Below are positions 1-63,304 of a DNA stretch of 63,304 bases, piece after piece (positions within the stretch are counted from its first letter, which is position 1; every line of letters starts with the position of its first letter). The stretch covers positions 1-63,304 of the forward strand of contig DATDEZ010000056.1 in the NCBI GenBank assembly GCA_036522875.1. The letters run 5' to 3'. The notes under the pieces are model-generated. The model saw only the letters and a program-made list of their open reading frames with translations. It did no database searches and was not told the DNA's origin. The translations under genes were made by a program, and so were the position numbers. The DNA is from Gemmatimonadales bacterium (GTDB taxonomy: Bacteria > Gemmatimonadota > Gemmatimonadetes > Gemmatimonadales > GWC2-71-9).

Positions 1-1610
<1,610 letters not shown>

Positions 1611-1642
1611 GCGCGTAAGTTGCGGCGCCGCTTGCCGATGTT

Positions 1643-1670
1643 CAAGCGCGAACGTACGTTCGAGCGCTTG
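1643..1670. promoter_or_regulatory. Near-perfect 28-nt palindrome in the cstA / SDR divergent intergenic region; candidate operator or 5'-UTR hairpin
   Basis: CGAACGTACGTTCG (1649-1662) is a perfect 14-bp palindrome. It is flanked by CAAGCG (1643-1648) pairing with CGCTTG (1665-1670), with a 2-nt bulge (AG, 1663-1664). It lies 33-60 nt upstream of the cstA GTG and about 105 nt upstream of the SDR ATG. Confidence 0.4.
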
Positions 1671-1775
1671 AGTCCTCCGTCCTCGGGCAGCTCGTATCCC
1701 TGGTCAGCGGGCGCGCGGGAAGCCGCCGGCGCCGCGGTGCAGGAGCGGCCTCAAGCGCAGCGGGCGCGCGATGCG

Positions 1776-2531
1776 ATGCGCGGCCGAGTCGTGATGGTGA
1801 CAGGCGGTGCCACCGGACTGGGCCGCGCCGTCGCCCTCGAGTTCGCGCAAGTCGGCTGCGGGGTCGCGTTCAACTATGTCGAGATGCCGGGACGCGACGT
1901 CGGCGCGCAGGCGCTCCTGACTGAAACGGCCATCAAGGCCTACGGCGTGCCGTGCTACTCGGGCGTCTGCGACGTGCGCAAGATGACGTCAGTCGAACAG
2001 TTCGTCGCCGAAGTCCGAACGAAGCTCGGCGGCGTGCATTATCTCATCAACAACGCCGGCGTGACGCACGACGGCGCGCTCTGGCGGCTGACAGCGGAAG
2101 CGTGGCAGGAAGTGATGGACACGAACGTCAGCGGCGCCTTCAACTGCATTCACGCCGTCGCGCCGCAGATGCGCGCCCACCGCTTCGGCAAAATCGTCAA
2201 CGTCGCGAGTCACCAGGCCTTCCGTCCCGGCTTCGGCATTGCGAACTACGCGGCGAGCAAAGCCGCGCTCATCGGGCTCACCAAAGCCGCCGCGGTCGAC
2301 CTCGGCTCCGCGGGCATCAACGTCAACGCGGTCGCCCCCGGGTTCGTGAAAACCGAGCTGCTCACGCAGCTGCCGCGGGAAGTCCTCGAGCGGGCCGAGC
2401 ATGAGTCGGTCTTGGGGCGCGTCGCGGAGCCGGAGGACATCTCCCGTGTGATCCTGTTCTTGTGCAGCGAAGCGGCGCGACACATCACCGGACAAGTCAT
2501 CGTGGTGGACGGCGGCCTCACGCTCGCTTAA
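1776..2531 (+). CDS. Short-chain dehydrogenase/reductase, FabG-like 3-oxoacyl reductase family
   Basis: C-terminal 251 aa of ORF 585..2531. Motifs: Rossmann TGGATGLGRA, NNAG, catalytic YAASKAAL, and a PGFVKT...GQVIVVDGG tail. The start is set at ATG 1776 (MRGRVVMVTGG); upstream sequence is the cstA shadow. Confidence 0.85.
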   Translation: MRGRVVMVTGGATGLGRAVALEFAQVGCGVAFNYVEMPGRDVGAQALLTETAIKAYGVPCYSGVCDVRKMTSVEQFVAEVRTKLGGVHYLINNAGVTHDGALWRLTAEAWQEVMDTNVSGAFNCIHAVAPQMRAHRFGKIVNVASHQAFRPGFGIANYAASKAALIGLTKAAAVDLGSAGINVNAVAPGFVKTELLTQLPREVLERAEHESVLGRVAEPEDISRVILFLCSEAARHITGQVIVVDGGLTLA

Positions 2532-2532
2532 A

Positions 2533-3192
2533 TTGCGCGCCGTGACTAACCGCTTGAAAATTAAGTACTTGGTGGTAGGTGTCTGGTGTCTGGCGTCGGC
2601 GTGCGGCGGCAAGAAATCTTCTCAGACACCGGCCCCGGTCCCGACCGCCCCTCTTCCCACCGCCGGGATCGCCGGCCAGCGCGTGGCGCTGACGCCGCTC
2701 GCGCTGGTCGCGGCCGAGGACTCGCTGCACTGGGAGACGTTGCTCGCCGACCGGCGCGCCACGCTCGACAAGTGCGACAGCATCCTCGGCACGCTGCTCG
2801 CGGCGCGCGCGCCGGAGGTCACGTGGGCCGGTCCCGCTGAATTGCGGCGCATCGCGCGGCGCGCGCCCGGCATCGTGACCGACCCCGACCAGATGGGCAC
2901 GCCGTTGCTTCGCGCCACGAATATCGTCGACGTCCCGGATCCGCTGCGTTCGCAGGTCCGGACGCTCATGGGCCTCGTCGGCGGCCGGTACGCGCTAGTG
3001 CCTGCCGCGCTCGTGTTCCGGCGGACGGTCGGACAGACGGAAGGTCGGACCGCCACTGCCGAGCTTGCCATCGTCCTCATCGACAGCCGCGTCGGCAGAG
3101 TCGGCTGGCGGACGACGGCGCGGGGCGAGGGCGATGACCCGTGGACGGCGCTCACGCGAGCGGTCAAGAACCTCACACCCGGCGTGCCGTGA
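2533..3192 (+). CDS. Hypothetical lipoprotein
   Basis: ORF 2533..3192. The N-terminus KIKYLVVGVWCLASAC-GGKK has a lipobox-like signal. The real start may be TTG 2554 (MKIKYLVV...). No recognisable domain. It begins 2 nt after the SDR stop. Confidence 0.55.
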   Translation: MRAVTNRLKIKYLVVGVWCLASACGGKKSSQTPAPVPTAPLPTAGIAGQRVALTPLALVAAEDSLHWETLLADRRATLDKCDSILGTLLAARAPEVTWAGPAELRRIARRAPGIVTDPDQMGTPLLRATNIVDVPDPLRSQVRTLMGLVGGRYALVPAALVFRRTVGQTEGRTATAELAIVLIDSRVGRVGWRTTARGEGDDPWTALTRAVKNLTPGVP

Positions 3193-4211
3193 CCAAACGC
3201 GCGGCCACGCTGATCGCGGGTGACGGCATCGGGCCCGAGATCACGAACGTCACACTGCAGGCCCTCGACGCGCTCGGCGTCCAGTTCGACTGGGACGAGC
3301 AGTACGGCGGCATGGCGGCGGTCGAAAAGGCCGGGACACCGCTGCCCAACGCGACGCTGGACTCCATCCGCCGCACCAAGCTTTGCCTCAAGGGACCGCT
3401 CACCACCCCGGTCGGCGGCGGCTACCGCTCGGTCAACGTCGCGCTGCGGCAGGAATTCGATCTCTACGCCAACGTCCGGCCGACCAAGACGATCGTGCCG
3501 GGCGGGCGGTACGAGAATGTCGACCTCGTCATCATCCGTGAAAACACCGAAGGCTTGTACGTCGGCCTGGATCACACCTTCAAGGTCGGGGGCGACCGCC
3601 GCGCGATGGCGCAGGCGATGTCGATCGTCACGCGCGAAGGCAGCGAGCGCATCGCGCGCTACGCCTTCGAGTACGCGAAGACGCACGGCCGCAAGAAAGT
3701 CACGATCGTCCACAAGGCGAACATCCTGAAATCCACGTCGGGGCTGTTCCTGGAAGTCTCGCGCCGCGTCGCGGAGCAGTACGCTCCCGCGATCGTCGCG
3801 GAAGACAAGATCGTGGACAACACGGCGATGCAGCTCGTGATCAAGCCGGAGCAGTTCGACGTGATCGTCACGACGAATCTGTTCGGCGACATCCTGTCCG
3901 ACGAAGCGGCGGGTCTTGTCGGGGGTCTCGGCCTCGCGCCCGGCGCGAATATCGGGACGCACGCGGCGATCTTCGAGCCCGTGCACGGCTCGGCGCCCGA
4001 CATCGCGGGGAAGGGGATCGCGAATCCCTCGGCGCAGCTGCTGGCGGCCGCCATGATGCTCGATCATCTCGGCGAGCTCGACGCGGCGAAGCGGCTCCGT
4101 ACCGCGCTCGAGACCACGATCATTCAGGACAAGATTCGCACCGGCGACCTGGGGGGACGTGCTACTACGGCCGAATTCGGCGCCGCCGTGGTCCAGCGGA
4201 TTAGGGCCTAA
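3189..4211 (+). CDS. Isocitrate dehydrogenase, NAD-type (IDH3-like member of the isocitrate/isopropylmalate dehydrogenase family)
   Basis: ORF 3141..4211. Motifs: LIAGDGIGPEI, LYANVRP...VDLVIIRENTEGLY, NLFGDILSDEAAGLVGGLGLAPGANIG, HGSAPDIAGKGIANP. The start is placed at GTG 3189, which overlaps the upstream TGA as GTGA. Confidence 0.8.
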   Translation: MTKRAATLIAGDGIGPEITNVTLQALDALGVQFDWDEQYGGMAAVEKAGTPLPNATLDSIRRTKLCLKGPLTTPVGGGYRSVNVALRQEFDLYANVRPTKTIVPGGRYENVDLVIIRENTEGLYVGLDHTFKVGGDRRAMAQAMSIVTREGSERIARYAFEYAKTHGRKKVTIVHKANILKSTSGLFLEVSRRVAEQYAPAIVAEDKIVDNTAMQLVIKPEQFDVIVTTNLFGDILSDEAAGLVGGLGLAPGANIGTHAAIFEPVHGSAPDIAGKGIANPSAQLLAAAMMLDHLGELDAAKRLRTALETTIIQDKIRTGDLGGRATTAEFGAAVVQRIRA

Positions 4212-4476
4212 GCATCCGTGCGCCAAGTGCGGCACGGACACGCCGGGGATCGCGATCGGCGGACTCTGCGCCGACTGCCAGCGGCTGCTGGAGCGGCGTG
4301 CCGGCCGGATCGCGCGGTACGTGGCCATGGGCACGACGCTCCCGCTCGCGGTGTATGTCGCCTGGACGCTGCCCGTCGATCGCACGGCGCGGCTCGTGGG
4401 TGCGGCGAGTGTCCTTCTGTGGTACGCTCTGACGTTCGTGATTGCAAAGCGAGTCACTTTGGAGTGGCTGAAATGA
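4159..4476 (+). CDS. Small zinc-ribbon (CxxC...CxxC) protein with two predicted TM helices
   Basis: ORF 4159..4476 reads CAKCG...CADCQ followed by YVAMGTTLPLAVYVAWTL and LVGAASVLLWYALTFVIA. GTG 4159 is the only in-frame start, giving a 53-nt overlap with the IDH gene. Its stop is embedded in the next gene's ATG (ATGA at 4473-4476). Confidence 0.45.
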   Translation: MLLRPNSAPPWSSGLGPKHPCAKCGTDTPGIAIGGLCADCQRLLERRAGRIARYVAMGTTLPLAVYVAWTLPVDRTARLVGAASVLLWYALTFVIAKRVTLEWLK

Positions 4477-5879
4477 AAATGCGGAATACGGAATGCAAGA
4501 CGCGGAATGGCGTGGCCGGCGTCGCGGCGCTGACGTTCGCGGCGCTGGTGAGCGTCGCGCTACCACTCTCGGCGCAGACTTCTCTTTCCATTTATAGAGA
4601 CGGCCGAGTGGTCGTGCGGCGGACGTTACCGCAGGCGTTGCAGCAGGGCCGCAATGCATTGACGCTGCGGCTCGAGGCGCTCGATCCCGCTACGCTCTTC
4701 TCTACTGACACCAGTGTCGGCGTCGCTTCGGCGACGGTTCGCTATCCGACCTCGAAGGCCGATGCGCTCGCGCGCGCGACGGGTCAGACGCTGTCGTTCG
4801 TGCGCGGCACCGGTGATACCGTGAAGGCGACAGTCGTGCGCGTGGATCCGCCGCAGTACCGGCTGGCGGACGGCCGCTTGCTGCTCGAGCAACCCGGCGA
4901 GCCGCTGTTCCCGGCCGAGCTCGTGCGCTCCACACCAGAAGCCCAGGTCGTGCTCGATGCGTCGCGCGCCCGGCCGCGCACCGACATCGCGTATGTCGCT
5001 CAAGGCGTGTCGTGGGAGGCGCTGTATCAGGTCATCGTGACAGGTGTCAGGTGTCAGGTGTCGGGGGCCGCGACGATCACGTCGCAGGCGTTGCGCGCCG
5101 ACAGCGCCGAGGTGCAACTCGTCGCGGGCGCGATTCAGCGTACGCGTCCAGCGGCGCCTCCGTCCCCCATGTTGGCGGATCGCATGATGGTCGCGGGTGC
5201 GGAGGCCAAGCAGACGAGCGAAGAGGCGGTCGGTGAGACGCACGTCTACCAGCTTCCGGGTCGTCTGACGATCGAGCCCAACGTTCCAGTCGCGACGGCG
5301 CTGTTCCCGCGCAGCTCCGCGCCCATTACCGAGGAGCTCATCGTGCCGGGCGTCCTGCCGTGGCGCGGCTGGATCGGCCAAACTCCCGAGCCGGGCCGCG
5401 TCCCCGTGCAGGTCTGGTACACGATCAAGCGGGCCGCCAAGACGTCGTTCGGCGACCGGCCGCTGCCGGCGGGTACGGTGCAGCTCTATCAGGCGGATTC
5501 CGGCGGTCGACTCCAGCTCATCGGCGAAGCGGCGAACGACCACACGGCGCCCGGCCGCGACCTGCGGGTGCAGTCGGGCGATGCGTTCGACGTCACGGCT
5601 GAGCGGGTGCAGACCGACTACAACCAGGAGCAGCTGCCGCCGCAGCAGCGCGGGATGCCCGCGCGCCAGCGCGCAACGGCCTCCTACCGTGTCACCATAA
5701 CCAACGCGAAGGGCGAGCCGGTTACGGTCGACGTGCGTGAGGCGCATTTTGGCAGCTGGAAAATCACCGAGAGCAGCGTGCCGCCCGAAAAACTCTCGTC
5801 GACGGAATCGCGGTTTCGCGTGAATGTGCCGGCAGGTGGGACGGCGGTGTTGACGTACACGGTCCAGATCGAGTCATGA
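4473..5879 (+). CDS. Secreted DUF4139/DUF4140-family protein
   Basis: C-terminal 468 aa of ORF 4218..5879. It has a signal peptide (AALTFAALVSVALPLSAQ). Family-typical stretches: SLSIYRDGRVVVRRTL...GRNALTL, DIAYVAQGVSWEALYQV, VQLVAGAI, THVYQLPGRLTIEPN, and a C-terminal VTITNAKGEPVTVDV...VLTYTVQI. Confidence 0.7.
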   Translation: MKMRNTECKTRNGVAGVAALTFAALVSVALPLSAQTSLSIYRDGRVVVRRTLPQALQQGRNALTLRLEALDPATLFSTDTSVGVASATVRYPTSKADALARATGQTLSFVRGTGDTVKATVVRVDPPQYRLADGRLLLEQPGEPLFPAELVRSTPEAQVVLDASRARPRTDIAYVAQGVSWEALYQVIVTGVRCQVSGAATITSQALRADSAEVQLVAGAIQRTRPAAPPSPMLADRMMVAGAEAKQTSEEAVGETHVYQLPGRLTIEPNVPVATALFPRSSAPITEELIVPGVLPWRGWIGQTPEPGRVPVQVWYTIKRAAKTSFGDRPLPAGTVQLYQADSGGRLQLIGEAANDHTAPGRDLRVQSGDAFDVTAERVQTDYNQEQLPPQQRGMPARQRATASYRVTITNAKGEPVTVDVREAHFGSWKITESSVPPEKLSSTESRFRVNVPAGGTAVLTYTVQIES

Positions 5880-6727
5880 CGGTTCAGATCGCGCACATCG
5901 GAGACCTGCATTTCGGCGGCGTCGCCGATATTCCGGTCGTCGAGGCGCTCGAGCATCTGCTGCCGGACCTGCGGCCCGACGCGATCGTCATCGGCGGTGA
6001 CCTGTCGCAGCGCGCGCGCCACGGTGAATTCCAGCGCGGCCGCGCGTTCGCCAATCTGTGCCGCGAAACCGCGCCGGTGCTCGTGATTCCCGGCAACCAC
6101 GACGTACAGTGGTGGCGTCGTCCGCTCATCCCCTTCGGCAAGTCGGCCGTCTACGAGAAATTCCGCAGCTACTTCGGCGCCGACCTCACGCCGACGCTCA
6201 CGATTCCCGGCGGCGCGATCATCGCGTCGGCGCTGACGGCGAACGGGGTCGCCTGGGGCTCGCTGACGCCGCGCCTCCGCGACATCGCGGTGAAAGGACA
6301 TTTGCCGAAGAAGGAGATCGAGCGCGTCAAAGCCGTGTTTGCCCAGGCCGAAGCGGGAATCCCGCGCGTCCTGGTCGTGCACCATAACGTGCTGCGCGGC
6401 GAGATGTCGAAGCGCATGGGCCTGGCCCGCTGGCGCCAGGCGCAACGGCGCATCGTGGAAGCCGGCACGGACGTCGTGCTGTGCGGGCACGATCATCAGG
6501 AAGGCGCCGAGCTGCTCGACGGCAAAGTGGCGGTGTCGACGGCGGGAACGCTGTCGACGCGCGCGCGCGGCGGGCGAGCCGTCTCCTTCAACTTCGTGAC
6601 GATCGACCCCGCGGCCGTGCAAGTCACCTTTTTCCGGTGGGACGCGGCCAAGCAGCGCTTTCAGCCTTCTGATACCGCTGCATTTGCCCGGAAGGCCGCC
6701 GGTCTCCAGCCCCAAGCCGCGCACTAG
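5876..6727 (+). CDS. Calcineurin-like metallophosphoesterase
   Basis: ORF 5876..6727. Motifs: IAHIGDLHFG, IGGDLSQ, IPGNHD, VVHHN, LCGHDH. It has an ATGA overlap with the upstream gene. Confidence 0.8.
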   Translation: MTVQIAHIGDLHFGGVADIPVVEALEHLLPDLRPDAIVIGGDLSQRARHGEFQRGRAFANLCRETAPVLVIPGNHDVQWWRRPLIPFGKSAVYEKFRSYFGADLTPTLTIPGGAIIASALTANGVAWGSLTPRLRDIAVKGHLPKKEIERVKAVFAQAEAGIPRVLVVHHNVLRGEMSKRMGLARWRQAQRRIVEAGTDVVLCGHDHQEGAELLDGKVAVSTAGTLSTRARGGRAVSFNFVTIDPAAVQVTFFRWDAAKQRFQPSDTAAFARKAAGLQPQAAH

Positions 6728-6776
6728 CGTAGGGTGTAGCTTTGGCGTCTTGTACTTTACTGGGAGCTTGTGACTG

Positions 6777-7961
6777 ATGGCTTCGAAGTTCCACGGCGTG
6801 GATTTCTACAACATCGACGGCCTGCTCAGCGAAGAAGAGCGCGCGATCCGCGACACCGTTCGCGAGTGGGTCGACGACAATCTGATGCCCGTCATCGGCG
6901 AAGCGTACGTCGCCGGCAAGTTTCCCAAGCAGCTCATCCCCGGCATGGCGGAGCTCGGCCTCTTCGGCGCGAATCTCCCGGAAGAGTATGGCTGCGCGGG
7001 GCTGAATAACGTCGCGTATGGGCTGATCATGCAGGAGCTCGAGCGGGGCGATTCGGGCGTGCGGTCGTTCGCGTCGGTGCAGGGCGCGCTGGTGATGTAC
7101 CCGATCTATACCTTCGGCTCCGAGGACCAGAGAAAAAAGTGGCTGCCGCAGATGGCGAGCGGCAAAGTGATCGGGTGCTTCGGACTCACCGAGCCCGATT
7201 ACGGCTCGAACCCCGCCGGCATGATCACCGTCGCGAAGGAAACCAAAGACGGCTGGGTGCTGAACGGCGCGAAGATGTGGATCACGAACGGGTCCACCGC
7301 GCAGGTCGCGGTCGTGTGGGCGAAGACCGGCGCGCTCGATGACGCCAACGCGATCCGCGGTTTCATCGTCCCCACCGACACGAAGGGCTTCTCGGCGAAG
7401 GATCAGAAGGGCAAGCTGTCGCTGCGCGCGAGCGACACCAGCGAGCTCGTGCTCCAGGACGTCCACCTCCCGAAGGACGCCCTGCTGCCGACGTCCGGCG
7501 GCCTCAAGTCGCCGCTCATGTGTCTGACCGCGGCGCGGTACGGCATTGCGTGGGGCGCCGTCGGCGCCGCGATGGCGTGCTATGACGAAGCGGTGAGTTA
7601 CGCCAAGCAGCGCGTGATGTTCGCGAAGCCGATCGGCGGATTCCAGCTGCAGCAGGCGCGCCTCGCCGACATGCTGACCGAAATCACGAAAGCGCAGCTC
7701 CTGTGCCTGCAGCTCGGCCGGCTCAAGGACGATGGCAAATCCACACCGCAGCAGGTGAGCCTGGCGAAGCGCAACAACGTGGACATGGCGACCGACATCG
7801 CGCGCGAGACGCGGCGGCTCCTCGGCGCCAACGGTATCCTCGCCGAGTATCAGGCGATGCGCCACCTCGCGAATCTCGAATCGGTGTACACGTACGAGGG
7901 CACCCACGACATCCACACGCTGATCCTCGGCCAGGAGATCACGGGCCTGTCCGCGTTTTAG
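6777..7961 (+). CDS. gcdH: Glutaryl-CoA dehydrogenase (acyl-CoA dehydrogenase family)
   Basis: ORF 6777..7961. Motifs: GCFGLTEPDYGSNP, MWITNG, GKLSLRASDTSELVLQDV, YTYEGTHDIHTLILGQEITG. This pattern is typical of GCDH-type ACADs. Confidence 0.85.
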   Translation: MASKFHGVDFYNIDGLLSEEERAIRDTVREWVDDNLMPVIGEAYVAGKFPKQLIPGMAELGLFGANLPEEYGCAGLNNVAYGLIMQELERGDSGVRSFASVQGALVMYPIYTFGSEDQRKKWLPQMASGKVIGCFGLTEPDYGSNPAGMITVAKETKDGWVLNGAKMWITNGSTAQVAVVWAKTGALDDANAIRGFIVPTDTKGFSAKDQKGKLSLRASDTSELVLQDVHLPKDALLPTSGGLKSPLMCLTAARYGIAWGAVGAAMACYDEAVSYAKQRVMFAKPIGGFQLQQARLADMLTEITKAQLLCLQLGRLKDDGKSTPQQVSLAKRNNVDMATDIARETRRLLGANGILAEYQAMRHLANLESVYTYEGTHDIHTLILGQEITGLSAF

Positions 7962-10803
7962 CCTCGGCCGCGCGCGCCCGCGCCCGGAACGGCGCGTCGC
8001 CGTCACGCCAGGCGCTTGCCACCCACCGATACTCTATCGCCGCGCTGTCACGCTGGCCCGCGGCTTCGTACGCGCGGGCCAGCAGCTCGTGCAGCTCCGT
8101 GTGAGTGACGTAGAGATTGCTGGCTTCGAGACCGCCCCGGATTGCGGCGCCGAGCAGGGGAATGGCGTCGCGCGGCTGACCCGTCGCCACGAGATCCTGC
8201 GCCAGCAGATAGTTGATGCGTGTGTACCCGAAAGTCGGCGACGTCAGCGCCTGACGATACTCGGCGACCGCGTCGGCCGGCCGGTGCCGCGCGTCCCACA
8301 ACAGGCCGCGCGCATAGTGATACATGCGCTGGTCCCGCGCGTACCCGCTGCGGGCACCGACACGTTGCAGCGTATCGACGAGCAGCGCGACGCGCGCCGT
8401 GTCACCCGCTGCCGCGAATCCGGTGACCTCGTGCGTCAGCATCCACGTATGCTGGCGCGCCGCCTGCCCGATGCTGGTGTCGCTGAGCACCCAGCGCTGC
8501 CGCATCGAATCGAACACCGCCGCCGCCGCGAGCGGCCGGCCCGCCTCCATCAGCACGATCGCCCGCAGCAGCGGCGCGGTGCCGAGCACCCGAGTGTCGG
8601 GGTCGTGTTGGGATTCGCGCTCGTAGGCCCGCGCGGCCGTGAGCGCCTGACCGAGCTTGCCCTGCATCCGGTCGCTCAGCACCTCGAGCCAATAGCCGCC
8701 GTGCTTTTGCATTCCGGACAGCGAAGACAGGAGCGTGATCTGGCGCTTCGCCTCGTCGAAATCGCCGAGGACGAGCGCCTGTCGTGCCGCCTGATTTGCC
8801 GCCTCGATCGGCGTCGGGTTCAGGCTGTCGACCCACACCGCGAACTTCTGCCGCGCTTCGGCGGCGCGGCCCAGTCCCGCGAGCAAGAAGAACTCGCTCG
8901 GCAGCGCGCCGGCATTCGTCGGCTGCACGCTCCGCAGCCAGCGCAGCATCGCGAATTCCTGCGGCACCGAATCCATCGCGCTATAGGCGCTCAGCATTCC
9001 ATCGATCGCCAGACAGGCGCGACAGTCCCTGCCGCCAGCCGCGATGGCCGCTGAATCGAGCTCGGCGAGCCGGCGATAGAGCCGGAGCTGGCCCGGATAA
9101 TCCGCCGCCAGCCAGTGCGCGCTCCCCGCGAGCGAGTAGCCCTCGACCTCGAGTGGAAAGAACGTGATCAGGGAGTCCGCGATGGCGACCGCACCGGGAG
9201 ACTGATCCGCGATCGCCCAATACGTGCGCATTAGCAGGCGACCGTACCGATTGCCTTCGGCCGCGCCGGACCGCTCGGCGAGCGCCAGGGTTCGGCGGGC
9301 GAGCGCGCGCACGGCGGTCAGCGGAGTGCCCAGCTGCCCGCGCGTCTGCACGGCGTAGTACAGCGCGAGGACGTACGTCGAGTCCTCGTTGACCGCGAGG
9401 CCGAACAACGCGTCGGCCGCGGCGTAATCGCGGCGATAGTAGGCGCGCAGCCCGTCGTCGAAATAGCGCTGCGCCATCAGCGAGGTCGGCGCGATCTCGG
9501 CGACGCCGGTCTCGGGCACGGGCCGGCGCAGCTCGGCCGCGAGACGCGCCGTCACGCTGTCGGCCACGGCGAACGGATCGTGTCCGTGAACGATCCAGGA
9601 GCGGCGCACCGCGCCGGTGCCAAGCTCGACGAGCCGCAGATCGACGCGCCAGCCGTCGGCCTGCGGGTAGATCTCGCCTTCCACGAGGCGGTCGGCGCCC
9701 GCGAGCTTCGCGGCTCGCAACAGCGCCGCCGGCGTGAGCGCGTCACCGGCGTTGAGGTCGCCTGAGACCTCGTACAGGCGCGCGCGACTGATGACCTGCA
9801 CATCACGCACGTTGCCGAGGCCGGTGGCGATGAGCTGTGGCAGGGTTGCGGCGATGTTGGCCGAATCCGTCGGACTTTGGGCGACGAGCGCGCCGACCGC
9901 GAGCACGGGGGTCGGCGTCGAGCGGCGTGAGGCCAGGCCCCAGACCGCGAGCGCCAGGACGAGCACGGCGGCAGCGGGCCACCACCGCACGTGCACGTGG
10001 CGACGCGGCACGGCCGGTGACGACCAGCTCGCGGAATCGGCGCGCGAAGGCGGTTGCGGCGGCGAGACCGCGGGGGTCGGGCGGCGCTCACGCAGCGTCT
10101 TCACGAGACCGCGGAGCTCGGGGCTTGGCTCGACGCCGAGCTCGGCCTGGAGTCGCTTCTCGAACTCCTCGAAGCGACGCAACGCGTCCACGCGGTCGCC
10201 CGCGGCATCCAGCAATCGCAGCAACCGCGCCACTGCCCGCTCGTTCAGCGGTTGCAGTTCGAGCGCGCGCACGGCCCAGAAGCGCGCCGTCGACGCGCGC
10301 GCCGCCGCCGCTTCCTGGTCGCTCAAGCGCTCGGCCGCCGCGAATGCCGCGTCGCGATAGCGGCGCCGCGTCTGGTCGATCCACTCATCCAGCTCCGGCG
10401 CCGCGTCCGAAACGAAGAAGCCCGCGAGCAAGTCGCCGCGATACAGCGCGAGCGCGTCCGCATCTCTGCCGGCCGCGATGTGATCGAAGAACGTGGCCGC
10501 GTCGGATGTCAGCCGGTCGGCGGCGACGTCGATCTCCTCTTCGCCGCGCGTGACGATGACACCTTCGCCCAAGTGGGAGCGGAGGAAATGCAGCGTGCGC
10601 CGGAGCGAGGCGCGCGCCGGCTCGCCCGCCGTCTCCGGCCAGAACAGCGGCAGCAGGCCGTCCCGGCGGCGGAAGCCGCGTGGCTCGGCCAACGCGAGGT
10701 AGGCGAGGAGCGCGAAGCGTTTCGGCTGCGACAGGACGGGGCGGATTTCCTGCCCGTCATCCCCCGTAAGTCCCAGCGAGCCGAGCAGTTGGAGACGCAG
10801 CAT
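7939..10803 (-). CDS. Membrane-anchored one-component regulator: OmpR-type winged helix, BTAD (SARP-like), one TM helix, a periplasmic domain and TPR repeats
   Basis: C-terminal 954 aa of ORF 7939..11154, with the start at ATG 10803 (MLRLQLLGSLGL...). The winged helix includes KRFALLAYLALAEPRGFRRRDGLLPLFWPE. The BTAD part includes ALALYRGDLLAGF...ELDEWI...LQPLNERAVARLLRLLDAAGDRVDALRRFEEFEKRLQAELGVEPSPEL. The TM helix is WWPAAAVLVLALAVWGL. A long TPR-like C-terminus follows. Confidence 0.8.
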   Translation of the reverse strand: MLRLQLLGSLGLTGDDGQEIRPVLSQPKRFALLAYLALAEPRGFRRRDGLLPLFWPETAGEPARASLRRTLHFLRSHLGEGVIVTRGEEEIDVAADRLTSDAATFFDHIAAGRDADALALYRGDLLAGFFVSDAAPELDEWIDQTRRRYRDAAFAAAERLSDQEAAAARASTARFWAVRALELQPLNERAVARLLRLLDAAGDRVDALRRFEEFEKRLQAELGVEPSPELRGLVKTLRERRPTPAVSPPQPPSRADSASWSSPAVPRRHVHVRWWPAAAVLVLALAVWGLASRRSTPTPVLAVGALVAQSPTDSANIAATLPQLIATGLGNVRDVQVISRARLYEVSGDLNAGDALTPAALLRAAKLAGADRLVEGEIYPQADGWRVDLRLVELGTGAVRRSWIVHGHDPFAVADSVTARLAAELRRPVPETGVAEIAPTSLMAQRYFDDGLRAYYRRDYAAADALFGLAVNEDSTYVLALYYAVQTRGQLGTPLTAVRALARRTLALAERSGAAEGNRYGRLLMRTYWAIADQSPGAVAIADSLITFFPLEVEGYSLAGSAHWLAADYPGQLRLYRRLAELDSAAIAAGGRDCRACLAIDGMLSAYSAMDSVPQEFAMLRWLRSVQPTNAGALPSEFFLLAGLGRAAEARQKFAVWVDSLNPTPIEAANQAARQALVLGDFDEAKRQITLLSSLSGMQKHGGYWLEVLSDRMQGKLGQALTAARAYERESQHDPDTRVLGTAPLLRAIVLMEAGRPLAAAAVFDSMRQRWVLSDTSIGQAARQHTWMLTHEVTGFAAAGDTARVALLVDTLQRVGARSGYARDQRMYHYARGLLWDARHRPADAVAEYRQALTSPTFGYTRINYLLAQDLVATGQPRDAIPLLGAAIRGGLEASNLYVTHTELHELLARAYEAAGQRDSAAIEYRWVASAWRDGDAPFRARARAAEAKTRTGP

Positions 10804-10844
10804 AGGTGCCAGCCAATGGTGCGGCCGGTGGCGTGACCTGGCAA

Positions 10845-10895
10845 GGGACGCTTGGGATTCGTGGGGGACGCATGAGGGACCGGCGGGAGACGGGA
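10845..10895. promoter_or_regulatory. Six phased GGGA(C) motifs in the regulator/operon divergent promoter region; candidate operator array
   Basis: GGGA starts at 10845, 10854, 10865, 10876, 10885 and 10892, with spacings of 9, 11, 11, 9 and 7 nt. Three copies are GGGAC. All lie in the 130-nt intergenic gap 10804-10933. A GGAG Shine-Dalgarno at 10923-10926 precedes ATG 10934. Confidence 0.3.
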
Positions 10896-10933
10896 GGCGT
10901 CCAAGTTGAGCGCACCTTCTGACGGAGCGACCC

Positions 10934-11380
10934 ATGAGGCGCGTGTTCACGATGATTGCGGTGATTGTGCTGGCCGGCTGCGGAAGCTCGAGCGGTCCCG
11001 ATCCCTCGACCTGGCTCGGGACGTGGAGTGTCCAGGTCACGAATGGATCCGGCTGGCACGTGAATCCGCTGCAATACCATCTCACGCTGGTGGATTCCGC
11101 CAACGACATGTGGGCCACGGTGCCCGCCGTATCGGTCACGGACGACAACAACACCGATCCGGTGAATTTCTCTCAATTCACTGGCGTCAGGAACTACGCC
11201 GTCAGCGCGGATTCGGTCTGGCTGGGCGTCTCGGCGCAAGGCACGAACAGCGGGTTGACTTATAACCTGTTGATCCAGGGCACGCGTGCCGGCACCTCCG
11301 CGGCAGGGTCGCTGACGCTGGATCTGCAGGGCGGCGGAGGGTCATCGGTCGTCGCGACGTGGACTGCGACGAAGCAGTGA
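10934..11380 (+). CDS. Small lipoprotein, beta-rich (lipocalin-like by composition), uncharacterised
   Basis: ORF 10934..11380 has the lipobox IAVIVLAGC-GSSSG. A WLGTWSV motif lies near the N-terminus and ATWTATK at the C-terminus. Confidence 0.65.
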   Translation: MRRVFTMIAVIVLAGCGSSSGPDPSTWLGTWSVQVTNGSGWHVNPLQYHLTLVDSANDMWATVPAVSVTDDNNTDPVNFSQFTGVRNYAVSADSVWLGVSAQGTNSGLTYNLLIQGTRAGTSAAGSLTLDLQGGGGSSVVATWTATKQ

Positions 11381-13023
11381 CACCGCTGCTGCTGCTCCTG
11401 CTCACGCAGGGCGAACCGATGCCGATCACGGTGAAGGTCTCGCCGCGCATGGCGCTGCCCGGCACGCCCATCGTCTTCACCGGGACGACCGTCGCTGACG
11501 GCAAGCGCTTCGACGTCGGCATCACCGTGGTCAATCCGCAGCAGCACCCGGTGTCGGGGACGACGCGAGTCGATGCGCAGGGCAACTACACGGTCACCTT
11601 CAACGAAGCCAAGGCGCCGGGAGCGTACCGCGTCACGCTGACCGCTCCGGACGGGCGGGGCCACGACACGACGAGCTTCGTCGTGGGCGCGCCGGGCGAG
11701 TTCTCGAACGAGGCGACCGGAGCGGTCCAGCACATCACCGACGACGGCCAGGAGATCGAGCAGCACCTGGAGCAGGCGATCGAGGATCTGCCCGAGTCAC
11801 CGGCGAAGGAGCAGCTCAAAGAAAAGATGAAGGGCGTGCAGGACTCGCTGCGCGTCTCGGCCGAGCGGGCGCAGCAATTCCGGCAGGCGATGCAGAAGCT
11901 CGCCGACGTGCAGACCCGCTATCCCGAAACGGCGACGGTGCTTCACGACATGTACGTGCATCTGGGCGATGAAATCTTCCGCACCCAGGCCGAAGCCGAC
12001 GCGCGCAAGTTCGAGATCCTGCGCGAGCTCGACAATTCGCGCGCCGCCGGGGCGATCTGCGATCGACTCGAAACGATGAGCGAAGGGTTCAAGGCCGTTT
12101 CGGCGACGTTCAATCTCGCCGGCTCGCTGATGAGCGTCGTGCGCAGCTTTCTGACCGACTACGTCGCCGCGAAAGCCCCGCAGCTGCCCAACCCCGCGCT
12201 CAAGAACAATCCTGCCGGTCAGCTCGCACTCGGCGAAGCGATCAAGGGCAGCGCCGCCCTGCTCGTCTCACCCGCAGGCTGGGTCGGCTTCCTGTTCACG
12301 CTCGCCGCCGACATCGCCGCCTACTTTACCGACAAGGAGTTCGCGAAGTACTGCGAGCGCTTCGAAGGTCCGTTCAGCGCGACGATGCATGGTGAAGTGT
12401 TCCGGCAGAACGAGACATGGTGGACGATGGACATCCGCCTCGAGGGCCGGCTGACGCTGCGCTATCCGAAGGCCAAGCAGGGCGAGGCAATTCACATGAC
12501 CGGCCAGTTCGAGGGCGCCGCCACCGACTACAAGGTCTGGGAGGACGCGCTGCACGTCCTCTACCCGAAGCTCATGAACGGCACCCGCACGTTCAAGCGC
12601 GTGATCGTGCCGGTCGGGATCCCGTATTCCGACTTCGAGGGACGCTACGCCGCGCTCGCGTCACCCGCCGCGTTCATGGTGCCGGTGGAAGGCGATCTGA
12701 TCGGCCGCAAGCTCACGATCCGGCTGCAACCGGCCAAGAAAGAGATCCCGGAGACCTACCGCACGGCGCGCGTGATCGTCGCGATTCTGAGTCCGCTCGC
12801 GCTCATGCCCGTCGTGGTGAACTACCCGCTGCCGTACCAGTCGGGCGAGTTCGTGCTGAAGCACGGGCTCAGCCTCGACGACGGCCAGGACCTCGTGCTC
12901 GACATCACGGTCGGTCCGAGCTCGATGCAGGTGCAGCGCGACTTTCAGCACGACAAGCCGGGTGACGGCGTGAAGGCCCACTACACCGGGAGCCTGCGGC
13001 TATGCAACCCGTCCTGCCAATAG
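11377..13023 (+). CDS. Uncharacterised ~548-aa protein: N-terminal Ig-like beta domain, a long helical/coiled-coil region with a hydrophobic hairpin, and a C-terminal beta domain
   Basis: ORF 11359..13023. GTG 11377 overlaps the upstream stop as GTGA; ATG 11419 is an alternative start. The Ig-like part reads PIVFTGTTVADGKRFDVGITVVNP...GNYTVTFNEAKAPGAYRVTLTAPDG. The helical part reads EQHLEQAIEDLPESPAKEQLKEKMKGVQDSL... The hydrophobic segment is AALLVSPAGWVGFLFTLAADIAAYF. The protein ends in CNPSCQ. I recognise no family. Confidence 0.6.
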   Translation: MTPLLLLLLTQGEPMPITVKVSPRMALPGTPIVFTGTTVADGKRFDVGITVVNPQQHPVSGTTRVDAQGNYTVTFNEAKAPGAYRVTLTAPDGRGHDTTSFVVGAPGEFSNEATGAVQHITDDGQEIEQHLEQAIEDLPESPAKEQLKEKMKGVQDSLRVSAERAQQFRQAMQKLADVQTRYPETATVLHDMYVHLGDEIFRTQAEADARKFEILRELDNSRAAGAICDRLETMSEGFKAVSATFNLAGSLMSVVRSFLTDYVAAKAPQLPNPALKNNPAGQLALGEAIKGSAALLVSPAGWVGFLFTLAADIAAYFTDKEFAKYCERFEGPFSATMHGEVFRQNETWWTMDIRLEGRLTLRYPKAKQGEAIHMTGQFEGAATDYKVWEDALHVLYPKLMNGTRTFKRVIVPVGIPYSDFEGRYAALASPAAFMVPVEGDLIGRKLTIRLQPAKKEIPETYRTARVIVAILSPLALMPVVVNYPLPYQSGEFVLKHGLSLDDGQDLVLDITVGPSSMQVQRDFQHDKPGDGVKAHYTGSLRLCNPSCQ

Positions 13024-14093
13024 TCTTCGCGCTGGCAGTGCAGCAGATCCCGCTCCAGGCCGGGATGACGCTCACCTACGTGCACCGGAACTTCGATCGC
13101 AACCGCGACGACGAGATCCGAACCTGGATCGTGCGCATGACCGGCGAGGAATCGGTCTGGAACGCGGAGTGGGTCGCCAATCCGTGCCCGGGCCCCGAGG
13201 ACCACATGTCGCGGCGCGAGCAGCTCGGCGCGCGCAGCATGGATTTCGCGCGCGGCGGCACCGCCGATCAGACGGTCGCGGAGCACCGGCCGCACACGCT
13301 CTACATGCTGTCCGCCCGGCTGCTGCGCGGCCTCCGCGAGGGCGAGACGATGGACATGATCGTCCCGGTTCTCGCCAACGCGGAAATCATCCTCGGCGGG
13401 TCGTCCGACACCACGACGGGCCGCTGCAAGATGCCTCAGATGGTCCTGCAGCTCGTGCGCGGACAGGCGCAGCGCGTCGGCAACGACACGACGGAGACGG
13501 TGATCGTCGATGGACGCGGCATGACCGTGCCGATCATGCGCGTCCACGCGGACTTCGTCAGCCTGATCGACCAGCTGCGCATCCAGGGCGACATGTGGTT
13601 CGTCGACGACACCGCGGCCGCGTGGGTCACGCGCGTCGAGATGACGCGGCAGGACCAGCGGACGTTCCACATGGCGCTCGGGACGATCACGACCCCGGTG
13701 CCGGGAAGCGCGATCGAACGCCAGCTCGCCGATTCGTGCCGCGCGCCCGTGTACGGCTTCTACTTCGCGTTCAACAGCGCGACGCTCGACGCCGCGTCGC
13801 AGCCCACGTTCACGGCGGTCGCCGACCTGCTCGGCCGGCATCCCGACTGGACGCTGGCGATCGAAGGACACACTGACTCGATCGGCGATCCTGCGACGAA
13901 CCTGAAGCTGTCCGATCGCCGCGCCAACGCCGTGCGCCAGGAGCTGCTGGGCCATTACGGCGTCGCGGCGCCGCGTCTGACGGCGGCGGGACGCGGGATG
14001 GCCGGCTACGTCGCCCCAAACAACACGCTCGAGGGCCGCGCGCGGAATCGCCGCGTCGACCTCGTGCGCCGCTGTGGAGGCTCTCCCCCATGA
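13002..14093 (+). CDS. OmpA-family (peptidoglycan-binding C-terminal domain) protein with a novel ~250-aa N-terminal domain
   Basis: ORF 13002..14093. The C-terminus reads FAFNSATLDAASQPTFTAVADLLGRHPDWTLAIEGHTDSIGDPATNLKLSDRRANAVRQELL...GRARNRRVDL, the canonical OmpA_C/MotB motif. The N-terminal signal is MQPVLPIVFALAV. It overlaps the upstream gene by 22 nt. Confidence 0.8.
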   Translation: MQPVLPIVFALAVQQIPLQAGMTLTYVHRNFDRNRDDEIRTWIVRMTGEESVWNAEWVANPCPGPEDHMSRREQLGARSMDFARGGTADQTVAEHRPHTLYMLSARLLRGLREGETMDMIVPVLANAEIILGGSSDTTTGRCKMPQMVLQLVRGQAQRVGNDTTETVIVDGRGMTVPIMRVHADFVSLIDQLRIQGDMWFVDDTAAAWVTRVEMTRQDQRTFHMALGTITTPVPGSAIERQLADSCRAPVYGFYFAFNSATLDAASQPTFTAVADLLGRHPDWTLAIEGHTDSIGDPATNLKLSDRRANAVRQELLGHYGVAAPRLTAAGRGMAGYVAPNNTLEGRARNRRVDLVRRCGGSPP

Positions 14094-15175
14094 AAATGCT
14101 CGTGATGTGTTTGATGGTGATCGGTGCAGCCTGCTCGAGCCAGGCGAGGTCTGCCGCAAGTGATGCGAAGGATCCCTGTCGACTGGTCAGCCGCGCCGAA
14201 GCAGAGCGGATCCTCGGCGGGGGTCCCCTGCGCCACGATCCGTTCCGCGTCTCGAGCGGCGGCAATCGCGTTCCCAACCCCACCGGCAGCGCCTGTTTCT
14301 TCGAAGCGCGGAACGGCCGTCGCGTGATCATGGACGTGGATTGGACGGACGGACGCGCGGGCATGAAGATCGTCGGAATGATGGGCAGTCTGGTGGAGCA
14401 GGTCATCTCGACCGACTCGGGACAGGCCGACACACTCGACGCGCACTGGGACGAGCTGCGGATGCTGCCGGGGAGCAATCTCTATGCCCGCAAAGGCGAT
14501 CAGCTCGTCCAGCTCGATTACAACGGCTCGCGCATCGGCCTGATCGGTGCCGCGACATTCGCGAACATCGCGCTCGATCGCATGGCCAGCGGTCATCTTC
14601 TGACGTATGATGGCGCGGCGGCGGGCCGGACGGCCCCGGGGCCGATCGTGACGCCGGGCGATCCGTGCGGCCTGATTGCGCAGGCGGATTTCGAGCGGAT
14701 CGTCGGGCCGTTGGCGCAGAAGCCGAAGGCGGGACCGCATGGCGACGACTGCACGTACACGCTGGCGCAGTCGCGCGGCCTCGCCGGCAGTGACGTCGTC
14801 TTGCGGATCTTCTGGAAAGACGGTTGGGCCGCGATCGATCAGTCGGGATCGGCGGTTCGCAATGTCGTGGCGCACGTCGCCCCGCCGATGGCGCAAGGCT
14901 CGGCCGGCGCGCAGAGCGGCGATCAGAGCGTCGGCGGCTTCATGAACAAGATCATGAACGTCGCGCGGTCGCAGGGCGTCGGCGTCCAGACCGACGCGAA
15001 CGGCGGGCTGAAGAGCGATACCGCGGTGGCCGGACCGTGGGACGCCGGCTTCCTGAATATGGGTTTGGGTTTTTCCGTCGTGAAGGACGATGCAATGCTG
15101 TCGCTGGATCTTCGAGGGATCACGTACGAGCAGGCGAAAGCGCTGCTCGCCAAGGCAGTCGAGCGAATTCCATGA
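14090..15175 (+). CDS. Lipoprotein with an internally duplicated DPC...ERI(L/V)G module
   Basis: ORF 14090..15175 has the lipobox MVIGAAC-SSQ. DPCRLVSRAEAERILGG (aa 28-44) is echoed by DPCGLIAQADFERIVGP (aa 191-207). Each copy is followed by a second Cys about 30-40 residues later. It has an ATGA overlap with the OmpA-like gene. Confidence 0.65.
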   Translation: MKMLVMCLMVIGAACSSQARSAASDAKDPCRLVSRAEAERILGGGPLRHDPFRVSSGGNRVPNPTGSACFFEARNGRRVIMDVDWTDGRAGMKIVGMMGSLVEQVISTDSGQADTLDAHWDELRMLPGSNLYARKGDQLVQLDYNGSRIGLIGAATFANIALDRMASGHLLTYDGAAAGRTAPGPIVTPGDPCGLIAQADFERIVGPLAQKPKAGPHGDDCTYTLAQSRGLAGSDVVLRIFWKDGWAAIDQSGSAVRNVVAHVAPPMAQGSAGAQSGDQSVGGFMNKIMNVARSQGVGVQTDANGGLKSDTAVAGPWDAGFLNMGLGFSVVKDDAMLSLDLRGITYEQAKALLAKAVERIP

Positions 15176-15909
15176 GGAGGCGGAAGATGAAGACGAACGT
15201 GGCAATGGCGCTGGCCGTGCTGGCAGCGGCGATGTGTCCACTCACCGCGCACGCGCAGGGAGCGTTCGAAGGAACGGTGAACGGGACGATGACGGCGGAC
15301 GGAAAGGCGATCCCGTTCCGCTACTCGCAGCTCGGCAGCCGCATCCGGACGGAGTACACGATGGAAGGGCACAACGTCGCGTCGATCTACGACGCGACGA
15401 CCGGCGACATGACGTACATCATGCCCGAGCAGAAGAAATACATGATCTGGAACATGCGTGCGTCGAGCGGGATGGCGCGACAGATGGCGAATGCGATGGC
15501 CGGTCGCGGGCGCGACGCGCCGGACTGGTCCAAGATGAAGGTGACGCCCACGGGCCAGCGCGAAACGATCGCCGGAATTGCCTGCGAGCACTATCTGTTC
15601 GAGAACGCGGATGACCAGCAAAAGCATCACGCGCTCGACATGTGCGGCGCCAGCGGCCTCGGCTTCATGGGAATGGCCGGACAGACGAAATCGATGATGC
15701 CGTCCACGATCGCCATGCTGCGGTCCCAGAATCCCGAGATGGCGAAGCTGGCGCGACAGGGGTTCTTCCCGCTCAAGATGAGCATGACCGAAGAGCACGG
15801 CAGCTTCGTGTGGACCGTGACGCAGATCGAGCGCGGCCGTCCCGCGGCCGCACTGTTCCAGCCGCCGGCCGGCTACGAGGAGCTCAAGATGCCGAGTGCC
15901 CACGACTAG
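15172..15909 (+). CDS. Secreted protein, DUF4412-like
   Basis: C-terminal 245 aa of ORF 14824..15909, with the start at ATG 15172 (ATGA overlap). The signal peptide is KTNVAMALAVLAAAMCPLTAHAQG. The GAFEGTVNGTMTADGKAIPFRY...YIMPEQKKYMIW pattern resembles DUF4412, but the family call is tentative. Confidence 0.55.
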   Translation: MRRRKMKTNVAMALAVLAAAMCPLTAHAQGAFEGTVNGTMTADGKAIPFRYSQLGSRIRTEYTMEGHNVASIYDATTGDMTYIMPEQKKYMIWNMRASSGMARQMANAMAGRGRDAPDWSKMKVTPTGQRETIAGIACEHYLFENADDQQKHHALDMCGASGLGFMGMAGQTKSMMPSTIAMLRSQNPEMAKLARQGFFPLKMSMTEEHGSFVWTVTQIERGRPAAALFQPPAGYEELKMPSAHD

Positions 15910-15945
15910 GGAGAAACCCGGGTCGCCTGCGTCCGTAGGACAGCC

Positions 15946-17703
15946 ATGACGTTCGCCCTCCTCGTGGCTCTCCTTCAGACGCAGGCTGCAACACCGTTGG
16001 TCCAGATTCAGAACCTCACCCCTCGTGAGCAGCGGGTTAGCACGTTCGTCTTGCCGCGCGCCCAGGATCTCACGATCTCCGCCGTCGGCGCCGAGCCATG
16101 GCCGGACCGGCTGCGGAGCCGCGGTGACCGCGGTTGGCAGGACGACGAGCAGACGACCTGGCCCGCGGCCGCGTGGATTCTCGATGCGCGGACGCGGGCC
16201 GTCGTCTGGGATCTGCGCGCCGTCGAAACGCGGCGCGAATCGAACGGGCTACGGCATTTCGACGGCACGATTCACTTGCCCGCGGGAACGTACGAAACCC
16301 ATTACGCGTCGTATCCGGCGGCCACCGTGTCGCTCAACGGCGGCATCCAACTCAACGATTTACGTGATCTCATCCGGCTCGGCCGCCGCGTCAGCTATGG
16401 CGGGCCGTACGTCGAGAATGATCTGTACAAGCAGTTCGCGCTGAGCATCACCGGCGTCGGCCGAGCGGCCACGGACAGCGACATGGCGGTCGCCCATACG
16501 GCGTTCGCCGCCTCCATTGTGACGACCGTCGTGCCGGAGCGGAACAACTCCGCCCGCCAAGGTTTCGAGCTCACCCGGCCCACCACGGTCGAAGTGACTG
16601 CGATCGGTGAGCTCGGCCTCGATCGCGACTTCGATTACGGCTGGATCATCGATGCCGCCACCCGCAAGCGTGTGTGGACGATGACCTACGACGGCAGCGA
16701 GCCGGCGGGCGGGGCCGCAAAGAATCGCATCGCGCATGAAACATTGCACCTCAAGCCCGGCCGCTACGTCGCGTACTTTCTCTGTGACGACTCGCACGAT
16801 CCCGAAGACTGGAACGGCGTGCCACCCACGGATCCCGCGTCCTGGGGTCTCACGCTCCGCGTGGCCGACGCGGCCGCGCGGGCCGCCGTCAAGCTCTTCG
16901 ATTACGAGCCGGTGCCCGCCGGGCAGACCATCGTGTCGTTCACCGGTGTTGGAAACGACGAGGATCGCGCGCAGGGCTTCCGGCTGAACCACGCGATGGA
17001 CGTTCGCATCTTCGCCCTCGGCGAGGGGCGGAACGACCAGATGAACGACTACGCCTGGATCGCGAACGCCGATACCCACAAGCGGGTCTGGACGATGCGG
17101 TACGAGGATACGGAGGATGCGGGCGGGACGGAGAAAAACCGGTTGTACGACAGCGTTCTCCACCTCGCGATCGGCAACTACGTCGTGCATTACCGAAGCG
17201 ACGGCTCGCATTCCTACAATGATTGGAACGGCGCGCCGCCGGCGGATGGAAAGTACTGGGGCGTGAGCGTCTTTCCCGCGAGCGGCCGGCTCAACCCCGG
17301 CGACGTCGGACCGCTCGAGCGAAGAGCCGGCATGGGAGCACCACTGGCCCAGCTGACGCACATGGGCAACGACGAGAACGCGAGCCTGCAATTTCAGCTG
17401 ACGGCCGAGACGCGCGTGCGCGTGTATGCCGAGGGCGAAGGGCGCGACGGCTCGATGTTCGACTTCGGCTGGATCGAATCGGCCGACGGGACCCGGGTTT
17501 GGGAAATGCGGTACGCCGACACCGAGCCCGCCGGCGGCGACGACAAGAATCGCGTGGTCGACGGATCGGTCACGCTCCCGCCGGGGAGCTACACCCTGCA
17601 TTACCAGTCCGACGGCTCGCATTCCTACAACGATTGGAATGCCGACGCTCCCGACGACCCCGACGGATGGGGCATCTCCGTGTTCCGATTGGGGAATCGG
17701 TAG
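15946..17703 (+). CDS. Secreted protein built from four tandem ~138-aa repeats of an unrecognised domain
   Basis: ORF 15946..17703 has the signal MTFALLVALLQTQAA. The W-I dipeptide of the core motif falls at aa 77, 233, 371 and 509. The consensus is D(Y/F)(G/A)WI..A.T..RVW.M.Y.D.E.AGG..KNR.......L..G.Y..HY.SDGSHSYNDWN..P.D...WG. Confidence 0.7.
   Translation: MTFALLVALLQTQAATPLVQIQNLTPREQRVSTFVLPRAQDLTISAVGAEPWPDRLRSRGDRGWQDDEQTTWPAAAWILDARTRAVVWDLRAVETRRESNGLRHFDGTIHLPAGTYETHYASYPAATVSLNGGIQLNDLRDLIRLGRRVSYGGPYVENDLYKQFALSITGVGRAATDSDMAVAHTAFAASIVTTVVPERNNSARQGFELTRPTTVEVTAIGELGLDRDFDYGWIIDAATRKRVWTMTYDGSEPAGGAAKNRIAHETLHLKPGRYVAYFLCDDSHDPEDWNGVPPTDPASWGLTLRVADAAARAAVKLFDYEPVPAGQTIVSFTGVGNDEDRAQGFRLNHAMDVRIFALGEGRNDQMNDYAWIANADTHKRVWTMRYEDTEDAGGTEKNRLYDSVLHLAIGNYVVHYRSDGSHSYNDWNGAPPADGKYWGVSVFPASGRLNPGDVGPLERRAGMGAPLAQLTHMGNDENASLQFQLTAETRVRVYAEGEGRDGSMFDFGWIESADGTRVWEMRYADTEPAGGDDKNRVVDGSVTLPPGSYTLHYQSDGSHSYNDWNADAPDDPDGWGISVFRLGNR
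16558..17700 (+). repeat. Three well-conserved in-frame 414-nt (138-aa) tandem coding repeats; a fourth, diverged copy lies upstream at about 16045-16400
   Basis: The DYGWI, DYAWI and DFGWI motifs are spaced exactly 138 aa apart (aa 230, 368, 506). The KNR and DWN(G/A) motifs repeat with the same period, with a 1-residue deletion in the last copy. Confidence 0.7.
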
Positions 17704-17720
17704 CGTAGCTTTCGGGCCTC

Positions 17721-18473
17721 ATGAAAATCGCGGTCTGCATCAAGCGCGTGCCCGATTCGGAGACACGCGTCAAAATCGGGTCCGACCGGAAAAGCCTGGA
17801 CGAGGGCGGCGTGAAGTTCGTCATGAACCCATATGACGAGTTCGCTGTCGAAGAGGCGCTGCGGCGGAAAGAGAAAGCGGGAACAGGTGAGGTTGTCGTC
17901 CTGAGCCTGGGTCCCGCGGCGGCGCAGGAGACGATTCGCACGGCGCTCGCGATGGGCGCCGACCGCGGCGTGTTGCTGCAAACCGACAAGATCCCCGCCG
18001 ATCCCTTTGAATCCGCCAAACTCATCGCGGCCGCCCTGAAGTCCGACACCTGGGACCTGATCTTGTTCGGCCGCATGGCCATCGACGACTACAACCATCA
18101 GGTCGGCGTCATCGTCGCCGAGCTGCTCGGACTGCCGTGTGTGAGCGCGGTGTCGCACCTCGATATCGACGGCACGAAGGGAGTTGCCGAGCGCGAGATC
18201 GAGGGCGGCATCGAGGTGGTCGAGTTCCCGCTGCCCGCGCTGCTCACGGTTGACAAGGGACTCAATGAGCCGCGCTATCCCGCGCTCAAAGGCATCATGG
18301 CGGCGAAGAAGAAGCCGCTCGAGCTGAAACGCGTGGAGCCGGGAGCCGGGAGTCTGGAGCTCCTGGCGCTGACGCTGCCCCCCGAGCGAAAAGAAGGGAA
18401 GATCGTTGGCGAAGGAGCCGCGGCCGTGCCGGAGCTGGTACGACTGCTGCGCGAGGAGGCGAAGGTTCTGTGA
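17721..18473 (+). CDS. etfB: Electron transfer flavoprotein, beta subunit
   Basis: ORF 17721..18473. Motifs: MKIAVCIKRVPD, VKFVMNPYDEFAVEEALR, GADRGVLL, GRMAIDDYNHQVG. Confidence 0.9.
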   Translation: MKIAVCIKRVPDSETRVKIGSDRKSLDEGGVKFVMNPYDEFAVEEALRRKEKAGTGEVVVLSLGPAAAQETIRTALAMGADRGVLLQTDKIPADPFESAKLIAAALKSDTWDLILFGRMAIDDYNHQVGVIVAELLGLPCVSAVSHLDIDGTKGVAEREIEGGIEVVEFPLPALLTVDKGLNEPRYPALKGIMAAKKKPLELKRVEPGAGSLELLALTLPPERKEGKIVGEGAAAVPELVRLLREEAKVL

Positions 18474-19348
18474 CCAAGGTCCTCGCCGTACTCGAGCAAC
18501 GTGACGGCGCGTTGCGTAAAGTGTCGTTCGAAGTGGTGACCGCCGCGCGACGACTCGGCACCGCGGTCGATGCGGTGGTCTGCGGCGGAACCGGTCCCGA
18601 AGGCTGCGCGACCGCGGTGGCGGAACGCGCGAGATCGGGGAGCTATGACGCCGTTGTCTTCGCCGCCACCGCCACGGGAAAGGACATCGCCCCGCGTGTC
18701 GCCGCGAAGCTCGGCGTCGCCGTCGCGGCGGACGTGACCGACCTGGCGATCGACGGCGGCAAGATCGTCGCCACACGACCCGTGTACGCCGGCAAGGCGT
18801 TGCAACGGGTCGCCGTGCTCGGCACGCCGGCCGTGATTTCCATCCGTCCCAACATCTTCACGGCCGACGCGCAGGCGTCGCAAGTAAAGCCGGAGACGCT
18901 GTCCGTCGCGTCACCGGGCCGAGTCGTCATGCGCGAGATCAAGGCCGCGCCCGCGGGCATGCTGGATGTGGCCGAGGCAGCGGTGATCATCTCGGGCGGC
19001 CGCGGTCTCAAGGAGCCGGCGAACTTCAAAGTGCTGGAAGAGCTCGCGGGGGCGTTTGGCGGCAAGGCGGCCGTGGGCGCCTCGCGCGCGGTCGTGGACG
19101 CGGGCTGGCGCGCGCACGCCGACCAGGTCGGCCAGACCGGCAAGACGGTGAGTCCTTCGCTCTACATCGCGGTGGGCATCTCGGGCGCGATTCAGCATCT
19201 CGCCGGCATGCGCACGTCGAAGGTCATCGTCGCGATCAACAAGGACAAAGACGCGCCAATCTTCAAAGTCGCCGACTACGGCGTCGTGGGCGACTTGTTC
19301 GAGATCGTGCCGAAGCTCACCGAAGAAATCCGCAAGCTCCATGGATAG
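18470..19348 (+). CDS. etfA: Electron transfer flavoprotein, alpha subunit
   Basis: ORF 18470..19348. The FAD-binding C-terminus reads IISGGRGL...LAGAFGGKAAVGASRAVVDAGW...QVGQTGKTVSPSLYIAVGISGAIQHLAGM...IVAINKD. It has a GTGA-type overlap with etfB. Confidence 0.9.
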   Translation: MTKVLAVLEQRDGALRKVSFEVVTAARRLGTAVDAVVCGGTGPEGCATAVAERARSGSYDAVVFAATATGKDIAPRVAAKLGVAVAADVTDLAIDGGKIVATRPVYAGKALQRVAVLGTPAVISIRPNIFTADAQASQVKPETLSVASPGRVVMREIKAAPAGMLDVAEAAVIISGGRGLKEPANFKVLEELAGAFGGKAAVGASRAVVDAGWRAHADQVGQTGKTVSPSLYIAVGISGAIQHLAGMRTSKVIVAINKDKDAPIFKVADYGVVGDLFEIVPKLTEEIRKLHG

Positions 19349-20972
19349 TCAGTTCGTCCCGGCCACGTACCAGCCGGCGCTCCCGCTCAAGCAGCTCATC
19401 ATCGCGGAAGGGTCGGACGGCGCGGGCGATCGCATGGAGCTCGACGTGCTGATTGTCGGCGCCGGTCCGGCCGGCCTCGCGTGCGCCATCGAGCTCGCGA
19501 AGCTCGCAAAGGCCGACGGCACCGAGCTGAACATCGCCGTACTCGAAAAGGCCGAGGCGCTCGGCGAGCACTCGCTGTCGGGTGCGGTCGTAAACCCGCG
19601 CGCGTTCCGCGAGCTGTTTCCCGACTTGAAGGACCAGGACTTTCCGTTTCGAGGACCGGTGTCGAAGGAAGCGGTCTACGTCCTGACCGCTGGAGGCAAA
19701 TGGCGGCTGCCGACGCCCCCGTCGATGCGCAATCACGGGAACTACATCGCCTCGCTGTGCGAGATCGTCCGCTGGCTCGGCGGCAAGGCCGAGGAGCTCG
19801 GCGTCAACGTCTTCACCGGATTCCCGGCGGCGCAGCTCTTGGCGCGGGGCGGGGCGGTGGCGGGCGTTCGCACGGCGGCGGCCGGCCTGGACCGCGACGG
19901 TCAAGCGACCGCCGGCGGCACGGCTCCCAACGACCTGGTCGCGAAAGTCACGGCCCTCGCGGAGGGGACGCGCGGCCTCCTCACGCAGGCCTGGTGCCAG
20001 TGGCAGCGCGTGGGATCCGAGAATCCGCAGATCTTCGCGCTCGGCGTGAAGGAGCTGTGGGAGACGAAACAGCCGCTCGACCGCGTGATGCACACGCTCG
20101 GCTGGCCGCTGCCGCGCGACGTGTTCGGCGGCAGCTTCGTCTATCCACTCGAGCCGCATCTCGTCGCGCTCGGACTCGTCGTCGGTCTCGATTATCGTGA
20201 CGCCGGCCTCGACGTGCACGGTCTGGTGCAGCGCTTCAAGCAGCATCCGCTGATCGCGCCGCTGCTCGCGGGGGGTGAAATGGTCGAGTGGGGCGCCAAG
20301 ACCATCCCCGAAGGCGGTTATTACGCGCTGCCGCAGCGCCGCTCGGGCGATGGCGTCGTGCTCCTCGGCGATGCAGCGGGATTCGTCGACGTGCCCTCGC
20401 TCAAAGGGATCCACTACGCCATGCAGTCCGGCATGAGCGCGGCGCGGGCGATCTTCGAGCACGTAAAGCGTGGTGCGGCGCTCAGCGAGTACGACCGCGC
20501 GGTGAATGCGTCGTACATCGCCGCCGATCTCTATCGGACTCGCAACATGCGGCTCGCCTTCCGTGACGGGTTCTATCTCGGCGGTATTCAGGCGGGTTTG
20601 ATGACGCTCACTGGCGGCCGATTTCCGGGCGGCCGGTACCGGATGCACGCGGACGCGGCTGCGGCGCGAAGCATCCCGGCGCACGCGGAGCCGATGACGG
20701 GCGTCAGCAAGGTCGATGCCGTGTTCAAGTCGGGGAACGCGACGCGCGACACGATTCCCAACCACCTGATCGCCAATCCCGACGTGCCGGCCGCCGTGGC
20801 GCGCTTCTACGGGCACATGTGCCCGGCGGGTGTCTACGAAGCGGGGGAACACGGAGGGGGGGGCCTGCGCATCAACGCCCCCAACTGTGTCGACTGCAAG
20901 GCCACCGACGTGCTGGGTCCGCGTTGGACGCCGCGTGAAGGCGGCAGCGGACCTAAGTACAAGCGGATGTAG
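19341..20972 (+). CDS. Electron transfer flavoprotein-quinone oxidoreductase (ETF-QO)
   Basis: ORF 19341..20972. It has the FAD motif DVLIVGAGPAGLACA and GDAAGFVDVPSLKGIHYAMQSG. The C-terminal 4Fe-4S region reads CPAGVYE...NAPNCVDCKATDV...WTPREGGSGPKY. Confidence 0.9.
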   Translation: MDSQFVPATYQPALPLKQLIIAEGSDGAGDRMELDVLIVGAGPAGLACAIELAKLAKADGTELNIAVLEKAEALGEHSLSGAVVNPRAFRELFPDLKDQDFPFRGPVSKEAVYVLTAGGKWRLPTPPSMRNHGNYIASLCEIVRWLGGKAEELGVNVFTGFPAAQLLARGGAVAGVRTAAAGLDRDGQATAGGTAPNDLVAKVTALAEGTRGLLTQAWCQWQRVGSENPQIFALGVKELWETKQPLDRVMHTLGWPLPRDVFGGSFVYPLEPHLVALGLVVGLDYRDAGLDVHGLVQRFKQHPLIAPLLAGGEMVEWGAKTIPEGGYYALPQRRSGDGVVLLGDAAGFVDVPSLKGIHYAMQSGMSAARAIFEHVKRGAALSEYDRAVNASYIAADLYRTRNMRLAFRDGFYLGGIQAGLMTLTGGRFPGGRYRMHADAAAARSIPAHAEPMTGVSKVDAVFKSGNATRDTIPNHLIANPDVPAAVARFYGHMCPAGVYEAGEHGGGGLRINAPNCVDCKATDVLGPRWTPREGGSGPKYKRM

Positions 20973-20973
20973 C

Positions 20974-21768
20974 TTAGGGCTGCGGGCGAGCCGGATCGGT
21001 ATTTCGGAAATACTGGCGCGCCTTCTCCGCCAGCTGCGACATCGACATCGGCAGGTTGCGCGTCACCCACAGCATCGTGCGTTGTCCGCTCGGGAAGCGG
21101 CGCGCGCCGTCCTGACGCGTCACGCCCGCCATCTGCGTGAGCGAAATCCCAAAGATCTCCTTGCTGGCGCGATCGAGGGCGGCGCCGAACTGCTCATCGT
21201 CGGGCGTGCCGAGGATGTCGGAGTGCGTGCGGCCGAGCTCTTCGAGCGGTGTGTTGTACGCCTCTTCGCACTGCGTGTCCATCAGGAATCCGCAGTACAG
21301 CGCGAACTGGTAACTCTCTGCCAGCTGGTTCCAGAGCTCCTCGATGCGGATCGCCGCCTCGGTTCTCCCGGTCCGCCACAAGAGTCCCGCGACGTCGGAG
21401 TAGATGCGCGTGCCGCGCCCGTACGGCTGTATCCGCAGCAGCACGGGGCCGAGCGAGGCGCGGAATCGCGACCAGTCGGGCAAGCCGTCGGCGAGGAACT
21501 CATCGACTATTTTCCCGGCGTCCATGAGGGCGAGCTGGCCCGAGTTGGTCAGCGCCTTCGAGTGCAGCTTGTTGGCGGTCAGGCGATCGAGCAGCTGGTC
21601 GAGGTGCTCGCGCTCGACGATGATGAGGACGCTTTCGCCGCGGCGCAGCCCCGCTTCGAGGAAGTCGAACGCTGATTCGACGAGGCTCCCGGCCTGGCGG
21701 TGGAATTGCGCGAGATGACGCCCGGCGGGCGCCTCGGCCAGCAACGCACGACCGGGGGGCGCTGACAC
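20974..21768 (-). CDS. MEDS-domain protein, paralog 2
   Basis: ORF 20974..21768, starting at GTG. It shows the MEDS-like pattern HLAQFHRQAGSLVESAFDFLEAGLRRGESVLIIV, then a conserved C-terminal extension containing RFPSGQRTMLWV. It aligns end to end with the upstream paralog. Confidence 0.65.
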   Translation of the reverse strand: MSAPPGRALLAEAPAGRHLAQFHRQAGSLVESAFDFLEAGLRRGESVLIIVEREHLDQLLDRLTANKLHSKALTNSGQLALMDAGKIVDEFLADGLPDWSRFRASLGPVLLRIQPYGRGTRIYSDVAGLLWRTGRTEAAIRIEELWNQLAESYQFALYCGFLMDTQCEEAYNTPLEELGRTHSDILGTPDDEQFGAALDRASKEIFGISLTQMAGVTRQDGARRFPSGQRTMLWVTRNLPMSMSQLAEKARQYFRNTDPARPQP

Positions 21769-21771
21769 TTC

Positions 21772-22560
21772 CTACTGCAACGACTCTTCGAAGTAGCGGC
21801 GCGCCCTTTCCAAAATCGCGGCGCTCGCGGACGGAAGATTGCGTTTGACCCAGAGCATCGTGCGCTGCCCGCTGGGAAAGCGCTGCTCGCCGCTGTTGCG
21901 CTGGCGCGCGAAGCCGATCATCTGCGACAGTGGCACCCCGAACATGTCGCGGCTCGCCGAATCGAGCGCGACCCGAAACCGCTCGTCCTCGGCGGTGCCG
22001 ACCATGTCGGTGTGCGTCCGGCCGATCTCCTCGATCGGCCCGGCATAGGCGTGCTCGTGTTGCAGGTCGAGCGAGTAGCAGCAGAACAACGAGAACGGAT
22101 ACAGGCGCTGGAGCTCGTTCCAGTACTCCTCGAGACGAATGGCGGCTTCCGGCTTCCCTTCGTGCCACAACACATCCACCATCTCGCCATACGCCCGAGT
22201 CGTGCCGCGTCCAAACGCCTGTACCCGCTCGAAGACGGCGCTCATCCGGCGGCGAAAATCATCCCAGTCAGGCATGTCGTCGCGCATGAACTTGCGCAAT
22301 GTCAGCTCGGCATCGTGCAGCTCGAGCTGCCCGGACTTCAAGAACGCGCCGGGGTCCACGCCGTCTGTTCGCAGCTGCGTCAAGAACAGGTCGGTGTGCT
22401 CCGGCGTCGCGATGACTACGACGCCGTTGCCGCGCCGCAGGCCCGTCTGCAGGTACAACGCGACGGCATCGGTGAGGGCCTGCGGGTCGCGGTGCAGCTG
22501 AGCGAAGTGCCGATTTGCCGGGGCTTCGATGAGCAGCGTATTGACAAGTGACGCCGTCAT
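21772..22560 (-). CDS. MEDS-domain protein, paralog 1
   Basis: ORF 21772..22560 reads HFAQLHRDPQALTDAVALYLQTGLRRGNGVVVIAT...YGEMVDVLW...EEIGRTHTDMVGT...RFPSGQRTMLWVKRNLP. Its stop lies 3 nt before the paralog-2 start. Confidence 0.65.
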   Translation of the reverse strand: MTASLVNTLLIEAPANRHFAQLHRDPQALTDAVALYLQTGLRRGNGVVVIATPEHTDLFLTQLRTDGVDPGAFLKSGQLELHDAELTLRKFMRDDMPDWDDFRRRMSAVFERVQAFGRGTTRAYGEMVDVLWHEGKPEAAIRLEEYWNELQRLYPFSLFCCYSLDLQHEHAYAGPIEEIGRTHTDMVGTAEDERFRVALDSASRDMFGVPLSQMIGFARQRNSGEQRFPSGQRTMLWVKRNLPSASAAILERARRYFEESLQ

Positions 22561-22675
22561 TTAGCGTGCTTCGAAAAACGTGGGGGCATTCATGCCGGGT
22601 AGACTAGGTCGTACGGGGACCGCCTACAATAATTCTTGAGAGTGACAAACGACGCCCGTAATTCAATCCGAGGGA

Positions 22676-23305
22676 TTAGATCGTCGGGACGGAACCGCCG
22701 AAACTGAGCTTGATGCCGTCCAAAATGAACTGGACGGCGATGGCGGTGAGCACGAGCCCCATCAGCCGCGTCAGAATACGCATCCCCGTCTGGCCCAGGC
22801 GTCGCTCCACCAACGAGGCCGCCGAAAGCACGAAAAAGGTCAAGGCGGCGGTCAGGACGATGGAGCCATACACCGCGACGGTGGCCGCCGTCGACTTGGA
22901 GCCCAGCGCGAGCACCATCACGGTGGAAATCGCGCCCGGACCGGCGAGCATCGGTACGCCGAGCGGCATGATGCCGATGTCTTCCTTCTGAATTCCTTCC
23001 GCCGTTTCGACCGGCGTCTCGCGCTGCTGGCTCCGCCGCGCCTGCACCATGTCGAGCGCGTTCAATCCGATCAGCACGCCGCCCGCGATCTTGAACGCGC
23101 CGATCGTGATGCCGAAGATTTTGAAGATCATGCTGCCGCCGAGCGCGAACGCGATCAGCGTGATGGCGCACGTCCACGCGCCGCGCCGCGCGAGGACGCG
23201 CCGCTGGGCGGGAGAGTCGCGCACCGTCATGGCGAGAAACGTCGGAATCACGGCGAACGGATCGACGATGAAAAAGATCGAGGTGAAGATCAGCAACAGC
23301 TCCAT
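22676..23305 (-). CDS. marC: MarC-family (UPF0056) integral membrane protein
   Basis: C-terminal 209 aa of ORF 22676..24166, with the start at ATG 23305 (MELLLIFTSIFFIVDPFAVIPTFLAMT...). The IVDP and MPLGVPMLAGPGAIST motifs are MarC hallmarks. Confidence 0.85.
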   Translation of the reverse strand: MELLLIFTSIFFIVDPFAVIPTFLAMTVRDSPAQRRVLARRGAWTCAITLIAFALGGSMIFKIFGITIGAFKIAGGVLIGLNALDMVQARRSQQRETPVETAEGIQKEDIGIMPLGVPMLAGPGAISTVMVLALGSKSTAATVAVYGSIVLTAALTFFVLSAASLVERRLGQTGMRILTRLMGLVLTAIAVQFILDGIKLSFGGSVPTI

Positions 23306-23316
23306 CACGCGCTGGT

Positions 23317-24144
23317 TCAAAGCGCGACCTGCACCACGCGATCCTTCCCCATCCGCTTGGCGTCGTACATCGCCTGATCGGCACGGCGCAGCAGGTCGTC
23401 GGTGCTGGCGTCGGTGGCGCTGCACGACACGACGCCGATGCTCGCCGTCACGCTCGGCGTCCCCTTGAAGACGTTGCGCAGTCCCGCGACGAGGCGCTTG
23501 GCCGCCGCATCGGCGAGCTGCGCGTCCGTCTCGGGCAGCAGGACGGCGAATTCGTCGCCGCCCAGGCGTCCGACGACATCTGCCTGACGCACGGAGCCTC
23601 GCATCGCGTCGGCGACGAGGCGCAGCACGGCGTCCCCCGTCTGATGCCCGTGCGTGTCGTTGATGACCTTGAAGTTGTCGAGGTCCATGTAGAGCAACGA
23701 CAGCGGGTGCGGATAGCGCCGGTTGCGGTCCAGCTCCTGGGCGAGCCGGTCGGCAAAGGCACGGGCGTTCAGCACGTTCGTCAGCTGGTCCTGAATGACC
23801 AGCTTCGCGAGCTCCGCCTGGCTGCGGCGCAGCCTCTGGAGCCCCGCCATGGCGACACTGACGACCGCGACGTACGCCAGCGCGTTGGCGATCCGCCACA
23901 CCATCGGCGTGTCCACGGGCATCTGCTGCCAGGCAACCGCCTCGCGCATGACAATGGACGCGAGCCCGACCGCGACGCCCCAGATCACGCCTTCGGTCCA
24001 CGTGATGAGCAGGACCGGAATCACGTACAGGATGCCGAGCCGCGCATCGGGCGGCGTGATGGAGTTCACCCAGTAGACGAACAGGATGAGGAGGGCGTAG
24101 GCCGCGATTCGCAGGGAGCGCCGCAGCGTCGGGGAGGCGAGCAT
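23317..24144 (-). CDS. Membrane-anchored diguanylate cyclase (GGDEF)
   Basis: ORF 23317..24144. About four TM helices are followed by DQLTNVLNARAF...LSLLYMDLDNFKVINDTHGHQTGDAVL...RLGGDEFAVLLPE...ADQAMYDAKRMGKDR. The active-site GGDEF motif is intact. Its ATG shares 1 nt with the moeA stop. Confidence 0.85.
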   Translation of the reverse strand: MLASPTLRRSLRIAAYALLILFVYWVNSITPPDARLGILYVIPVLLITWTEGVIWGVAVGLASIVMREAVAWQQMPVDTPMVWRIANALAYVAVVSVAMAGLQRLRRSQAELAKLVIQDQLTNVLNARAFADRLAQELDRNRRYPHPLSLLYMDLDNFKVINDTHGHQTGDAVLRLVADAMRGSVRQADVVGRLGGDEFAVLLPETDAQLADAAAKRLVAGLRNVFKGTPSVTASIGVVSCSATDASTDDLLRRADQAMYDAKRMGKDRVVQVAL

Positions 24145-25364
24145 CAGTAGGGAGGCTCCGCGACATGCCGGGGATCGTCGAGCAACAACGCGTCGAGCTC
24201 CGTGCCCGCCGGTACGTCAGGCCGGTCGGCGGGAATGATCAGCAGGGCGTTCGCCAGCACCATACTGGTGAGAATGCCAGACCCCTGCGGCCCTGTCAAA
24301 CGGGCCCCGTCTTCCGTGACGATCGCGCGAAGATAATGGCGCAGCTTGGGGCCCAGGGAGATTGGCTCGCGCAGCACGACCGGCACGGTCCGGCGAAACG
24401 CCAGGGCGTGGCCCTCGAGCCGGCGGATTACGGGCCGGACGAACAGCTCGAACGTCACCATCGTGCTGACGGGATTTCCCGGCAGGCCGATCCAGGGCAC
24501 GCCGCCGATGACGCCGAAGCCGACCGGCGCGCCGGGCCGCATCGCGATGCGCCAGAGCTTCATCTCGCCGCCGAGCTCCGCGAGCACGTCGCGCACGAGA
24601 TCGTGCTCGCCGACGCTCACGCCCGCGGTCGTGACCAGGAGGTCGTTGCCCGCCGCGCCGCGCAGATGTTCACGCAAACTCTCTTTGGTATCGCGCGCGA
24701 CGCCGAGGTTCACGGGTTGCGCACCGGCTCGCCGGATCATCGCATCCAGCGTGTAACTGTTCGACGTCGCGATCTTGGTGCCCGCCAGGATTTCGTCTTT
24801 CCGGTCGAGATCGACGATCTCTTCGCCCGAGCCCATGAACGCGACGCGCGGCGTGCGGTGTACGCTCACCGTATCGCGCGCGATCGACGCGAGCACGCCG
24901 AGCGGCGCGGGAGCGAGGGCGGCGCCGGCGCGGAGCACGACGGTGCCTTTCTTGATGTCCTCACCGCGGCGCCGGACGTTCTTGCGAGCGTCGCGCGGGT
25001 TGCGGACCAGCACCCGGCCGTTCCCGGGCTGCTCCGTGTCCTCCTGGCGAATCACGGTGTCCGCGCCCTGGGGCAGCGGCGCGCCGGTGAAGATCCGGGT
25101 CGCCTGATGGGCGCCGATGGGCTTGCTCGGAAACTGACCGGCGGGAATCGTCTCGATGACGGCGAAGTCCGTGGTGCCTGCGTCGAGATCCGCGCTCCGC
25201 AACGCGTAGCCGTCCATCGCCGAGTTGTCCCACGGCGGCAAGTCGATCGGGCTGATGACATCCTCGGCGAGCACCGCGTCGAGCGCGGCCCGCAGCGGCA
25301 CGCGTACCGGTGGAAGCGGCCGCACGTGCTCGAGCATGATCCGCGCCGCTTCGGCGGGCGTCAT
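24144..25364 (-). CDS. moeA: Molybdopterin molybdenumtransferase MoeA
   Basis: ORF 24144..25415, with the start placed at ATG 25364 (ATGA overlap with the mobB stop). Motifs: SPIDLPPWDNSAMDGYALR, IFTGAPLPQGADTVIRQE, VSVGEHDLVRDVL, PGNPVSTMVTFELFVRP. Confidence 0.9.
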   Translation of the reverse strand: MTPAEAARIMLEHVRPLPPVRVPLRAALDAVLAEDVISPIDLPPWDNSAMDGYALRSADLDAGTTDFAVIETIPAGQFPSKPIGAHQATRIFTGAPLPQGADTVIRQEDTEQPGNGRVLVRNPRDARKNVRRRGEDIKKGTVVLRAGAALAPAPLGVLASIARDTVSVHRTPRVAFMGSGEEIVDLDRKDEILAGTKIATSNSYTLDAMIRRAGAQPVNLGVARDTKESLREHLRGAAGNDLLVTTAGVSVGEHDLVRDVLAELGGEMKLWRIAMRPGAPVGFGVIGGVPWIGLPGNPVSTMVTFELFVRPVIRRLEGHALAFRRTVPVVLREPISLGPKLRHYLRAIVTEDGARLTGPQGSGILTSMVLANALLIIPADRPDVPAGTELDALLLDDPRHVAEPPY

Positions 25365-25891
25365 GACAGCACCAGCGCGCGATCCCAGGCGAGACTCGCG
25401 ATCGTCTGGAGCCACGCGGTATCGCTGAAGCGAAACACGGGGAATGGCGCGCGGTAGTCACGGTCGTCCGTCAGCATCGCGACCCACTGCGTGGGCTTGG
25501 GCGTTCCCGGATCGAACAGGGGCTTGGGGCCAGCGACCTTCCGATACACTTCGATCTTCGGGAGGGCGGCGCGCTTGAACCCCTCGACCAGCACGATGTC
25601 GGCACCGTCGAGATAACGGCGCGCGAGCGCGATCGGGTCAGATTCGACCGCGGTATGCTCGAACAGGACGCGTTGTCCGGGCGATTCCATGAGCACGCGC
25701 TCGGCCTTGCCCTCGTGCCAGTGCCGCCACGTGTCCTTGCCCTGTTGATCCATGTCGGGCGTGTGCGTGCCGTGCTTGATCGTCATGACGCGCAGCTTGC
25801 GGCGCACCAGCTCGGCGGCGAGCGTGACGAGAAACGTCGTCTTCCCGGCGTTCTTGAGGCCGATGATGGAGATTATCCGCGTCGCTGCCAG
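25361..25891 (-). CDS. mobB: Molybdopterin-guanine dinucleotide biosynthesis adapter MobB; the start codon is uncertain
   Basis: C-terminal part of ORF 25361..26314. It reads RIISIIGLKNAGKTTFLVTLAAEL (P-loop), MTIKHG and IVLVEGFK. No ATG, GTG or TTG lies near this N-terminus. The best candidate is CTG 25891, 4 nt after a GGAGG at 25900-25896. The alternative is ATA 25876, overlapping the mobA TAA. Confidence 0.7.
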   Translation of the reverse strand: MAATRIISIIGLKNAGKTTFLVTLAAELVRRKLRVMTIKHGTHTPDMDQQGKDTWRHWHEGKAERVLMESPGQRVLFEHTAVESDPIALARRYLDGADIVLVEGFKRAALPKIEVYRKVAGPKPLFDPGTPKPTQWVAMLTDDRDYRAPFPVFRFSDTAWLQTIASLAWDRALVLS

Positions 25892-26481
25892 ATCGCCTCC
25901 GCGCGCGCCAGATCGTCCGGCGTATTCACATTGAAGAACAGCTCGACGGGATCGCCGTACCGCTGCACCTCGGCGAGCGGGAGGATACCGACCCGCACGT
26001 CGGGATGGAAGGCGATGGCCTTCAGGTCTCCCTGGTCGAGCCGGCGCGCGATGGCGGGAGCGCAGGCTGGGCCGTAGATCGCGCAGAGCGGCTCGAGGCC
26101 GCGCCGTCCTTCGCTTTCCGGCAATACCGCATCGCACGAGCCGGTCCGAAACCTTGCCAGCAGCGCCTCGAGCAGCTCGATACGGGCGAACGGCATGTCC
26201 CACGCCAGGCACAGCACCGGCCGTCCCGCGGCCGCCGTCACCGCGGTGAAGATGCCGCCGAGCGTGCCGAGTCCCGGTCGGGTGTCGGGAATGGTGCGGA
26301 GGTCCGGCCGCCACGTTGCGGCGTCGGGCGCGTTCGCGATCAGCAGCGGTGATTGGCCGACGGCGGTGGTCAGGAGCTCGACCACGACGTCGAGGATCCG
26401 GCGGCCGCCTACCTTGTGCAGGCCTTTCGGTTGCCCGCCGTAGCGACGGGCCGCGCCGCCGGCCAGCACCGCGGCGGTCAC
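25873..26481 (-). CDS. mobA: Molybdenum cofactor guanylyltransferase MobA
   Basis: ORF 25873..26481, starting at GTG. Motifs: AAVLAGGAARRYGGQPKGL, LGTLGGIFTA, LAWDMPF, FFNVNTPDDL. Confidence 0.85.
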   Translation of the reverse strand: MTAAVLAGGAARRYGGQPKGLHKVGGRRILDVVVELLTTAVGQSPLLIANAPDAATWRPDLRTIPDTRPGLGTLGGIFTAVTAAAGRPVLCLAWDMPFARIELLEALLARFRTGSCDAVLPESEGRRGLEPLCAIYGPACAPAIARRLDQGDLKAIAFHPDVRVGILPLAEVQRYGDPVELFFNVNTPDDLARAEAIWQRRG

Positions 26482-26482
26482 G

Positions 26483-27289
26483 TCAATAGCGGCGGCCGCG
26501 TTTCTTCTCCAGCACGACGTCGAGCCCGAGCTTCAACGAGAAATGATGATAGAATCGCGAGGCGGTCGGCGGGATGGCGCCGGCGCCGGCCGTCAGGATT
26601 CCGGCTCCCGTTGCGCGGCTCATCGAGACCAGCATGTCACTGGCTTCCCAGCGGAACTGGTAGCCCGGGCTGATGGGGCGCGTGAACCCCACCGACGCGC
26701 CGAACATCGGCTCGGCGTGCCGAGACTTGGGATCCGTGAGCACTTCGCGCACACCGACGGAGCTCGAGGCGACGAACGTGCCCGACATTTCGATCGTGCT
26801 GCGGGTTTCGTTGATGATGCCGACGTTCAGACGGGCGTAGGGGCTGAAGGAGCGGCGCGAGGCGGCGCGAAACGTCGCGCCCACGAACATCGCGACCGAG
26901 CCGCCGTCCGAGCCGGTGCGCTGGATGTCGTCGCAGGTCTGCTGATTCTTGTTGTCGAAATCCGGATTGTAGAACACGCCGGTGCACGACCCGTCGACCG
27001 GCAGTCCGACGTACGAGATCTCGGCGTGGAGCCCGAAGTGCGGGGAGGGGAAGTACGTGGCCGCCAGTCCCGCGATGATGCTCGACGTGATCCCCTGCGA
27101 CACGCGCAGCGTGTCGAACTCCGACGTGCCGAGCACCTGGAGCGGCTGCTTGGCGATCGTCCAGAGATCGTGGCCCGTCCCCGCACCCGCGAAGATGGTG
27201 AGCACGATGCTCGGCTGCTCGCCCGTTTGCGCGGCGAGCGGTGCGGCGACGACGGCGAGCGCGAACAATCCCAACGTGGCATGGCGCAT
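26483..27289 (-). CDS. Predicted outer-membrane beta-barrel protein (uncharacterised)
   Basis: ORF 26483..27325, with the start at ATG 27289 (MRHATLGLFALAVVAAPLAAQ signal). It has alternating amphipathic beta-strand segments and an aromatic C-terminal residue. Its start shares 1 nt with the upstream TAA. Confidence 0.5.
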   Translation of the reverse strand: MRHATLGLFALAVVAAPLAAQTGEQPSIVLTIFAGAGTGHDLWTIAKQPLQVLGTSEFDTLRVSQGITSSIIAGLAATYFPSPHFGLHAEISYVGLPVDGSCTGVFYNPDFDNKNQQTCDDIQRTGSDGGSVAMFVGATFRAASRRSFSPYARLNVGIINETRSTIEMSGTFVASSSVGVREVLTDPKSRHAEPMFGASVGFTRPISPGYQFRWEASDMLVSMSRATGAGILTAGAGAIPPTASRFYHHFSLKLGLDVVLEKKRGRRY

Positions 27290-27711
27290 TAGACCTCGAG
27301 GTGGCGGTGTTCGACGGCGATGCACTGATCCATCACGAACGCGATGCCCGCGGCCCGGGCGCGTTGCTCCGCCGCCGCGTCGACGACGCCCTGCTGCAGC
27401 CAGATCAATTTGGGCCGGTGCGCGAGCGCGATGGCCTCATCGACGACCGGCGCCACGAGCTCACTGCGCCGGAAGATGTCGACGATGTCGATCGTGTGCT
27501 CGCGCGCCGCGTCGGTCAGCGTGGCGTAGCTCTTCGCTCCCAGGATCTCGCCGTGCCCCGGATTGATGGGCACGATTGTGTAGCCCGCATTCTTCAAGTA
27601 CTTCGACACCGAATGACTCGGCCGAATCGGCTTCGGCGAAAGGCCCACGACCGCAATGACGCGTGACGCGCGCAGCAGGTCGCGCAGCTCGTCGTCCGAG
27701 GGCATCGTCAT
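27289..27711 (-). CDS. CoA-binding domain protein (YccU-like)
   Basis: ORF 27289..27825, with the start at ATG 27711 (ATGA overlap with the fdhD stop). It reads RVIAVVGLSPKPIRPSHSVSKYLKNAGYTIVPINP...IDIVDIFRRSE...LWLQQGV. Confidence 0.8.
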   Translation of the reverse strand: MTMPSDDELRDLLRASRVIAVVGLSPKPIRPSHSVSKYLKNAGYTIVPINPGHGEILGAKSYATLTDAAREHTIDIVDIFRRSELVAPVVDEAIALAHRPKLIWLQQGVVDAAAEQRARAAGIAFVMDQCIAVEHRHLEV

Positions 27712-28424
27712 TCGGGCCGGTGTACGTGCGGCGTCCCGCTCACCGCGCGTCCCACCAGCACCATCCCCGATCGTTCGGCGATCGTTACCGCGAGCGTCGA
27801 CGGGACACTGGGCGTCGCGACCCACGCGAGCCCGGCGCGCGACGCCTTGAACGCCAGCTCGGCTGAAATCCGGCCGGTCACGAGCAGGCCCTGGCCGACA
27901 ATCGGCGTGCGCGCCAGCACCGCCGCGCCGATGACTTTGTCGACCGCATTGTGGCGCCCGATATCCTCGGCATGAAACAGGAGCGCGCTGCCGTCCGTCA
28001 ACGCCGCGGCGTGAATCCCGCCCGTCTCATTGTAGCGCACGCCGCGCGCGAACAACTGTTTGAAGAGTGTGCGGAGCTGCTCCACCGCCGGCGGCTCGCC
28101 GCGCGCGGGGACGCGGACGGCGGTCGCCGGATCGGCCAACATCGTGGCCACGGCGCCGCATCCCGACGCGAGCACCCGCGTGCGGTTCTCGCCTTTGATC
28201 GACGCCACGCGCTCGGGCCGAACGTCGGCCCAAAACCCGAGGTCGGGGGCGCACGGACGGAGCTGCAGGAGGTCGTCGAGCGTGGCGATGTAGCCTTCGC
28301 CGTGGAGCCACCCGACCGCGAGCTCCTCGAGCTGCTCGGGCGTGCACATCCACGTGACCGCGGGCTCGCCGTTCACCTCGAGCCAGACCGGCCACTCCTC
28401 GACGACCGCGGAGTCGGCCTGCAT
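27708..28424 (-). CDS. fdhD: Formate dehydrogenase accessory sulfurtransferase FdhD
   Basis: ORF 27708..28424. Motifs: ELAVGWLHGEGYI, ASGCGA, ETGGIHAAAL, EDIGRHNAVDKVIG, LLVTGRISAE. Confidence 0.9.
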   Translation of the reverse strand: MQADSAVVEEWPVWLEVNGEPAVTWMCTPEQLEELAVGWLHGEGYIATLDDLLQLRPCAPDLGFWADVRPERVASIKGENRTRVLASGCGAVATMLADPATAVRVPARGEPPAVEQLRTLFKQLFARGVRYNETGGIHAAALTDGSALLFHAEDIGRHNAVDKVIGAAVLARTPIVGQGLLVTGRISAELAFKASRAGLAWVATPSVPSTLAVTIAERSGMVLVGRAVSGTPHVHRPE

Positions 28425-28440
28425 CCGGCCCCGCCTTCCG

Positions 28441-28836
28441 CTATGGTTCGCCGCGGTATTCGGAGTAGAGATGAGGACTCTCCTCGATGCGGACGCAATG
28501 CAGCGTCACGCCCTTCGGCAACAGCGTGACGATGCGGTCCCAGACGTACAACGCGAGCGCCTCGCCGGTCGCGACCCACGTCCCGGCGGCGAATGACGCG
28601 ATGTCCTTGTTGATATGGCGCCCGTCGAAGCGCGCCACGATTTCCTGCTGCAGCAGCGTCTTGAGCGCCGGCAGGCTCATCACGCCGCTCTTCGTGGGCT
28701 CGAAGACCCCTTTGACGGTCACGGCGCACTTGTAGCGATGACTGTGGTCGTCGGTCGCGCCGGCGAATTCGGGCGTCTCCGGAAACCGATGCGTCGCCGT
28801 GAATTCCACGATGCGCGTCAGATAGGCCGTAGGCAT
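28441..28836 (-). CDS. queD: 6-pyruvoyl-tetrahydropterin / 6-carboxytetrahydropterin synthase family protein (QueD-like)
   Basis: ORF 28441..28836 reads FTATHRF...HSHRYKCAVTVKG...LDGRHINKD...TGEALALYVWDRI, matching the PTPS/QueD fold motifs. Confidence 0.75.
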   Translation of the reverse strand: MPTAYLTRIVEFTATHRFPETPEFAGATDDHSHRYKCAVTVKGVFEPTKSGVMSLPALKTLLQQEIVARFDGRHINKDIASFAAGTWVATGEALALYVWDRIVTLLPKGVTLHCVRIEESPHLYSEYRGEP

Positions 28837-28839
28837 TCC

Positions 28840-29841
28840 TTAGAATACCTGGACGGCTGTGGCCTTGAAAGAGAAGACGACAGTTCCGCCGGGAGCCAGA
28901 GCTAAATCCTTCGCCGCCTGCGCCGTGACCGCGGCGATCAGCTCGACCCCGCCCATGTCGGCGCGCACGTGCACGCCGGCACCGCGCTGCTCGATCGCCA
29001 TCCCGGTGACGCGGCCCGTGAACACGTTTCGGGCCGACGACGCGAGCGGCTGCGTGCTCACGAAGATGTCGGTCGGCGGGACGGCGAGCACCGCGGCGCC
29101 GGCCCGGTCGGTCATCACGGCGATGTCGATGTTGCCCACCCGCACGCGTTTCACGCCATCGCCCGCCGGCAGCTCCACCCGAAACAGATTCTCGGGCGTG
29201 ACGGGCGACAGGCGGCCGTCGGCCAGCGCGCGGATGTCGTCCGCCCAGCGATAGGCATCCTCCAGCTGATGCGAGGCGATGCAGACGGCAAACGGCCGCG
29301 CCGCTCGCTCCGCGGCGAGCGCGCGATACAGCGCGCCGGCCGCGGCGCGGTCCGCCGAGCTCGCGGGCTCGTCGAGGAGGAGGACGTCGGTTCTCAGCGC
29401 GAGCGCGCGAGCAACCGCGACGCGCTGGACTTCGCCTTCGGAGAGCTCGTGCCGGCGCCGCTCGAACAATGAGGCGAGGCCGAGCCGTTCCGACACCTCC
29501 GCGAGAATCCCGCTCGCCGCGGAGGGTCTGATTCCTCTGACTCGTAACCCGTAGACCAGATTCTCGCGGACCGTTCCGCGAAACAGGATCGGCCGCTGCT
29601 CGACGAGCGTCACGCGCCGCCGCAGCGCGGCCGGAGCGCGATGCGGCACCACCGCGCCGTCGAGCCGCACCGACCCCTCTGTGGGTGATTCGAGCAGCGC
29701 GAGGATGCGCAGCAGCGTGCTCTTCCCTGAGCCGTTGTGTCCGACGACGGCGATCATGCCGGTGCGGGGCAGCGAGAATTGCGGCAGGTCGAGGACCACT
29801 CGGCCCGCGTAGCGATGGCGGACGTCGCGCAGCTCAAGCAT
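28840..29841 (-). CDS. ABC transporter ATP-binding protein with a C-terminal TOBE/Mop-like domain (molybdate/tungstate type, TupC/ModC-like)
   Basis: ORF 28840..29841. It has Walker A (GHNGSGKSTLL), the signature LSEGEVQRVAVARAL and Walker B (LLLDEP). The C-terminal NVFTGRVTGM...VHVRADMGGVELIAAVT...GGTVVFSFKATAVQVF resembles a TOBE domain. Confidence 0.75.
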   Translation of the reverse strand: MLELRDVRHRYAGRVVLDLPQFSLPRTGMIAVVGHNGSGKSTLLRILALLESPTEGSVRLDGAVVPHRAPAALRRRVTLVEQRPILFRGTVRENLVYGLRVRGIRPSAASGILAEVSERLGLASLFERRRHELSEGEVQRVAVARALALRTDVLLLDEPASSADRAAAGALYRALAAERAARPFAVCIASHQLEDAYRWADDIRALADGRLSPVTPENLFRVELPAGDGVKRVRVGNIDIAVMTDRAGAAVLAVPPTDIFVSTQPLASSARNVFTGRVTGMAIEQRGAGVHVRADMGGVELIAAVTAQAAKDLALAPGGTVVFSFKATAVQVF

Positions 29842-30529
29842 GACCGCGGCCCTGCAGCAGCTGCAACGCGACGTTGATGACGAGCGCCAGGAGGACGAGC
29901 ACGAGGCCCAGCGCGAGGGCCAGGCCGAAGTCGCCTTGCGACGTGTACAGTGCGACCGCCGTCGTCAGCGTGCGCGTTGAGCCGCGGATGTTGCCGCCCA
30001 CGATCATCGCGGCGCCGATTTCGGCGACGCATTGACCGAACGCCGCGGTGATGACGGCGGCCAGCGCGAATCGCGCTTCGCGCGCGACGGTCCAGGCCGT
30101 GCGCCAGGGGCCGGCGCCGAGCGTTTCGGCGGTGCGGCGGATACGGGAATCCACGCCTTGAATCGCCGCGGCGGACAGCGCGGCCGCGATCGGCAGCGCG
30201 AGAATCACATCGCCGACGACGATCGCCTGCCACGTGTACAGCCAGCCGATGGCGCCGAGCGGCCCCTGGCGCGACAGCAATCCGTAGAGAAGGAGACCGA
30301 CCACGACGGTCGGAAAGGCGAGCGCGGTGTTGACGACGGTGAGCGCGGCGCGGCGACCCCAAAACCGCCGCGTCGCGAGAAAGTAGCCGAGCGGCAGACC
30401 GGCCGCGCAGGCGATGACGGTCGCCACGAGGGCGACTTTGAGGGTTAACGCCGCGATTCCGTAGACTTCGGAATCACCCGCAATCAGTAAGCCCCAGGCG
30501 CGCCGAAACCCTTCGCCTAGAAAATCCAT
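29834..30529 (-). CDS. ABC transporter permease, TupB-like (tungstate/molybdate family)
   Basis: C-terminal 231 aa of ORF 29834..30700, with the start at ATG 30529 (MDFLGEGFRRAWGLL...). It reads FPTVVVGLLLYGLLSRQGPLG, TAETLGAGPW and EIGAAMIVGGNIRGSTRTLTTAVAL. It overlaps the ATPase gene by 8 nt. Confidence 0.75.
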   Translation of the reverse strand: MDFLGEGFRRAWGLLIAGDSEVYGIAALTLKVALVATVIACAAGLPLGYFLATRRFWGRRAALTVVNTALAFPTVVVGLLLYGLLSRQGPLGAIGWLYTWQAIVVGDVILALPIAAALSAAAIQGVDSRIRRTAETLGAGPWRTAWTVAREARFALAAVITAAFGQCVAEIGAAMIVGGNIRGSTRTLTTAVALYTSQGDFGLALALGLVLVLLALVINVALQLLQGRGHA

Positions 30530-31251
30530 CCGAGGCCGACGCTGACCCACGGGTGCGCCGTCCAGTCCGACAGGGGCTGGTTCGGCGCCACGATCTGCGA
30601 ATTGTCGGGCGCCGGCACATGGAAGGAAAGCGGATACTTGAGTCGCCACAGGTGCGCGCGCAGGTCCGCGTTGACCACGAGGTGGCGGCTCGCGTACCAC
30701 CGGACGCCCGTCGATCCCGCGAGGGAAATCTTCGTGCCGAACTGATAGCCGCTGAGCGTCGTGTCGCCCGGAGAATTCAGATCGAACATCAGGCCGAGCC
30801 CGGTGCCGACGTACGGCGCGAGCCCGTGCCAGGTCTTGCCGCCCGTGAGCCGCAGCTGCAGACCGATTTCCGCCAATCCGAGATCGGTGGGAAACGGACC
30901 CTGCTTGCGATAGGGCGACGTCGAGTCGACGCGCGGATCGAGGATGAAACGGTCGCCGCGGAGATAGGCGAGCGTGAACTGGAAGCCCATGGAGTGCCCG
31001 GCCGGCATCTCGTAGCGCGCCCCAAACGTGGACGCATTGCTCGGCCCGGCGCCCGTCCGGCCGCGGTCGTGCGAGAGATGACCGCCGAACACGAACAATG
31101 CCGGATGGAGCGGGATGTCACGGTACGGCGAATTGAACGGGTCGTGGCCGACCTGTGCCATGAGGCAGCTCGGCGGTTGGGCGGTCAGCAGTGCCATGAC
31201 GCCGAGTGTTCGAACCGCCCAGCTGCTCAATCGCCAAACTACTGCTCTCAT
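30517..31251 (-). CDS. Predicted outer-membrane beta-barrel protein (uncharacterised)
   Basis: ORF 30517..31251. It has a signal-like N-terminus, amphipathic strands (GFQFTLAYL, LAEIGLQLRL, GTGLGLMF, VRWYASRHLVVNADL) and a C-terminal VSVGLGWIF beta-signal ending in Phe. Its start shares 1 nt with the gpmI stop. Confidence 0.55.
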   Translation of the reverse strand: MRAVVWRLSSWAVRTLGVMALLTAQPPSCLMAQVGHDPFNSPYRDIPLHPALFVFGGHLSHDRGRTGAGPSNASTFGARYEMPAGHSMGFQFTLAYLRGDRFILDPRVDSTSPYRKQGPFPTDLGLAEIGLQLRLTGGKTWHGLAPYVGTGLGLMFDLNSPGDTTLSGYQFGTKISLAGSTGVRWYASRHLVVNADLRAHLWRLKYPLSFHVPAPDNSQIVAPNQPLSDWTAHPWVSVGLGWIF

Positions 31252-32777
31252 CAGTTACTCTCCCTCAAATCGCGTCCCGTCATTTCCTTCGGCGGCTCGA
31301 TTCCCATGAGATGCAAGATCGTCGGCCCCACGTCGCGAAGCGAGCCGCCCCCGCGAAGCGCGCGGTTCGGCGCCCCCTCACCGACGATGACAAATGGAAC
31401 GGGGTTCGTCGTGTGCGCGGTGTGCGGCCCGCCGGTCGCCGGGTCGATCATCAGCTCGCAGTTGCCGTGATCGGCCGTGACGAGCACGGTCGCCTGCGCC
31501 GCGTCGGCGGTCTTCAGCACGCGCTGCAGGCACACATCGACCGTCTCCACGGCCTTCACCGCCGCCGGCAACACCCCGGAATGACCGACCATGTCGCCGT
31601 TCGCGTAGTTGCAGAGGATGAAGTCGTGCGTCTTGTCGGCGATCGCCTTGCAGAGAACATCGGTCACGCCCGGCGCGCTCATCTCCGGCATCAAGTCGTA
31701 GGTCGCGACCTTCTGCGACGGGACGAGCAGACGTTCCTCTCCTTTATATGGCGGCTCGTAGCCGCCGTTGAAGAAGTACGTCACGTGCGCGTACTTCTCC
31801 GTCTCCGCGGTGCGAAACATCGTTTTTCCATTACCCGAAAGCACTTCCGCGACGATACGCGACAGGACCACCGGCTCGAATGCCGCGGGGAAGGGGAGCG
31901 ACTCCTCGTAGCGCGTCATGGTGACGAGCCGCACGCCGGGCCGTGTGCCGGTGTCGAAGCCGTCGAATCCCGGCAGCGCGAGCGCGCGCACGATCTGGCG
32001 CATGCGATCGGCGCGATAGTTGAAGCAGAAGATCCCGTCGCCGTCCTTGATGCGCGGCGCGCCGTCGATGACGAACGGCTTCACGAACTCGTCCGTCACG
32101 CCCGCCGCATACGCCTGTTTGATGGCGGTCAGCGGATCCGGCGCGCGCTGGCCGACGCCATGGACCATCGCGTCGTACGCGAGCTTCGTCCGGTCCCACC
32201 GCTTGTCGCGATCCATCGCGTAGTAGCGGCCGATCACCGTCGACACCCGGCCGCCCGCCTCGAGGAGCTCCTGCATGAACTCGAGCCCGGACTTCGGCGG
32301 CGTGTCGCGGCCATCGAGCCAGGCGTGCACGGCGACCGGGACGTCGTGCCGTTTGGCGAGCTCGATCGCCGCCAGCAGATGCTTATCGAGCGCGTGAACG
32401 CCGCCCGTGCCGATCAGTCCCATCACGTGCAACGTGCCGCCCTGCCGACGGGTGTGCTCGACCAGATCAACCAACGCGGGAATTCGAAAGAACTCACCCT
32501 TCTCGATGGATTGAGAGATCCGGACGATATCCTGCGCGACGACGCGACCCGCACCGAGATTCAGATGGCCGACTTCGCTATTGCCGATTTGTCCTTCCGG
32601 AAGGCCGACCGCGAGTCCGGAGGCCTCGAGCAGCGTGCGCGAGCGACTCTCCCACAGCTTGTGCCAAACCGGAGTGTTGCCCAGCTCGATCGCGTTGCCG
32701 TCGCGGCCGGGGCGAAAGCCCCACCCGTCGAGCACGATGAGAACGACTGGGGTGCGCCTGCCGCGGCTCGTTGTCAT
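31251..32777 (-). CDS. gpmI: 2,3-bisphosphoglycerate-independent phosphoglycerate mutase
   Basis: ORF 31251..32804, with the start at ATG 32777 (MTTSRGRRTPVVLIVLDGWG). Motifs: GNSEVGHLNLGAGRVV, GGVHA, TADHGN. Confidence 0.9.
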   Translation of the reverse strand: MTTSRGRRTPVVLIVLDGWGFRPGRDGNAIELGNTPVWHKLWESRSRTLLEASGLAVGLPEGQIGNSEVGHLNLGAGRVVAQDIVRISQSIEKGEFFRIPALVDLVEHTRRQGGTLHVMGLIGTGGVHALDKHLLAAIELAKRHDVPVAVHAWLDGRDTPPKSGLEFMQELLEAGGRVSTVIGRYYAMDRDKRWDRTKLAYDAMVHGVGQRAPDPLTAIKQAYAAGVTDEFVKPFVIDGAPRIKDGDGIFCFNYRADRMRQIVRALALPGFDGFDTGTRPGVRLVTMTRYEESLPFPAAFEPVVLSRIVAEVLSGNGKTMFRTAETEKYAHVTYFFNGGYEPPYKGEERLLVPSQKVATYDLMPEMSAPGVTDVLCKAIADKTHDFILCNYANGDMVGHSGVLPAAVKAVETVDVCLQRVLKTADAAQATVLVTADHGNCELMIDPATGGPHTAHTTNPVPFVIVGEGAPNRALRGGGSLRDVGPTILHLMGIEPPKEMTGRDLRESN

Positions 32778-32787
32778 ATTGAAGGGG

Positions 32788-33836
32788 ATGCAAGTTACCC
32801 ACATCGTTCCCGGCCTACTAGCTGCTTTCGGGTTGCTCGTTCCGAGCCCGAAGTCTCAAACTCCCGGCCGCTACCGCGTCACCGCCGACAACGCCTGGTT
32901 CTACCAGGACGTCGCCGGCCGTCGAATCGCTCGGCTCGCGAAAGACGCGGTGCTGTCGCCCGGCTCAGGTACAGCGCGGAACGATTGGCTCCCGGTGGTC
33001 CTCGACGGCTGGATCTTTGCGACGTCCGTCGGACCGAGTAGTCGTTCCGACTTCGATCTGCTGGTGACGCGCGCCCCGAACGAGAATTTGCGGGCCGCGC
33101 CTGCCGGACCGCTCGTGGCCGAGCTGGCGCAGGGATTCGGGTTGAAGCGTGTCGCGGCCGATAGCGCCAAGAACGGTCGCTGGGTCCACGTGACGCGAGA
33201 CGGCTGGGTCCAGCGCAGTGCGCTCGCCCCCGTCGCCGACGTGGTCGCCACGCGGACCGCGGACACATCGACCAGCGCTGACAGCGGTCCTCCAACTCCC
33301 AATCCCCAACCTCCGGTTCCTGACAGCACGCGCGCCCAGCCGGTGCGCATGACGACGCTGTACCGGGCGCCGGATGGTCCCGAGGCGGGGACCATCGCAA
33401 CCGACACACCGCTGCGCGTGCTCAGTCGCAATGGCGAATGGACGCGCGTTCAGTACGAAGGCTGGGTCAAGGGTGGCGATCTCCAGGTCGCGCCCGCGGG
33501 CGTCATGGTCGGCGTGACCGCCGCGGAGCTGCGTGCCGAGCCGCAACGCTACGTCGGCCAGGTGTTGCGGTGGAATCTCGAGTTCATCGCGATCCAAAAA
33601 GCTGACGAGCTGCGGCCCGACATCCCCGAGGGTGCGAGTTACGTGTTGGCTCGCGGGCCGTTGCCGGAGCGCGGTTTCGTGTACGTGGTCGTCCCTGACA
33701 TCAAGCTGCCCACGTTTCGCGCCCTCACGCCGCTCTCCGCCATGACGATCACCGCGCGGGTCCGCAACGGCCGCAGCCGCTACCTCGGCAACCCCATTGT
33801 CGATCTGATTTCGCTCGAAGGAGGGAGTACTTCGCC

Positions 33837-33840
<4 letters not shown>
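32788..33840 (+). CDS. Secreted hypothetical protein (SH3-like beta repeats and a Pro-rich linker)
   Basis: C-terminal 350 aa of ORF 32581..33840, with the start at ATG 32788 preceded by GAAGGGGA. The signal is MQVTHIVPGLLAAFGLLVPSP. The pattern W.HV..DGWV / EWTRVQYEGWVKG repeats. Confidence 0.55.
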
Positions 33841-35623
<1,783 letters not shown>

Positions 35624-35737
35624 GGCTACAGTCTCTAACACGACTGCACGCTTTCATCTATTGACAGATCGCACCCCCCGGCAAACCTTGGGGCGGCACG
35701 AACCGACGATTCGTCACCACTCCCAACGGAGTCCTGC

Positions 35738-37258
35738 ATGAACCTGTGGGCTACAAAATCCATCGCGACGTTGCGCGCCGAAGCCGACGCGGCGGGCGAG
35801 CACCAGCTGAAGCGGGCGCTCGGGCCCCTCAACCTGATCACGTTGGGCATCGGCGCGATCATCGGCGCCGGCATCTTCGTGCTCACGGGCCAGGCCGCCG
35901 CCCTGTACGCCGGGAACGGCGTGTGGATTTCGATGACGATCGTGGGGATCGCCTGCGCGTTCGCGGGACTGTGCTACGCGGAAATGGCGTCGGCCGTCCC
36001 CGTCGCGGGAAGCGCCTACACCTACTCCTACGCCACGATGGGCGAGCTCGTCGCCTGGATCATCGGCTGGGATCTCGTGCTCGAGTATGCGGCGGGCGCG
36101 GCCACCGTCGGCGTCGGCTGGTCCGGGCACTTCGTCTCGCTGCTCAGCAACTTCGGCATCACGTTGCCCGCGCAGCTCGCCGGCTCCCCGACGCAATGGT
36201 GCACACAGGCCAACGTCACAGCCGGTGTTGCGGGGTGCCTGAAGGCCGGACTCGTCTTCACGGGCGCGTGGATCAACCTGCCGGCGGTTTTCATCGTCGT
36301 GCTGATGTCCACGGTGCTGGTGATCGGGATCAAGGAGTCGGCGACCGTCAACACGTGGATCGTCCTCCTCAAGCTCCTGATCATCTTCCTGATCGTCATC
36401 ATCGGGCTCGGCCACATCACGCCGGCCAATTACCACCCGCTCATCGCGCCGAACACGGGTGATTGGGGCACCTACGGCTGGTCGGGGGTGCTGCGCGGTG
36501 CCGGACTTGTCTTCTTCGCCTACATCGGCTTCGACGCCGTATCGACCGCGGCTCAGGAATCGAAGAATCCGCAGAAGGACATGCCGGTCGGAATTCTCGG
36601 CTCGCTGTTCATCTGTACGCTGTTGTACGTCGCCGTTTCCAGCATTCTCGTGGGCATGGTGCCGTTCAAGGAGCTCAACGTGGCGGCCCCCGTCGCCTAC
36701 GCGATGGACAAGGTGGGCGCGCCGACGTGGGTTCGCATCGCGATCGATATCGGCGCCGTGCTCGGCCTCGGCTCCGTGATCCTCGTGATGTTGCTCGGCC
36801 AATCACGCGTCTTCTACTCGATGTCGCGCGACGGCCTGCTCGGCAAATGGGCCAGCGCCGTGCATCCGAAGTATCGCACGCCGTATCTGTCGACGATCTT
36901 CACCGGCGTGGCCGTGACGCTCGCAACCGGCCTGTTGCCGCTGCAGCTGCTCGGGCAGCTCGTCAATATCGGCACGCTGCTCGCGTTCGTGCTCGTGTGC
37001 GCCGGGGTATTGATTCTCCGCAAGAAACGCCCGGACCTCGATCGTCCATTCCGGACCCCGTGGGTCCCCGTGGTGCCGATCCTCGGCGTCGTCTGCTGCT
37101 TGGGACTCATGGCCACGCTGCCGAGCGACACCTGGATCCGGCTGATCGTGTGGCTGCTGATCGGCTTCACGATCTACTTCGGCTACAGCCGCCATCACAG
37201 TCATTTGCAGCGGGAGATTGGGTCGGGCGCGGCGGGAGTGGGGCAGCAGCGCCGCTAG
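35738..37258 (+). CDS. APC-superfamily amino acid permease (cationic amino acid transporter-like)
   Basis: ORF 35738..37258 reads LKRALGPLNLITLGIGAIIGAGIFVLTG, FAGLCYAEMAS.VPVAGSAYTYSY and FFAYIGFDAVSTAAQESKNPQKDMP. About 12-14 TM helices are apparent. Confidence 0.9.
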   Translation: MNLWATKSIATLRAEADAAGEHQLKRALGPLNLITLGIGAIIGAGIFVLTGQAAALYAGNGVWISMTIVGIACAFAGLCYAEMASAVPVAGSAYTYSYATMGELVAWIIGWDLVLEYAAGAATVGVGWSGHFVSLLSNFGITLPAQLAGSPTQWCTQANVTAGVAGCLKAGLVFTGAWINLPAVFIVVLMSTVLVIGIKESATVNTWIVLLKLLIIFLIVIIGLGHITPANYHPLIAPNTGDWGTYGWSGVLRGAGLVFFAYIGFDAVSTAAQESKNPQKDMPVGILGSLFICTLLYVAVSSILVGMVPFKELNVAAPVAYAMDKVGAPTWVRIAIDIGAVLGLGSVILVMLLGQSRVFYSMSRDGLLGKWASAVHPKYRTPYLSTIFTGVAVTLATGLLPLQLLGQLVNIGTLLAFVLVCAGVLILRKKRPDLDRPFRTPWVPVVPILGVVCCLGLMATLPSDTWIRLIVWLLIGFTIYFGYSRHHSHLQREIGSGAAGVGQQRR

Positions 37259-37285
37259 GCCAGCAACACGGGAGCAGCGGGACAG

Positions 37286-37328
37286 GGCGCGGTAGGTGAT
37301 CCGTTTGGTCTCACTTACCGCGCCTTTT
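37286..37328 (+). terminator. Rho-independent terminator downstream of the permease gene
   Basis: A 14-bp stem pairs GGCGCGGTAGGTGA (37286-37299) with TCACTTACCGCGCC (37311-37324), including one G-T wobble. The loop is 11 nt and TTTT follows at 37325-37328. It starts 28 nt after the TAG stop. Confidence 0.65.
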
Positions 37329-37419
37329 CCGTGCCTGTATGCGCCTCTAGTCTAAAGGATCTAGCCCAGAAGCCGGATAGTCGGACCACACCACCAACAG
37401 GCGATTATCTTCCCCCGCA

Positions 37420-38451
37420 ATGAGTTCACCGCCCTCTCCACAAGTCCTCATCCCCCCGGAACGCGCGAAGGCGGCGCGCGAGGTTGCCGCCGCGCTCACG
37501 AGTGCCGGTCATGTCGTGCTGACGACGCACGTCAACGCGGACGGCGACGGTGTGGGGAGCGAGATCGGACTGTGGCACATGCTGCGCGCGCGCGGCACCT
37601 CCGTCACGATCGCCAACCCCACGCGCATCCCGGAGCGGTTCAACTTTCTGATTCCCGCGGGTGCCGACGCGAGCGCGCACGCGGTGCGCGAGATCGAGCG
37701 CGCCGACATCGTTGCATCGCTGGACATCGGCGACATCACGCGGCTCGGCGAATTGGCGACGGTCATTCGCAAGCGCGAGCCGCCGTTCGTCTGCATCGAT
37801 CATCACGTCGGACCGGTCAAGCTGCCGTCGGGACCCTGCCTGATCGCGCCCGAAGCGACCGCGACCGCAGAGCTGGTCTTCGACCTGGCGATGGTCGCGG
37901 GCTGGCCGCTCACGCCCGAAAGCGCGCAGGCGCTGTACGTCGGATTGCTGACGGACACGGGTGGGTTCCGTTTCTCCAACACGACGGCGCGCGCGCTGCG
38001 CGTCGCGGCGGCGCTGCTCGAGAAAGGCGTCGACCCGGAGTCGATCTACGCGCAGGTGTACGCCAGCGCTCCCGAAGGACGCGTCCGGTTGCTCGCTGAA
38101 GTCTTGCAGACGCTCGTCGTCGAGCCCGAGGTCGGCCTCGCCTGGGTCAGTGTGCCGGCCGACGCGCTGCGCCGCCACGAAGTTACGGCCGACGATCTGG
38201 ACGGCATCGTCGAGTTTCCGCGCTCGATCGCCGGCGTGAAGATGGCGCTGCTGTTTCGCCACATCGGGTCCGGCCGGATCAAGATCTCGTTTCGCTCGAT
38301 GGGCGAGGTGGATGTCGCCGCACTCGCGCACCAGTTCGGCGGCGGCGGTCACCATCGCGCGGCCGGCGCGTCGCTCACCGGCTCGATGGCCGACGTCGAG
38401 GAGACGGTGCTCACCGCGGCGCGGAAATTCCTCTCGAATGGACAATCGTGA
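37420..38451 (+). CDS. nrnA: DHH/DHHA1 phosphoesterase, NrnA-like (oligoribonuclease / pAp phosphatase)
   Basis: ORF 37420..38451. Motifs: HVNADGDGVGS, IDHH, TDTGGFRFSNT, GGGGHHRAAGA. Confidence 0.85.
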   Translation: MSSPPSPQVLIPPERAKAAREVAAALTSAGHVVLTTHVNADGDGVGSEIGLWHMLRARGTSVTIANPTRIPERFNFLIPAGADASAHAVREIERADIVASLDIGDITRLGELATVIRKREPPFVCIDHHVGPVKLPSGPCLIAPEATATAELVFDLAMVAGWPLTPESAQALYVGLLTDTGGFRFSNTTARALRVAAALLEKGVDPESIYAQVYASAPEGRVRLLAEVLQTLVVEPEVGLAWVSVPADALRRHEVTADDLDGIVEFPRSIAGVKMALLFRHIGSGRIKISFRSMGEVDVAALAHQFGGGGHHRAAGASLTGSMADVEETVLTAARKFLSNGQS

Positions 38452-39524
38452 GCGCGACTGAGCTCAAATCGCGCGTGACCGACGCCCTCGCCGGCTTCAC
38501 GAGCGCCCGTCACGTGCGGGACCTCGACGTCGACGAGGCGGGCGTCGTGACGCTCACGTTCGTCCTGACGCGCGAAGATCCGGGTTCGCTCGTGCGCAAA
38601 GTGCGGAAGGCTATCGAAGGCGTGCCGGGCGTGAGCGGCGTGCGGATGAATGTCGTGGATTCGACTGACGCGCCGGCCGACCGGCCGTCCGGCCGTCCAG
38701 CCGCGCCTCCACCACCGCCGACCGCCGACGAAATGCCCGCGCTGGGCAAGGCGCTGGCGATCTCGAGCGGTAAGGGCGGGGTGGGGAAGTCGACGGTCTC
38801 CGCCAATCTGGCCGCGGCGCTGGCGCGCGAGGGCTATCGCGTGGGTCTGATGGATGCCGACATCTACGGACCCAACATTCCGCGCATGTTCGGACTGGGC
38901 GAGAAACCGGAAGTCCAGGGCGGCAAGATTCGGCCGCTCGAGGCGCACGGCGTGAAGCTGATGTCGCTCGGATTCATCGTGGAGCGAGACGCGCCGGCGA
39001 TCTGGCGCGGTCCGATCATCATGAAGATCATCGGGCAATTCGTGCGCGACGTCGCCTGGGGTGAGCTCGACTACTTCCTCGTGGACTTGCCGCCCGGCAC
39101 CGGCGACGCGCAGCTCTCGCTGACCCAGATCGTCCGGCTCCACGGCGCCGTCATCGTGACGACGCCGCAGGAGATGGCGGTGGGCGACTCGCTGCGCGGC
39201 GCGAAAATGTTCGAGCGCGTCGGCGTCGGCGTCGTCGGGGTCGTCGAAAACATGAGTTACTTCGTTTGCCCGCATTGTCACACGCGTTCCGACGTGTTTC
39301 TCGCCGGCGGTGGCGGCCGTCTGGCCGCCGAGCTGGGCGTTCCGCTGCTGGGGCAGATCCCCCTGCAGTCCGGCATGGCCGAGCTCGCCGACCGCGGCGA
39401 GCCGATCGTCGTGAGCCAGCCGGATTCGCCGGCCGGCGTTGCCCTACGCGATCTCGCCCGCACGGTGGTCTCCAGCGCGGAGCGGCTCAAGCCGGCAGTG
39501 CCGGTGACCGCCGCGCCGCGCTGA
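38448..39524 (+). CDS. apbC: Mrp/ApbC-family Fe-S cluster carrier ATPase
   Basis: ORF 38448..39524. It has an N-terminal DUF59-like segment, then ISSGKGGVGKSTVSANLA, DADIYGPNIP, DYFLVDLPPGTGD and the CPHC motif. Confidence 0.9.
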   Translation: MSATELKSRVTDALAGFTSARHVRDLDVDEAGVVTLTFVLTREDPGSLVRKVRKAIEGVPGVSGVRMNVVDSTDAPADRPSGRPAAPPPPPTADEMPALGKALAISSGKGGVGKSTVSANLAAALAREGYRVGLMDADIYGPNIPRMFGLGEKPEVQGGKIRPLEAHGVKLMSLGFIVERDAPAIWRGPIIMKIIGQFVRDVAWGELDYFLVDLPPGTGDAQLSLTQIVRLHGAVIVTTPQEMAVGDSLRGAKMFERVGVGVVGVVENMSYFVCPHCHTRSDVFLAGGGGRLAAELGVPLLGQIPLQSGMAELADRGEPIVVSQPDSPAGVALRDLARTVVSSAERLKPAVPVTAAPR

Positions 39525-39525
39525 C

Positions 39526-41169
39526 GTGACCGCGCCGTTTCTCGTCGCCATGCTGCTCGCTCAGGGATCGCCGGGGCCGCTGCACGCGGGACTCGATACG
39601 CTGTACGGCGGCGATTTCGCCCGCGCCGCGGCGTACTTCGACGGACTCGCCGCCCAGCATCCGGCGGATCCCGCCCCGCTGGTCTTTCAAGCCGGCGCGT
39701 ATCTCTGGTGGGCATCCGCGCTCGACTCCGCCGACTTCGCGCTGCAACGCATCGATTCGCTGCTCGGTCTCGCGATGACGCGCGCCCGCGCGCTCCCGGC
39801 CGGCACGGGTGATTTCTGGTTGGCGACGGCGCTCGGCTATCGCGCGCGCCAGCGCGAGGAGCACGGCCACGGTTTCAGCGCGGCCAAAGACGCGAAAGCG
39901 ATGCGCGACATCTACCGCCGGCTGCTCGCCGCCGATTCCTCGTGCGCCGACTGCTACCTGGGACTGGGCGTCTACGACTACGGGCTCGCGCGCGCGAGCG
40001 CGCTCGCGCGCTTCTTCGCGCGATTGATCGGTCTGGGCAGCGGCGACGCCGAGCGCGGGATTCGCTACATGCGGCGCGCGGCGCACGACGGCGATTTCGC
40101 GCGCGTGGAAGCCACGTGGGTGCTCGCGGCCGCGCTGATGCGCGAAGCAGCGCGCGATCCGGCCGGGCGCAGCGTCCTCGAACGCGAAGCGCGCGGCTAC
40201 GTCGAAACGTTGGCCGCGCGCTATCCGGGAAACCCGGTGTTCCAGCGATTCTTGCGGGAAGTCCCCGCGAAAACCTCAGCGGGTAAAGCGATACGACCGG
40301 CGGCTGGTGCCTCGCCGGCTGCGATTACCCTGCCGCCGGTCGGGCGGCGTCAGCGCGGCGAGCTTGCCGAGCATGTTGTGCACGTGGCTCTTCACCGTGT
40401 TGGTCGCGATGTTGAGCCGCTGTGCGATTTCCTTGTTTCCGAGTCCCGCGGCGATCAGGTCTTTGATCTCCTGCTCGCGCTTGGTGAGTCGGACGACGCC
40501 ACCGCCGGGCGCCGATGTGCTGGCCGTCCCGGCCCCACCGTCGGTCGCGCTGCGCGCCGTGATGGGTGGCGGCGGCAAATCGGTTCCACTCGCGACGGAA
40601 CGAATCGCTTTGACGATGTCGTCCGCGGTCGCGTCCTTCATGATGAATCCGTTGGCGCCACCTTCGATGAATTGCTGCACATCCTGCTGCGCGGGCACGA
40701 AGTCGATCAGAATCGCCTTCGTCTCGGGTGCGCTGTTCGCGATGCTCGAGAGCAGCGCGTAACTGTCGCCGTTCGCGAGCGCCGAATCGAGCAGCACCAC
40801 CTGCGGCTTGGCGTCCCGCAACAGTTGCGTCGCGCTACTGGCGGTGTCGGCGCTGCCGACGATGTCGACGTCCGCGTATGCGCCGAGCAAGCGGCTCAAG
40901 CTGTCGCGCATGAGACGATTGTCTTCGACGAGCAAGACGCGGATGCGGTTGGCTGGCGCGGGCGCAGCGCTTCCTGCGCGCCGTTCACTGCGACGACGGT
41001 TCAACGACCCGTCACGATCACTCGATCGATTATCCAATCCGCGTCTACGCTGCGGCGACACCCGGCGTTCTACGCGGCGAATGGTCCAAGGCACACTCCA
41101 CCCCCCTTCCTGGACGTAATGTATTTTCGGTCCGGAACCAACGGCATTCATCGGGGGGATGAGGCATGA
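39526..41169 (+). CDS. Secreted helical-repeat (TPR-like) hypothetical protein. Only the first ~250 codons look protein-like; the ORF has no in-frame stop until 41169.
   Basis: ORF 39526..41169, starting at GTG 2 nt after the apbC stop. Residues 1-250 (FLVAMLLAQG..., ...YLGLGVYDYGLARAS..., ...ARYPGNPVFQRFLREV) look like real protein. Beyond about 40280 the frame runs antisense through the whole response-regulator gene with R/D/V/H-rich shadow composition. Confidence 0.4.
   Translation: MTAPFLVAMLLAQGSPGPLHAGLDTLYGGDFARAAAYFDGLAAQHPADPAPLVFQAGAYLWWASALDSADFALQRIDSLLGLAMTRARALPAGTGDFWLATALGYRARQREEHGHGFSAAKDAKAMRDIYRRLLAADSSCADCYLGLGVYDYGLARASALARFFARLIGLGSGDAERGIRYMRRAAHDGDFARVEATWVLAAALMREAARDPAGRSVLEREARGYVETLAARYPGNPVFQRFLREVPAKTSAGKAIRPAAGASPAAITLPPVGRRQRGELAEHVVHVALHRVGRDVEPLCDFLVSESRGDQVFDLLLALGESDDATAGRRCAGRPGPTVGRAARRDGWRRQIGSTRDGTNRFDDVVRGRVLHDESVGATFDELLHILLRGHEVDQNRLRLGCAVRDAREQRVTVAVRERRIEQHHLRLGVPQQLRRATGGVGAADDVDVRVCAEQAAQAVAHETIVFDEQDADAVGWRGRSASCAPFTATTVQRPVTITRSIIQSASTLRRHPAFYAANGPRHTPPPFLDVMYFRSGTNGIHRGDEA
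40276..41151 (-). CDS. NarL/LuxR-family response regulator (REC + HTH_LuxR) with a long N-terminal extension; the start is uncertain
   Basis: ORF 40276..41151. The REC domain reads IRVLLVEDNRLMRDSL...VVLLDSAL...GFIMKDA. The HTH reads LTKREQEIKDLIAAGLGNKEIAQRLNIATNTVKSHVHNMLGKL. ATG 41151 has no Shine-Dalgarno. GTG 41097 (preceded by GAAGGGGGG) and downstream TTG codons are alternative starts. Confidence 0.85.
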   Translation of the reverse strand: MNAVGSGPKIHYVQEGGWSVPWTIRRVERRVSPQRRRGLDNRSSDRDGSLNRRRSERRAGSAAPAPANRIRVLLVEDNRLMRDSLSRLLGAYADVDIVGSADTASSATQLLRDAKPQVVLLDSALANGDSYALLSSIANSAPETKAILIDFVPAQQDVQQFIEGGANGFIMKDATADDIVKAIRSVASGTDLPPPPITARSATDGGAGTASTSAPGGGVVRLTKREQEIKDLIAAGLGNKEIAQRLNIATNTVKSHVHNMLGKLAALTPPDRRQGNRSRRGTSRRSYRFTR

Positions 41170-41172
41170 TTG

Positions 41173-42579
41173 ATGCCGAGTCCCTCTTTTAGCTTAGGCC
41201 GGATGAGCCACACATTACGCCGCGCCGCCCCGCTCTTCGCCCTTGCCGCGACCTACTACCTGGGCGCTAAGCTCGGACTGCGATTTGCCTACATCAACAG
41301 CAGCGTCACGACGATCTGGCCTCCGGCCGGAATCGCCCTGGCCGGCTTCGTGCTGTTCGGGTACCGGGTCTGGCCCGCCATCTTCGCCGCGGCGTTTTTC
41401 GCGAACGTCTCGACAACGGGTGCGATTCTCCCCTCCCTGGGCATCGCCCTCGGCAATACCGCCGAAGGCTTGCTCGCCGCCTATCTCGTCAACCGGTTCG
41501 CCCGCGGCGGCCGCGTGTTCGATCGCGTCCGCGACATTTTGCGATTCACCGCGCTGGCCGCTCTGCTCAGCACGACGGTCGCCGCCTCGCTCGGCGTCAC
41601 GTCGCTCGCGCTCGGCGGCCTCTTGTCGTGGGCGGACGCGCCGCGCGTGTGGCTCACGTGGTGGCTGGGCGACGCGGTCGGCGACATCGTGATCGCGCCC
41701 GCGCTGATCCTGTGGATCGGTGTTCGGCCCGCGCCGTCCTGGACACGCGCGCAACTCCTGGAAGCCGCGGCGTTGACCGTGACGTTGGTGGCCGTGAGCT
41801 ATGCAGCGTTCGGCGGACTATTCCCCGCGCGGCACTACCCGCTGACCGTACTGCTGTGGCCGGCGATGATATGGGTCGCCTTCCGTTTCACGCCGCGCGA
41901 GGCGGCGACGGCGATGCTGCTCGTGTCGCTCATCGCGATCATCAGCACGATTCGCCAAATCGGCCCGTTCGCGCGCTACGGCACGAACGAGTCGCTGGTG
42001 CTGCTCCAGGTGTGGACCGGCATCACCGCGGTCACGAGTCTCGTGCTTGCCGCCGTCGTCGCGGCGCAGCGCGAAGTGCAGGGGACGTGGCGCGAGCTCG
42101 CGGTCACCGACCCGCTGACGGGGCTCGCCAATCACCGGCAGCTCATTCAGTCGCTCGAGTCGGAGATCCGGCGTTCGCGCCGGACCGCGCAGCCCCTCGC
42201 GGTGGTGCTGCTCGACCTCGATGGTTTGAAACAGATCAATGACCGCCACGGCCACCTCGCCGGCAGCCTGGCGATCCGGCGCGTGGCCGAGGCGTTGCTG
42301 GGCTCATGCCGGGCAACCGACACGGCGGCCCGCTTCGGGGGGGACGAGTTCGCGCTGGTTTTGCCGGAGACCGGGGAAGCGGCCGCCTGGCATGTCGCCC
42401 GGGGCGTCGTGGACCGGCTGGCCACGGACGCCGAGAAGCCGAACTTGTCGATCAGTGTTGGGGTAGCAGTCTACCCCGGTCACGGTGAGACCGTCGAAGC
42501 CCTTCTGAACGCAGCAGATGTCGCGTTGTACGAGACCAAGGAACGCCGCAAGAGCAGGGCCTCAGGTCTTGCTCCCTAA
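41173..42579 (+). CDS. MASE1-domain membrane sensor diguanylate cyclase (GGDEF)
   Basis: ORF 41170..42579. ATG 41173 is preceded by GAGG. The MASE1-type N-terminus reads LGLRFAYINSSVTTIWPPAGIALAGFVLFG...GNTAEGLLAAYL...WWLGDAVGDIVIAPAL. The GGDEF domain reads DPLTGLANHRQL...VVLLDLDGLKQINDRHGH..RFGGDEFALVLPE. Confidence 0.85.
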   Translation: MPSPSFSLGRMSHTLRRAAPLFALAATYYLGAKLGLRFAYINSSVTTIWPPAGIALAGFVLFGYRVWPAIFAAAFFANVSTTGAILPSLGIALGNTAEGLLAAYLVNRFARGGRVFDRVRDILRFTALAALLSTTVAASLGVTSLALGGLLSWADAPRVWLTWWLGDAVGDIVIAPALILWIGVRPAPSWTRAQLLEAAALTVTLVAVSYAAFGGLFPARHYPLTVLLWPAMIWVAFRFTPREAATAMLLVSLIAIISTIRQIGPFARYGTNESLVLLQVWTGITAVTSLVLAAVVAAQREVQGTWRELAVTDPLTGLANHRQLIQSLESEIRRSRRTAQPLAVVLLDLDGLKQINDRHGHLAGSLAIRRVAEALLGSCRATDTAARFGGDEFALVLPETGEAAAWHVARGVVDRLATDAEKPNLSISVGVAVYPGHGETVEALLNAADVALYETKERRKSRASGLAP

Positions 42580-43542
42580 ATGACCCCTACTAGGTTTGGA
42601 GCCATGGTCGACAACAAGAAAGGCACGGGGATTACGACGCGTCCACCGGAAGGACCTGGCGGCGGCTTGTCCGAATCGTCGGCCGGCTTGCTGCGCGAGC
42701 TGGTCGCGCACTTGCGGCAGAACCGGACGCAGCTGCGCGAGGAATGGGCGCGCCGCATCACGCGCGCGGAGCTGCTCACGGCGATGACGGAAGAAGAAAT
42801 TTTCGCCGAAGCCACGGCCGTGTACGACAACTACGTGGAAGCGCTCGAGACCGGCACGTTCGAAGCCCTGCAAGCCTACTCGCGCAGGCTGTCGGAGCGA
42901 ATCATTCCGCGAGGCGTCGAAACGGACGAAGTCGTCGGGATCGTGCTCTTGCTGCGCGACGTGCTCGCCCGCTCGCTGTTCAACAAATACCAGGATAACG
43001 TCGAAAAGCTGAACCGGATTCTCGACTCCTACGAGCCCGCCGCGAACCGCATCGCGAACACGGTGGCCGTCGGATTCGTGGAAGAGCGCGAGCGCATCAT
43101 CCGGCAGCAACAGGAAGCGATCCGGGAGCTGTCGACGCCGGTGTTGCAGGTGCGCGAGCGGCTGTTGATTCTGCCGATCATCGGCGTCATCGATCCGCAA
43201 CGCGCCCGCCAGCTCACCGAACAGCTGCTGCGCGCCATTCGTGCCAACCGCGCCAAGGTCGTCGTGATCGACGTGACCGGTGTGGCGGCGATGGACTCGG
43301 GCGTCGCCAACCACTTGGTGCAGACGGTCGAAGCGTCCCGCCTGCTCGGCGCCACCGTGATCGTGACGGGTCTGTCGCCGGAAATCGCGCAGACGCTCGT
43401 GACGATCGGCGTCGACCTGTCGGAAATGGCCACGGTCGGCGACCTGCAGGGGGGCATCGAAGAAGCGGAACGGCTGTTGGCCGACCGCGCGCCGCCGACC
43501 CAGGCGATCCGCGGCGAGCTCCCGCCCGACAACTCGCGTTAG
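42580..43542 (+). CDS. rsbR: Stressosome scaffold/sensor RsbR-like protein (RsbRD-type N-terminal domain + STAS)
   Basis: ORF 42580..43542. Its ATG directly follows the DGC TAA, so the gap is 0 nt. The N-terminal helical sensor reads LRELVAHLRQNRTQLREEWARRI... The STAS domain reads ELSTPVLQVRERLLILPIIGVIDPQRARQLTEQLL...VVVIDVTGVAAMDSGVANHL...VTGLSPEIAQTLVTIG. Ser/Thr residues sit at positions equivalent to the RsbR phospho-sites. Confidence 0.8.
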   Translation: MTPTRFGAMVDNKKGTGITTRPPEGPGGGLSESSAGLLRELVAHLRQNRTQLREEWARRITRAELLTAMTEEEIFAEATAVYDNYVEALETGTFEALQAYSRRLSERIIPRGVETDEVVGIVLLLRDVLARSLFNKYQDNVEKLNRILDSYEPAANRIANTVAVGFVEERERIIRQQQEAIRELSTPVLQVRERLLILPIIGVIDPQRARQLTEQLLRAIRANRAKVVVIDVTGVAAMDSGVANHLVQTVEASRLLGATVIVTGLSPEIAQTLVTIGVDLSEMATVGDLQGGIEEAERLLADRAPPTQAIRGELPPDNSR

Positions 43543-43554
43543 TAGGAGGTCGCC

Positions 43555-43962
43555 GTGGAAGTCCCAATTCTGCGGCAGGGGCAATATCTCATTGCCTCGA
43601 TTCAGTCCGCCCTCACCGACGCCGACCTCTCCCATCTTCGCGAAGCGCTGATCGCCCAGGTCGGGCGGTCGCGCTGCCGCGGCGTCATCGTGGATGTCAC
43701 CGCCCTCGACGTCATGGATTCCTTCGCGGTGCGCACGCTGCGCGACATCGCGCACATGGCGCGCCTGCGTGGTGCCGAGACCGTCATCGTCGGCATTCAG
43801 CCCGACGTCGCGTTCGCCATGGTGCAGCTCGGCCTGACGCTGAAAGGCGTGGCGACGGTCCTCGACCTCGAGGAAGGCCTCGCGTTCCTCGACGGCCGCA
43901 CCAAAGACCGCGGGCTCGAGCCCAAACCCAAGCGACCGCCGAGCGGCCCCTTCCGTGGGTGA
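43555..43962 (+). CDS. rsbS: Stressosome STAS protein RsbS
   Basis: ORF 43555..43962, with GTG preceded by GGAGG. It reads PILRQGQYLIASIQSALTDADL...GVIVDVTALDVMDSFAVRTL...VIVGIQPDVAFAMVQLG. The D-S phospho-acceptor motif is conserved. Confidence 0.8.
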   Translation: MEVPILRQGQYLIASIQSALTDADLSHLREALIAQVGRSRCRGVIVDVTALDVMDSFAVRTLRDIAHMARLRGAETVIVGIQPDVAFAMVQLGLTLKGVATVLDLEEGLAFLDGRTKDRGLEPKPKRPPSGPFRG

Positions 43963-44362
43963 AGAGCTTCGTCTTCCAATTGCCGCGGACGTTGATGTCG
44001 TTGAAGCCCGTCAACAAGGCCGCGCGCTAGCCGCTGTCGCCGGATTCTCGAGCGGCGAGCAGACGGTCATTGCCGCCGCCATTTCCGAAATCGCGCGCAA
44101 CATCCTGATGTACGCCAAGAAGGGCGAGGTCATTCTCAGCCTCGTGCAAAACGGCGACCGCCAGGGCGTCTCGGTCGTCGCGATCGACCAGGGACCCGGC
44201 ATCCCGGACGTCGACCGCGCGATGCAGTACGGCTACTCGACGTCGCACGGCGTCGGCGCCGGCCTCCCGGGCGCGAAGCGCCTGATGGACGAGTTCGAGG
44301 TGGATTCGGTGGTCGGCCGCGGGACGACGATCAAGATGAAGAAGTGGCGGCGGGCCATTTGA
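43955..44362 (+). CDS. rsbT: RsbT-like serine kinase (HATPase_c, anti-sigma-kinase family)
   Basis: ORF 43955..44362 reads EARQQGRALA...ISEIARNILMYAKKGEV...DQGPGIPD...STSHGVGAGLPGAKRLMDEFEV.S..G.GTTI. It overlaps rsbS by 8 nt. Confidence 0.8.
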   Translation: MGEELRLPIAADVDVVEARQQGRALAAVAGFSSGEQTVIAAAISEIARNILMYAKKGEVILSLVQNGDRQGVSVVAIDQGPGIPDVDRAMQYGYSTSHGVGAGLPGAKRLMDEFEVDSVVGRGTTIKMKKWRRAI

Positions 44363-44958
44363 GAATCGACACCGGAGTCGCCGTTCTGCCGCTGCCGGGT
44401 CAGAAGGAATCCGGGGATTGGTCGCTCGTCAAGAAAATCGGCGTCAAGATCTTCGTCGCGGTCGTGGACGGTCTCGGCCACGGCGAGGAAGCGGCGTCCG
44501 CCGCGCACGCCGCCGTCGCCGCGCTCGAGCGGCATGCCGATGAGCCCCTCCCCGAGCTGCTGAAGCGCTGCAACGCAGTGCTGGCAGGAACGCGCGGAGC
44601 CGTGATGACGATCGCGCAGCTCGATCCCAAGACGAAGACCATGTCCTGGATCGCGATCGGCAACATCGAAGGACTGTTGATTCACAAGGATCCGTCCCTG
44701 AAACCGACGCGCGTCAGTCTCGTGCCGCAGCCGGGATTCGTGGGGTCGGACAACAACGCCGCCGCCCACGTGCAGGCGCGCGTGACGCCGATCGCGCGCG
44801 GCGACCTGCTCATCCTCGTGACCGACGGCGTGAAGAGCACATTTGCCGACTCGCTGCCGTGGCTCGAGCCGCAGGCGCTCGCCGACCACATCCTCGCCAA
44901 ACACGCCAAAGGCACCGACGACGCTCTGGTGCTGGTCGCGCACTACGTCGGCGGATAA
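44344..44958 (+). CDS. rsbX: RsbX-like PP2C/SpoIIE-family phosphatase
   Basis: ORF 44344..44958. The alternative start TTG 44359 forms a TTGA overlap with the rsbT stop. Motifs: GQKESGDW, VAVVDGLGHGEEAA, GAVMTIAQLD, LILVTDGV. Confidence 0.75.
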   Translation: MAAGHLRIDTGVAVLPLPGQKESGDWSLVKKIGVKIFVAVVDGLGHGEEAASAAHAAVAALERHADEPLPELLKRCNAVLAGTRGAVMTIAQLDPKTKTMSWIAIGNIEGLLIHKDPSLKPTRVSLVPQPGFVGSDNNAAAHVQARVTPIARGDLLILVTDGVKSTFADSLPWLEPQALADHILAKHAKGTDDALVLVAHYVGG

Positions 44959-46297
44959 CCAGCCTCCTTCCGCGGAAATCGGCGCGCTCACCGTCGGGCC
45001 GCTCCGACCCGTAGTGCTTCGTCTCGCCGTGCCCGCCGTCGCGATGATGGCGTGCCATCTCTCGTTCAACATCATCGACAGCATCTGGGTCGGGCACCTG
45101 ATCGGGCCGGCAGCGCTGGCCGCGGTGTCCACCGCCGGGTTCTACGTCTGGGTCGCGCTGTCGCTCGGGGAGATGGTCGAAATCGGTTTGACGGCCGTCG
45201 CGGCGCGGCGGCACGGGGAAGGGCAACCCGAGCGCGCGGCTCGTGCCGCCGCTGCGGCGGTGGTCTATGCGCTGTGCGCCGGGCTGGTGGTCAGCATCGC
45301 CGGGTATCTCGTTGCGCCCACGATGTTCCGCCTCATGAACGTACCGCCGGACGTGGCCGTGCTGGGCCGAGCGTATCTGTCGACATGGGTCGTGGGCGGC
45401 GCGCTGGTGTTCGGGTTCTTCGCGGTCGAAGCCACGTTCCGCGCCGCGGGCGACACGCGCACGCCGTTCCTCATGCTGGCCGGATCGGTCGCCGTGTCGA
45501 TCGTCCTCGATCCGCTCCTCATTGCGGGCGTTGGTCCATTCCCGCGGCTCGGCGTCGAGGGTGCCGCGCTGGCCTCCGTGATGGTGCGGGGCGGCGGGTT
45601 CTTGCTGGGTCTGGTGATCGCGCTGCGGCGTGGACTGCTGCGCGTCACCGCGCCGGATTGGCGTGCCTTGCCGACGATCGCGCGCGTCGGCGCCCCGCTC
45701 TCGCTCGCCGGCGTGCTGCTCTCCCTCATTTATATGTGGCTGACGCGCTTCACGGCGCGATTCGGGACGCCGGCACTCGCCGCGCTCGGCGTCGGGCATA
45801 AAATGGAGGGCCTTGGCTTCATGGCGATCAGCGGCTTCTCGCTCGCCGCGAGCGCGCTGGTGGGTCAGAACCTCGGCGCGCGGCAGGAGGGACGGGCACG
45901 GGAGGCGGTGCGGCTGACGGTGCGTTACTGCCTCATCGTCACGGCGACGACCGCGCTCGCCTTCCTGCTCATTCCCGGCAAGCTCGTCGCCCTGTTCACC
46001 GATGATCCGCGGGTCATCAGTGATGGCGTCTTGTATCTGCGCGTGATTTCGTTCGCGCAGATCGGCCAGAGTTTCGAGCTGATCCTCGAGGGCGCGCTCG
46101 CGGGAGCGGGCTACACGTTCTGGCCGCAAGTCACGAGCACGACGCTCACGGCCATGCGCATCCCCCTGGCCGCATGGTGGTCGCGGGCGCTCGGCCTGCT
46201 GGGCATCTGGCTGGCGCTCAGCGTGACCGCGATCTCACGCGGAATTGCGATGATCCTGTTCTGGAAGAGCGGTCGCTGGCGTACGAGCGTGGTCTAG
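44843..46297 (+). CDS. MATE-family efflux transporter; the start is ambiguous
   Basis: ORF 44843..46297 reads LRLAVPAVAMMACHLSFNIIDSIWVGHLIGPAALAAVSTAGF..., 12-TM MATE topology. The first listed start, 44843, overlaps rsbX by 116 nt. GTG 45014 is the first start after the rsbX stop. Confidence 0.8.
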   Translation: MPTRCRGSSRRRSPTTSSPNTPKAPTTLWCWSRTTSADNQPPSAEIGALTVGPLRPVVLRLAVPAVAMMACHLSFNIIDSIWVGHLIGPAALAAVSTAGFYVWVALSLGEMVEIGLTAVAARRHGEGQPERAARAAAAAVVYALCAGLVVSIAGYLVAPTMFRLMNVPPDVAVLGRAYLSTWVVGGALVFGFFAVEATFRAAGDTRTPFLMLAGSVAVSIVLDPLLIAGVGPFPRLGVEGAALASVMVRGGGFLLGLVIALRRGLLRVTAPDWRALPTIARVGAPLSLAGVLLSLIYMWLTRFTARFGTPALAALGVGHKMEGLGFMAISGFSLAASALVGQNLGARQEGRAREAVRLTVRYCLIVTATTALAFLLIPGKLVALFTDDPRVISDGVLYLRVISFAQIGQSFELILEGALAGAGYTFWPQVTSTTLTAMRIPLAAWWSRALGLLGIWLALSVTAISRGIAMILFWKSGRWRTSVV

Positions 46298-46306
46298 AGC
46301 GACGGC

Positions 46307-47053
46307 ATGCCGATCATCACGCTCCTGACCGATTTCGGAACGGCGGACAGTTACGTCGCGGAGGTAAAGGCGGTGCTCTTGTCATGCGCGCCCGACGCGA
46401 CGCTGGTCGACATCACGCATCACGTGCCGCCCGGAGATGTTCGCGCCGCGCAATATCTCTTGAACCGGACCTGGCGGCGATTTCCCGAGGGAACGACGCA
46501 TCTGGCGGTCGTGGACCCCGGCGTCGGCTCGGCGCGCCGCGCGATCGCGGCGCATCACGCGGCGCATCGGTTCGTCGCGCCCGACAACGGATTGCTGTCG
46601 TTCTTGCCGCGCGACGCGCGCTTCATCGCACTCGCGGAGCCGAGGACCGCAGCGCCGACATTCCATGGCCGCGATCTGTTCGCCCCGGCGGCCGCCGCGC
46701 TGGCGAATGCCGCTTCGCTCGAGGCGATCGGCAAGCTCATCAGCGATCCCCACTACGCTCCACTCCCCACTCCCCGCATCGAGGGCAGCGCGGTTATCGG
46801 TGAAATCCTTTACGTCGACCATTTCGGCAATCTCATCTCGAACGTTCCGGCTGCGGCTCTCGAGCCAGCCGCGCGGGCGGTGCTCGCGGGCCGCGACGTC
46901 GGTCTGCTGCGACGCACGTTTGCGGACGTTCCGCCGGGCCAGACGGTGGCATACGTCGGCTCAGGCGGTACGGTGGAGGTTGCGGTGCGGGACGGGAGTG
47001 CGGCGGAGAGGCTGGGTCTTGATGTGGGAGCTGAACTGCGTGTAACGGCGTGA
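46307..47053 (+). CDS. SAM hydroxide adenosyltransferase / SAM hydrolase family protein (DUF62)
   Basis: ORF 46307..47053. Motifs: ITLLTDFGTADSYVAEVKAV, VVDPGVGS.RR, APDNGLLS, HGRDLFAPAAA, YVDHFGNLISN. Confidence 0.85.
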   Translation: MPIITLLTDFGTADSYVAEVKAVLLSCAPDATLVDITHHVPPGDVRAAQYLLNRTWRRFPEGTTHLAVVDPGVGSARRAIAAHHAAHRFVAPDNGLLSFLPRDARFIALAEPRTAAPTFHGRDLFAPAAAALANAASLEAIGKLISDPHYAPLPTPRIEGSAVIGEILYVDHFGNLISNVPAAALEPAARAVLAGRDVGLLRRTFADVPPGQTVAYVGSGGTVEVAVRDGSAAERLGLDVGAELRVTA

Positions 47054-47086
47054 AAAAGCGTGGAAGGGCGTTACGCCCTCCCACGC
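47053..47086 (-). terminator. Intrinsic terminator for the ECF sigma/anti-sigma operon, lying between convergent genes
   Basis: A 13-bp stem pairs GCGTGGAAGGGCG (47058-47070) with CGCCCTCCCACGC (47074-47086), with one mismatch. On the minus strand it is followed by TTTTT (47057-47053). It lies 24 nt downstream of the anti-sigma stop. Confidence 0.55.
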
Positions 47087-47110
47087 AGTTCAACGCATTC
47101 TAACGCCGTC

Positions 47111-47353
47111 TTAAGCGGTCCAATCTCCCGACGGCGTCGGAATCTTCACTTGTCCCATCACACGGTCGGCAAAGCCGGTCTTCGGTGCAAAGTGGGGCAG
47201 CTGGACCAATTCGAGAATGACTTTGCGCTCGCGTTCCGCTTCGACGCGGCAGAGCGAGCAATCGGCTAGATGCATGGTCCGGGCGGCGGGAAGGAGTCCC
47301 TGCGCCCAGAGCTCGATTTCGTCGGTTGTGAGGTGCATGGGGGTGTCAGTCAT
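47111..47353 (-). CDS. Short soluble anti-sigma factor with a ZAS (H-x3-C-x2-C) motif
   Basis: ORF 47111..47353 (80 aa). It contains HLADCSLC and has no TM segment. It sits 33 nt downstream of the ECF sigma gene. Confidence 0.6.
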   Translation of the reverse strand: MTDTPMHLTTDEIELWAQGLLPAARTMHLADCSLCRVEAERERKVILELVQLPHFAPKTGFADRVMGQVKIPTPSGDWTA

Positions 47354-47386
47354 GGGATGTCTTACGGCCCCGATTTGGGGTGGGTT

Positions 47387-47971
47387 TCAGTCGCGCCGAT
47401 CCTCGAGGTACCCACGCAATTCGTTACGGGCACGGTGGATATAGGTCTTCACGGTCCCGAGCGGCAGGTCGAGCGTGTCGGCGATTTCTTCATAGGAATA
47501 GCCCTCGACGTGGCGTAGCAGAATGCACGACCGGTACTCGGGTCGCAGGCGGCCGATCGCGCGTTCGATCGCGGTACCGAGCTCGCGGTTCTCCACTTCA
47601 TCCAACGGACTTTCGGCGCGGTCGCCGAGCTGCAGGGACGTCGCGCGCTGCTGCTCCGGCGTCTCCGCGCTCGGCGCGCCGTCGAGCGACAGCGTGTCGA
47701 TGCTCTTGCGCCGCAGATGATCGATCGCCGCGTTGTTGGCGATTTTGAAAATCCACGAGGAGAACTTGAATTCCGGCCGGTAGGACTTGATGCCGTTGAG
47801 GACCTTGATGAACGTCTCTTGCGCCAGATCCTCGGCGAGCGCGCGGTCGCGCACCATGCGGTAGAGCAGCGAGAAGACCGGCCGCTCATAGCGGCGCACC
47901 AGCTCGCGAAACGCGGCGTCATGGCCCTGCTTGGCCCACGCCACGATCTGCTGATCGCTGGCGGCGCTCAA
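47387..47971 (-). CDS. ECF (RpoE-like) RNA polymerase sigma-70 family factor
   Basis: ORF 47387..47971. Region 2 reads FRELVRRYERPVFSLLYRMVRDRALAEDLAQETFIKV...FSSWIFKIANNAAIDHLRR. Region 4 reads CILLRHVEGYSYEEIADTLDLPLGTVKTYIHRAR. Confidence 0.9.
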   Translation of the reverse strand: MSAASDQQIVAWAKQGHDAAFRELVRRYERPVFSLLYRMVRDRALAEDLAQETFIKVLNGIKSYRPEFKFSSWIFKIANNAAIDHLRRKSIDTLSLDGAPSAETPEQQRATSLQLGDRAESPLDEVENRELGTAIERAIGRLRPEYRSCILLRHVEGYSYEEIADTLDLPLGTVKTYIHRARNELRGYLEDRRD

Positions 47972-47996
47972 GTGGTCCGGCCTATCTTTCGCGCTT

Positions 47997-48692
47997 ATGG
48001 CTTCCCCCCGCTCCTCGGCGTACGTGCGTGACGTCTTTACGGCGATCGCCCCGCGCTACGACTTCCTCAATCATCTGCTGAGTCTCAACGTGGACCGGTC
48101 CTGGCGCCGGGCCGCGGTGGCGCGGCTTTCGTGGGAAGCAAAACCCGACGGCACCTACCTCGATCTCTGCGCCGGCACGCTCGACCTCGCCGCGGAGCTC
48201 GCCCGTCAGGACGGCTTTCGCGGCCGCGTCGTCGGCGCCGACTTCGCCGTTCCGATGCTGGCGCGGGGTCGCGGCAAAGCGCCGCGCACCGCGCCCGTCG
48301 CCGCCGACGCGCTCGCGCTGCCGTTTCGCGCCGCACACTTCGACGGCGCGCTCGTCGGGTTCGGCGTCCGCAATCTCGCCGACCTCGATGCCGGCCTGCG
48401 TGAAGCGGCCCGGGTGCTGAAGCCCGGCGCGCGATTCGTCGTACTCGAATTCGCTACGCCGCGCTTCGCGCCGCTCCGGGCCGTGTACCTCTTCTACTTC
48501 AAGCACATTCTGCCCGCCATCGGCCGGCTGGTGTCGAAACATAGGGACGCGTATACCTACCTGCCAGAGTCGGTGCTCGCGTTCCCCGAACCGGAAGCCC
48601 TGTCGCATCGCATCGCCGCCGCGGGATTCTCGCGCGTCGCGTTCGAGCGGCTGACCGGCGGCATCTGCGCGGTGCACCATGCCACTCGCTAA
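47997..48692 (+). CDS. ubiE: Demethylmenaquinone / ubiquinone C-methyltransferase (UbiE/MenG)
   Basis: ORF 47997..48692. Motifs: VRDVFTAIAPRYDFLNHLLSLNVDRSWRR, LDLCAGTLDL, GFGVRNL, LEFATP, YLPESV. Confidence 0.9.
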   Translation: MASPRSSAYVRDVFTAIAPRYDFLNHLLSLNVDRSWRRAAVARLSWEAKPDGTYLDLCAGTLDLAAELARQDGFRGRVVGADFAVPMLARGRGKAPRTAPVAADALALPFRAAHFDGALVGFGVRNLADLDAGLREAARVLKPGARFVVLEFATPRFAPLRAVYLFYFKHILPAIGRLVSKHRDAYTYLPESVLAFPEPEALSHRIAAAGFSRVAFERLTGGICAVHHATR

Positions 48693-50154
48693 CCTGCGCG
48701 AATTCCTCGGCGCGATCGATGCCGCGGGCGACTTGCGGCGCATCGAGCATCCCGTCTCCGTCGACAAAGAAATCACCGAAGTCGCCGACCGCTGCATGAA
48801 GTCTCCGGGCGGCGGACCGGCGCTGCTGTTCACCGCACCGACGCTCACGGGCGGCGCGAAGTCGCGCTATCCGGTCGCGGTCAATCTCTTCGGCTCCGAG
48901 CGTCGCATGTCGCTCGCGCTCGGCGTCGAATGCCTCGATCGCGTGGGCGACCGCATCGCCGAGCTCACGGCGCTCAAGGTGCCGGAAGGACTGCTCGGCA
49001 AGCTCGCCATGCTGCCGCGGCTCGCCGAGGTCGCGAAGTTTCCGCCGAAGACGGTCAGCCGTCCGGCATGCCAGGATACGGTGCTCAAGCAACCCGATGT
49101 GGACCTCACGCAGTGGCCCGCGCCGATCTGCTGGCCCGAGGACGGCGGTCCCTATATCACACTCGGCGGAGTAATCACGAGGAGCCCGGAATCGGGAGTC
49201 AGGAACGTGGGGATGTACCGCGTGCAGGTGCTCGGGAAGAACACGCTCGCGATGCATTGGCAGCGCCACAAAGTCGGGGCGGCGCACTGGCGGGTGATGG
49301 CCGAGCGTGGCGAGACGATGCCGGTCGCGATCGCGCTGGGCGGCGACCCGGCGAGCATCTACGCCGCTTCCGCGCCGCTGCCGCCTTCGATCGACGAGTA
49401 TCTATTTGCGGGATTCCTGCGCGGTGAGCCCGTTCGACTCGCGAAGGCCGTGACGTCCGATCTCGATGTTCCGGCCGAGGCGGAAATCGTGATCGAGGGC
49501 TATATCGACCCGCGAGAAGAGCTGGTGCTCGAAGGGCCGTTCGGCGACCACACCGGCTTCTATTCGCTGGCGGACTACTACCCGCAGGTCCACGTCACCG
49601 CGATCACGCATCGCAGCGATCCGATCTGGCCGCACACCATCGTGGGCCGCCCGCCCATGGAAGACTATTACCTCGGCCACGCGACCGAGCGGATCTTCTT
49701 GCCGTTGCTGCGCCTCACACTGCCCGAGGTCGTCGATCTGCACATGCCGGCCGAGGGAATCTTTCACAATCTCGTGTTTGTGAGCATCGACAAGCAGTAC
49801 CCGGGGCAGGCGTACAAGGTGATGAACGGATTGTGGGGGCAGGGGCTCATGTCGCTCGCCAAAGTGATCGTCGTGGTAGACAAGGACGTGAACGTGCGCG
49901 ATCCGAAGGAGGCCTGGTGGGTGGCGCTCAATCACATCGATCCCGAGCGCGACGTGCGGTTCACGATGGGTCCGATCGACGTGCTCGATCACGCGAGTCG
50001 CGCGTTTACGTACGGGTCCAAGATGGGGATCGACGGCACGCGCAAATGGAAAGAAGAAGGCTTCACGCGTGAATGGCCGGACAAGATCGTGATGGATCCG
50101 GCGACGCAGGCTCGGGTCGACGCGATGTGGAAGGACCTGGGGATTGACCGCTAA
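48679..50154 (+). CDS. UbiD-family (prFMN-dependent) decarboxylase
   Basis: ORF 48679..50154. Motifs: NLREFLGAID..GDLRRI, GGPALLF, GMYRVQV, HWQRHK, EGPFGDHTGFY. Confidence 0.9.
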   Translation: MPLANLREFLGAIDAAGDLRRIEHPVSVDKEITEVADRCMKSPGGGPALLFTAPTLTGGAKSRYPVAVNLFGSERRMSLALGVECLDRVGDRIAELTALKVPEGLLGKLAMLPRLAEVAKFPPKTVSRPACQDTVLKQPDVDLTQWPAPICWPEDGGPYITLGGVITRSPESGVRNVGMYRVQVLGKNTLAMHWQRHKVGAAHWRVMAERGETMPVAIALGGDPASIYAASAPLPPSIDEYLFAGFLRGEPVRLAKAVTSDLDVPAEAEIVIEGYIDPREELVLEGPFGDHTGFYSLADYYPQVHVTAITHRSDPIWPHTIVGRPPMEDYYLGHATERIFLPLLRLTLPEVVDLHMPAEGIFHNLVFVSIDKQYPGQAYKVMNGLWGQGLMSLAKVIVVVDKDVNVRDPKEAWWVALNHIDPERDVRFTMGPIDVLDHASRAFTYGSKMGIDGTRKWKEEGFTREWPDKIVMDPATQARVDAMWKDLGIDR

Positions 50155-51040
50155 TCGAGAAGGTCAGACGTTCGAGGGCGAGTCCCTGTTCGTTCGCTAC
50201 GTCAACTTCGTGAAACTCCCCCATACGGTCTTCGCCCTGCCATTCGCGCTGCTCGGCGTGGTCCTCGCGTCGTACCGCTATCCGGTGACGTGGCGCATCG
50301 GCGTCCTCGTGGTCGTGGCATTCACGGCGGCGCGGTTCGTGGCCATGGGCTTCAATCGGATCGCCGACCGGCGCATCGACGCGCGCAATCCACGCACGCA
50401 GGGGCGCGAGCTGCCGGCGGGGCGATTGACCGTGAGCCAGGCGTGGGCCGCGGTGCTCGCCGCGATGGTGGTGTTCCTGTATTGCGCCTGGGCGCTCAAT
50501 CCGTTTTGTGCGGCGCTGGCGCCGGTCGCGTTGATCTGGATCGCGACCTACAGCTACACCAAACGCTTCACGGACTGGTCGCATCTGTGGCTCGGCGGCG
50601 CCCTCGCCATCGCGCCGGTTGGCGGCTATGTCGCGGTCACGGGCGGCTGGAGCGATCCACCCTCGCTGTTGATTCTCCTCGCGGTCGCCGTCGCCTGTTG
50701 GGTCGCCGGCTTCGACATCTTCTATGCGCTGCAGGATGAGGCGTTCGACCGTCAGGAAAGACTGCGGTCGCTCGTCGTGCGGTTGGGGCAGGGATGGTCG
50801 ATCATCACCGCCAAGCTGCTACATGGGGCAGCGATGGCCGCGTTGATCATCTTCGGCAAGCTCGCGGGATTCGGCCTGCCCTATTTTGGCGGCGTCATGA
50901 TGGCGATCATCGTGATCGGGTGGGAGCACCGCCAGGTGAAGCCCGGCGACCTTTCCAAGCTCAATGCCGCATTTTTCACGGCCAACGGGATTGTCAGCAT
51001 CGTCGTGTTTCTGGGCGCGCTGGTGGATCGGATCCTATGA
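50144..51040 (+). CDS. UbiA-family aromatic prenyltransferase
   Basis: ORF 50144..51040, starting at TTG with an 11-nt overlap with the ubiD-like gene. Motifs: FVKLPHTVFALPFALLG, NRIADRRIDARNPRT..RELP, YSYTKRF, DIFYALQDEAFD. Confidence 0.9.
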   Translation: MTANREGQTFEGESLFVRYVNFVKLPHTVFALPFALLGVVLASYRYPVTWRIGVLVVVAFTAARFVAMGFNRIADRRIDARNPRTQGRELPAGRLTVSQAWAAVLAAMVVFLYCAWALNPFCAALAPVALIWIATYSYTKRFTDWSHLWLGGALAIAPVGGYVAVTGGWSDPPSLLILLAVAVACWVAGFDIFYALQDEAFDRQERLRSLVVRLGQGWSIITAKLLHGAAMAALIIFGKLAGFGLPYFGGVMMAIIVIGWEHRQVKPGDLSKLNAAFFTANGIVSIVVFLGALVDRIL

Positions 51041-51218
51041 AACACGTGCGGCGTGCCGCGTGTGGAGTGCGGCATGTCTAGGAAGGGTCCTCACGGTAAA
51101 CAGCCTCGGCTTTCGACGCCGCACGTCACACGCCGCAAGCCGCGCGTGAATCCTCCTCGCCCTTCCGTGCATCCGAAGCGCAGTCCGACGCCGAATCGAC
51201 GCGGGCGCTAGCGAGAGC

Positions 51219-53351
51219 TCAGGGCTTCGGCTTGTCTGCGAGCCCCGCCAGGTCGAGCAGGAACGCATACTCGAACGCCACGTCGCGCCAGTGTTTGTAG
51301 CGTCCCGACGCGCCGCCGTGGCCCGCTTCCATGTTCGTGCGCAGCATGAGCAGGTTGTTGCCGGTCTTCATCGCCCGCAGCTTCGCCGTCCACTTGGCGG
51401 GCTCGACGTAGAGCACCTGCGTGTCGTACAGTCCCGCGGTGATCAGTAGATTCGGGTAGGTCTTGTGCGCGACGTTGTCGTACGGTGAGTACGACAGCAT
51501 GTAGCGATAGAACGTCGAATCGTGCGGGTTGCCCCACTCGTCGTACTCGCCGGTCGTCAGCGGAATCGTCGAATCCATCATCGTCGTGACGACGTCCACG
51601 TAAGGCACGCCGGCGACGACCCCCTTGAACAGCTCCGGCCGCATCTCGACGACGGCGCCCATCAACAAACCGCCGGCGCTGCGACCCGTCGCGAACAGCC
51701 GGTCGGACGACGTGTAGCCGCGGCGGATCAGGTCGTCGGCGACGTCGACGAAGTCGGTGAAGGTGTTTTTCTTGTGGAGCTGGCGCCCGTTCTCGTACCA
51801 CTCCCGTCCCATCTCCGAGCCGCCGCGCACGTGCGCGATCGCGAACACAAACTCGCGATCGAGCAGCGACAGGCGATCCGATGAGAACGTGGGATCGCTG
51901 CTCGCGCCGTACGAGCCGTACCCGGTGAGCAATAAGGGCGCGGGACGAGCCGTGCCTTTGCGATAGACCAGCGAGACCGGCACACGAGCGCCGTCGCGCG
52001 CCGTCGTATAGAGCCGCTCCGTCACATAGCTCGCCGGATCGAAGCCGCCCAGGATTTCGTCGCGCTTGAGCAGCGTCTTCTGGCGCGTGCCCATGTCGTA
52101 GTCGTAGATCGACGTCGGCGTCGTGAGGGAGGTGTAGCCGTAGCGCAGGACGTCGCTATCGAATTCCCGGTTCGTGCTGGTGTACGCGAGATACGCGGGC
52201 TCGCCGAAGTCGAGATAGTGCTCGGCGCCGCCGGTCCACGGCCGCACCCGCAGGTGCACGAGCCCATCCTTCCGCTCCGTCAGCACCATGTAGTTGCGAA
52301 ACATCTCCATGTCTTCGATCAAGACGTCCGGCCGATGCGGAATGACCTCCTGCCAGTTGTCGCGGCCGGGATTCGCCACCGGCGTGCGCATCAGCCGGAA
52401 ATTCTTGGCGTGGTCGTTCGTGAGGATGTAGAACGAGTCGCCGAAGTGGTCGACGTAGTACTCGTGCCCGCGCTCGCGCGGGATGACGACGCGCAGCGCC
52501 GCGGTCGGCTGGTTCGCCGGCAGATAGTGGTATTCCGTGCCCATCGTCTGCCAGGACTCGATCAGGATGTACTGGCGCGACTTCGTCTTCGAGACGGACG
52601 TGTAGAACGTCGCGTCCGTATCCGCGAAGACGAGCTGGTCGGTCGCGGGATCGGTGCCGAGTACGTGCCGATAGATGGCGCTCGGCCGCACGGTGACGGG
52701 GTCGGGCTTCGTGTAGAACAGCGTGCGGTCGTCCTCGGCCCAGGCGAGCCCGCCGATGGCGCTCGGGATCACGTCGGGCAGCATCGCGCCCGTGCGCAGA
52801 TTCTTGAAGTGCACGGCGCTGACGCGGCCGCCCGTCGTGTCGACCGCGAACGCGAGCACGTCGTCGCCCGAGCTCACCTGCAGGTCGCGAATCACGAACG
52901 TCGGCTTGCCCTCGGCCATGATGTTCGCGTCGATCAGAATCTCTTCCGGAGCGGTGAGCGAGCCGCGCTTCCGCGCGTAGATGGGATAGTTCTTGCCTTC
53001 GACGAGCCGCGTGTAATAGAAGAAGCCGCCCTGGCGATACGGCACGGACTGGTCGTTCTGTTGGACTCTGCCTTTGAGCTCCTCGAACAAGCGATCCTGC
53101 AGCGCTTCCGTATGCGCCATCATCGCCTTGGTGTACGCGTTCTCGTCTTCCAGGTACCGAATGACCTCCGGATTGTTGCGATCCTTGAGCCAGTAATACG
53201 GATCGGTGCGCACGGTGCCGTGCTCTTCGAACCGGTATGGTCGCACGGCGGCGACGGGAGGTGTCGGCATGGCACTCGAAGGGGGAGCCTGGGCAATCAT
53301 AACACTCGGCACGATGGCCATCGCGGCCACACAGCGGGCGCACGTGAGCAT
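51219..53351 (-). CDS. ptrB: Oligopeptidase B / prolyl oligopeptidase family S9A serine protease
   Basis: ORF 51219..53468, with the start at ATG 53351 (signal-like MLTCARCVAAMAIVPSVMIAQAPP). Motifs: DPYYWLKDRNNPEVIRYLEDENAYT, a beta-propeller region, GRSAGGLLMG (catalytic Ser), DTQV and HGG. Confidence 0.85.
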   Translation of the reverse strand: MLTCARCVAAMAIVPSVMIAQAPPSSAMPTPPVAAVRPYRFEEHGTVRTDPYYWLKDRNNPEVIRYLEDENAYTKAMMAHTEALQDRLFEELKGRVQQNDQSVPYRQGGFFYYTRLVEGKNYPIYARKRGSLTAPEEILIDANIMAEGKPTFVIRDLQVSSGDDVLAFAVDTTGGRVSAVHFKNLRTGAMLPDVIPSAIGGLAWAEDDRTLFYTKPDPVTVRPSAIYRHVLGTDPATDQLVFADTDATFYTSVSKTKSRQYILIESWQTMGTEYHYLPANQPTAALRVVIPRERGHEYYVDHFGDSFYILTNDHAKNFRLMRTPVANPGRDNWQEVIPHRPDVLIEDMEMFRNYMVLTERKDGLVHLRVRPWTGGAEHYLDFGEPAYLAYTSTNREFDSDVLRYGYTSLTTPTSIYDYDMGTRQKTLLKRDEILGGFDPASYVTERLYTTARDGARVPVSLVYRKGTARPAPLLLTGYGSYGASSDPTFSSDRLSLLDREFVFAIAHVRGGSEMGREWYENGRQLHKKNTFTDFVDVADDLIRRGYTSSDRLFATGRSAGGLLMGAVVEMRPELFKGVVAGVPYVDVVTTMMDSTIPLTTGEYDEWGNPHDSTFYRYMLSYSPYDNVAHKTYPNLLITAGLYDTQVLYVEPAKWTAKLRAMKTGNNLLMLRTNMEAGHGGASGRYKHWRDVAFEYAFLLDLAGLADKPKP

Positions 53352-53367
53352 GCGGGCATTTAACGCT

Positions 53368-53970
53368 ATGTTTCGGGCCGTGGCAACCCCGTCAGCGCCG
53401 CTCGTTCTCGCGATCACCGGTGCATCCGGCGCGCCGTACGCGGTGCGGCTGCTCGAGCTGCTCGCCAACTATCACATCCCCACCTGGTTACTCGTCTCGA
53501 CCCACGGCTGGCGTCTCTTGAACGAAGAGTGCGGCATCAAGGACGAAGCAGGGCTCAAGAAGGCCACGGGCGGCGATTGGGCGAGCGTTCGCGCCTTCAA
53601 CGATGCCGATCGCGGCGCGGAGCCGGCCTCCGGCTCGGTGGCGACGCAGGGGATGGTGGTGTGCCCGTGCTCGATGGGGACGCTGGCCGCGATCGCGCAC
53701 GGCACCAGCCGTTCGCTGATCGAGCGCGCCGCCGACGTCACGCTGAAAGAGCGCCGCAAACTCGTGCTCGTGCCGAGAGAGACGCCGCTGTCGCTGGTCC
53801 ATCTACGCAACATGGTCCAGGCGGCCGAATCAGGCGCGGTCGTGCTGCCCGCGGCACCGGGATTTTACCAGCGGCCCAAGGAGATCGGCCAGCTGGTCGA
53901 CTTCGTCGTGCAACGCATCATCGACCACCTGGGGCTCGACATCCACCTGATGAAAGGGTGGCAGGGCTGA
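53368..53970 (+). CDS. ubiX: Flavin prenyltransferase UbiX
   Basis: C-terminal part of ORF 53206..53970. It reads LVLAITGASGAPYAVRLLELL, MVVCPCSMGTLAAIAHG, RKLVLVPRETPL and HLRNM. ATG 53368 is the likely start. ATG 53350 would overlap the ptrB ATG within the palindrome CATG. Confidence 0.9.
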   Translation: MFRAVATPSAPLVLAITGASGAPYAVRLLELLANYHIPTWLLVSTHGWRLLNEECGIKDEAGLKKATGGDWASVRAFNDADRGAEPASGSVATQGMVVCPCSMGTLAAIAHGTSRSLIERAADVTLKERRKLVLVPRETPLSLVHLRNMVQAAESGAVVLPAAPGFYQRPKEIGQLVDFVVQRIIDHLGLDIHLMKGWQG

Positions 53971-54398
53971 TGGACGTGCGGGAGCTCTTGTCGCGCGACG
54001 TCACGCCCGAGCTCTATCGCGAGGTCCGCGAGCTGTGGAAGGCGCACTCGATCGCCGAAGACCGGCGCGATATCGCGGGACTGATCGCGACGCTGACGCC
54101 CGACTGCGTCTACGAAGTCGTCGGTGAGCCCGGCGCGCGCTGGGAAGGGCACGCCGGTGCCACGAGTTTTTACATGGGACTGCTCGGCGCGTTTCCCGAC
54201 ATCCACTTCGATCTGCAGCAGATCGTCATCGGACCGCAGGGTGTGTGCGAGGAGGCGAAGGTGACGGGCACGCACAAGGGGCAGTGGCTCTCGCACGCGC
54301 CGTCCGGCGCCAAGATCGAGTTTCGCGTCGTGATCTTCTTCCCGTGGGATCCCAAGGCAAAGAAGTTCAAAGGAGAGCGCGTGTTCGCGCAACTATGA
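53970..54398 (+). CDS. SnoaL-like / ester-cyclase (NTF2-fold) protein
   Basis: C-terminal 142 aa of ORF 53529..54398, with ATG 53970 sharing 1 nt with the ubiX TGA. It reads LTPDCVYEVVG...FYMGLLGAFPDIHFDLQQIVIGPQGVCEEAKVTGTHKGQWLSHAPSGAKIEFRVVIFF. Confidence 0.7.
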   Translation: MDVRELLSRDVTPELYREVRELWKAHSIAEDRRDIAGLIATLTPDCVYEVVGEPGARWEGHAGATSFYMGLLGAFPDIHFDLQQIVIGPQGVCEEAKVTGTHKGQWLSHAPSGAKIEFRVVIFFPWDPKAKKFKGERVFAQL

Positions 54399-55825
54399 TC
54401 GCAGTGCTCGCATTCCTTCTTGTGGCGCAGGACACGACCTTTGGGTCGAGCCGGTGTGGCTCGCTCCCCGGCCCAACGACTCGCGACACGATCGACAACA
54501 CCGTGCTCGCGTGGATGCGGCAGTCGCGCACACCGGCTACACAGGTCGCGATCGTGCGCGGGCATGCCGTCACCGAGCGTGTCTACGGATGGGCGGATCT
54601 GGCGACCTGCACGCCGGCATCGGCCGAGACGCGGTTTGGCATCGGCTCCATCACGAAGCAAATGACGGCGCTCGGCACGTTGATCCTGGTCGAGCAGGGC
54701 AAGCTGTCATTGGACGACTCGATCTCGCGCTGGCTGCCCGAGTCCGGCGTTGCCTGGCGTGGCATTACCGTCCGGCACGTGCTGACGCATACGTCCGGGA
54801 TCCGCGACTCGGGGCACGACGACCCCGTGTATCCCCAAATCGAGATCGACAAGAAGATCGAAACGACCGATTCGGCGCTGATCGCGCGACTCGCCCAGGA
54901 CCCTGTGAACTTTGCGCCCGGCGAGGGATGGGCGTACTCGAACACGGGCTATCTCCTGCTGAGCATCATCGTCGGTCGCGCGGGCGGCGCCTCGTTTCCC
55001 GTATGGATGCACGAGCACGTCTTCGAGCCGCTCGGCATGCATGCGACGCGCTTTTTCGATCCCACCGAAATCATTCCGGCAATGGCGCGCGGCTACTCAC
55101 TGGAGCGCGGCAACCGGCTGCGCCTCGGCTTCTACAGCAGCCGCTCCTACAGCCAGCGCGGCGACATGGGTGTCGTGTCGACGGCACACGACATGGTTCT
55201 CTGGAGCGCCGAGCTCGATTCGTCGCGACTCGTGAGCTCCCCGTCGCACGCATTGATGCTTTCTCCGACGCGGCTGCGTGACGGGACGGCATTTCCGTAC
55301 GGCTTCGGTGTGATTCTCGACGACTATCGCGGCGAACCGATCGTGCGGCACGGCGGCACGTACGCCGCCGGCTACTCGGCCGAAATCAGGACGTTGCCGG
55401 AACGCGACCTGGCCGTGGTCGTCCTGACGAACCAGCATCAAGGAAACCCGTGGGACTTGGCCGGCCGCCTGATGGGATTGGCGGATTCGTCGCTCCGCGC
55501 CATCTCGTCACTGCCCGCGCAGCGCGATCCGACACCGTCGCGCACCCAGCGGCTCGCCGCGCTCATCAACGGCGACAGCATGGCGGCGCCCGCAACCCTC
55601 GCGTGGCGGCGGCTGATGTATCCGCAGATCCGCGGCTTTCTGTCCCAGGCGCCCCATCCGCTGGCGGTGGAATTCATCGCGTGCGACGACGTCGCGCGCC
55701 GGCACATCGACCGCTTCGGCGGGATGGCGGTGCGAGAGTGCTTCTATCGGCTGCGCCCCATCGACATGACGCTCGGCGTCCTGTACACAGCGGACGACCG
55801 CATCAATGGAATGTTCCCGCGCTGA
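54395..55825 (+). CDS. Beta-lactamase-family serine hydrolase (class C / DD-peptidase-like)
   Basis: C-terminal 476 aa of ORF 54245..55825, with ATG 54395 in an ATGA overlap. It has the SxxK motif in FGIGSITKQMTA, the YxN motif in WAYSNTGYLLL, and VLTHTSGI. Confidence 0.8.
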   Translation: MIAVLAFLLVAQDTTFGSSRCGSLPGPTTRDTIDNTVLAWMRQSRTPATQVAIVRGHAVTERVYGWADLATCTPASAETRFGIGSITKQMTALGTLILVEQGKLSLDDSISRWLPESGVAWRGITVRHVLTHTSGIRDSGHDDPVYPQIEIDKKIETTDSALIARLAQDPVNFAPGEGWAYSNTGYLLLSIIVGRAGGASFPVWMHEHVFEPLGMHATRFFDPTEIIPAMARGYSLERGNRLRLGFYSSRSYSQRGDMGVVSTAHDMVLWSAELDSSRLVSSPSHALMLSPTRLRDGTAFPYGFGVILDDYRGEPIVRHGGTYAAGYSAEIRTLPERDLAVVVLTNQHQGNPWDLAGRLMGLADSSLRAISSLPAQRDPTPSRTQRLAALINGDSMAAPATLAWRRLMYPQIRGFLSQAPHPLAVEFIACDDVARRHIDRFGGMAVRECFYRLRPIDMTLGVLYTADDRINGMFPR

Positions 55826-55836
55826 GGGAACCGGCA

Positions 55837-58311
55837 ATGATCCTTCTCGCTCTGTTGCTCCAGGTCGGCGATTCACTACCGCCCAAGCCCGCGCCGCCGC
55901 CGGCAGCGTGGCGCAACCTGATCGGCGCGTACCAGCGCGGCTATGACACGGTCTACGTGTACGAGGACCACGGCTCGCTGCTCGCACGCGTGGACTCGAC
56001 GCCCGTTCCGCTCAAGGGTCCATCGGACTCGGCGCTCAAACGGTGGTCGCGACTCCAGATCGGACCGGCCGACGGCGGCCAGCTGCACATCGCGCCCGTG
56101 CGGTCGGTCGCCGAGCTGCTCGTTGCGGATCGCGCACTGACGCCGCCCGCCGAGAGCGGATCGTTCGTCCCACCCGATCTCGTGCAGCCGGCGGCGCTCG
56201 ATTCGAGCATCCATCTCGACGTCCGCTACGCCACGACCAACAACTTCCTCGGCAGCGTCTTCTATTCGTCGGCGCGCGCCTTTCTGCAGCGCCCTGCCGC
56301 CGAGGCGGTGGTGCGCGCGGCGCGGGCGCTCCGGCCGCTGGGCTACGGCCTGCTGATCCACGACGCCTACCGGCCGTGGTACGTAACGAAAGTCTTCTGG
56401 GACGCGACGCCGCCCGCGTCGCGCTGGCTCGTCGCCGATCCGAGTCGCGGCTCCAAGCACAATCGCGGCGCCGCGGTCGACATCACGCTGTACGACTTGA
56501 AGACCGGCCGGGCGGTGGAAATGCCGTCCACCTACGACGAAGCGACGCCGCGCGCGTATGCCGATTTCCTCGGCGGCACGTCGCTCGAGCGCTGGCATCG
56601 CGCGCTGCTGCGACGGGTGCTGGTCGCGCAGGGCTTTGCCGTGAATCCCAGCGAGTGGTGGCACTTCGATTTCCACGGCTGGGAGCACTATCCGATTCTC
56701 GACGTGCCGTTCGAGGCGCTGCTGCCGCAGGACACGACCCGCTACACCCACGCCGATACGGTGCGCGGCTCCAACGGGCCGGCGCGCGCGTGGTGGGACG
56801 TGCAATTCTACGACCTGCACACGCGCGTGAACGACGTCGATTCGACGATCACCGGCTGGAATGCGATCACGTATCGCGTGCGCCAGCCCGCGCGTGAAAT
56901 GCAGATCGATCTGCAAGTGCCGCTCGAGATCGACAGCGTCGTGCAGGACGGTCGCCGCTTGAGCTACCGGCGCGACGGCAACGCGTTCTTCGTGACGCTC
57001 AAGACGCCGCAACGCGCAGGCGAGACGCGCACGATCGCCGTCTGGTATCACGGCAAGCCGCACGTCGGCAAGCGGCTGCCATGGGACGGCGGTTTTACGT
57101 TCGTCCGTGATAGCCTGGGGCACAGCTGGTTCGCGACGGCGAACGAAGGCGTGGGCGCGAGTATCTGGTGGCCGAACAAGGACTATCTCGCCGACGAGCC
57201 CGACAGCCAGCGGATCGCGATCACCGTGTCCGACTCACTGACCGACGTGTCCAACGGCCGGCTGCGCACCACCACCAAGAACCGCGACGGCACCACGACG
57301 TACGAATGGTTCGTGACGAATCCGATCAACAATTACGACGTCACGATCAATGCAGCAGAGTACGGGCACTTCAGCGACACGCTCGACGGCGAGGCGGGGA
57401 AGCTCACGCTCGACTATTGGCCGCTCGCCTATCACATGGAGACGGCGCGGCGGCAGTTCCAGCAGGTCATCCCCATGCTCAAGTGCTTCGAGCACTGGTT
57501 CGGCCCGTATCCCTGGTACGCCGACGGCTACAAGCTGGTCGAGACCCCGCATCTCGGCATGGAGCACCAGAGCGCGGTCGCCTACGGCAACCATTATCTC
57601 AACGGCTACCTCGGCCACGATTTGTCGCGGACCGGCCTGGGGCTCGGCTGGGACTTCATCATCGTGCATGAAAGCGCGCACGAGTGGTTCGGCAACAACA
57701 TCACGATGCAGGACCAGGCCGACATGTGGCTGCACGAGAGCTTCGCGAACTACGCCGAAGGGATGTACGTGGAGTGCCGGCTCGGGAAGACGGCGGGCGC
57801 GGCGTACCAGATCGGCAATCGCGCCGGCATCCGGAACGACCGGCCGATCGTGCCGGCCTACGGCGTGAACGCCGAAGGCTCGGGCGACATGTATCCCAAG
57901 GGCGGGAACATGCTGCACACGATCCGCACGATCATCGACGACGACGCGAAGTGGCGCGACATCCTGCGCGGCATCAACAAGACGTTCTATCACCAGACGG
58001 TGACCGGCAAACAGGTCGAAGATTATATCAGTCATGAAGCGGGGATCGATCTCAGCAAAGTCTTCGCGCAGTACCTCACGACGACGCAGATCCCCGTGTT
58101 CGAGTACCGCGTGCAGAACGGCACCCTGTCATATCACTGGGCCAACGTCGTCGCCGGGTTCGACATGCCGGTGCGGGTCAGCATCCCTGGTCTGGGCACG
58201 CCGCTGCTGCATCCGACGGAAGCGTGGCAGACGCTGCCCAACCTGGCGCCGCGGGCCGCTGAGCTTCAGGTCGACGAGAATTTCTATGTGACGGCGCGCG
58301 CCGCGCCGTGA
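55837..58311 (+). CDS. Fusion protein: VanX/DdpX-type D-Ala-D-Ala dipeptidase (M15D) domain plus M1-family zinc aminopeptidase domain
   Basis: C-terminal 824 aa of ORF 55450..58311, with the start at ATG 55837. The VanX motifs fall in aa ~112-292: LIHDAYRPWYV, SKHNRGAAVDITL, EWWHFD. The M1 motifs follow: the GMEHQ exopeptidase-like motif, HESAHEWFGN (nt 57667-57696) and WLHESFANY. Confidence 0.8.
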   Translation: MILLALLLQVGDSLPPKPAPPPAAWRNLIGAYQRGYDTVYVYEDHGSLLARVDSTPVPLKGPSDSALKRWSRLQIGPADGGQLHIAPVRSVAELLVADRALTPPAESGSFVPPDLVQPAALDSSIHLDVRYATTNNFLGSVFYSSARAFLQRPAAEAVVRAARALRPLGYGLLIHDAYRPWYVTKVFWDATPPASRWLVADPSRGSKHNRGAAVDITLYDLKTGRAVEMPSTYDEATPRAYADFLGGTSLERWHRALLRRVLVAQGFAVNPSEWWHFDFHGWEHYPILDVPFEALLPQDTTRYTHADTVRGSNGPARAWWDVQFYDLHTRVNDVDSTITGWNAITYRVRQPAREMQIDLQVPLEIDSVVQDGRRLSYRRDGNAFFVTLKTPQRAGETRTIAVWYHGKPHVGKRLPWDGGFTFVRDSLGHSWFATANEGVGASIWWPNKDYLADEPDSQRIAITVSDSLTDVSNGRLRTTTKNRDGTTTYEWFVTNPINNYDVTINAAEYGHFSDTLDGEAGKLTLDYWPLAYHMETARRQFQQVIPMLKCFEHWFGPYPWYADGYKLVETPHLGMEHQSAVAYGNHYLNGYLGHDLSRTGLGLGWDFIIVHESAHEWFGNNITMQDQADMWLHESFANYAEGMYVECRLGKTAGAAYQIGNRAGIRNDRPIVPAYGVNAEGSGDMYPKGGNMLHTIRTIIDDDAKWRDILRGINKTFYHQTVTGKQVEDYISHEAGIDLSKVFAQYLTTTQIPVFEYRVQNGTLSYHWANVVAGFDMPVRVSIPGLGTPLLHPTEAWQTLPNLAPRAAELQVDENFYVTARAAP

Positions 58312-58793
58312 GACTGGGCGTCATCTCGGACACGCACGGCATGCTGCGGCCGCAGGTGTTCGACGTTTTTCGCGAAGTCGATCACATCCTGCACGGCGGC
58401 GACGTCGGCCGAGCGGACTTACTCGTCGAGCTGCGGGCGATCGCGCCGGTGACGGCGGTCTACGGCAACAGCGACGGCTTCGAGGTGCGGAAGGACTTGC
58501 CGCAGGTCGCGGAGCTCGAGCTGGACGGCTTTCCGATCGTCGTGACGCATGGCGACCAGTTCGGCAGTCCCACGCCCGCCAAGCTGTTTGCCGCGTTTCC
58601 GCATGCCGAGATCATCATTTTTGGGCACAGCCACAAGCCGTTGCTCGAGCTGGTGGATAAGACGGTCACCGTGATGAATCCGGGCGGGGCGGGGGCGCCG
58701 CGGTTCGGCTTGCAGCCGAGCGTGGGGATTCTGGAGCTCGAGCCGGGGATTCCGCCGCGGGGGAGGATCGTCGCGCTGAAGGCGGGCGGCTAA
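58308..58793 (+). CDS. YfcE/MJ0936-family metallophosphoesterase
   Basis: ORF 58308..58793, with a GTGA overlap. Motifs: GVISDTHG, HGGDV, GNSD, VTHGD, GHSH, NPG. Confidence 0.85.
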   Translation: MRLGVISDTHGMLRPQVFDVFREVDHILHGGDVGRADLLVELRAIAPVTAVYGNSDGFEVRKDLPQVAELELDGFPIVVTHGDQFGSPTPAKLFAAFPHAEIIIFGHSHKPLLELVDKTVTVMNPGGAGAPRFGLQPSVGILELEPGIPPRGRIVALKAGG

Positions 58794-60502
58794 GACCCGC
58801 CGTTCTGACGCTGCGCGGCCGCACGCACCGCCTGCCTGCGCTTGCGGCGGTCGGTCACGAGCATGTCGACGAGGAGAATGAGCGCCCCGGCGATGCCGGT
58901 GAGGAAGAACAGCATCCCCAGTCCCGGATAGCCGAAGATCGTGAAGTTCGTGGGGACGTGCATCAACAGCGCCGCACCCACGAGCAACGCTCCCACGATC
59001 ACGCCGAACGTCACGCGGTTCGCGAGCGTCTGCAGCCCCAGCATGAAGCCGTGCGCGTCGATCCCCGTGTCGAGCTTGAAGCCGAGCTCGTTGTCGGCCG
59101 CGGCGTCGAGGATCTTGTTCATCCGCGCCGGCAGCCGGGTCACGAGATCCTTCACTTCCAGTAACGAGCCGTAGATGTTGCCCGGCGACACCGTCTTGAT
59201 CATGCGCTGGCGCATGATGCGCGATGAGTTGCGCTGGATCGAGGCGCTCGGGTCGAACTCGGGCGCCAGGATTCGGCCGATGCCGTCGAGATTGAGCAGG
59301 GCCTTGCCGAGCACCGTCAGCTCGGGCGGCAGCCGGATGCCGGTCTCGCCGGCATGTTTCGCCATGTCGAGAAAGACTTTGCCGATCTGCAGCTCTCCGA
59401 GCGTCGCGTCCTGCGTGTGCTCGACGACGTCCTGGACCCGCTCGCGAAACTCTTTTTCCTTGAAATCCGGCGCCGTCTCGCCGATGCGGAGCGCCATGTC
59501 GCCCACATCGTCGGCGCGGCCTTCACTGATTGCCAGCACCATCTGCAGCAGCTGTTCCTGCATGCGCGGCGCGAGCCGCGCCGTCATGCCGAGGTCGAGC
59601 AGCGCGACCCGGCCGTCCGGCGTGATGAAGACGTTGCCGGGATGCGGATCGGCGTGGAAGAACCCGTCGATGAAGATCTGCTTCAGATACGCCTGGAACA
59701 GCTGCTCGGCCAGCTCGTCGCCGTCGAGCTCGACGAGCGCCACCGGACTCACGCCGCTGATCTTCGTGCCTTCGATTCGCTCCATCGTGAGCACGCGCTC
59801 GGCGGTGTAGTCGGGGACGGGACGCGGCACCACGAGGCGCTCGAAGTCCGCCAGGTTGTTGGCGAGCAGCGCGAGATGGTTGGCCTCGCGACGATAGTCG
59901 AGCTCGGAGAGCAGCGTCTTCCGAAACTGCTCCATCATGTCGGTGAAGTGGAAATGCCGGCCCAGCTTCGTGCGCCGATCCAGCACCCCAGCGATTTCCT
60001 GCAGCGCGTCGAGGTCCTCGAGCATCTGCTTGCGGATTTCCGGCCGCTGCACTTTGACGACGACCAGCGAGCCGTCGCGCAGCACGGCCCGATGCACCTG
60101 GCCCAGCGAGGCCGCCGCCATCGGCTCACGCTCGAATTCGAGAAATGCCTTCGAGATCCGGACGCCGAGCTCTTCGGTGACGATCCGCTCGACGTCTTCG
60201 TATGGAAACGGCGCCACGTCGTCCTGCAGGCGCGTCAGCGCGTGGATGTAGGGAGGGGGCAGGAGGTCGGCGCGGCTCGACAGGAGCTGGCCGAGCTTCA
60301 CGAACGTCGGCCCCATCGCTTCGAGATCTTTCGCGAGCTCTTCCGCCTTGGCCGGCGCGGCCACCGCCGTGCGATTCGCGGCGGCGTGCTCTTCCCACCC
60401 GGCTTCCGACACCACGTCGCCGCGGCCGTACTTGATCAGCAGCGTGGCGATCTCAGAGTAGCGCTTGACGTGTGAAAGCTTGAGGGACGACGAGGTGCTC
60501 AT
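58790..60502 (-). CDS. ubiB: ABC1/UbiB-family atypical kinase
   Basis: ORF 58790..60502. Motifs: GPTFVKLGQLLSSRADLLPPPY, AAASLGQVHRAVLRDGSLVVVKVQRP, HADPHPGN, LLDLGM, and two C-terminal TM helices. It is convergent with the YfcE-like gene, overlapping it by 4 nt. Confidence 0.9.
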   Translation of the reverse strand: MSTSSSLKLSHVKRYSEIATLLIKYGRGDVVSEAGWEEHAAANRTAVAAPAKAEELAKDLEAMGPTFVKLGQLLSSRADLLPPPYIHALTRLQDDVAPFPYEDVERIVTEELGVRISKAFLEFEREPMAAASLGQVHRAVLRDGSLVVVKVQRPEIRKQMLEDLDALQEIAGVLDRRTKLGRHFHFTDMMEQFRKTLLSELDYRREANHLALLANNLADFERLVVPRPVPDYTAERVLTMERIEGTKISGVSPVALVELDGDELAEQLFQAYLKQIFIDGFFHADPHPGNVFITPDGRVALLDLGMTARLAPRMQEQLLQMVLAISEGRADDVGDMALRIGETAPDFKEKEFRERVQDVVEHTQDATLGELQIGKVFLDMAKHAGETGIRLPPELTVLGKALLNLDGIGRILAPEFDPSASIQRNSSRIMRQRMIKTVSPGNIYGSLLEVKDLVTRLPARMNKILDAAADNELGFKLDTGIDAHGFMLGLQTLANRVTFGVIVGALLVGAALLMHVPTNFTIFGYPGLGMLFFLTGIAGALILLVDMLVTDRRKRRQAVRAAAQRQNGGS

Positions 60503-60586
60503 GCGATTACGTCTCGACCGGGCGGTGGTTTAACAAGATCGCGCCTGCCGCGGCGATGCGGCATCGGTCGTAGGGATGAAACGGCC

Positions 60587-61798
60587 CTACGAAGACCGGT
60601 CGAGCCGAAATAGCTCCGCATCGGGACTCGGCCGGCCGCTGCAAAGATCGGTGATGATCCTCGCGGCCACCGCGCCGAACGTGATCCCGTTGGCTCCATA
60701 CCCCAATGCAAACAGCGCCTGCGGGCAGTCGCCGTGCGACCACGGGCCGATGTAGGGTAGACTATCGCGAGACTCACCGAACGTCCCCGCCCAGACGAAC
60801 GCCGTCTCCATCTCGATGCCCGGCAGCCATTGCCGCAGCTTCCGCTCCAGCAGCCTCGAACGGGCCGGCATCAGCCGATCGCGCGCCGCGGCATCCTTGA
60901 ACGGCACATCGGCGCCGCCGATCATGACTCGGCGGTCCGCCGTCGTCCGCATGTAGGAGTAGGGTCGCGCCGTCTCCCACACGATGCAGTCGCCCTGCCA
61001 CGGGCCCAAGTCGTCGAGCGGCTCGGTCGTCAGTGCGTACGTCGAGCTCAGCTTGACGAGCCCGCTCCGAAGCGGCGGCGGCAGCTCATACCCCATCGCG
61101 TACACGACCCGGCTCGCGCGAATCCGGCCACGACTTGTGATCACGGCCGCCTGCGTACCCTCGAACTGCACCTCGACGGCAGGGGTGCGGCCTAGGAGCA
61201 CCGCGCCACGGCCGGTCGCACGATCGAGGAGCGCGCGGGTGAAGCGAATGGGGTCGAGCACACCGGCCACGCGGGTGTGCAACGCGCCATACGACGGGAA
61301 TCCGTGTCGCTGCTCGACTGCTCGAGCCTCCCAAAACTCGGCGTCGATCCCGTGTTCCTGGCGCAGCACGACTTCCTGCTCCAGAACGCGGCTGTGGCGG
61401 CGCTGCGTCGCGAGGCACAGACTGGAACGCCGCGCGAGCCCAACGCCCTCCGAGAGCGAGTCGGCGATCCTGGCGAGGTCGTCGATCGCATTCTGGCTGA
61501 CGCGGTAGGCACGCACCGCGTCCTCCAACCCGATGCGGTTGCCGAGATCCTTCAGGCTGATGTCCAGCTCATAGGTCAGAAGGGACGTGCTGGCGGCCGT
61601 GCTGCCGCAGGCGGGAGCACGGCGGTCGAGCACGACGACCGATGCCCCGGCCGCCGTGAGGGCATCCGCGACCAGTGCCCCCGTAATCCCGGCCCCAATG
61701 ACCACGACGTCCGCCTTGGCCGGGGGCGGGGCAATAGTCCCGAGCTCGCGCAGCCCGTCGGCGACCAGCCAAAACGGGGCGCCCGAATGGAGTCTCAC
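60587..61798 (-). CDS. FAD-dependent oxidoreductase (DAO family)
   Basis: ORF 60587..61798. It has the dinucleotide motif DVVVIGAGITGALVADAL and a DAO-like length and pattern. Confidence 0.8.
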   Translation of the reverse strand: MRLHSGAPFWLVADGLRELGTIAPPPAKADVVVIGAGITGALVADALTAAGASVVVLDRRAPACGSTAASTSLLTYELDISLKDLGNRIGLEDAVRAYRVSQNAIDDLARIADSLSEGVGLARRSSLCLATQRRHSRVLEQEVVLRQEHGIDAEFWEARAVEQRHGFPSYGALHTRVAGVLDPIRFTRALLDRATGRGAVLLGRTPAVEVQFEGTQAAVITSRGRIRASRVVYAMGYELPPPLRSGLVKLSSTYALTTEPLDDLGPWQGDCIVWETARPYSYMRTTADRRVMIGGADVPFKDAAARDRLMPARSRLLERKLRQWLPGIEMETAFVWAGTFGESRDSLPYIGPWSHGDCPQALFALGYGANGITFGAVAARIITDLCSGRPSPDAELFRLDRSS

Positions 61799-61874
61799 GG
61801 TCCGGTACAGTTCCTGCTATGGGATTAGGTGCGAGCGCAGACCAGCGTTGATACACCCGATTCACGGGCTGGAC

Positions 61875-63020
61875 GTGACTGACTTTGCCGTCGTCGTACA
61901 AGAGTTGATCGACCCCAAGGGGGCCGCTCGACCATCGCGTCCGGTCCCCCTTGGATCTCGGCTCCTCGTCCCGCTCGTGGCGGGGATCTTCACGGTGCTG
62001 CTCATCGCGGCGCTGCAGTTCGCGAGCAGCCTGCTCGTGCCCATCGCCGTCTCCGTCCTGCTGACGCTGCTGCTTGGCCCACTGGTGCGAGGAATGAGCC
62101 GCTACGGCGTGGCGGAGCCCGTCGCGGCGGGCCTGATCGCATTCGGGACCATCGCGTTCATCGTCGGCACGGTCTTCGTGCTCTCGGCGCCCGCTGCCGA
62201 GTGGCTGCGCCGCGCGCCGGCGACGATGCGGAGCATCGAGGCGAAGCTGCGGACGATCGAGCCGATCAACGAGCTGCAGGCGACGGCGAGCAGCATCGCC
62301 CACCTGACCGGTGAAAACAGCGCCGATTCCGGGTCCACGCGCATCGAGGTCGCGACGCCGGGCGGGGGACCACTGGCCAAGGTGGGTTGGACGACCGCGC
62401 ACGCCATCAGCGGCGTACTGACGATTGTCTTCCTCACGTTCTTCCTGCTCGCGTCGGGGTCCATGTTTCGGCGGAAGATCGCGTATCTCTTTCCGAGCGG
62501 GACGCAGCGCACGCGCATCAAGCGCGCGATGTTCGAAATCGAGCAGCAGATGTCGCGATATCTCCTGATCAACACGTTCATCAGCATCGTCTTCGGAGTC
62601 GCGACGTGGGCCCTGCTCGCGGTAATCGGCGTGCCCAACGCGCTTCTCTGGGGAACCGTCGCGGGGGTGCTCAACTTCATCCCCTATCTCGGGGCGCTCG
62701 TCACCGTGCTGCTGATCGGCATCGTGACGCTGTCGACCTTCGACGGCACGGGCGAGCTGCTGCTCGCGTGCGGCGGATTTCTCCTGCTCGACCTGCTCAA
62801 GGGCAATCTCCTGGGTCCGCTGGTGCTGGGCCGCCGCATGCCGCTCAACACGGTGGCTGTCCTGCTCTCGCTGCTCTTCTGGGGTTGGGTGTGGGGAATC
62901 GCGGGCGTCATCATGGCGGTCCCGCTCACGGTAATGCTGCAGGTTATCTGCACGCACTCCGAGCGCTTCCGCGGGATTGCGATCGTGCTCGGCAATTGGG
63001 GTGCGCAGCGTCCGACGTGA
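61875..63020 (+). CDS. AI-2E family transporter (PerM/UPF0118)
   Basis: C-terminal part of ORF 61587..63020. GTG 61875 is the first start after the divergent oxidoreductase ATG. It has eight hydrophobic segments and the conserved tail WGTVAGVLNFIPYLGALV...GNLLGPLVLGRRMPLNTVAVLLSLLFWGWVWGIAGVIMAVPLT. Confidence 0.8.
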   Translation: MTDFAVVVQELIDPKGAARPSRPVPLGSRLLVPLVAGIFTVLLIAALQFASSLLVPIAVSVLLTLLLGPLVRGMSRYGVAEPVAAGLIAFGTIAFIVGTVFVLSAPAAEWLRRAPATMRSIEAKLRTIEPINELQATASSIAHLTGENSADSGSTRIEVATPGGGPLAKVGWTTAHAISGVLTIVFLTFFLLASGSMFRRKIAYLFPSGTQRTRIKRAMFEIEQQMSRYLLINTFISIVFGVATWALLAVIGVPNALLWGTVAGVLNFIPYLGALVTVLLIGIVTLSTFDGTGELLLACGGFLLLDLLKGNLLGPLVLGRRMPLNTVAVLLSLLFWGWVWGIAGVIMAVPLTVMLQVICTHSERFRGIAIVLGNWGAQRPT

Positions 63021-63304
63021 AACGTCGGCTTGACCGTCTTCGTACGTCGTCTTAGTTTGCTCGCAGCAGCCTCCCGAATCATCACGTGAAAGGATCTCGG
63101 ACTGAAATGATTCGTCATTCCACCGTTACGCCATCGCTGCGTCGCCTGTGGGCGAAGCCGGGCATGCTCTGCCTGCTCGCGCCGTTCGCCGACGCTCGTG
63201 GGCGTATTGCGTCCGGCACCGCCGGCGCCGGTGGAGGTGGAGGAGCACCCTAGAAGTCGATCGGATCCTATCGATGCCGTGATCCGGCCTTCCGGGTGCT
63301 TCAT

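Follow-up and report, generated by a model that had tools for sequence, protein, structure and literature searches.

To our knowledge, soil phyla, Gemmatimonadota and Acidobacteriota among them, abound in membrane-anchored SARP/BTAD-TPR proteins and TPR receptor kinases, for hardly any of which a target is known. Typical SARPs (the family of AfsR, EmbR, DnrI and ActII-ORF4) are soluble, cytoplasmic and found in actinomycete secondary-metabolite clusters: they join an N-terminal OmpR-type winged helix (wHTH) to a BTAD domain, and large ones such as AfsR also carry TPRs. In ToxR/CadC regulators, one TM helix joins the wHTH to a periplasmic sensor. SARP promoters have direct repeats in 11-bp phase just upstream of the −10 element, replacing the −35; the target rule is a repeat spacing of 11 or 22 bp, with about 8 bp between the 3′ repeat and the −10 (PMC10936776). 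In PknS/EcfK an ECF sigma factor is paired with a transmembrane TPR Ser/Thr kinase (PMC13147305).

The locus described here lies in a 63,304-nt stretch of Gemmatimonadales DNA (the window), where a SARP-type regulator gene diverges from six plus-strand genes, g1 to g6 (Table 1). The regulator has the SARP order of OmpR-type winged helix followed by BTAD, and like ToxR and CadC it has a single TM helix. Unlike the SARPs, it is membrane-anchored, with its repeat region outside the cytoplasm and no NOD/ATPase or FHA domain; its host is not an actinomycete, its probable target, next to it, is an envelope operon and not a biosynthetic gene cluster, and the repeat core is GGGAC, not TCGAG-type. Unlike ToxR/CadC, it adds a BTAD domain and a repeat sensor of ~660 residues, and its partner genes are divergent, not co-transcribed as the co-components of those regulators are, and unrelated to ToxS/VtrC.

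Table 1. Features of the regulator-operon locus, in window coordinates
Feature	Position	Strand	Description
SARP-type regulator gene	7939..10803	−	membrane-anchored
Predicted promoter/operator region	10833..10907	+	within 130-bp divergent intergenic region
Conserved box GTGACCTGGCAAGGGACG	10833-10850		
11-bp-phased repeats GGGAT/GGGAC/GGGAC/GAGAC	10854, 10865, 10876, 10887		
−10-like hexamer CAAGTT	10902-10907		
GGAG	10924-10927		6 nt before g1 ATG
g1	10934..11380	+	predicted small lipoprotein, lineage-specific accessory
g2	11377..13023	+	signature protein of the module
g3	13002..14093	+	novel N-domain + OmpA-type peptidoglycan-binding domain
g4	14090..15175	+	predicted lipoprotein, two tandem DUF3558-like α/β modules
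g5	15172..15909	+	predicted secreted DUF4412 protein, accessory member
g6	15946..17703	+	four-repeat protein, placed outside the module

The regulator and its promoter

An earlier note, made from the sequence, had read the regulator as a BTAD protein with one TM helix and TPR repeats. The BTAD domain is clear (Pfam E 4.5e-16, 59.9 bits versus a cutoff of 22.1), residues 5–245 align to EmbR (2fez, phmmer E 5e-4) across both wHTH and BTAD, and the single hydrophobic segment, 272–292, agrees with one TM helix. This helix separates the wHTH + BTAD part (1 to ~250) from the extracytoplasmic TPR-like helical repeats, for which the reading stands in part only, TPR matches being weak in the window protein (TPR_Slam 0.0025, TPR_19 0.32). 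A PDB search with the periplasmic segment gave nothing useful. Homology of its juxtamembrane periplasmic domain to the sensor of two other loci (L133, L003) or to CsgG-like lipoproteins was considered and is not claimed, since HMMER iterations reached only close orthologues; a CsgG-family lipoprotein was seen at the distant loci L006 and L075 only. Orthologues of the regulator (46–84% identity) are divergent from g2 clusters in L008–L010, L012, L029, L036, L064 and L088.

The intergenic triple repeat occurs once in the 63-kb window, against 0.01 expected, and a fourth in-phase copy appears when one mismatch is allowed. Aligned relatives share the box, the repeats and positions A2 and T6 of the hexamer, and the box is present in 9 related loci. 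The repeat promoter is kept in L010, L012, L029, L034, L036, L048, L064, L072 and L088, even in loci with a different first downstream gene, and L008, where regulator identity is 46%, has the same repeat/hexamer layout. The repeats face the operon, and their distance to the hexamer on the operon strand is SARP-like: 10 nt from the GAC core of the last repeat, or 8 nt counted from the 7-mer GAGACGG, in agreement with the published rule. The predicted operator thus has the layout of a classic SARP promoter. CAAGTT is a poor −10 match, and the promoter consensus may not be that of Gemmatimonadota; a scan of the operon with a simple scanner found no terminator and no σ70-consensus promoter. The functional tie between regulator and plus-strand genes that the earlier note had proposed is supported by the conservation of the repeat promoter alongside the regulator in relatives, and the regulator very probably switches on the adjacent envelope operon.

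The proteins of the operon and the g2-g3-g4 trio

All seven open reading frames lie at the coordinates first proposed for them, and the junctions are as originally described: GTGA at 11377 (g1/g2), a 22-nt overlap of g2 and g3 (13002 versus 13023), ATGA at 14090 (g3/g4) and at 15172 (g4/g5), and a gap of 36 nt before g6 (15909 to 15946). The g2/g3 overlap is kept in L012. Relatives have extra genes between g1 and g2 and between g4 and g5, absent from the window, so that its tight junctions at these two places may be leftovers of gene loss; the extra genes may alternatively reflect gain in the relatives. The products were expected to be envelope proteins, and their predicted features bear this out: by eye, g1 has a lipobox (LAGC), g4 a lipobox-type motif (GAAC) and g5 a classical signal peptide. 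The leaders of g2 and g3 are short and hydrophobic, with no charged n-region (also by eye), whereas most homologues of g2 have a clear signal peptide, with a leader ~10 residues longer; export of these two window copies is therefore uncertain.

The signature protein g2 had been described as an Ig, helical and β protein, and its AlphaFold model (pLDDT 80) has precisely these parts: an Ig-like domain (16–103), a six-helix bundle (106–325) and a β-rich domain (326–543), with conserved cysteines at 228, 326, 543 and 547. Relatives were located by a degenerate DNA pattern for the motif YCExFxGP, of whose 116 hits about 91 encode g2 relatives, and the family comprises 287 clusters at E<1e-30. Distant cluster members carry only the name “hypothetical protein”, and the Ig domain is the one part of the family that a Pfam model covers. 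Foldseek searches of PDB and BFVD with the model gave Ig-domain matches only: in PDB these are confident local matches to Ig-like domains (probability ~1.0), no match reaches E ≤ 0.001, and the few larger alignments, to the omptins Pla/pOmpT, have probabilities of 0.5–0.8 at TM-scores ≤ 0.21. A PDB profile search likewise returned the Ig domain only.

In g3, the OmpA domain claimed earlier is a full-length match to PF00691 (E 1.4e-17, 64.2 bits versus a cutoff of 27.2, model 1–98) at residues 254–350, preceded by a novel N-terminal domain of ~250 residues. The C-terminus is thus a full OmpA_C domain as in the Pal/OmpA anchors (Tol-Pal, YiaD, YfiB), and the best NCBIfam resemblance is to the anchor lipoproteins YiaD and PA1041, far below their cutoffs. 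Unlike these anchors, g3 lacks a lipobox, a β-barrel signature and a TolQRAB/CpoB neighbourhood; it scores 54 bits against TIGR02802 (Pal), where the cutoff is 125, and Tol genes were found neither in the window flanks nor in related loci. The N-domain is distinct, being homologous among, and common only to, g2-linked OmpA proteins, with no match in Pfam or PDB; no fold or sequence match supplies a biochemical activity for it or for g2. The earlier statement that no named envelope system matches the operon products holds in the Pfam/NCBIfam, PDB and Foldseek comparisons: no product has a Pfam/NCBIfam hit above cutoff to signature components of Lpt, Bam, T9SS or curli, and PorE- and TssL-type matches cover the OmpA domain only, far below cutoff.

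The duplication proposed for g4 is real, its halves aligning with a score of 80 versus 31±5 for shuffles, and the AlphaFold model has two α/β modules. The window protein matches DUF3558 (PF12079) weakly (21.0 bits, cutoff 34.1), as do 7 of 16 g4-type modules, and PF12079 is precomputed for most g4 homologues. The resemblance to DUF3558 lipoproteins of Actinomycetes lies in small Cys-containing modules of ~130–190 residues, in these weak, recurrent matches and in an operon whose products are exported and whose regulator is of envelope type (SigM/ESX-4 regulon, PMC13491425); in Mycobacterium abscessus, expression of DUF3558 proteins accompanies that of ESX-secreted substrates (PMC13491425). Window g4 differs in its tandem duplication, its phylum and the absence of an ESX context. 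Foldseek gave weak PsbP/Mog1-like matches only (Dip2269, TM1622, TiME, PsbP), so that a PsbP/Mog1-like fold is a lead only; PDB searches with g4 and with a g4-module profile gave nothing useful. In L023, L084 and L086 a natural fusion links a lipoprotein signal, a g4 module, the g3 N-domain and OmpA; g4-type proteins are also found without a g2 nearby (L134).

The remaining two products are of narrower distribution. Orthologues of g1 are confined to close Gemmatimonadales loci, and a g1 paralogue, next after g1 in L029 and L094, is absent from the window. The DUF4412 assignment of g5 is confirmed over the whole model (PF14371, E 1e-17, 65 bits versus a cutoff of 21.6, positions 1–191 of 191), a PDB search with it gave nothing useful, and among related loci it is present only in L010, L011, L012, L048 and L050. 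By this distribution, g1 and g5 are lineage-specific accessories.

Co-conservation, which the earlier note had expected of all six genes, holds for g2-g3-g4 only, with g1 and g5 limited to close relatives and g6 separate. Among 61 distinct g2 loci, a g3-type OmpA protein is nearby in 27 and a g4-type module in 28; where at least 2.5 kb is available on both sides (n=15), g3 is found in 10, g4 in 7 and either in 11. The trio co-occurs even where g2 is only 26–42% identical to that of the window. Its gene order varies from locus to locus, a sign that selection acts on the co-occurrence. About a third of the well-flanked g2 loci have neither g3 nor g4 (e.g., L004, L041, L073, L089), so a g2 protein is able to act by itself or with partners encoded elsewhere.

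The neighbours of the trio also recur in kind: other trio loci adjoin single-pass TM TPR proteins, either CadC-like regulators or Ser/Thr kinases with an ECF sigma factor. The distant g2 loci L037 and L133 have true Trans_reg_C-TM-TPR proteins, and in L001, L022 and L032 the trio adjoins genes for a Pkinase-TM-TPR protein and an ECF sigma factor (PF07638). These three share the architecture of PknS/EcfK, one of the ECF43 + kinase pairs (with PknT/EcfP), their ECF43 membership being putative; the window has no such pair, and the known targets of these pairs (T6SS, polymyxin response) are unrelated to g2-g4. We tentatively suggest, as a possibility that we hold at well below even odds, that g2-g3-g4, widespread in hundreds of 50%-identity clusters, is a hitherto unrecognised periplasmic complex anchored to peptidoglycan, and that it serves single-pass envelope sensors of the TPR type as their dedicated partner irrespective of the output on the cytoplasmic side. 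If true, this would be a new modular envelope-signalling/response system, with two domains lacking annotated relatives.

Gene 6 and the borders of the block

The earlier note had counted six genes in the unit. Its regulator-operon tie and its envelope products stand, and its six-gene unit does not: by its conserved context, g6 is outside the module, a resident gene of the neighbouring fatty-acid-oxidation cluster, which leaves five genes, g1-g5. The order acyl-CoA dehydrogenase (ACAD)-g6-ETFβ-ETFα-ETF-QO is conserved in Gemmatimonadales, and the usual place of g6, directly between ACAD and ETFβ, is found in genomes without the other genes of the block (the ACAD-g6-ETFβ adjacency is seen in L013–L015). 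The regulator and g1-g5 (7939–15909) form a block of ~8 kb inside the ACAD/ETF cluster, with g6 marking the right edge of the insertion; in some relatives the block occupies a different position. No mobile-element genes mark it, and GC and GC3 show no anomaly. The four repeats described for g6 are well supported for repeats 2–4 (45–50% identical), repeat 1 being divergent (score 89 versus 29±5 for shuffles). Its leader is short and hydrophobic, without a charged n-region (by eye), and PDB sequence and profile searches gave nothing useful.

That all six genes encode one co-evolved assembly with g6 as a true subunit, as first proposed, fits the position of g6 on the same strand as g5 and only 36 nt after it, with no terminator-like site found between them, so that transcripts begun at the g1 promoter could plausibly run on into g6 and the ETF genes. 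Against it, g6 has >760 homologues versus ~20 Gemmatimonadales-type g2 clusters, loci that lack the block have it between ACAD and ETFβ, it lies on the opposite, upstream side of the regulator in L012 and L029, and the 36 nt before it are the original spacer between ACAD and g6, retained in the window. We consider the six-gene assembly highly improbable and already largely refuted.

Proposed role and alternatives

The best explanation, at a probability of about 0.6, is a periplasmic complex, inducible and tethered to peptidoglycan, that a dedicated envelope sensor controls. The analysis shows the domain folds, the anatomy of the promoter, the gene content and its conservation, and from these we infer regulator binding, complex formation, localisation and physiological role. 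The regulator would combine a cytoplasmic SARP DNA-binding module with a large extracytoplasmic helical-repeat sensor. Once activated, it would bind the four 11-bp-phased GGGAC-type repeats, which stand where a −35 would be, and recruit RNA polymerase to the −10-like hexamer 10 nt downstream, so that g1-g5 would be expressed as one translationally coupled transcript. The products would be exported, the OmpA domain of g3 tethering the assembly to peptidoglycan; g4, probably an outer-membrane lipoprotein, would bring in two DUF3558-like adaptor modules and act with the g3 N-domain, g2 would be the specific payload or scaffold, and g1 and g5 would be lineage-specific additions. Contact between the TPR-type sensor and one or more of the components is probable, as feedback or co-sensing.

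The trio could instead be mainly a sensory accessory, g2-g4 capturing an envelope-derived ligand and presenting it to the TPR domain of the TM regulator or kinase. Co-component or lipoprotein-assisted sensors of a comparable kind exist (ToxS/VtrC-type partners, RcsF-OmpA), and the trio does stand beside single-pass TM/TPR proteins with different outputs (BTAD, CadC-like wHTH, Ser/Thr kinase + ECF sigma); a table of PMC13491425, moreover, labels DUF3558 proteins as PknH- or PknB-like. An accessory sensor, however, normally shares a transcript with its regulator instead of diverging from it, and g4 Foldseek and PDB profile searches identified no ligand-binding fold. A SARP-type promoter driving the operon itself fits an output or feedback role, and we regard the sensory reading as rather unlikely. 

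It is very unlikely, in our view, that g2 acts on membranes as a secreted effector (α-helical pore-former-like) with g4 as chaperone and g3 as anchor or immunity-like partner. In the predicted model, window g2 does have long amphipathic helices around a hydrophobic helical hairpin (292–313), and DUF3558 proteins have been proposed as chaperones/effectors in M. abscessus (PMC13491425). In the alignment, however, the hydrophobicity of the hairpin is lost in distant family members, for which g2 was set aside as a pore-former; a PDB search by Foldseek returned nothing of the ClyA, Cry or colicin type and no pore-forming toxin, and secretion-system genes are absent from the flanks of the loci. An even plainer account, that unrelated envelope genes are merely juxtaposed and the motif only autoregulates the regulator gene, draws on products that are each of hypothetical-protein type with function unassigned and on a motif that, lying between two divergent genes, could serve either one. 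It is hard to reconcile with co-occurrence of the trio at 26–42% g2 identity in varying order, with the natural g4-g3 fusion, and with repeats directed at the operon at SARP-like spacing, and we give it very little credence.

On the preferred reading, that of a sensor-controlled periplasmic complex, a member of the membrane-anchored SARP class is connected with a specific regulon and with a specific promoter, the array of 11-bp-phased repeats. This provides a model that can be tested directly and that lies outside the antibiotic clusters of actinomycetes, the usual SARP setting. The correction of the unit from six genes to five, three of them core, avoids a mis-designed knockout or co-expression experiment. 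Recurring by three kinds of TM signalling protein, with two of its three members lacking a family annotation, the g2-g3-g4 trio is a candidate new envelope module.

The regulator, its spacer and a predicted SARP promoter

All the reading frames and junctions of the earlier note, which had proposed a regulator and a six-gene envelope operon (g1 to g6), are found in the window at the positions tabulated here. Its domain calls also hold: BTAD in the SARP-type membrane regulator (Pfam, 4.5e-16), OmpA in g3 (1.4e-17) and DUF4412 in g5 (1e-17), and the internal duplication of g4 and the four repeats of g6 are real when compared with shuffles. The N-terminus of g2 gives weak Pfam matches to Ig-type domains and g4 a weak match to DUF3558 (3.5e-4); an NCBIfam scan of the window products gave no further match above cutoffs. 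The window has a G+C content of about 67%. Among public sequences its nearest relative is L010 (DATJKA010000131), a contig of a Gemmatimonadales MAG, with 93% identity in g2.

Features of the window: regulator, plus-strand genes, spacer elements and flanking genes
Feature	Position	Strand	Remarks
Acyl-CoA dehydrogenase (ACAD)	6777-7961		upstream of the block (regulator to g5)
Regulator	7939-10803	minus	
Invariant box GTGACCTNGCAAGGGACG	10833-10850		in the 130-bp divergent spacer
Repeats	10854, 10865, 10876, 10887		GGGAT, GGGAC, GGGAC, GAGAC; exact 11-bp phase
Hexamer CAAGTT	10902-10907		10 nt past last repeat core
GGAG			6 nt ahead of g1 start codon
g1	10934-11380	plus	
g2	11377-13023	plus	GTGA overlap with g1
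g3	13002-14093	plus	22-nt overlap with g2
g4	14090-15175	plus	ATGA overlap with g3
g5	15172-15909	plus	ATGA overlap with g4
g6	15946-17703	plus	36-nt gap after g5
ETFβ, ETFα, ETF-ubiquinone oxidoreductase (ETF-QO)	17721-20972		downstream of g6
Paralogous ORF	20974-21768	minus	about 262 aa
Paralogous ORF, MEDS domain	21772-22560	minus	about 262 aa

The first 245 residues of the regulator align with EmbR, a SARP of solved structure, and its one hydrophobic segment spans residues 272-292. The triple repeat of the divergent spacer occurs once in the 63 kb, against 0.01 expected by chance. In an alignment of the window with six related loci (L010, L012, L029, L036, L064 and L088), the box, the GGAC cores and hexamer positions 2 (A) and 6 (T) are conserved, these two positions being the ones at which bacterial −10 elements vary least. 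The box is also present in L034, L048 and L072, and L008, with a regulator of only 46% identity, has GGGAC-N6-CGGAC-N6-GGGAC, then 10 nt, then TAGGCT. The element stays with the regulator whether the first gene downstream is g1, the gene for a large secreted protein or for another lipoprotein, or, in L034, g2 itself. The distance from hexamer to ATG is 6 nt in L012 and L029, implying that the mRNA there is leaderless. In sequence, the layout follows the published SARP promoter rule (PMC10936776), by which the repeats are spaced 11 or 22 bp apart and some 8 bp separate the 3′ repeat from the −10 element. On this basis we judge it likely, with a probability of roughly 0.8, that the regulator directly activates the plus-strand operon through the predicted binding. 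Within a known family, the regulator is a variant anchored in the membrane, and the promoter is textbook-like.

Extent of the operon and the position of g6

The block formed by the regulator and g1 to g5 (7939-15909, about 8 kb) is flanked by genes that are functionally linked to one another, the ACAD and ETF genes, and g6 belongs with these. More than 760 g6 homologues were found, all of about 580 aa and every source-named one from Gemmatimonadales/Gemmatimonadota, against only 27 g2 homologues in the same kind of search. Three long contigs lacking g2 (L013-L015) have the order SDR-IDH-DUF4139-phosphoesterase-ACAD-g6-ETFβ-ETFα-ETFQO, with spacers of 35 and 17 nt, and the window spacer 5′ of g6 is recognisable as the native ACAD-g6 spacer. 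L012 and L029 have the genes arranged as ACAD-g6-regulator(−)-…-g2-g3-g4-g5-ETFβ, so that the block lies on the opposite side of g6. Because of this order, spacer and shift in position, g6 is native to the ACAD/ETF cluster; what the earlier note observed stands, and its interpretation stands in part, the unit having five genes rather than six, with g2, g3 and g4 as its core.

In L010 and the window the block separates ACAD from g6, but in L012 (3234-14952), L029 and L050 it separates g6 from ETFβ; its orientation does not change, and the native g6 and ETFβ spacers are retained. No more than a few percent of lineages have it. The block carries no mobility genes and shows no compositional anomaly, and no obvious target duplications were seen when the window was compared with L012 and L029. 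The ACAD and regulator genes converge, their 3′ ends overlapping by 23 nt (7939-7961), and genomes that lack the block have a slightly different ACAD C-terminus. The g6 protein (about 582 aa; 10001-11749 in L013-L015) has a short, hydrophobic, uncharged leader and four β-rich repeats with the motif SDGSHSYNDWNxxPPxDxxxWG, and no match in Pfam or PDB, and its place between the ACAD and ETFβ genes is kept across more than 760 lineages; it is putatively an exported repeat protein inside a β-oxidation/ETF cluster, an odd placement. Of the two adjoining paralogous ORFs downstream of ETF-QO, the one scanned has a MEDS domain, and L015 has a MEDS gene at the same position.

Relatives hold genes that the window does not, and for this reason its operon has the look of a streamlined derivative. 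Between regulator and g2, relatives have genes for a large secreted protein and for a second small lipoprotein (f9), and a single-module, g4-like (DUF3558-like) gene of about 150 aa (f10) lies between g4 and g5 in L010 (about 13780-14250), L012 (13778-14230), L048 and L050, where the window has a direct ATGA junction. The g1/g2 and g4/g5 overlaps may therefore be junctions left by gene loss, the alternative being gene gain in the relatives, in which 4-nt overlaps are general as well. Genes g1 and g5 are confined to close Gemmatimonadales relatives. In L012 (6194-8950) and L029 (f22, about 821 aa) the SARP-type promoter is followed first by a gene for a secreted protein of about 820-920 aa, missing from the window, in which a putative papain-like Cys-protease motif (QNPRGTCFAFAA) and Ig-like repeats are seen by eye.

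The g2 family and its partners

Searched against 1.84 billion cluster representatives, a profile of g2 relatives matched 1112 proteins at E<1e-3, with 287 of them at E<1e-30. Members are mostly 540-630 aa, most with clear signal peptides; those named at source are all "hypothetical protein", and Pfam finds nothing in them beyond Ig-type N-terminal domains. Of the four conserved cysteines, C228 and C326 are present in 99% of sequences, while about 84% have the C-terminal CNPxC. The window leader MTPLLLLLLTQGEP (11359-11420), the same in L010, is about 10 residues shorter than other signal peptides of the family and has no basic residue, and export of this copy is uncertain; the short leader coincides with the missing f9, the gene preceding g2 in L029 and L094.

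The AlphaFold model of g2 (18 sequences, pLDDT 80) has a seven-stranded Ig-like sandwich (16-103), six helices of 18-42 residues (106-325) and a β-rich domain with three strands of 18-19 residues (326-543). Foldseek against PDB and BFVD matched only Ig domains, and a PDB profile search likewise found nothing past the Ig domain. A pore-forming role is disfavoured: the hydrophobic hairpin (292-313) is not kept hydrophobic in distant members. The g4 model (pLDDT 77) has two α/β modules, with weak PDB matches to Dip2269 (probability 0.8, TM-score 0.49), then TM1622, PsbP and TiME, which may point to a PsbP/Mog1-like sandwich. The N-domain of g3 has no relative in Pfam or PDB. A 2026 paper (PMC13491425) reports that the SigM/ESX-4 regulon of Mycobacterium abscessus has an excess of DUF3558 proteins, and in one table several are annotated PknH- or PknB-like.

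Using the YCExFxGP motif as a degenerate DNA pattern we fetched 116 metagenome stretches, about 91 encoding g2 family members, which reduce to 61 distinct loci once near-duplicates are removed. Within four genes of g2, a g3-type OmpA protein is found in 27 of the 61, its N-domain homologous across loci, and a g4-type module in 28. Where at least 2.5 kb is available on both sides (15 loci), g3 occurs in 10, g4 in 7 and either in 11. The order varies (g2-g3-g4, g4-g3-g2 and g3-g4-g2), as does the g4-type partner, with one module or two. The association is strong but not obligate, since about a third of the well-flanked loci have neither partner and some g4-type proteins are found away from g2. 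In one lineage a single 562-aa lipoprotein combines a lipoprotein signal, one g4-type module, the g3-type N-domain and OmpA_C, the strongest hint that g3 and g4 may act together physically; it lies at 4277-5965 in L023, 420-2108 in L084 and 5477-7165 in L086, with a g2 homologue a few kb away. The trio is an unannotated yet widespread gene neighbourhood.

Signalling neighbours and a proposed mechanism

Beside distant g2 loci lie OmpR/CadC-type wHTH-TM-TPR proteins (L037, L117, L130, L133), BTAD proteins (L008, L030) and Pkinase-TM-TPR proteins (L001, L003, L008, L022, L032, L109), three of the last adjoining a PF07638 ECF sigma factor. This pairing mirrors PknS/EcfK (PMC13147305), where an ECF43 sigma factor is the substrate of a transmembrane kinase whose TPRs are periplasmic. 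The sensor regions of the L133 wHTH protein and the L003 kinase are 31% identical across 355 residues. What the neighbours have in common is that the protein crosses the membrane once and has a TPR region outside the cytoplasm. By raw count, such a gene within four genes of g2 in 7-8 of the 15 well-flanked loci looks like enrichment, but chance adjacency is not negligible, because these genes are frequent in these phyla. In two distant loci (L006, 7561-8211; L075, 3117-3860), short CsgG-family lipoproteins (216-247 aa) adjoin g2/g3-type genes and are similar by eye, in sequence pattern, to the TM-TPR regulators' juxtamembrane periplasmic segment, a homology that HMMER did not confirm.

We propose that an envelope signal would reach the regulator's extracytoplasmic repeat domain, and that the cytoplasmic SARP module would bind the phased repeats and activate g1 to g5. 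The exported products would form a peptidoglycan-tethered complex, with g3 as anchor, g4 as lipoprotein adaptor and g2 as specific scaffold or payload, and one of them would probably feed back on the sensor. Our confidence in the gene unit and its conservation is high; we lean towards a physical g2-g3-g4 complex, and only tentatively, at less than even odds, favour an envelope stress or remodelling module over a co-sensor or effector. As the earlier note held, no named envelope system fits: the finding cannot be assigned to Tol-Pal, Lpt, Bam or T9SS. Nor can it be assigned to curli or to pore-forming toxin families. The locus adds two domain families without annotation, and its regulator, promoter and regulon offer a tractable model of a sensor class that is poorly understood.
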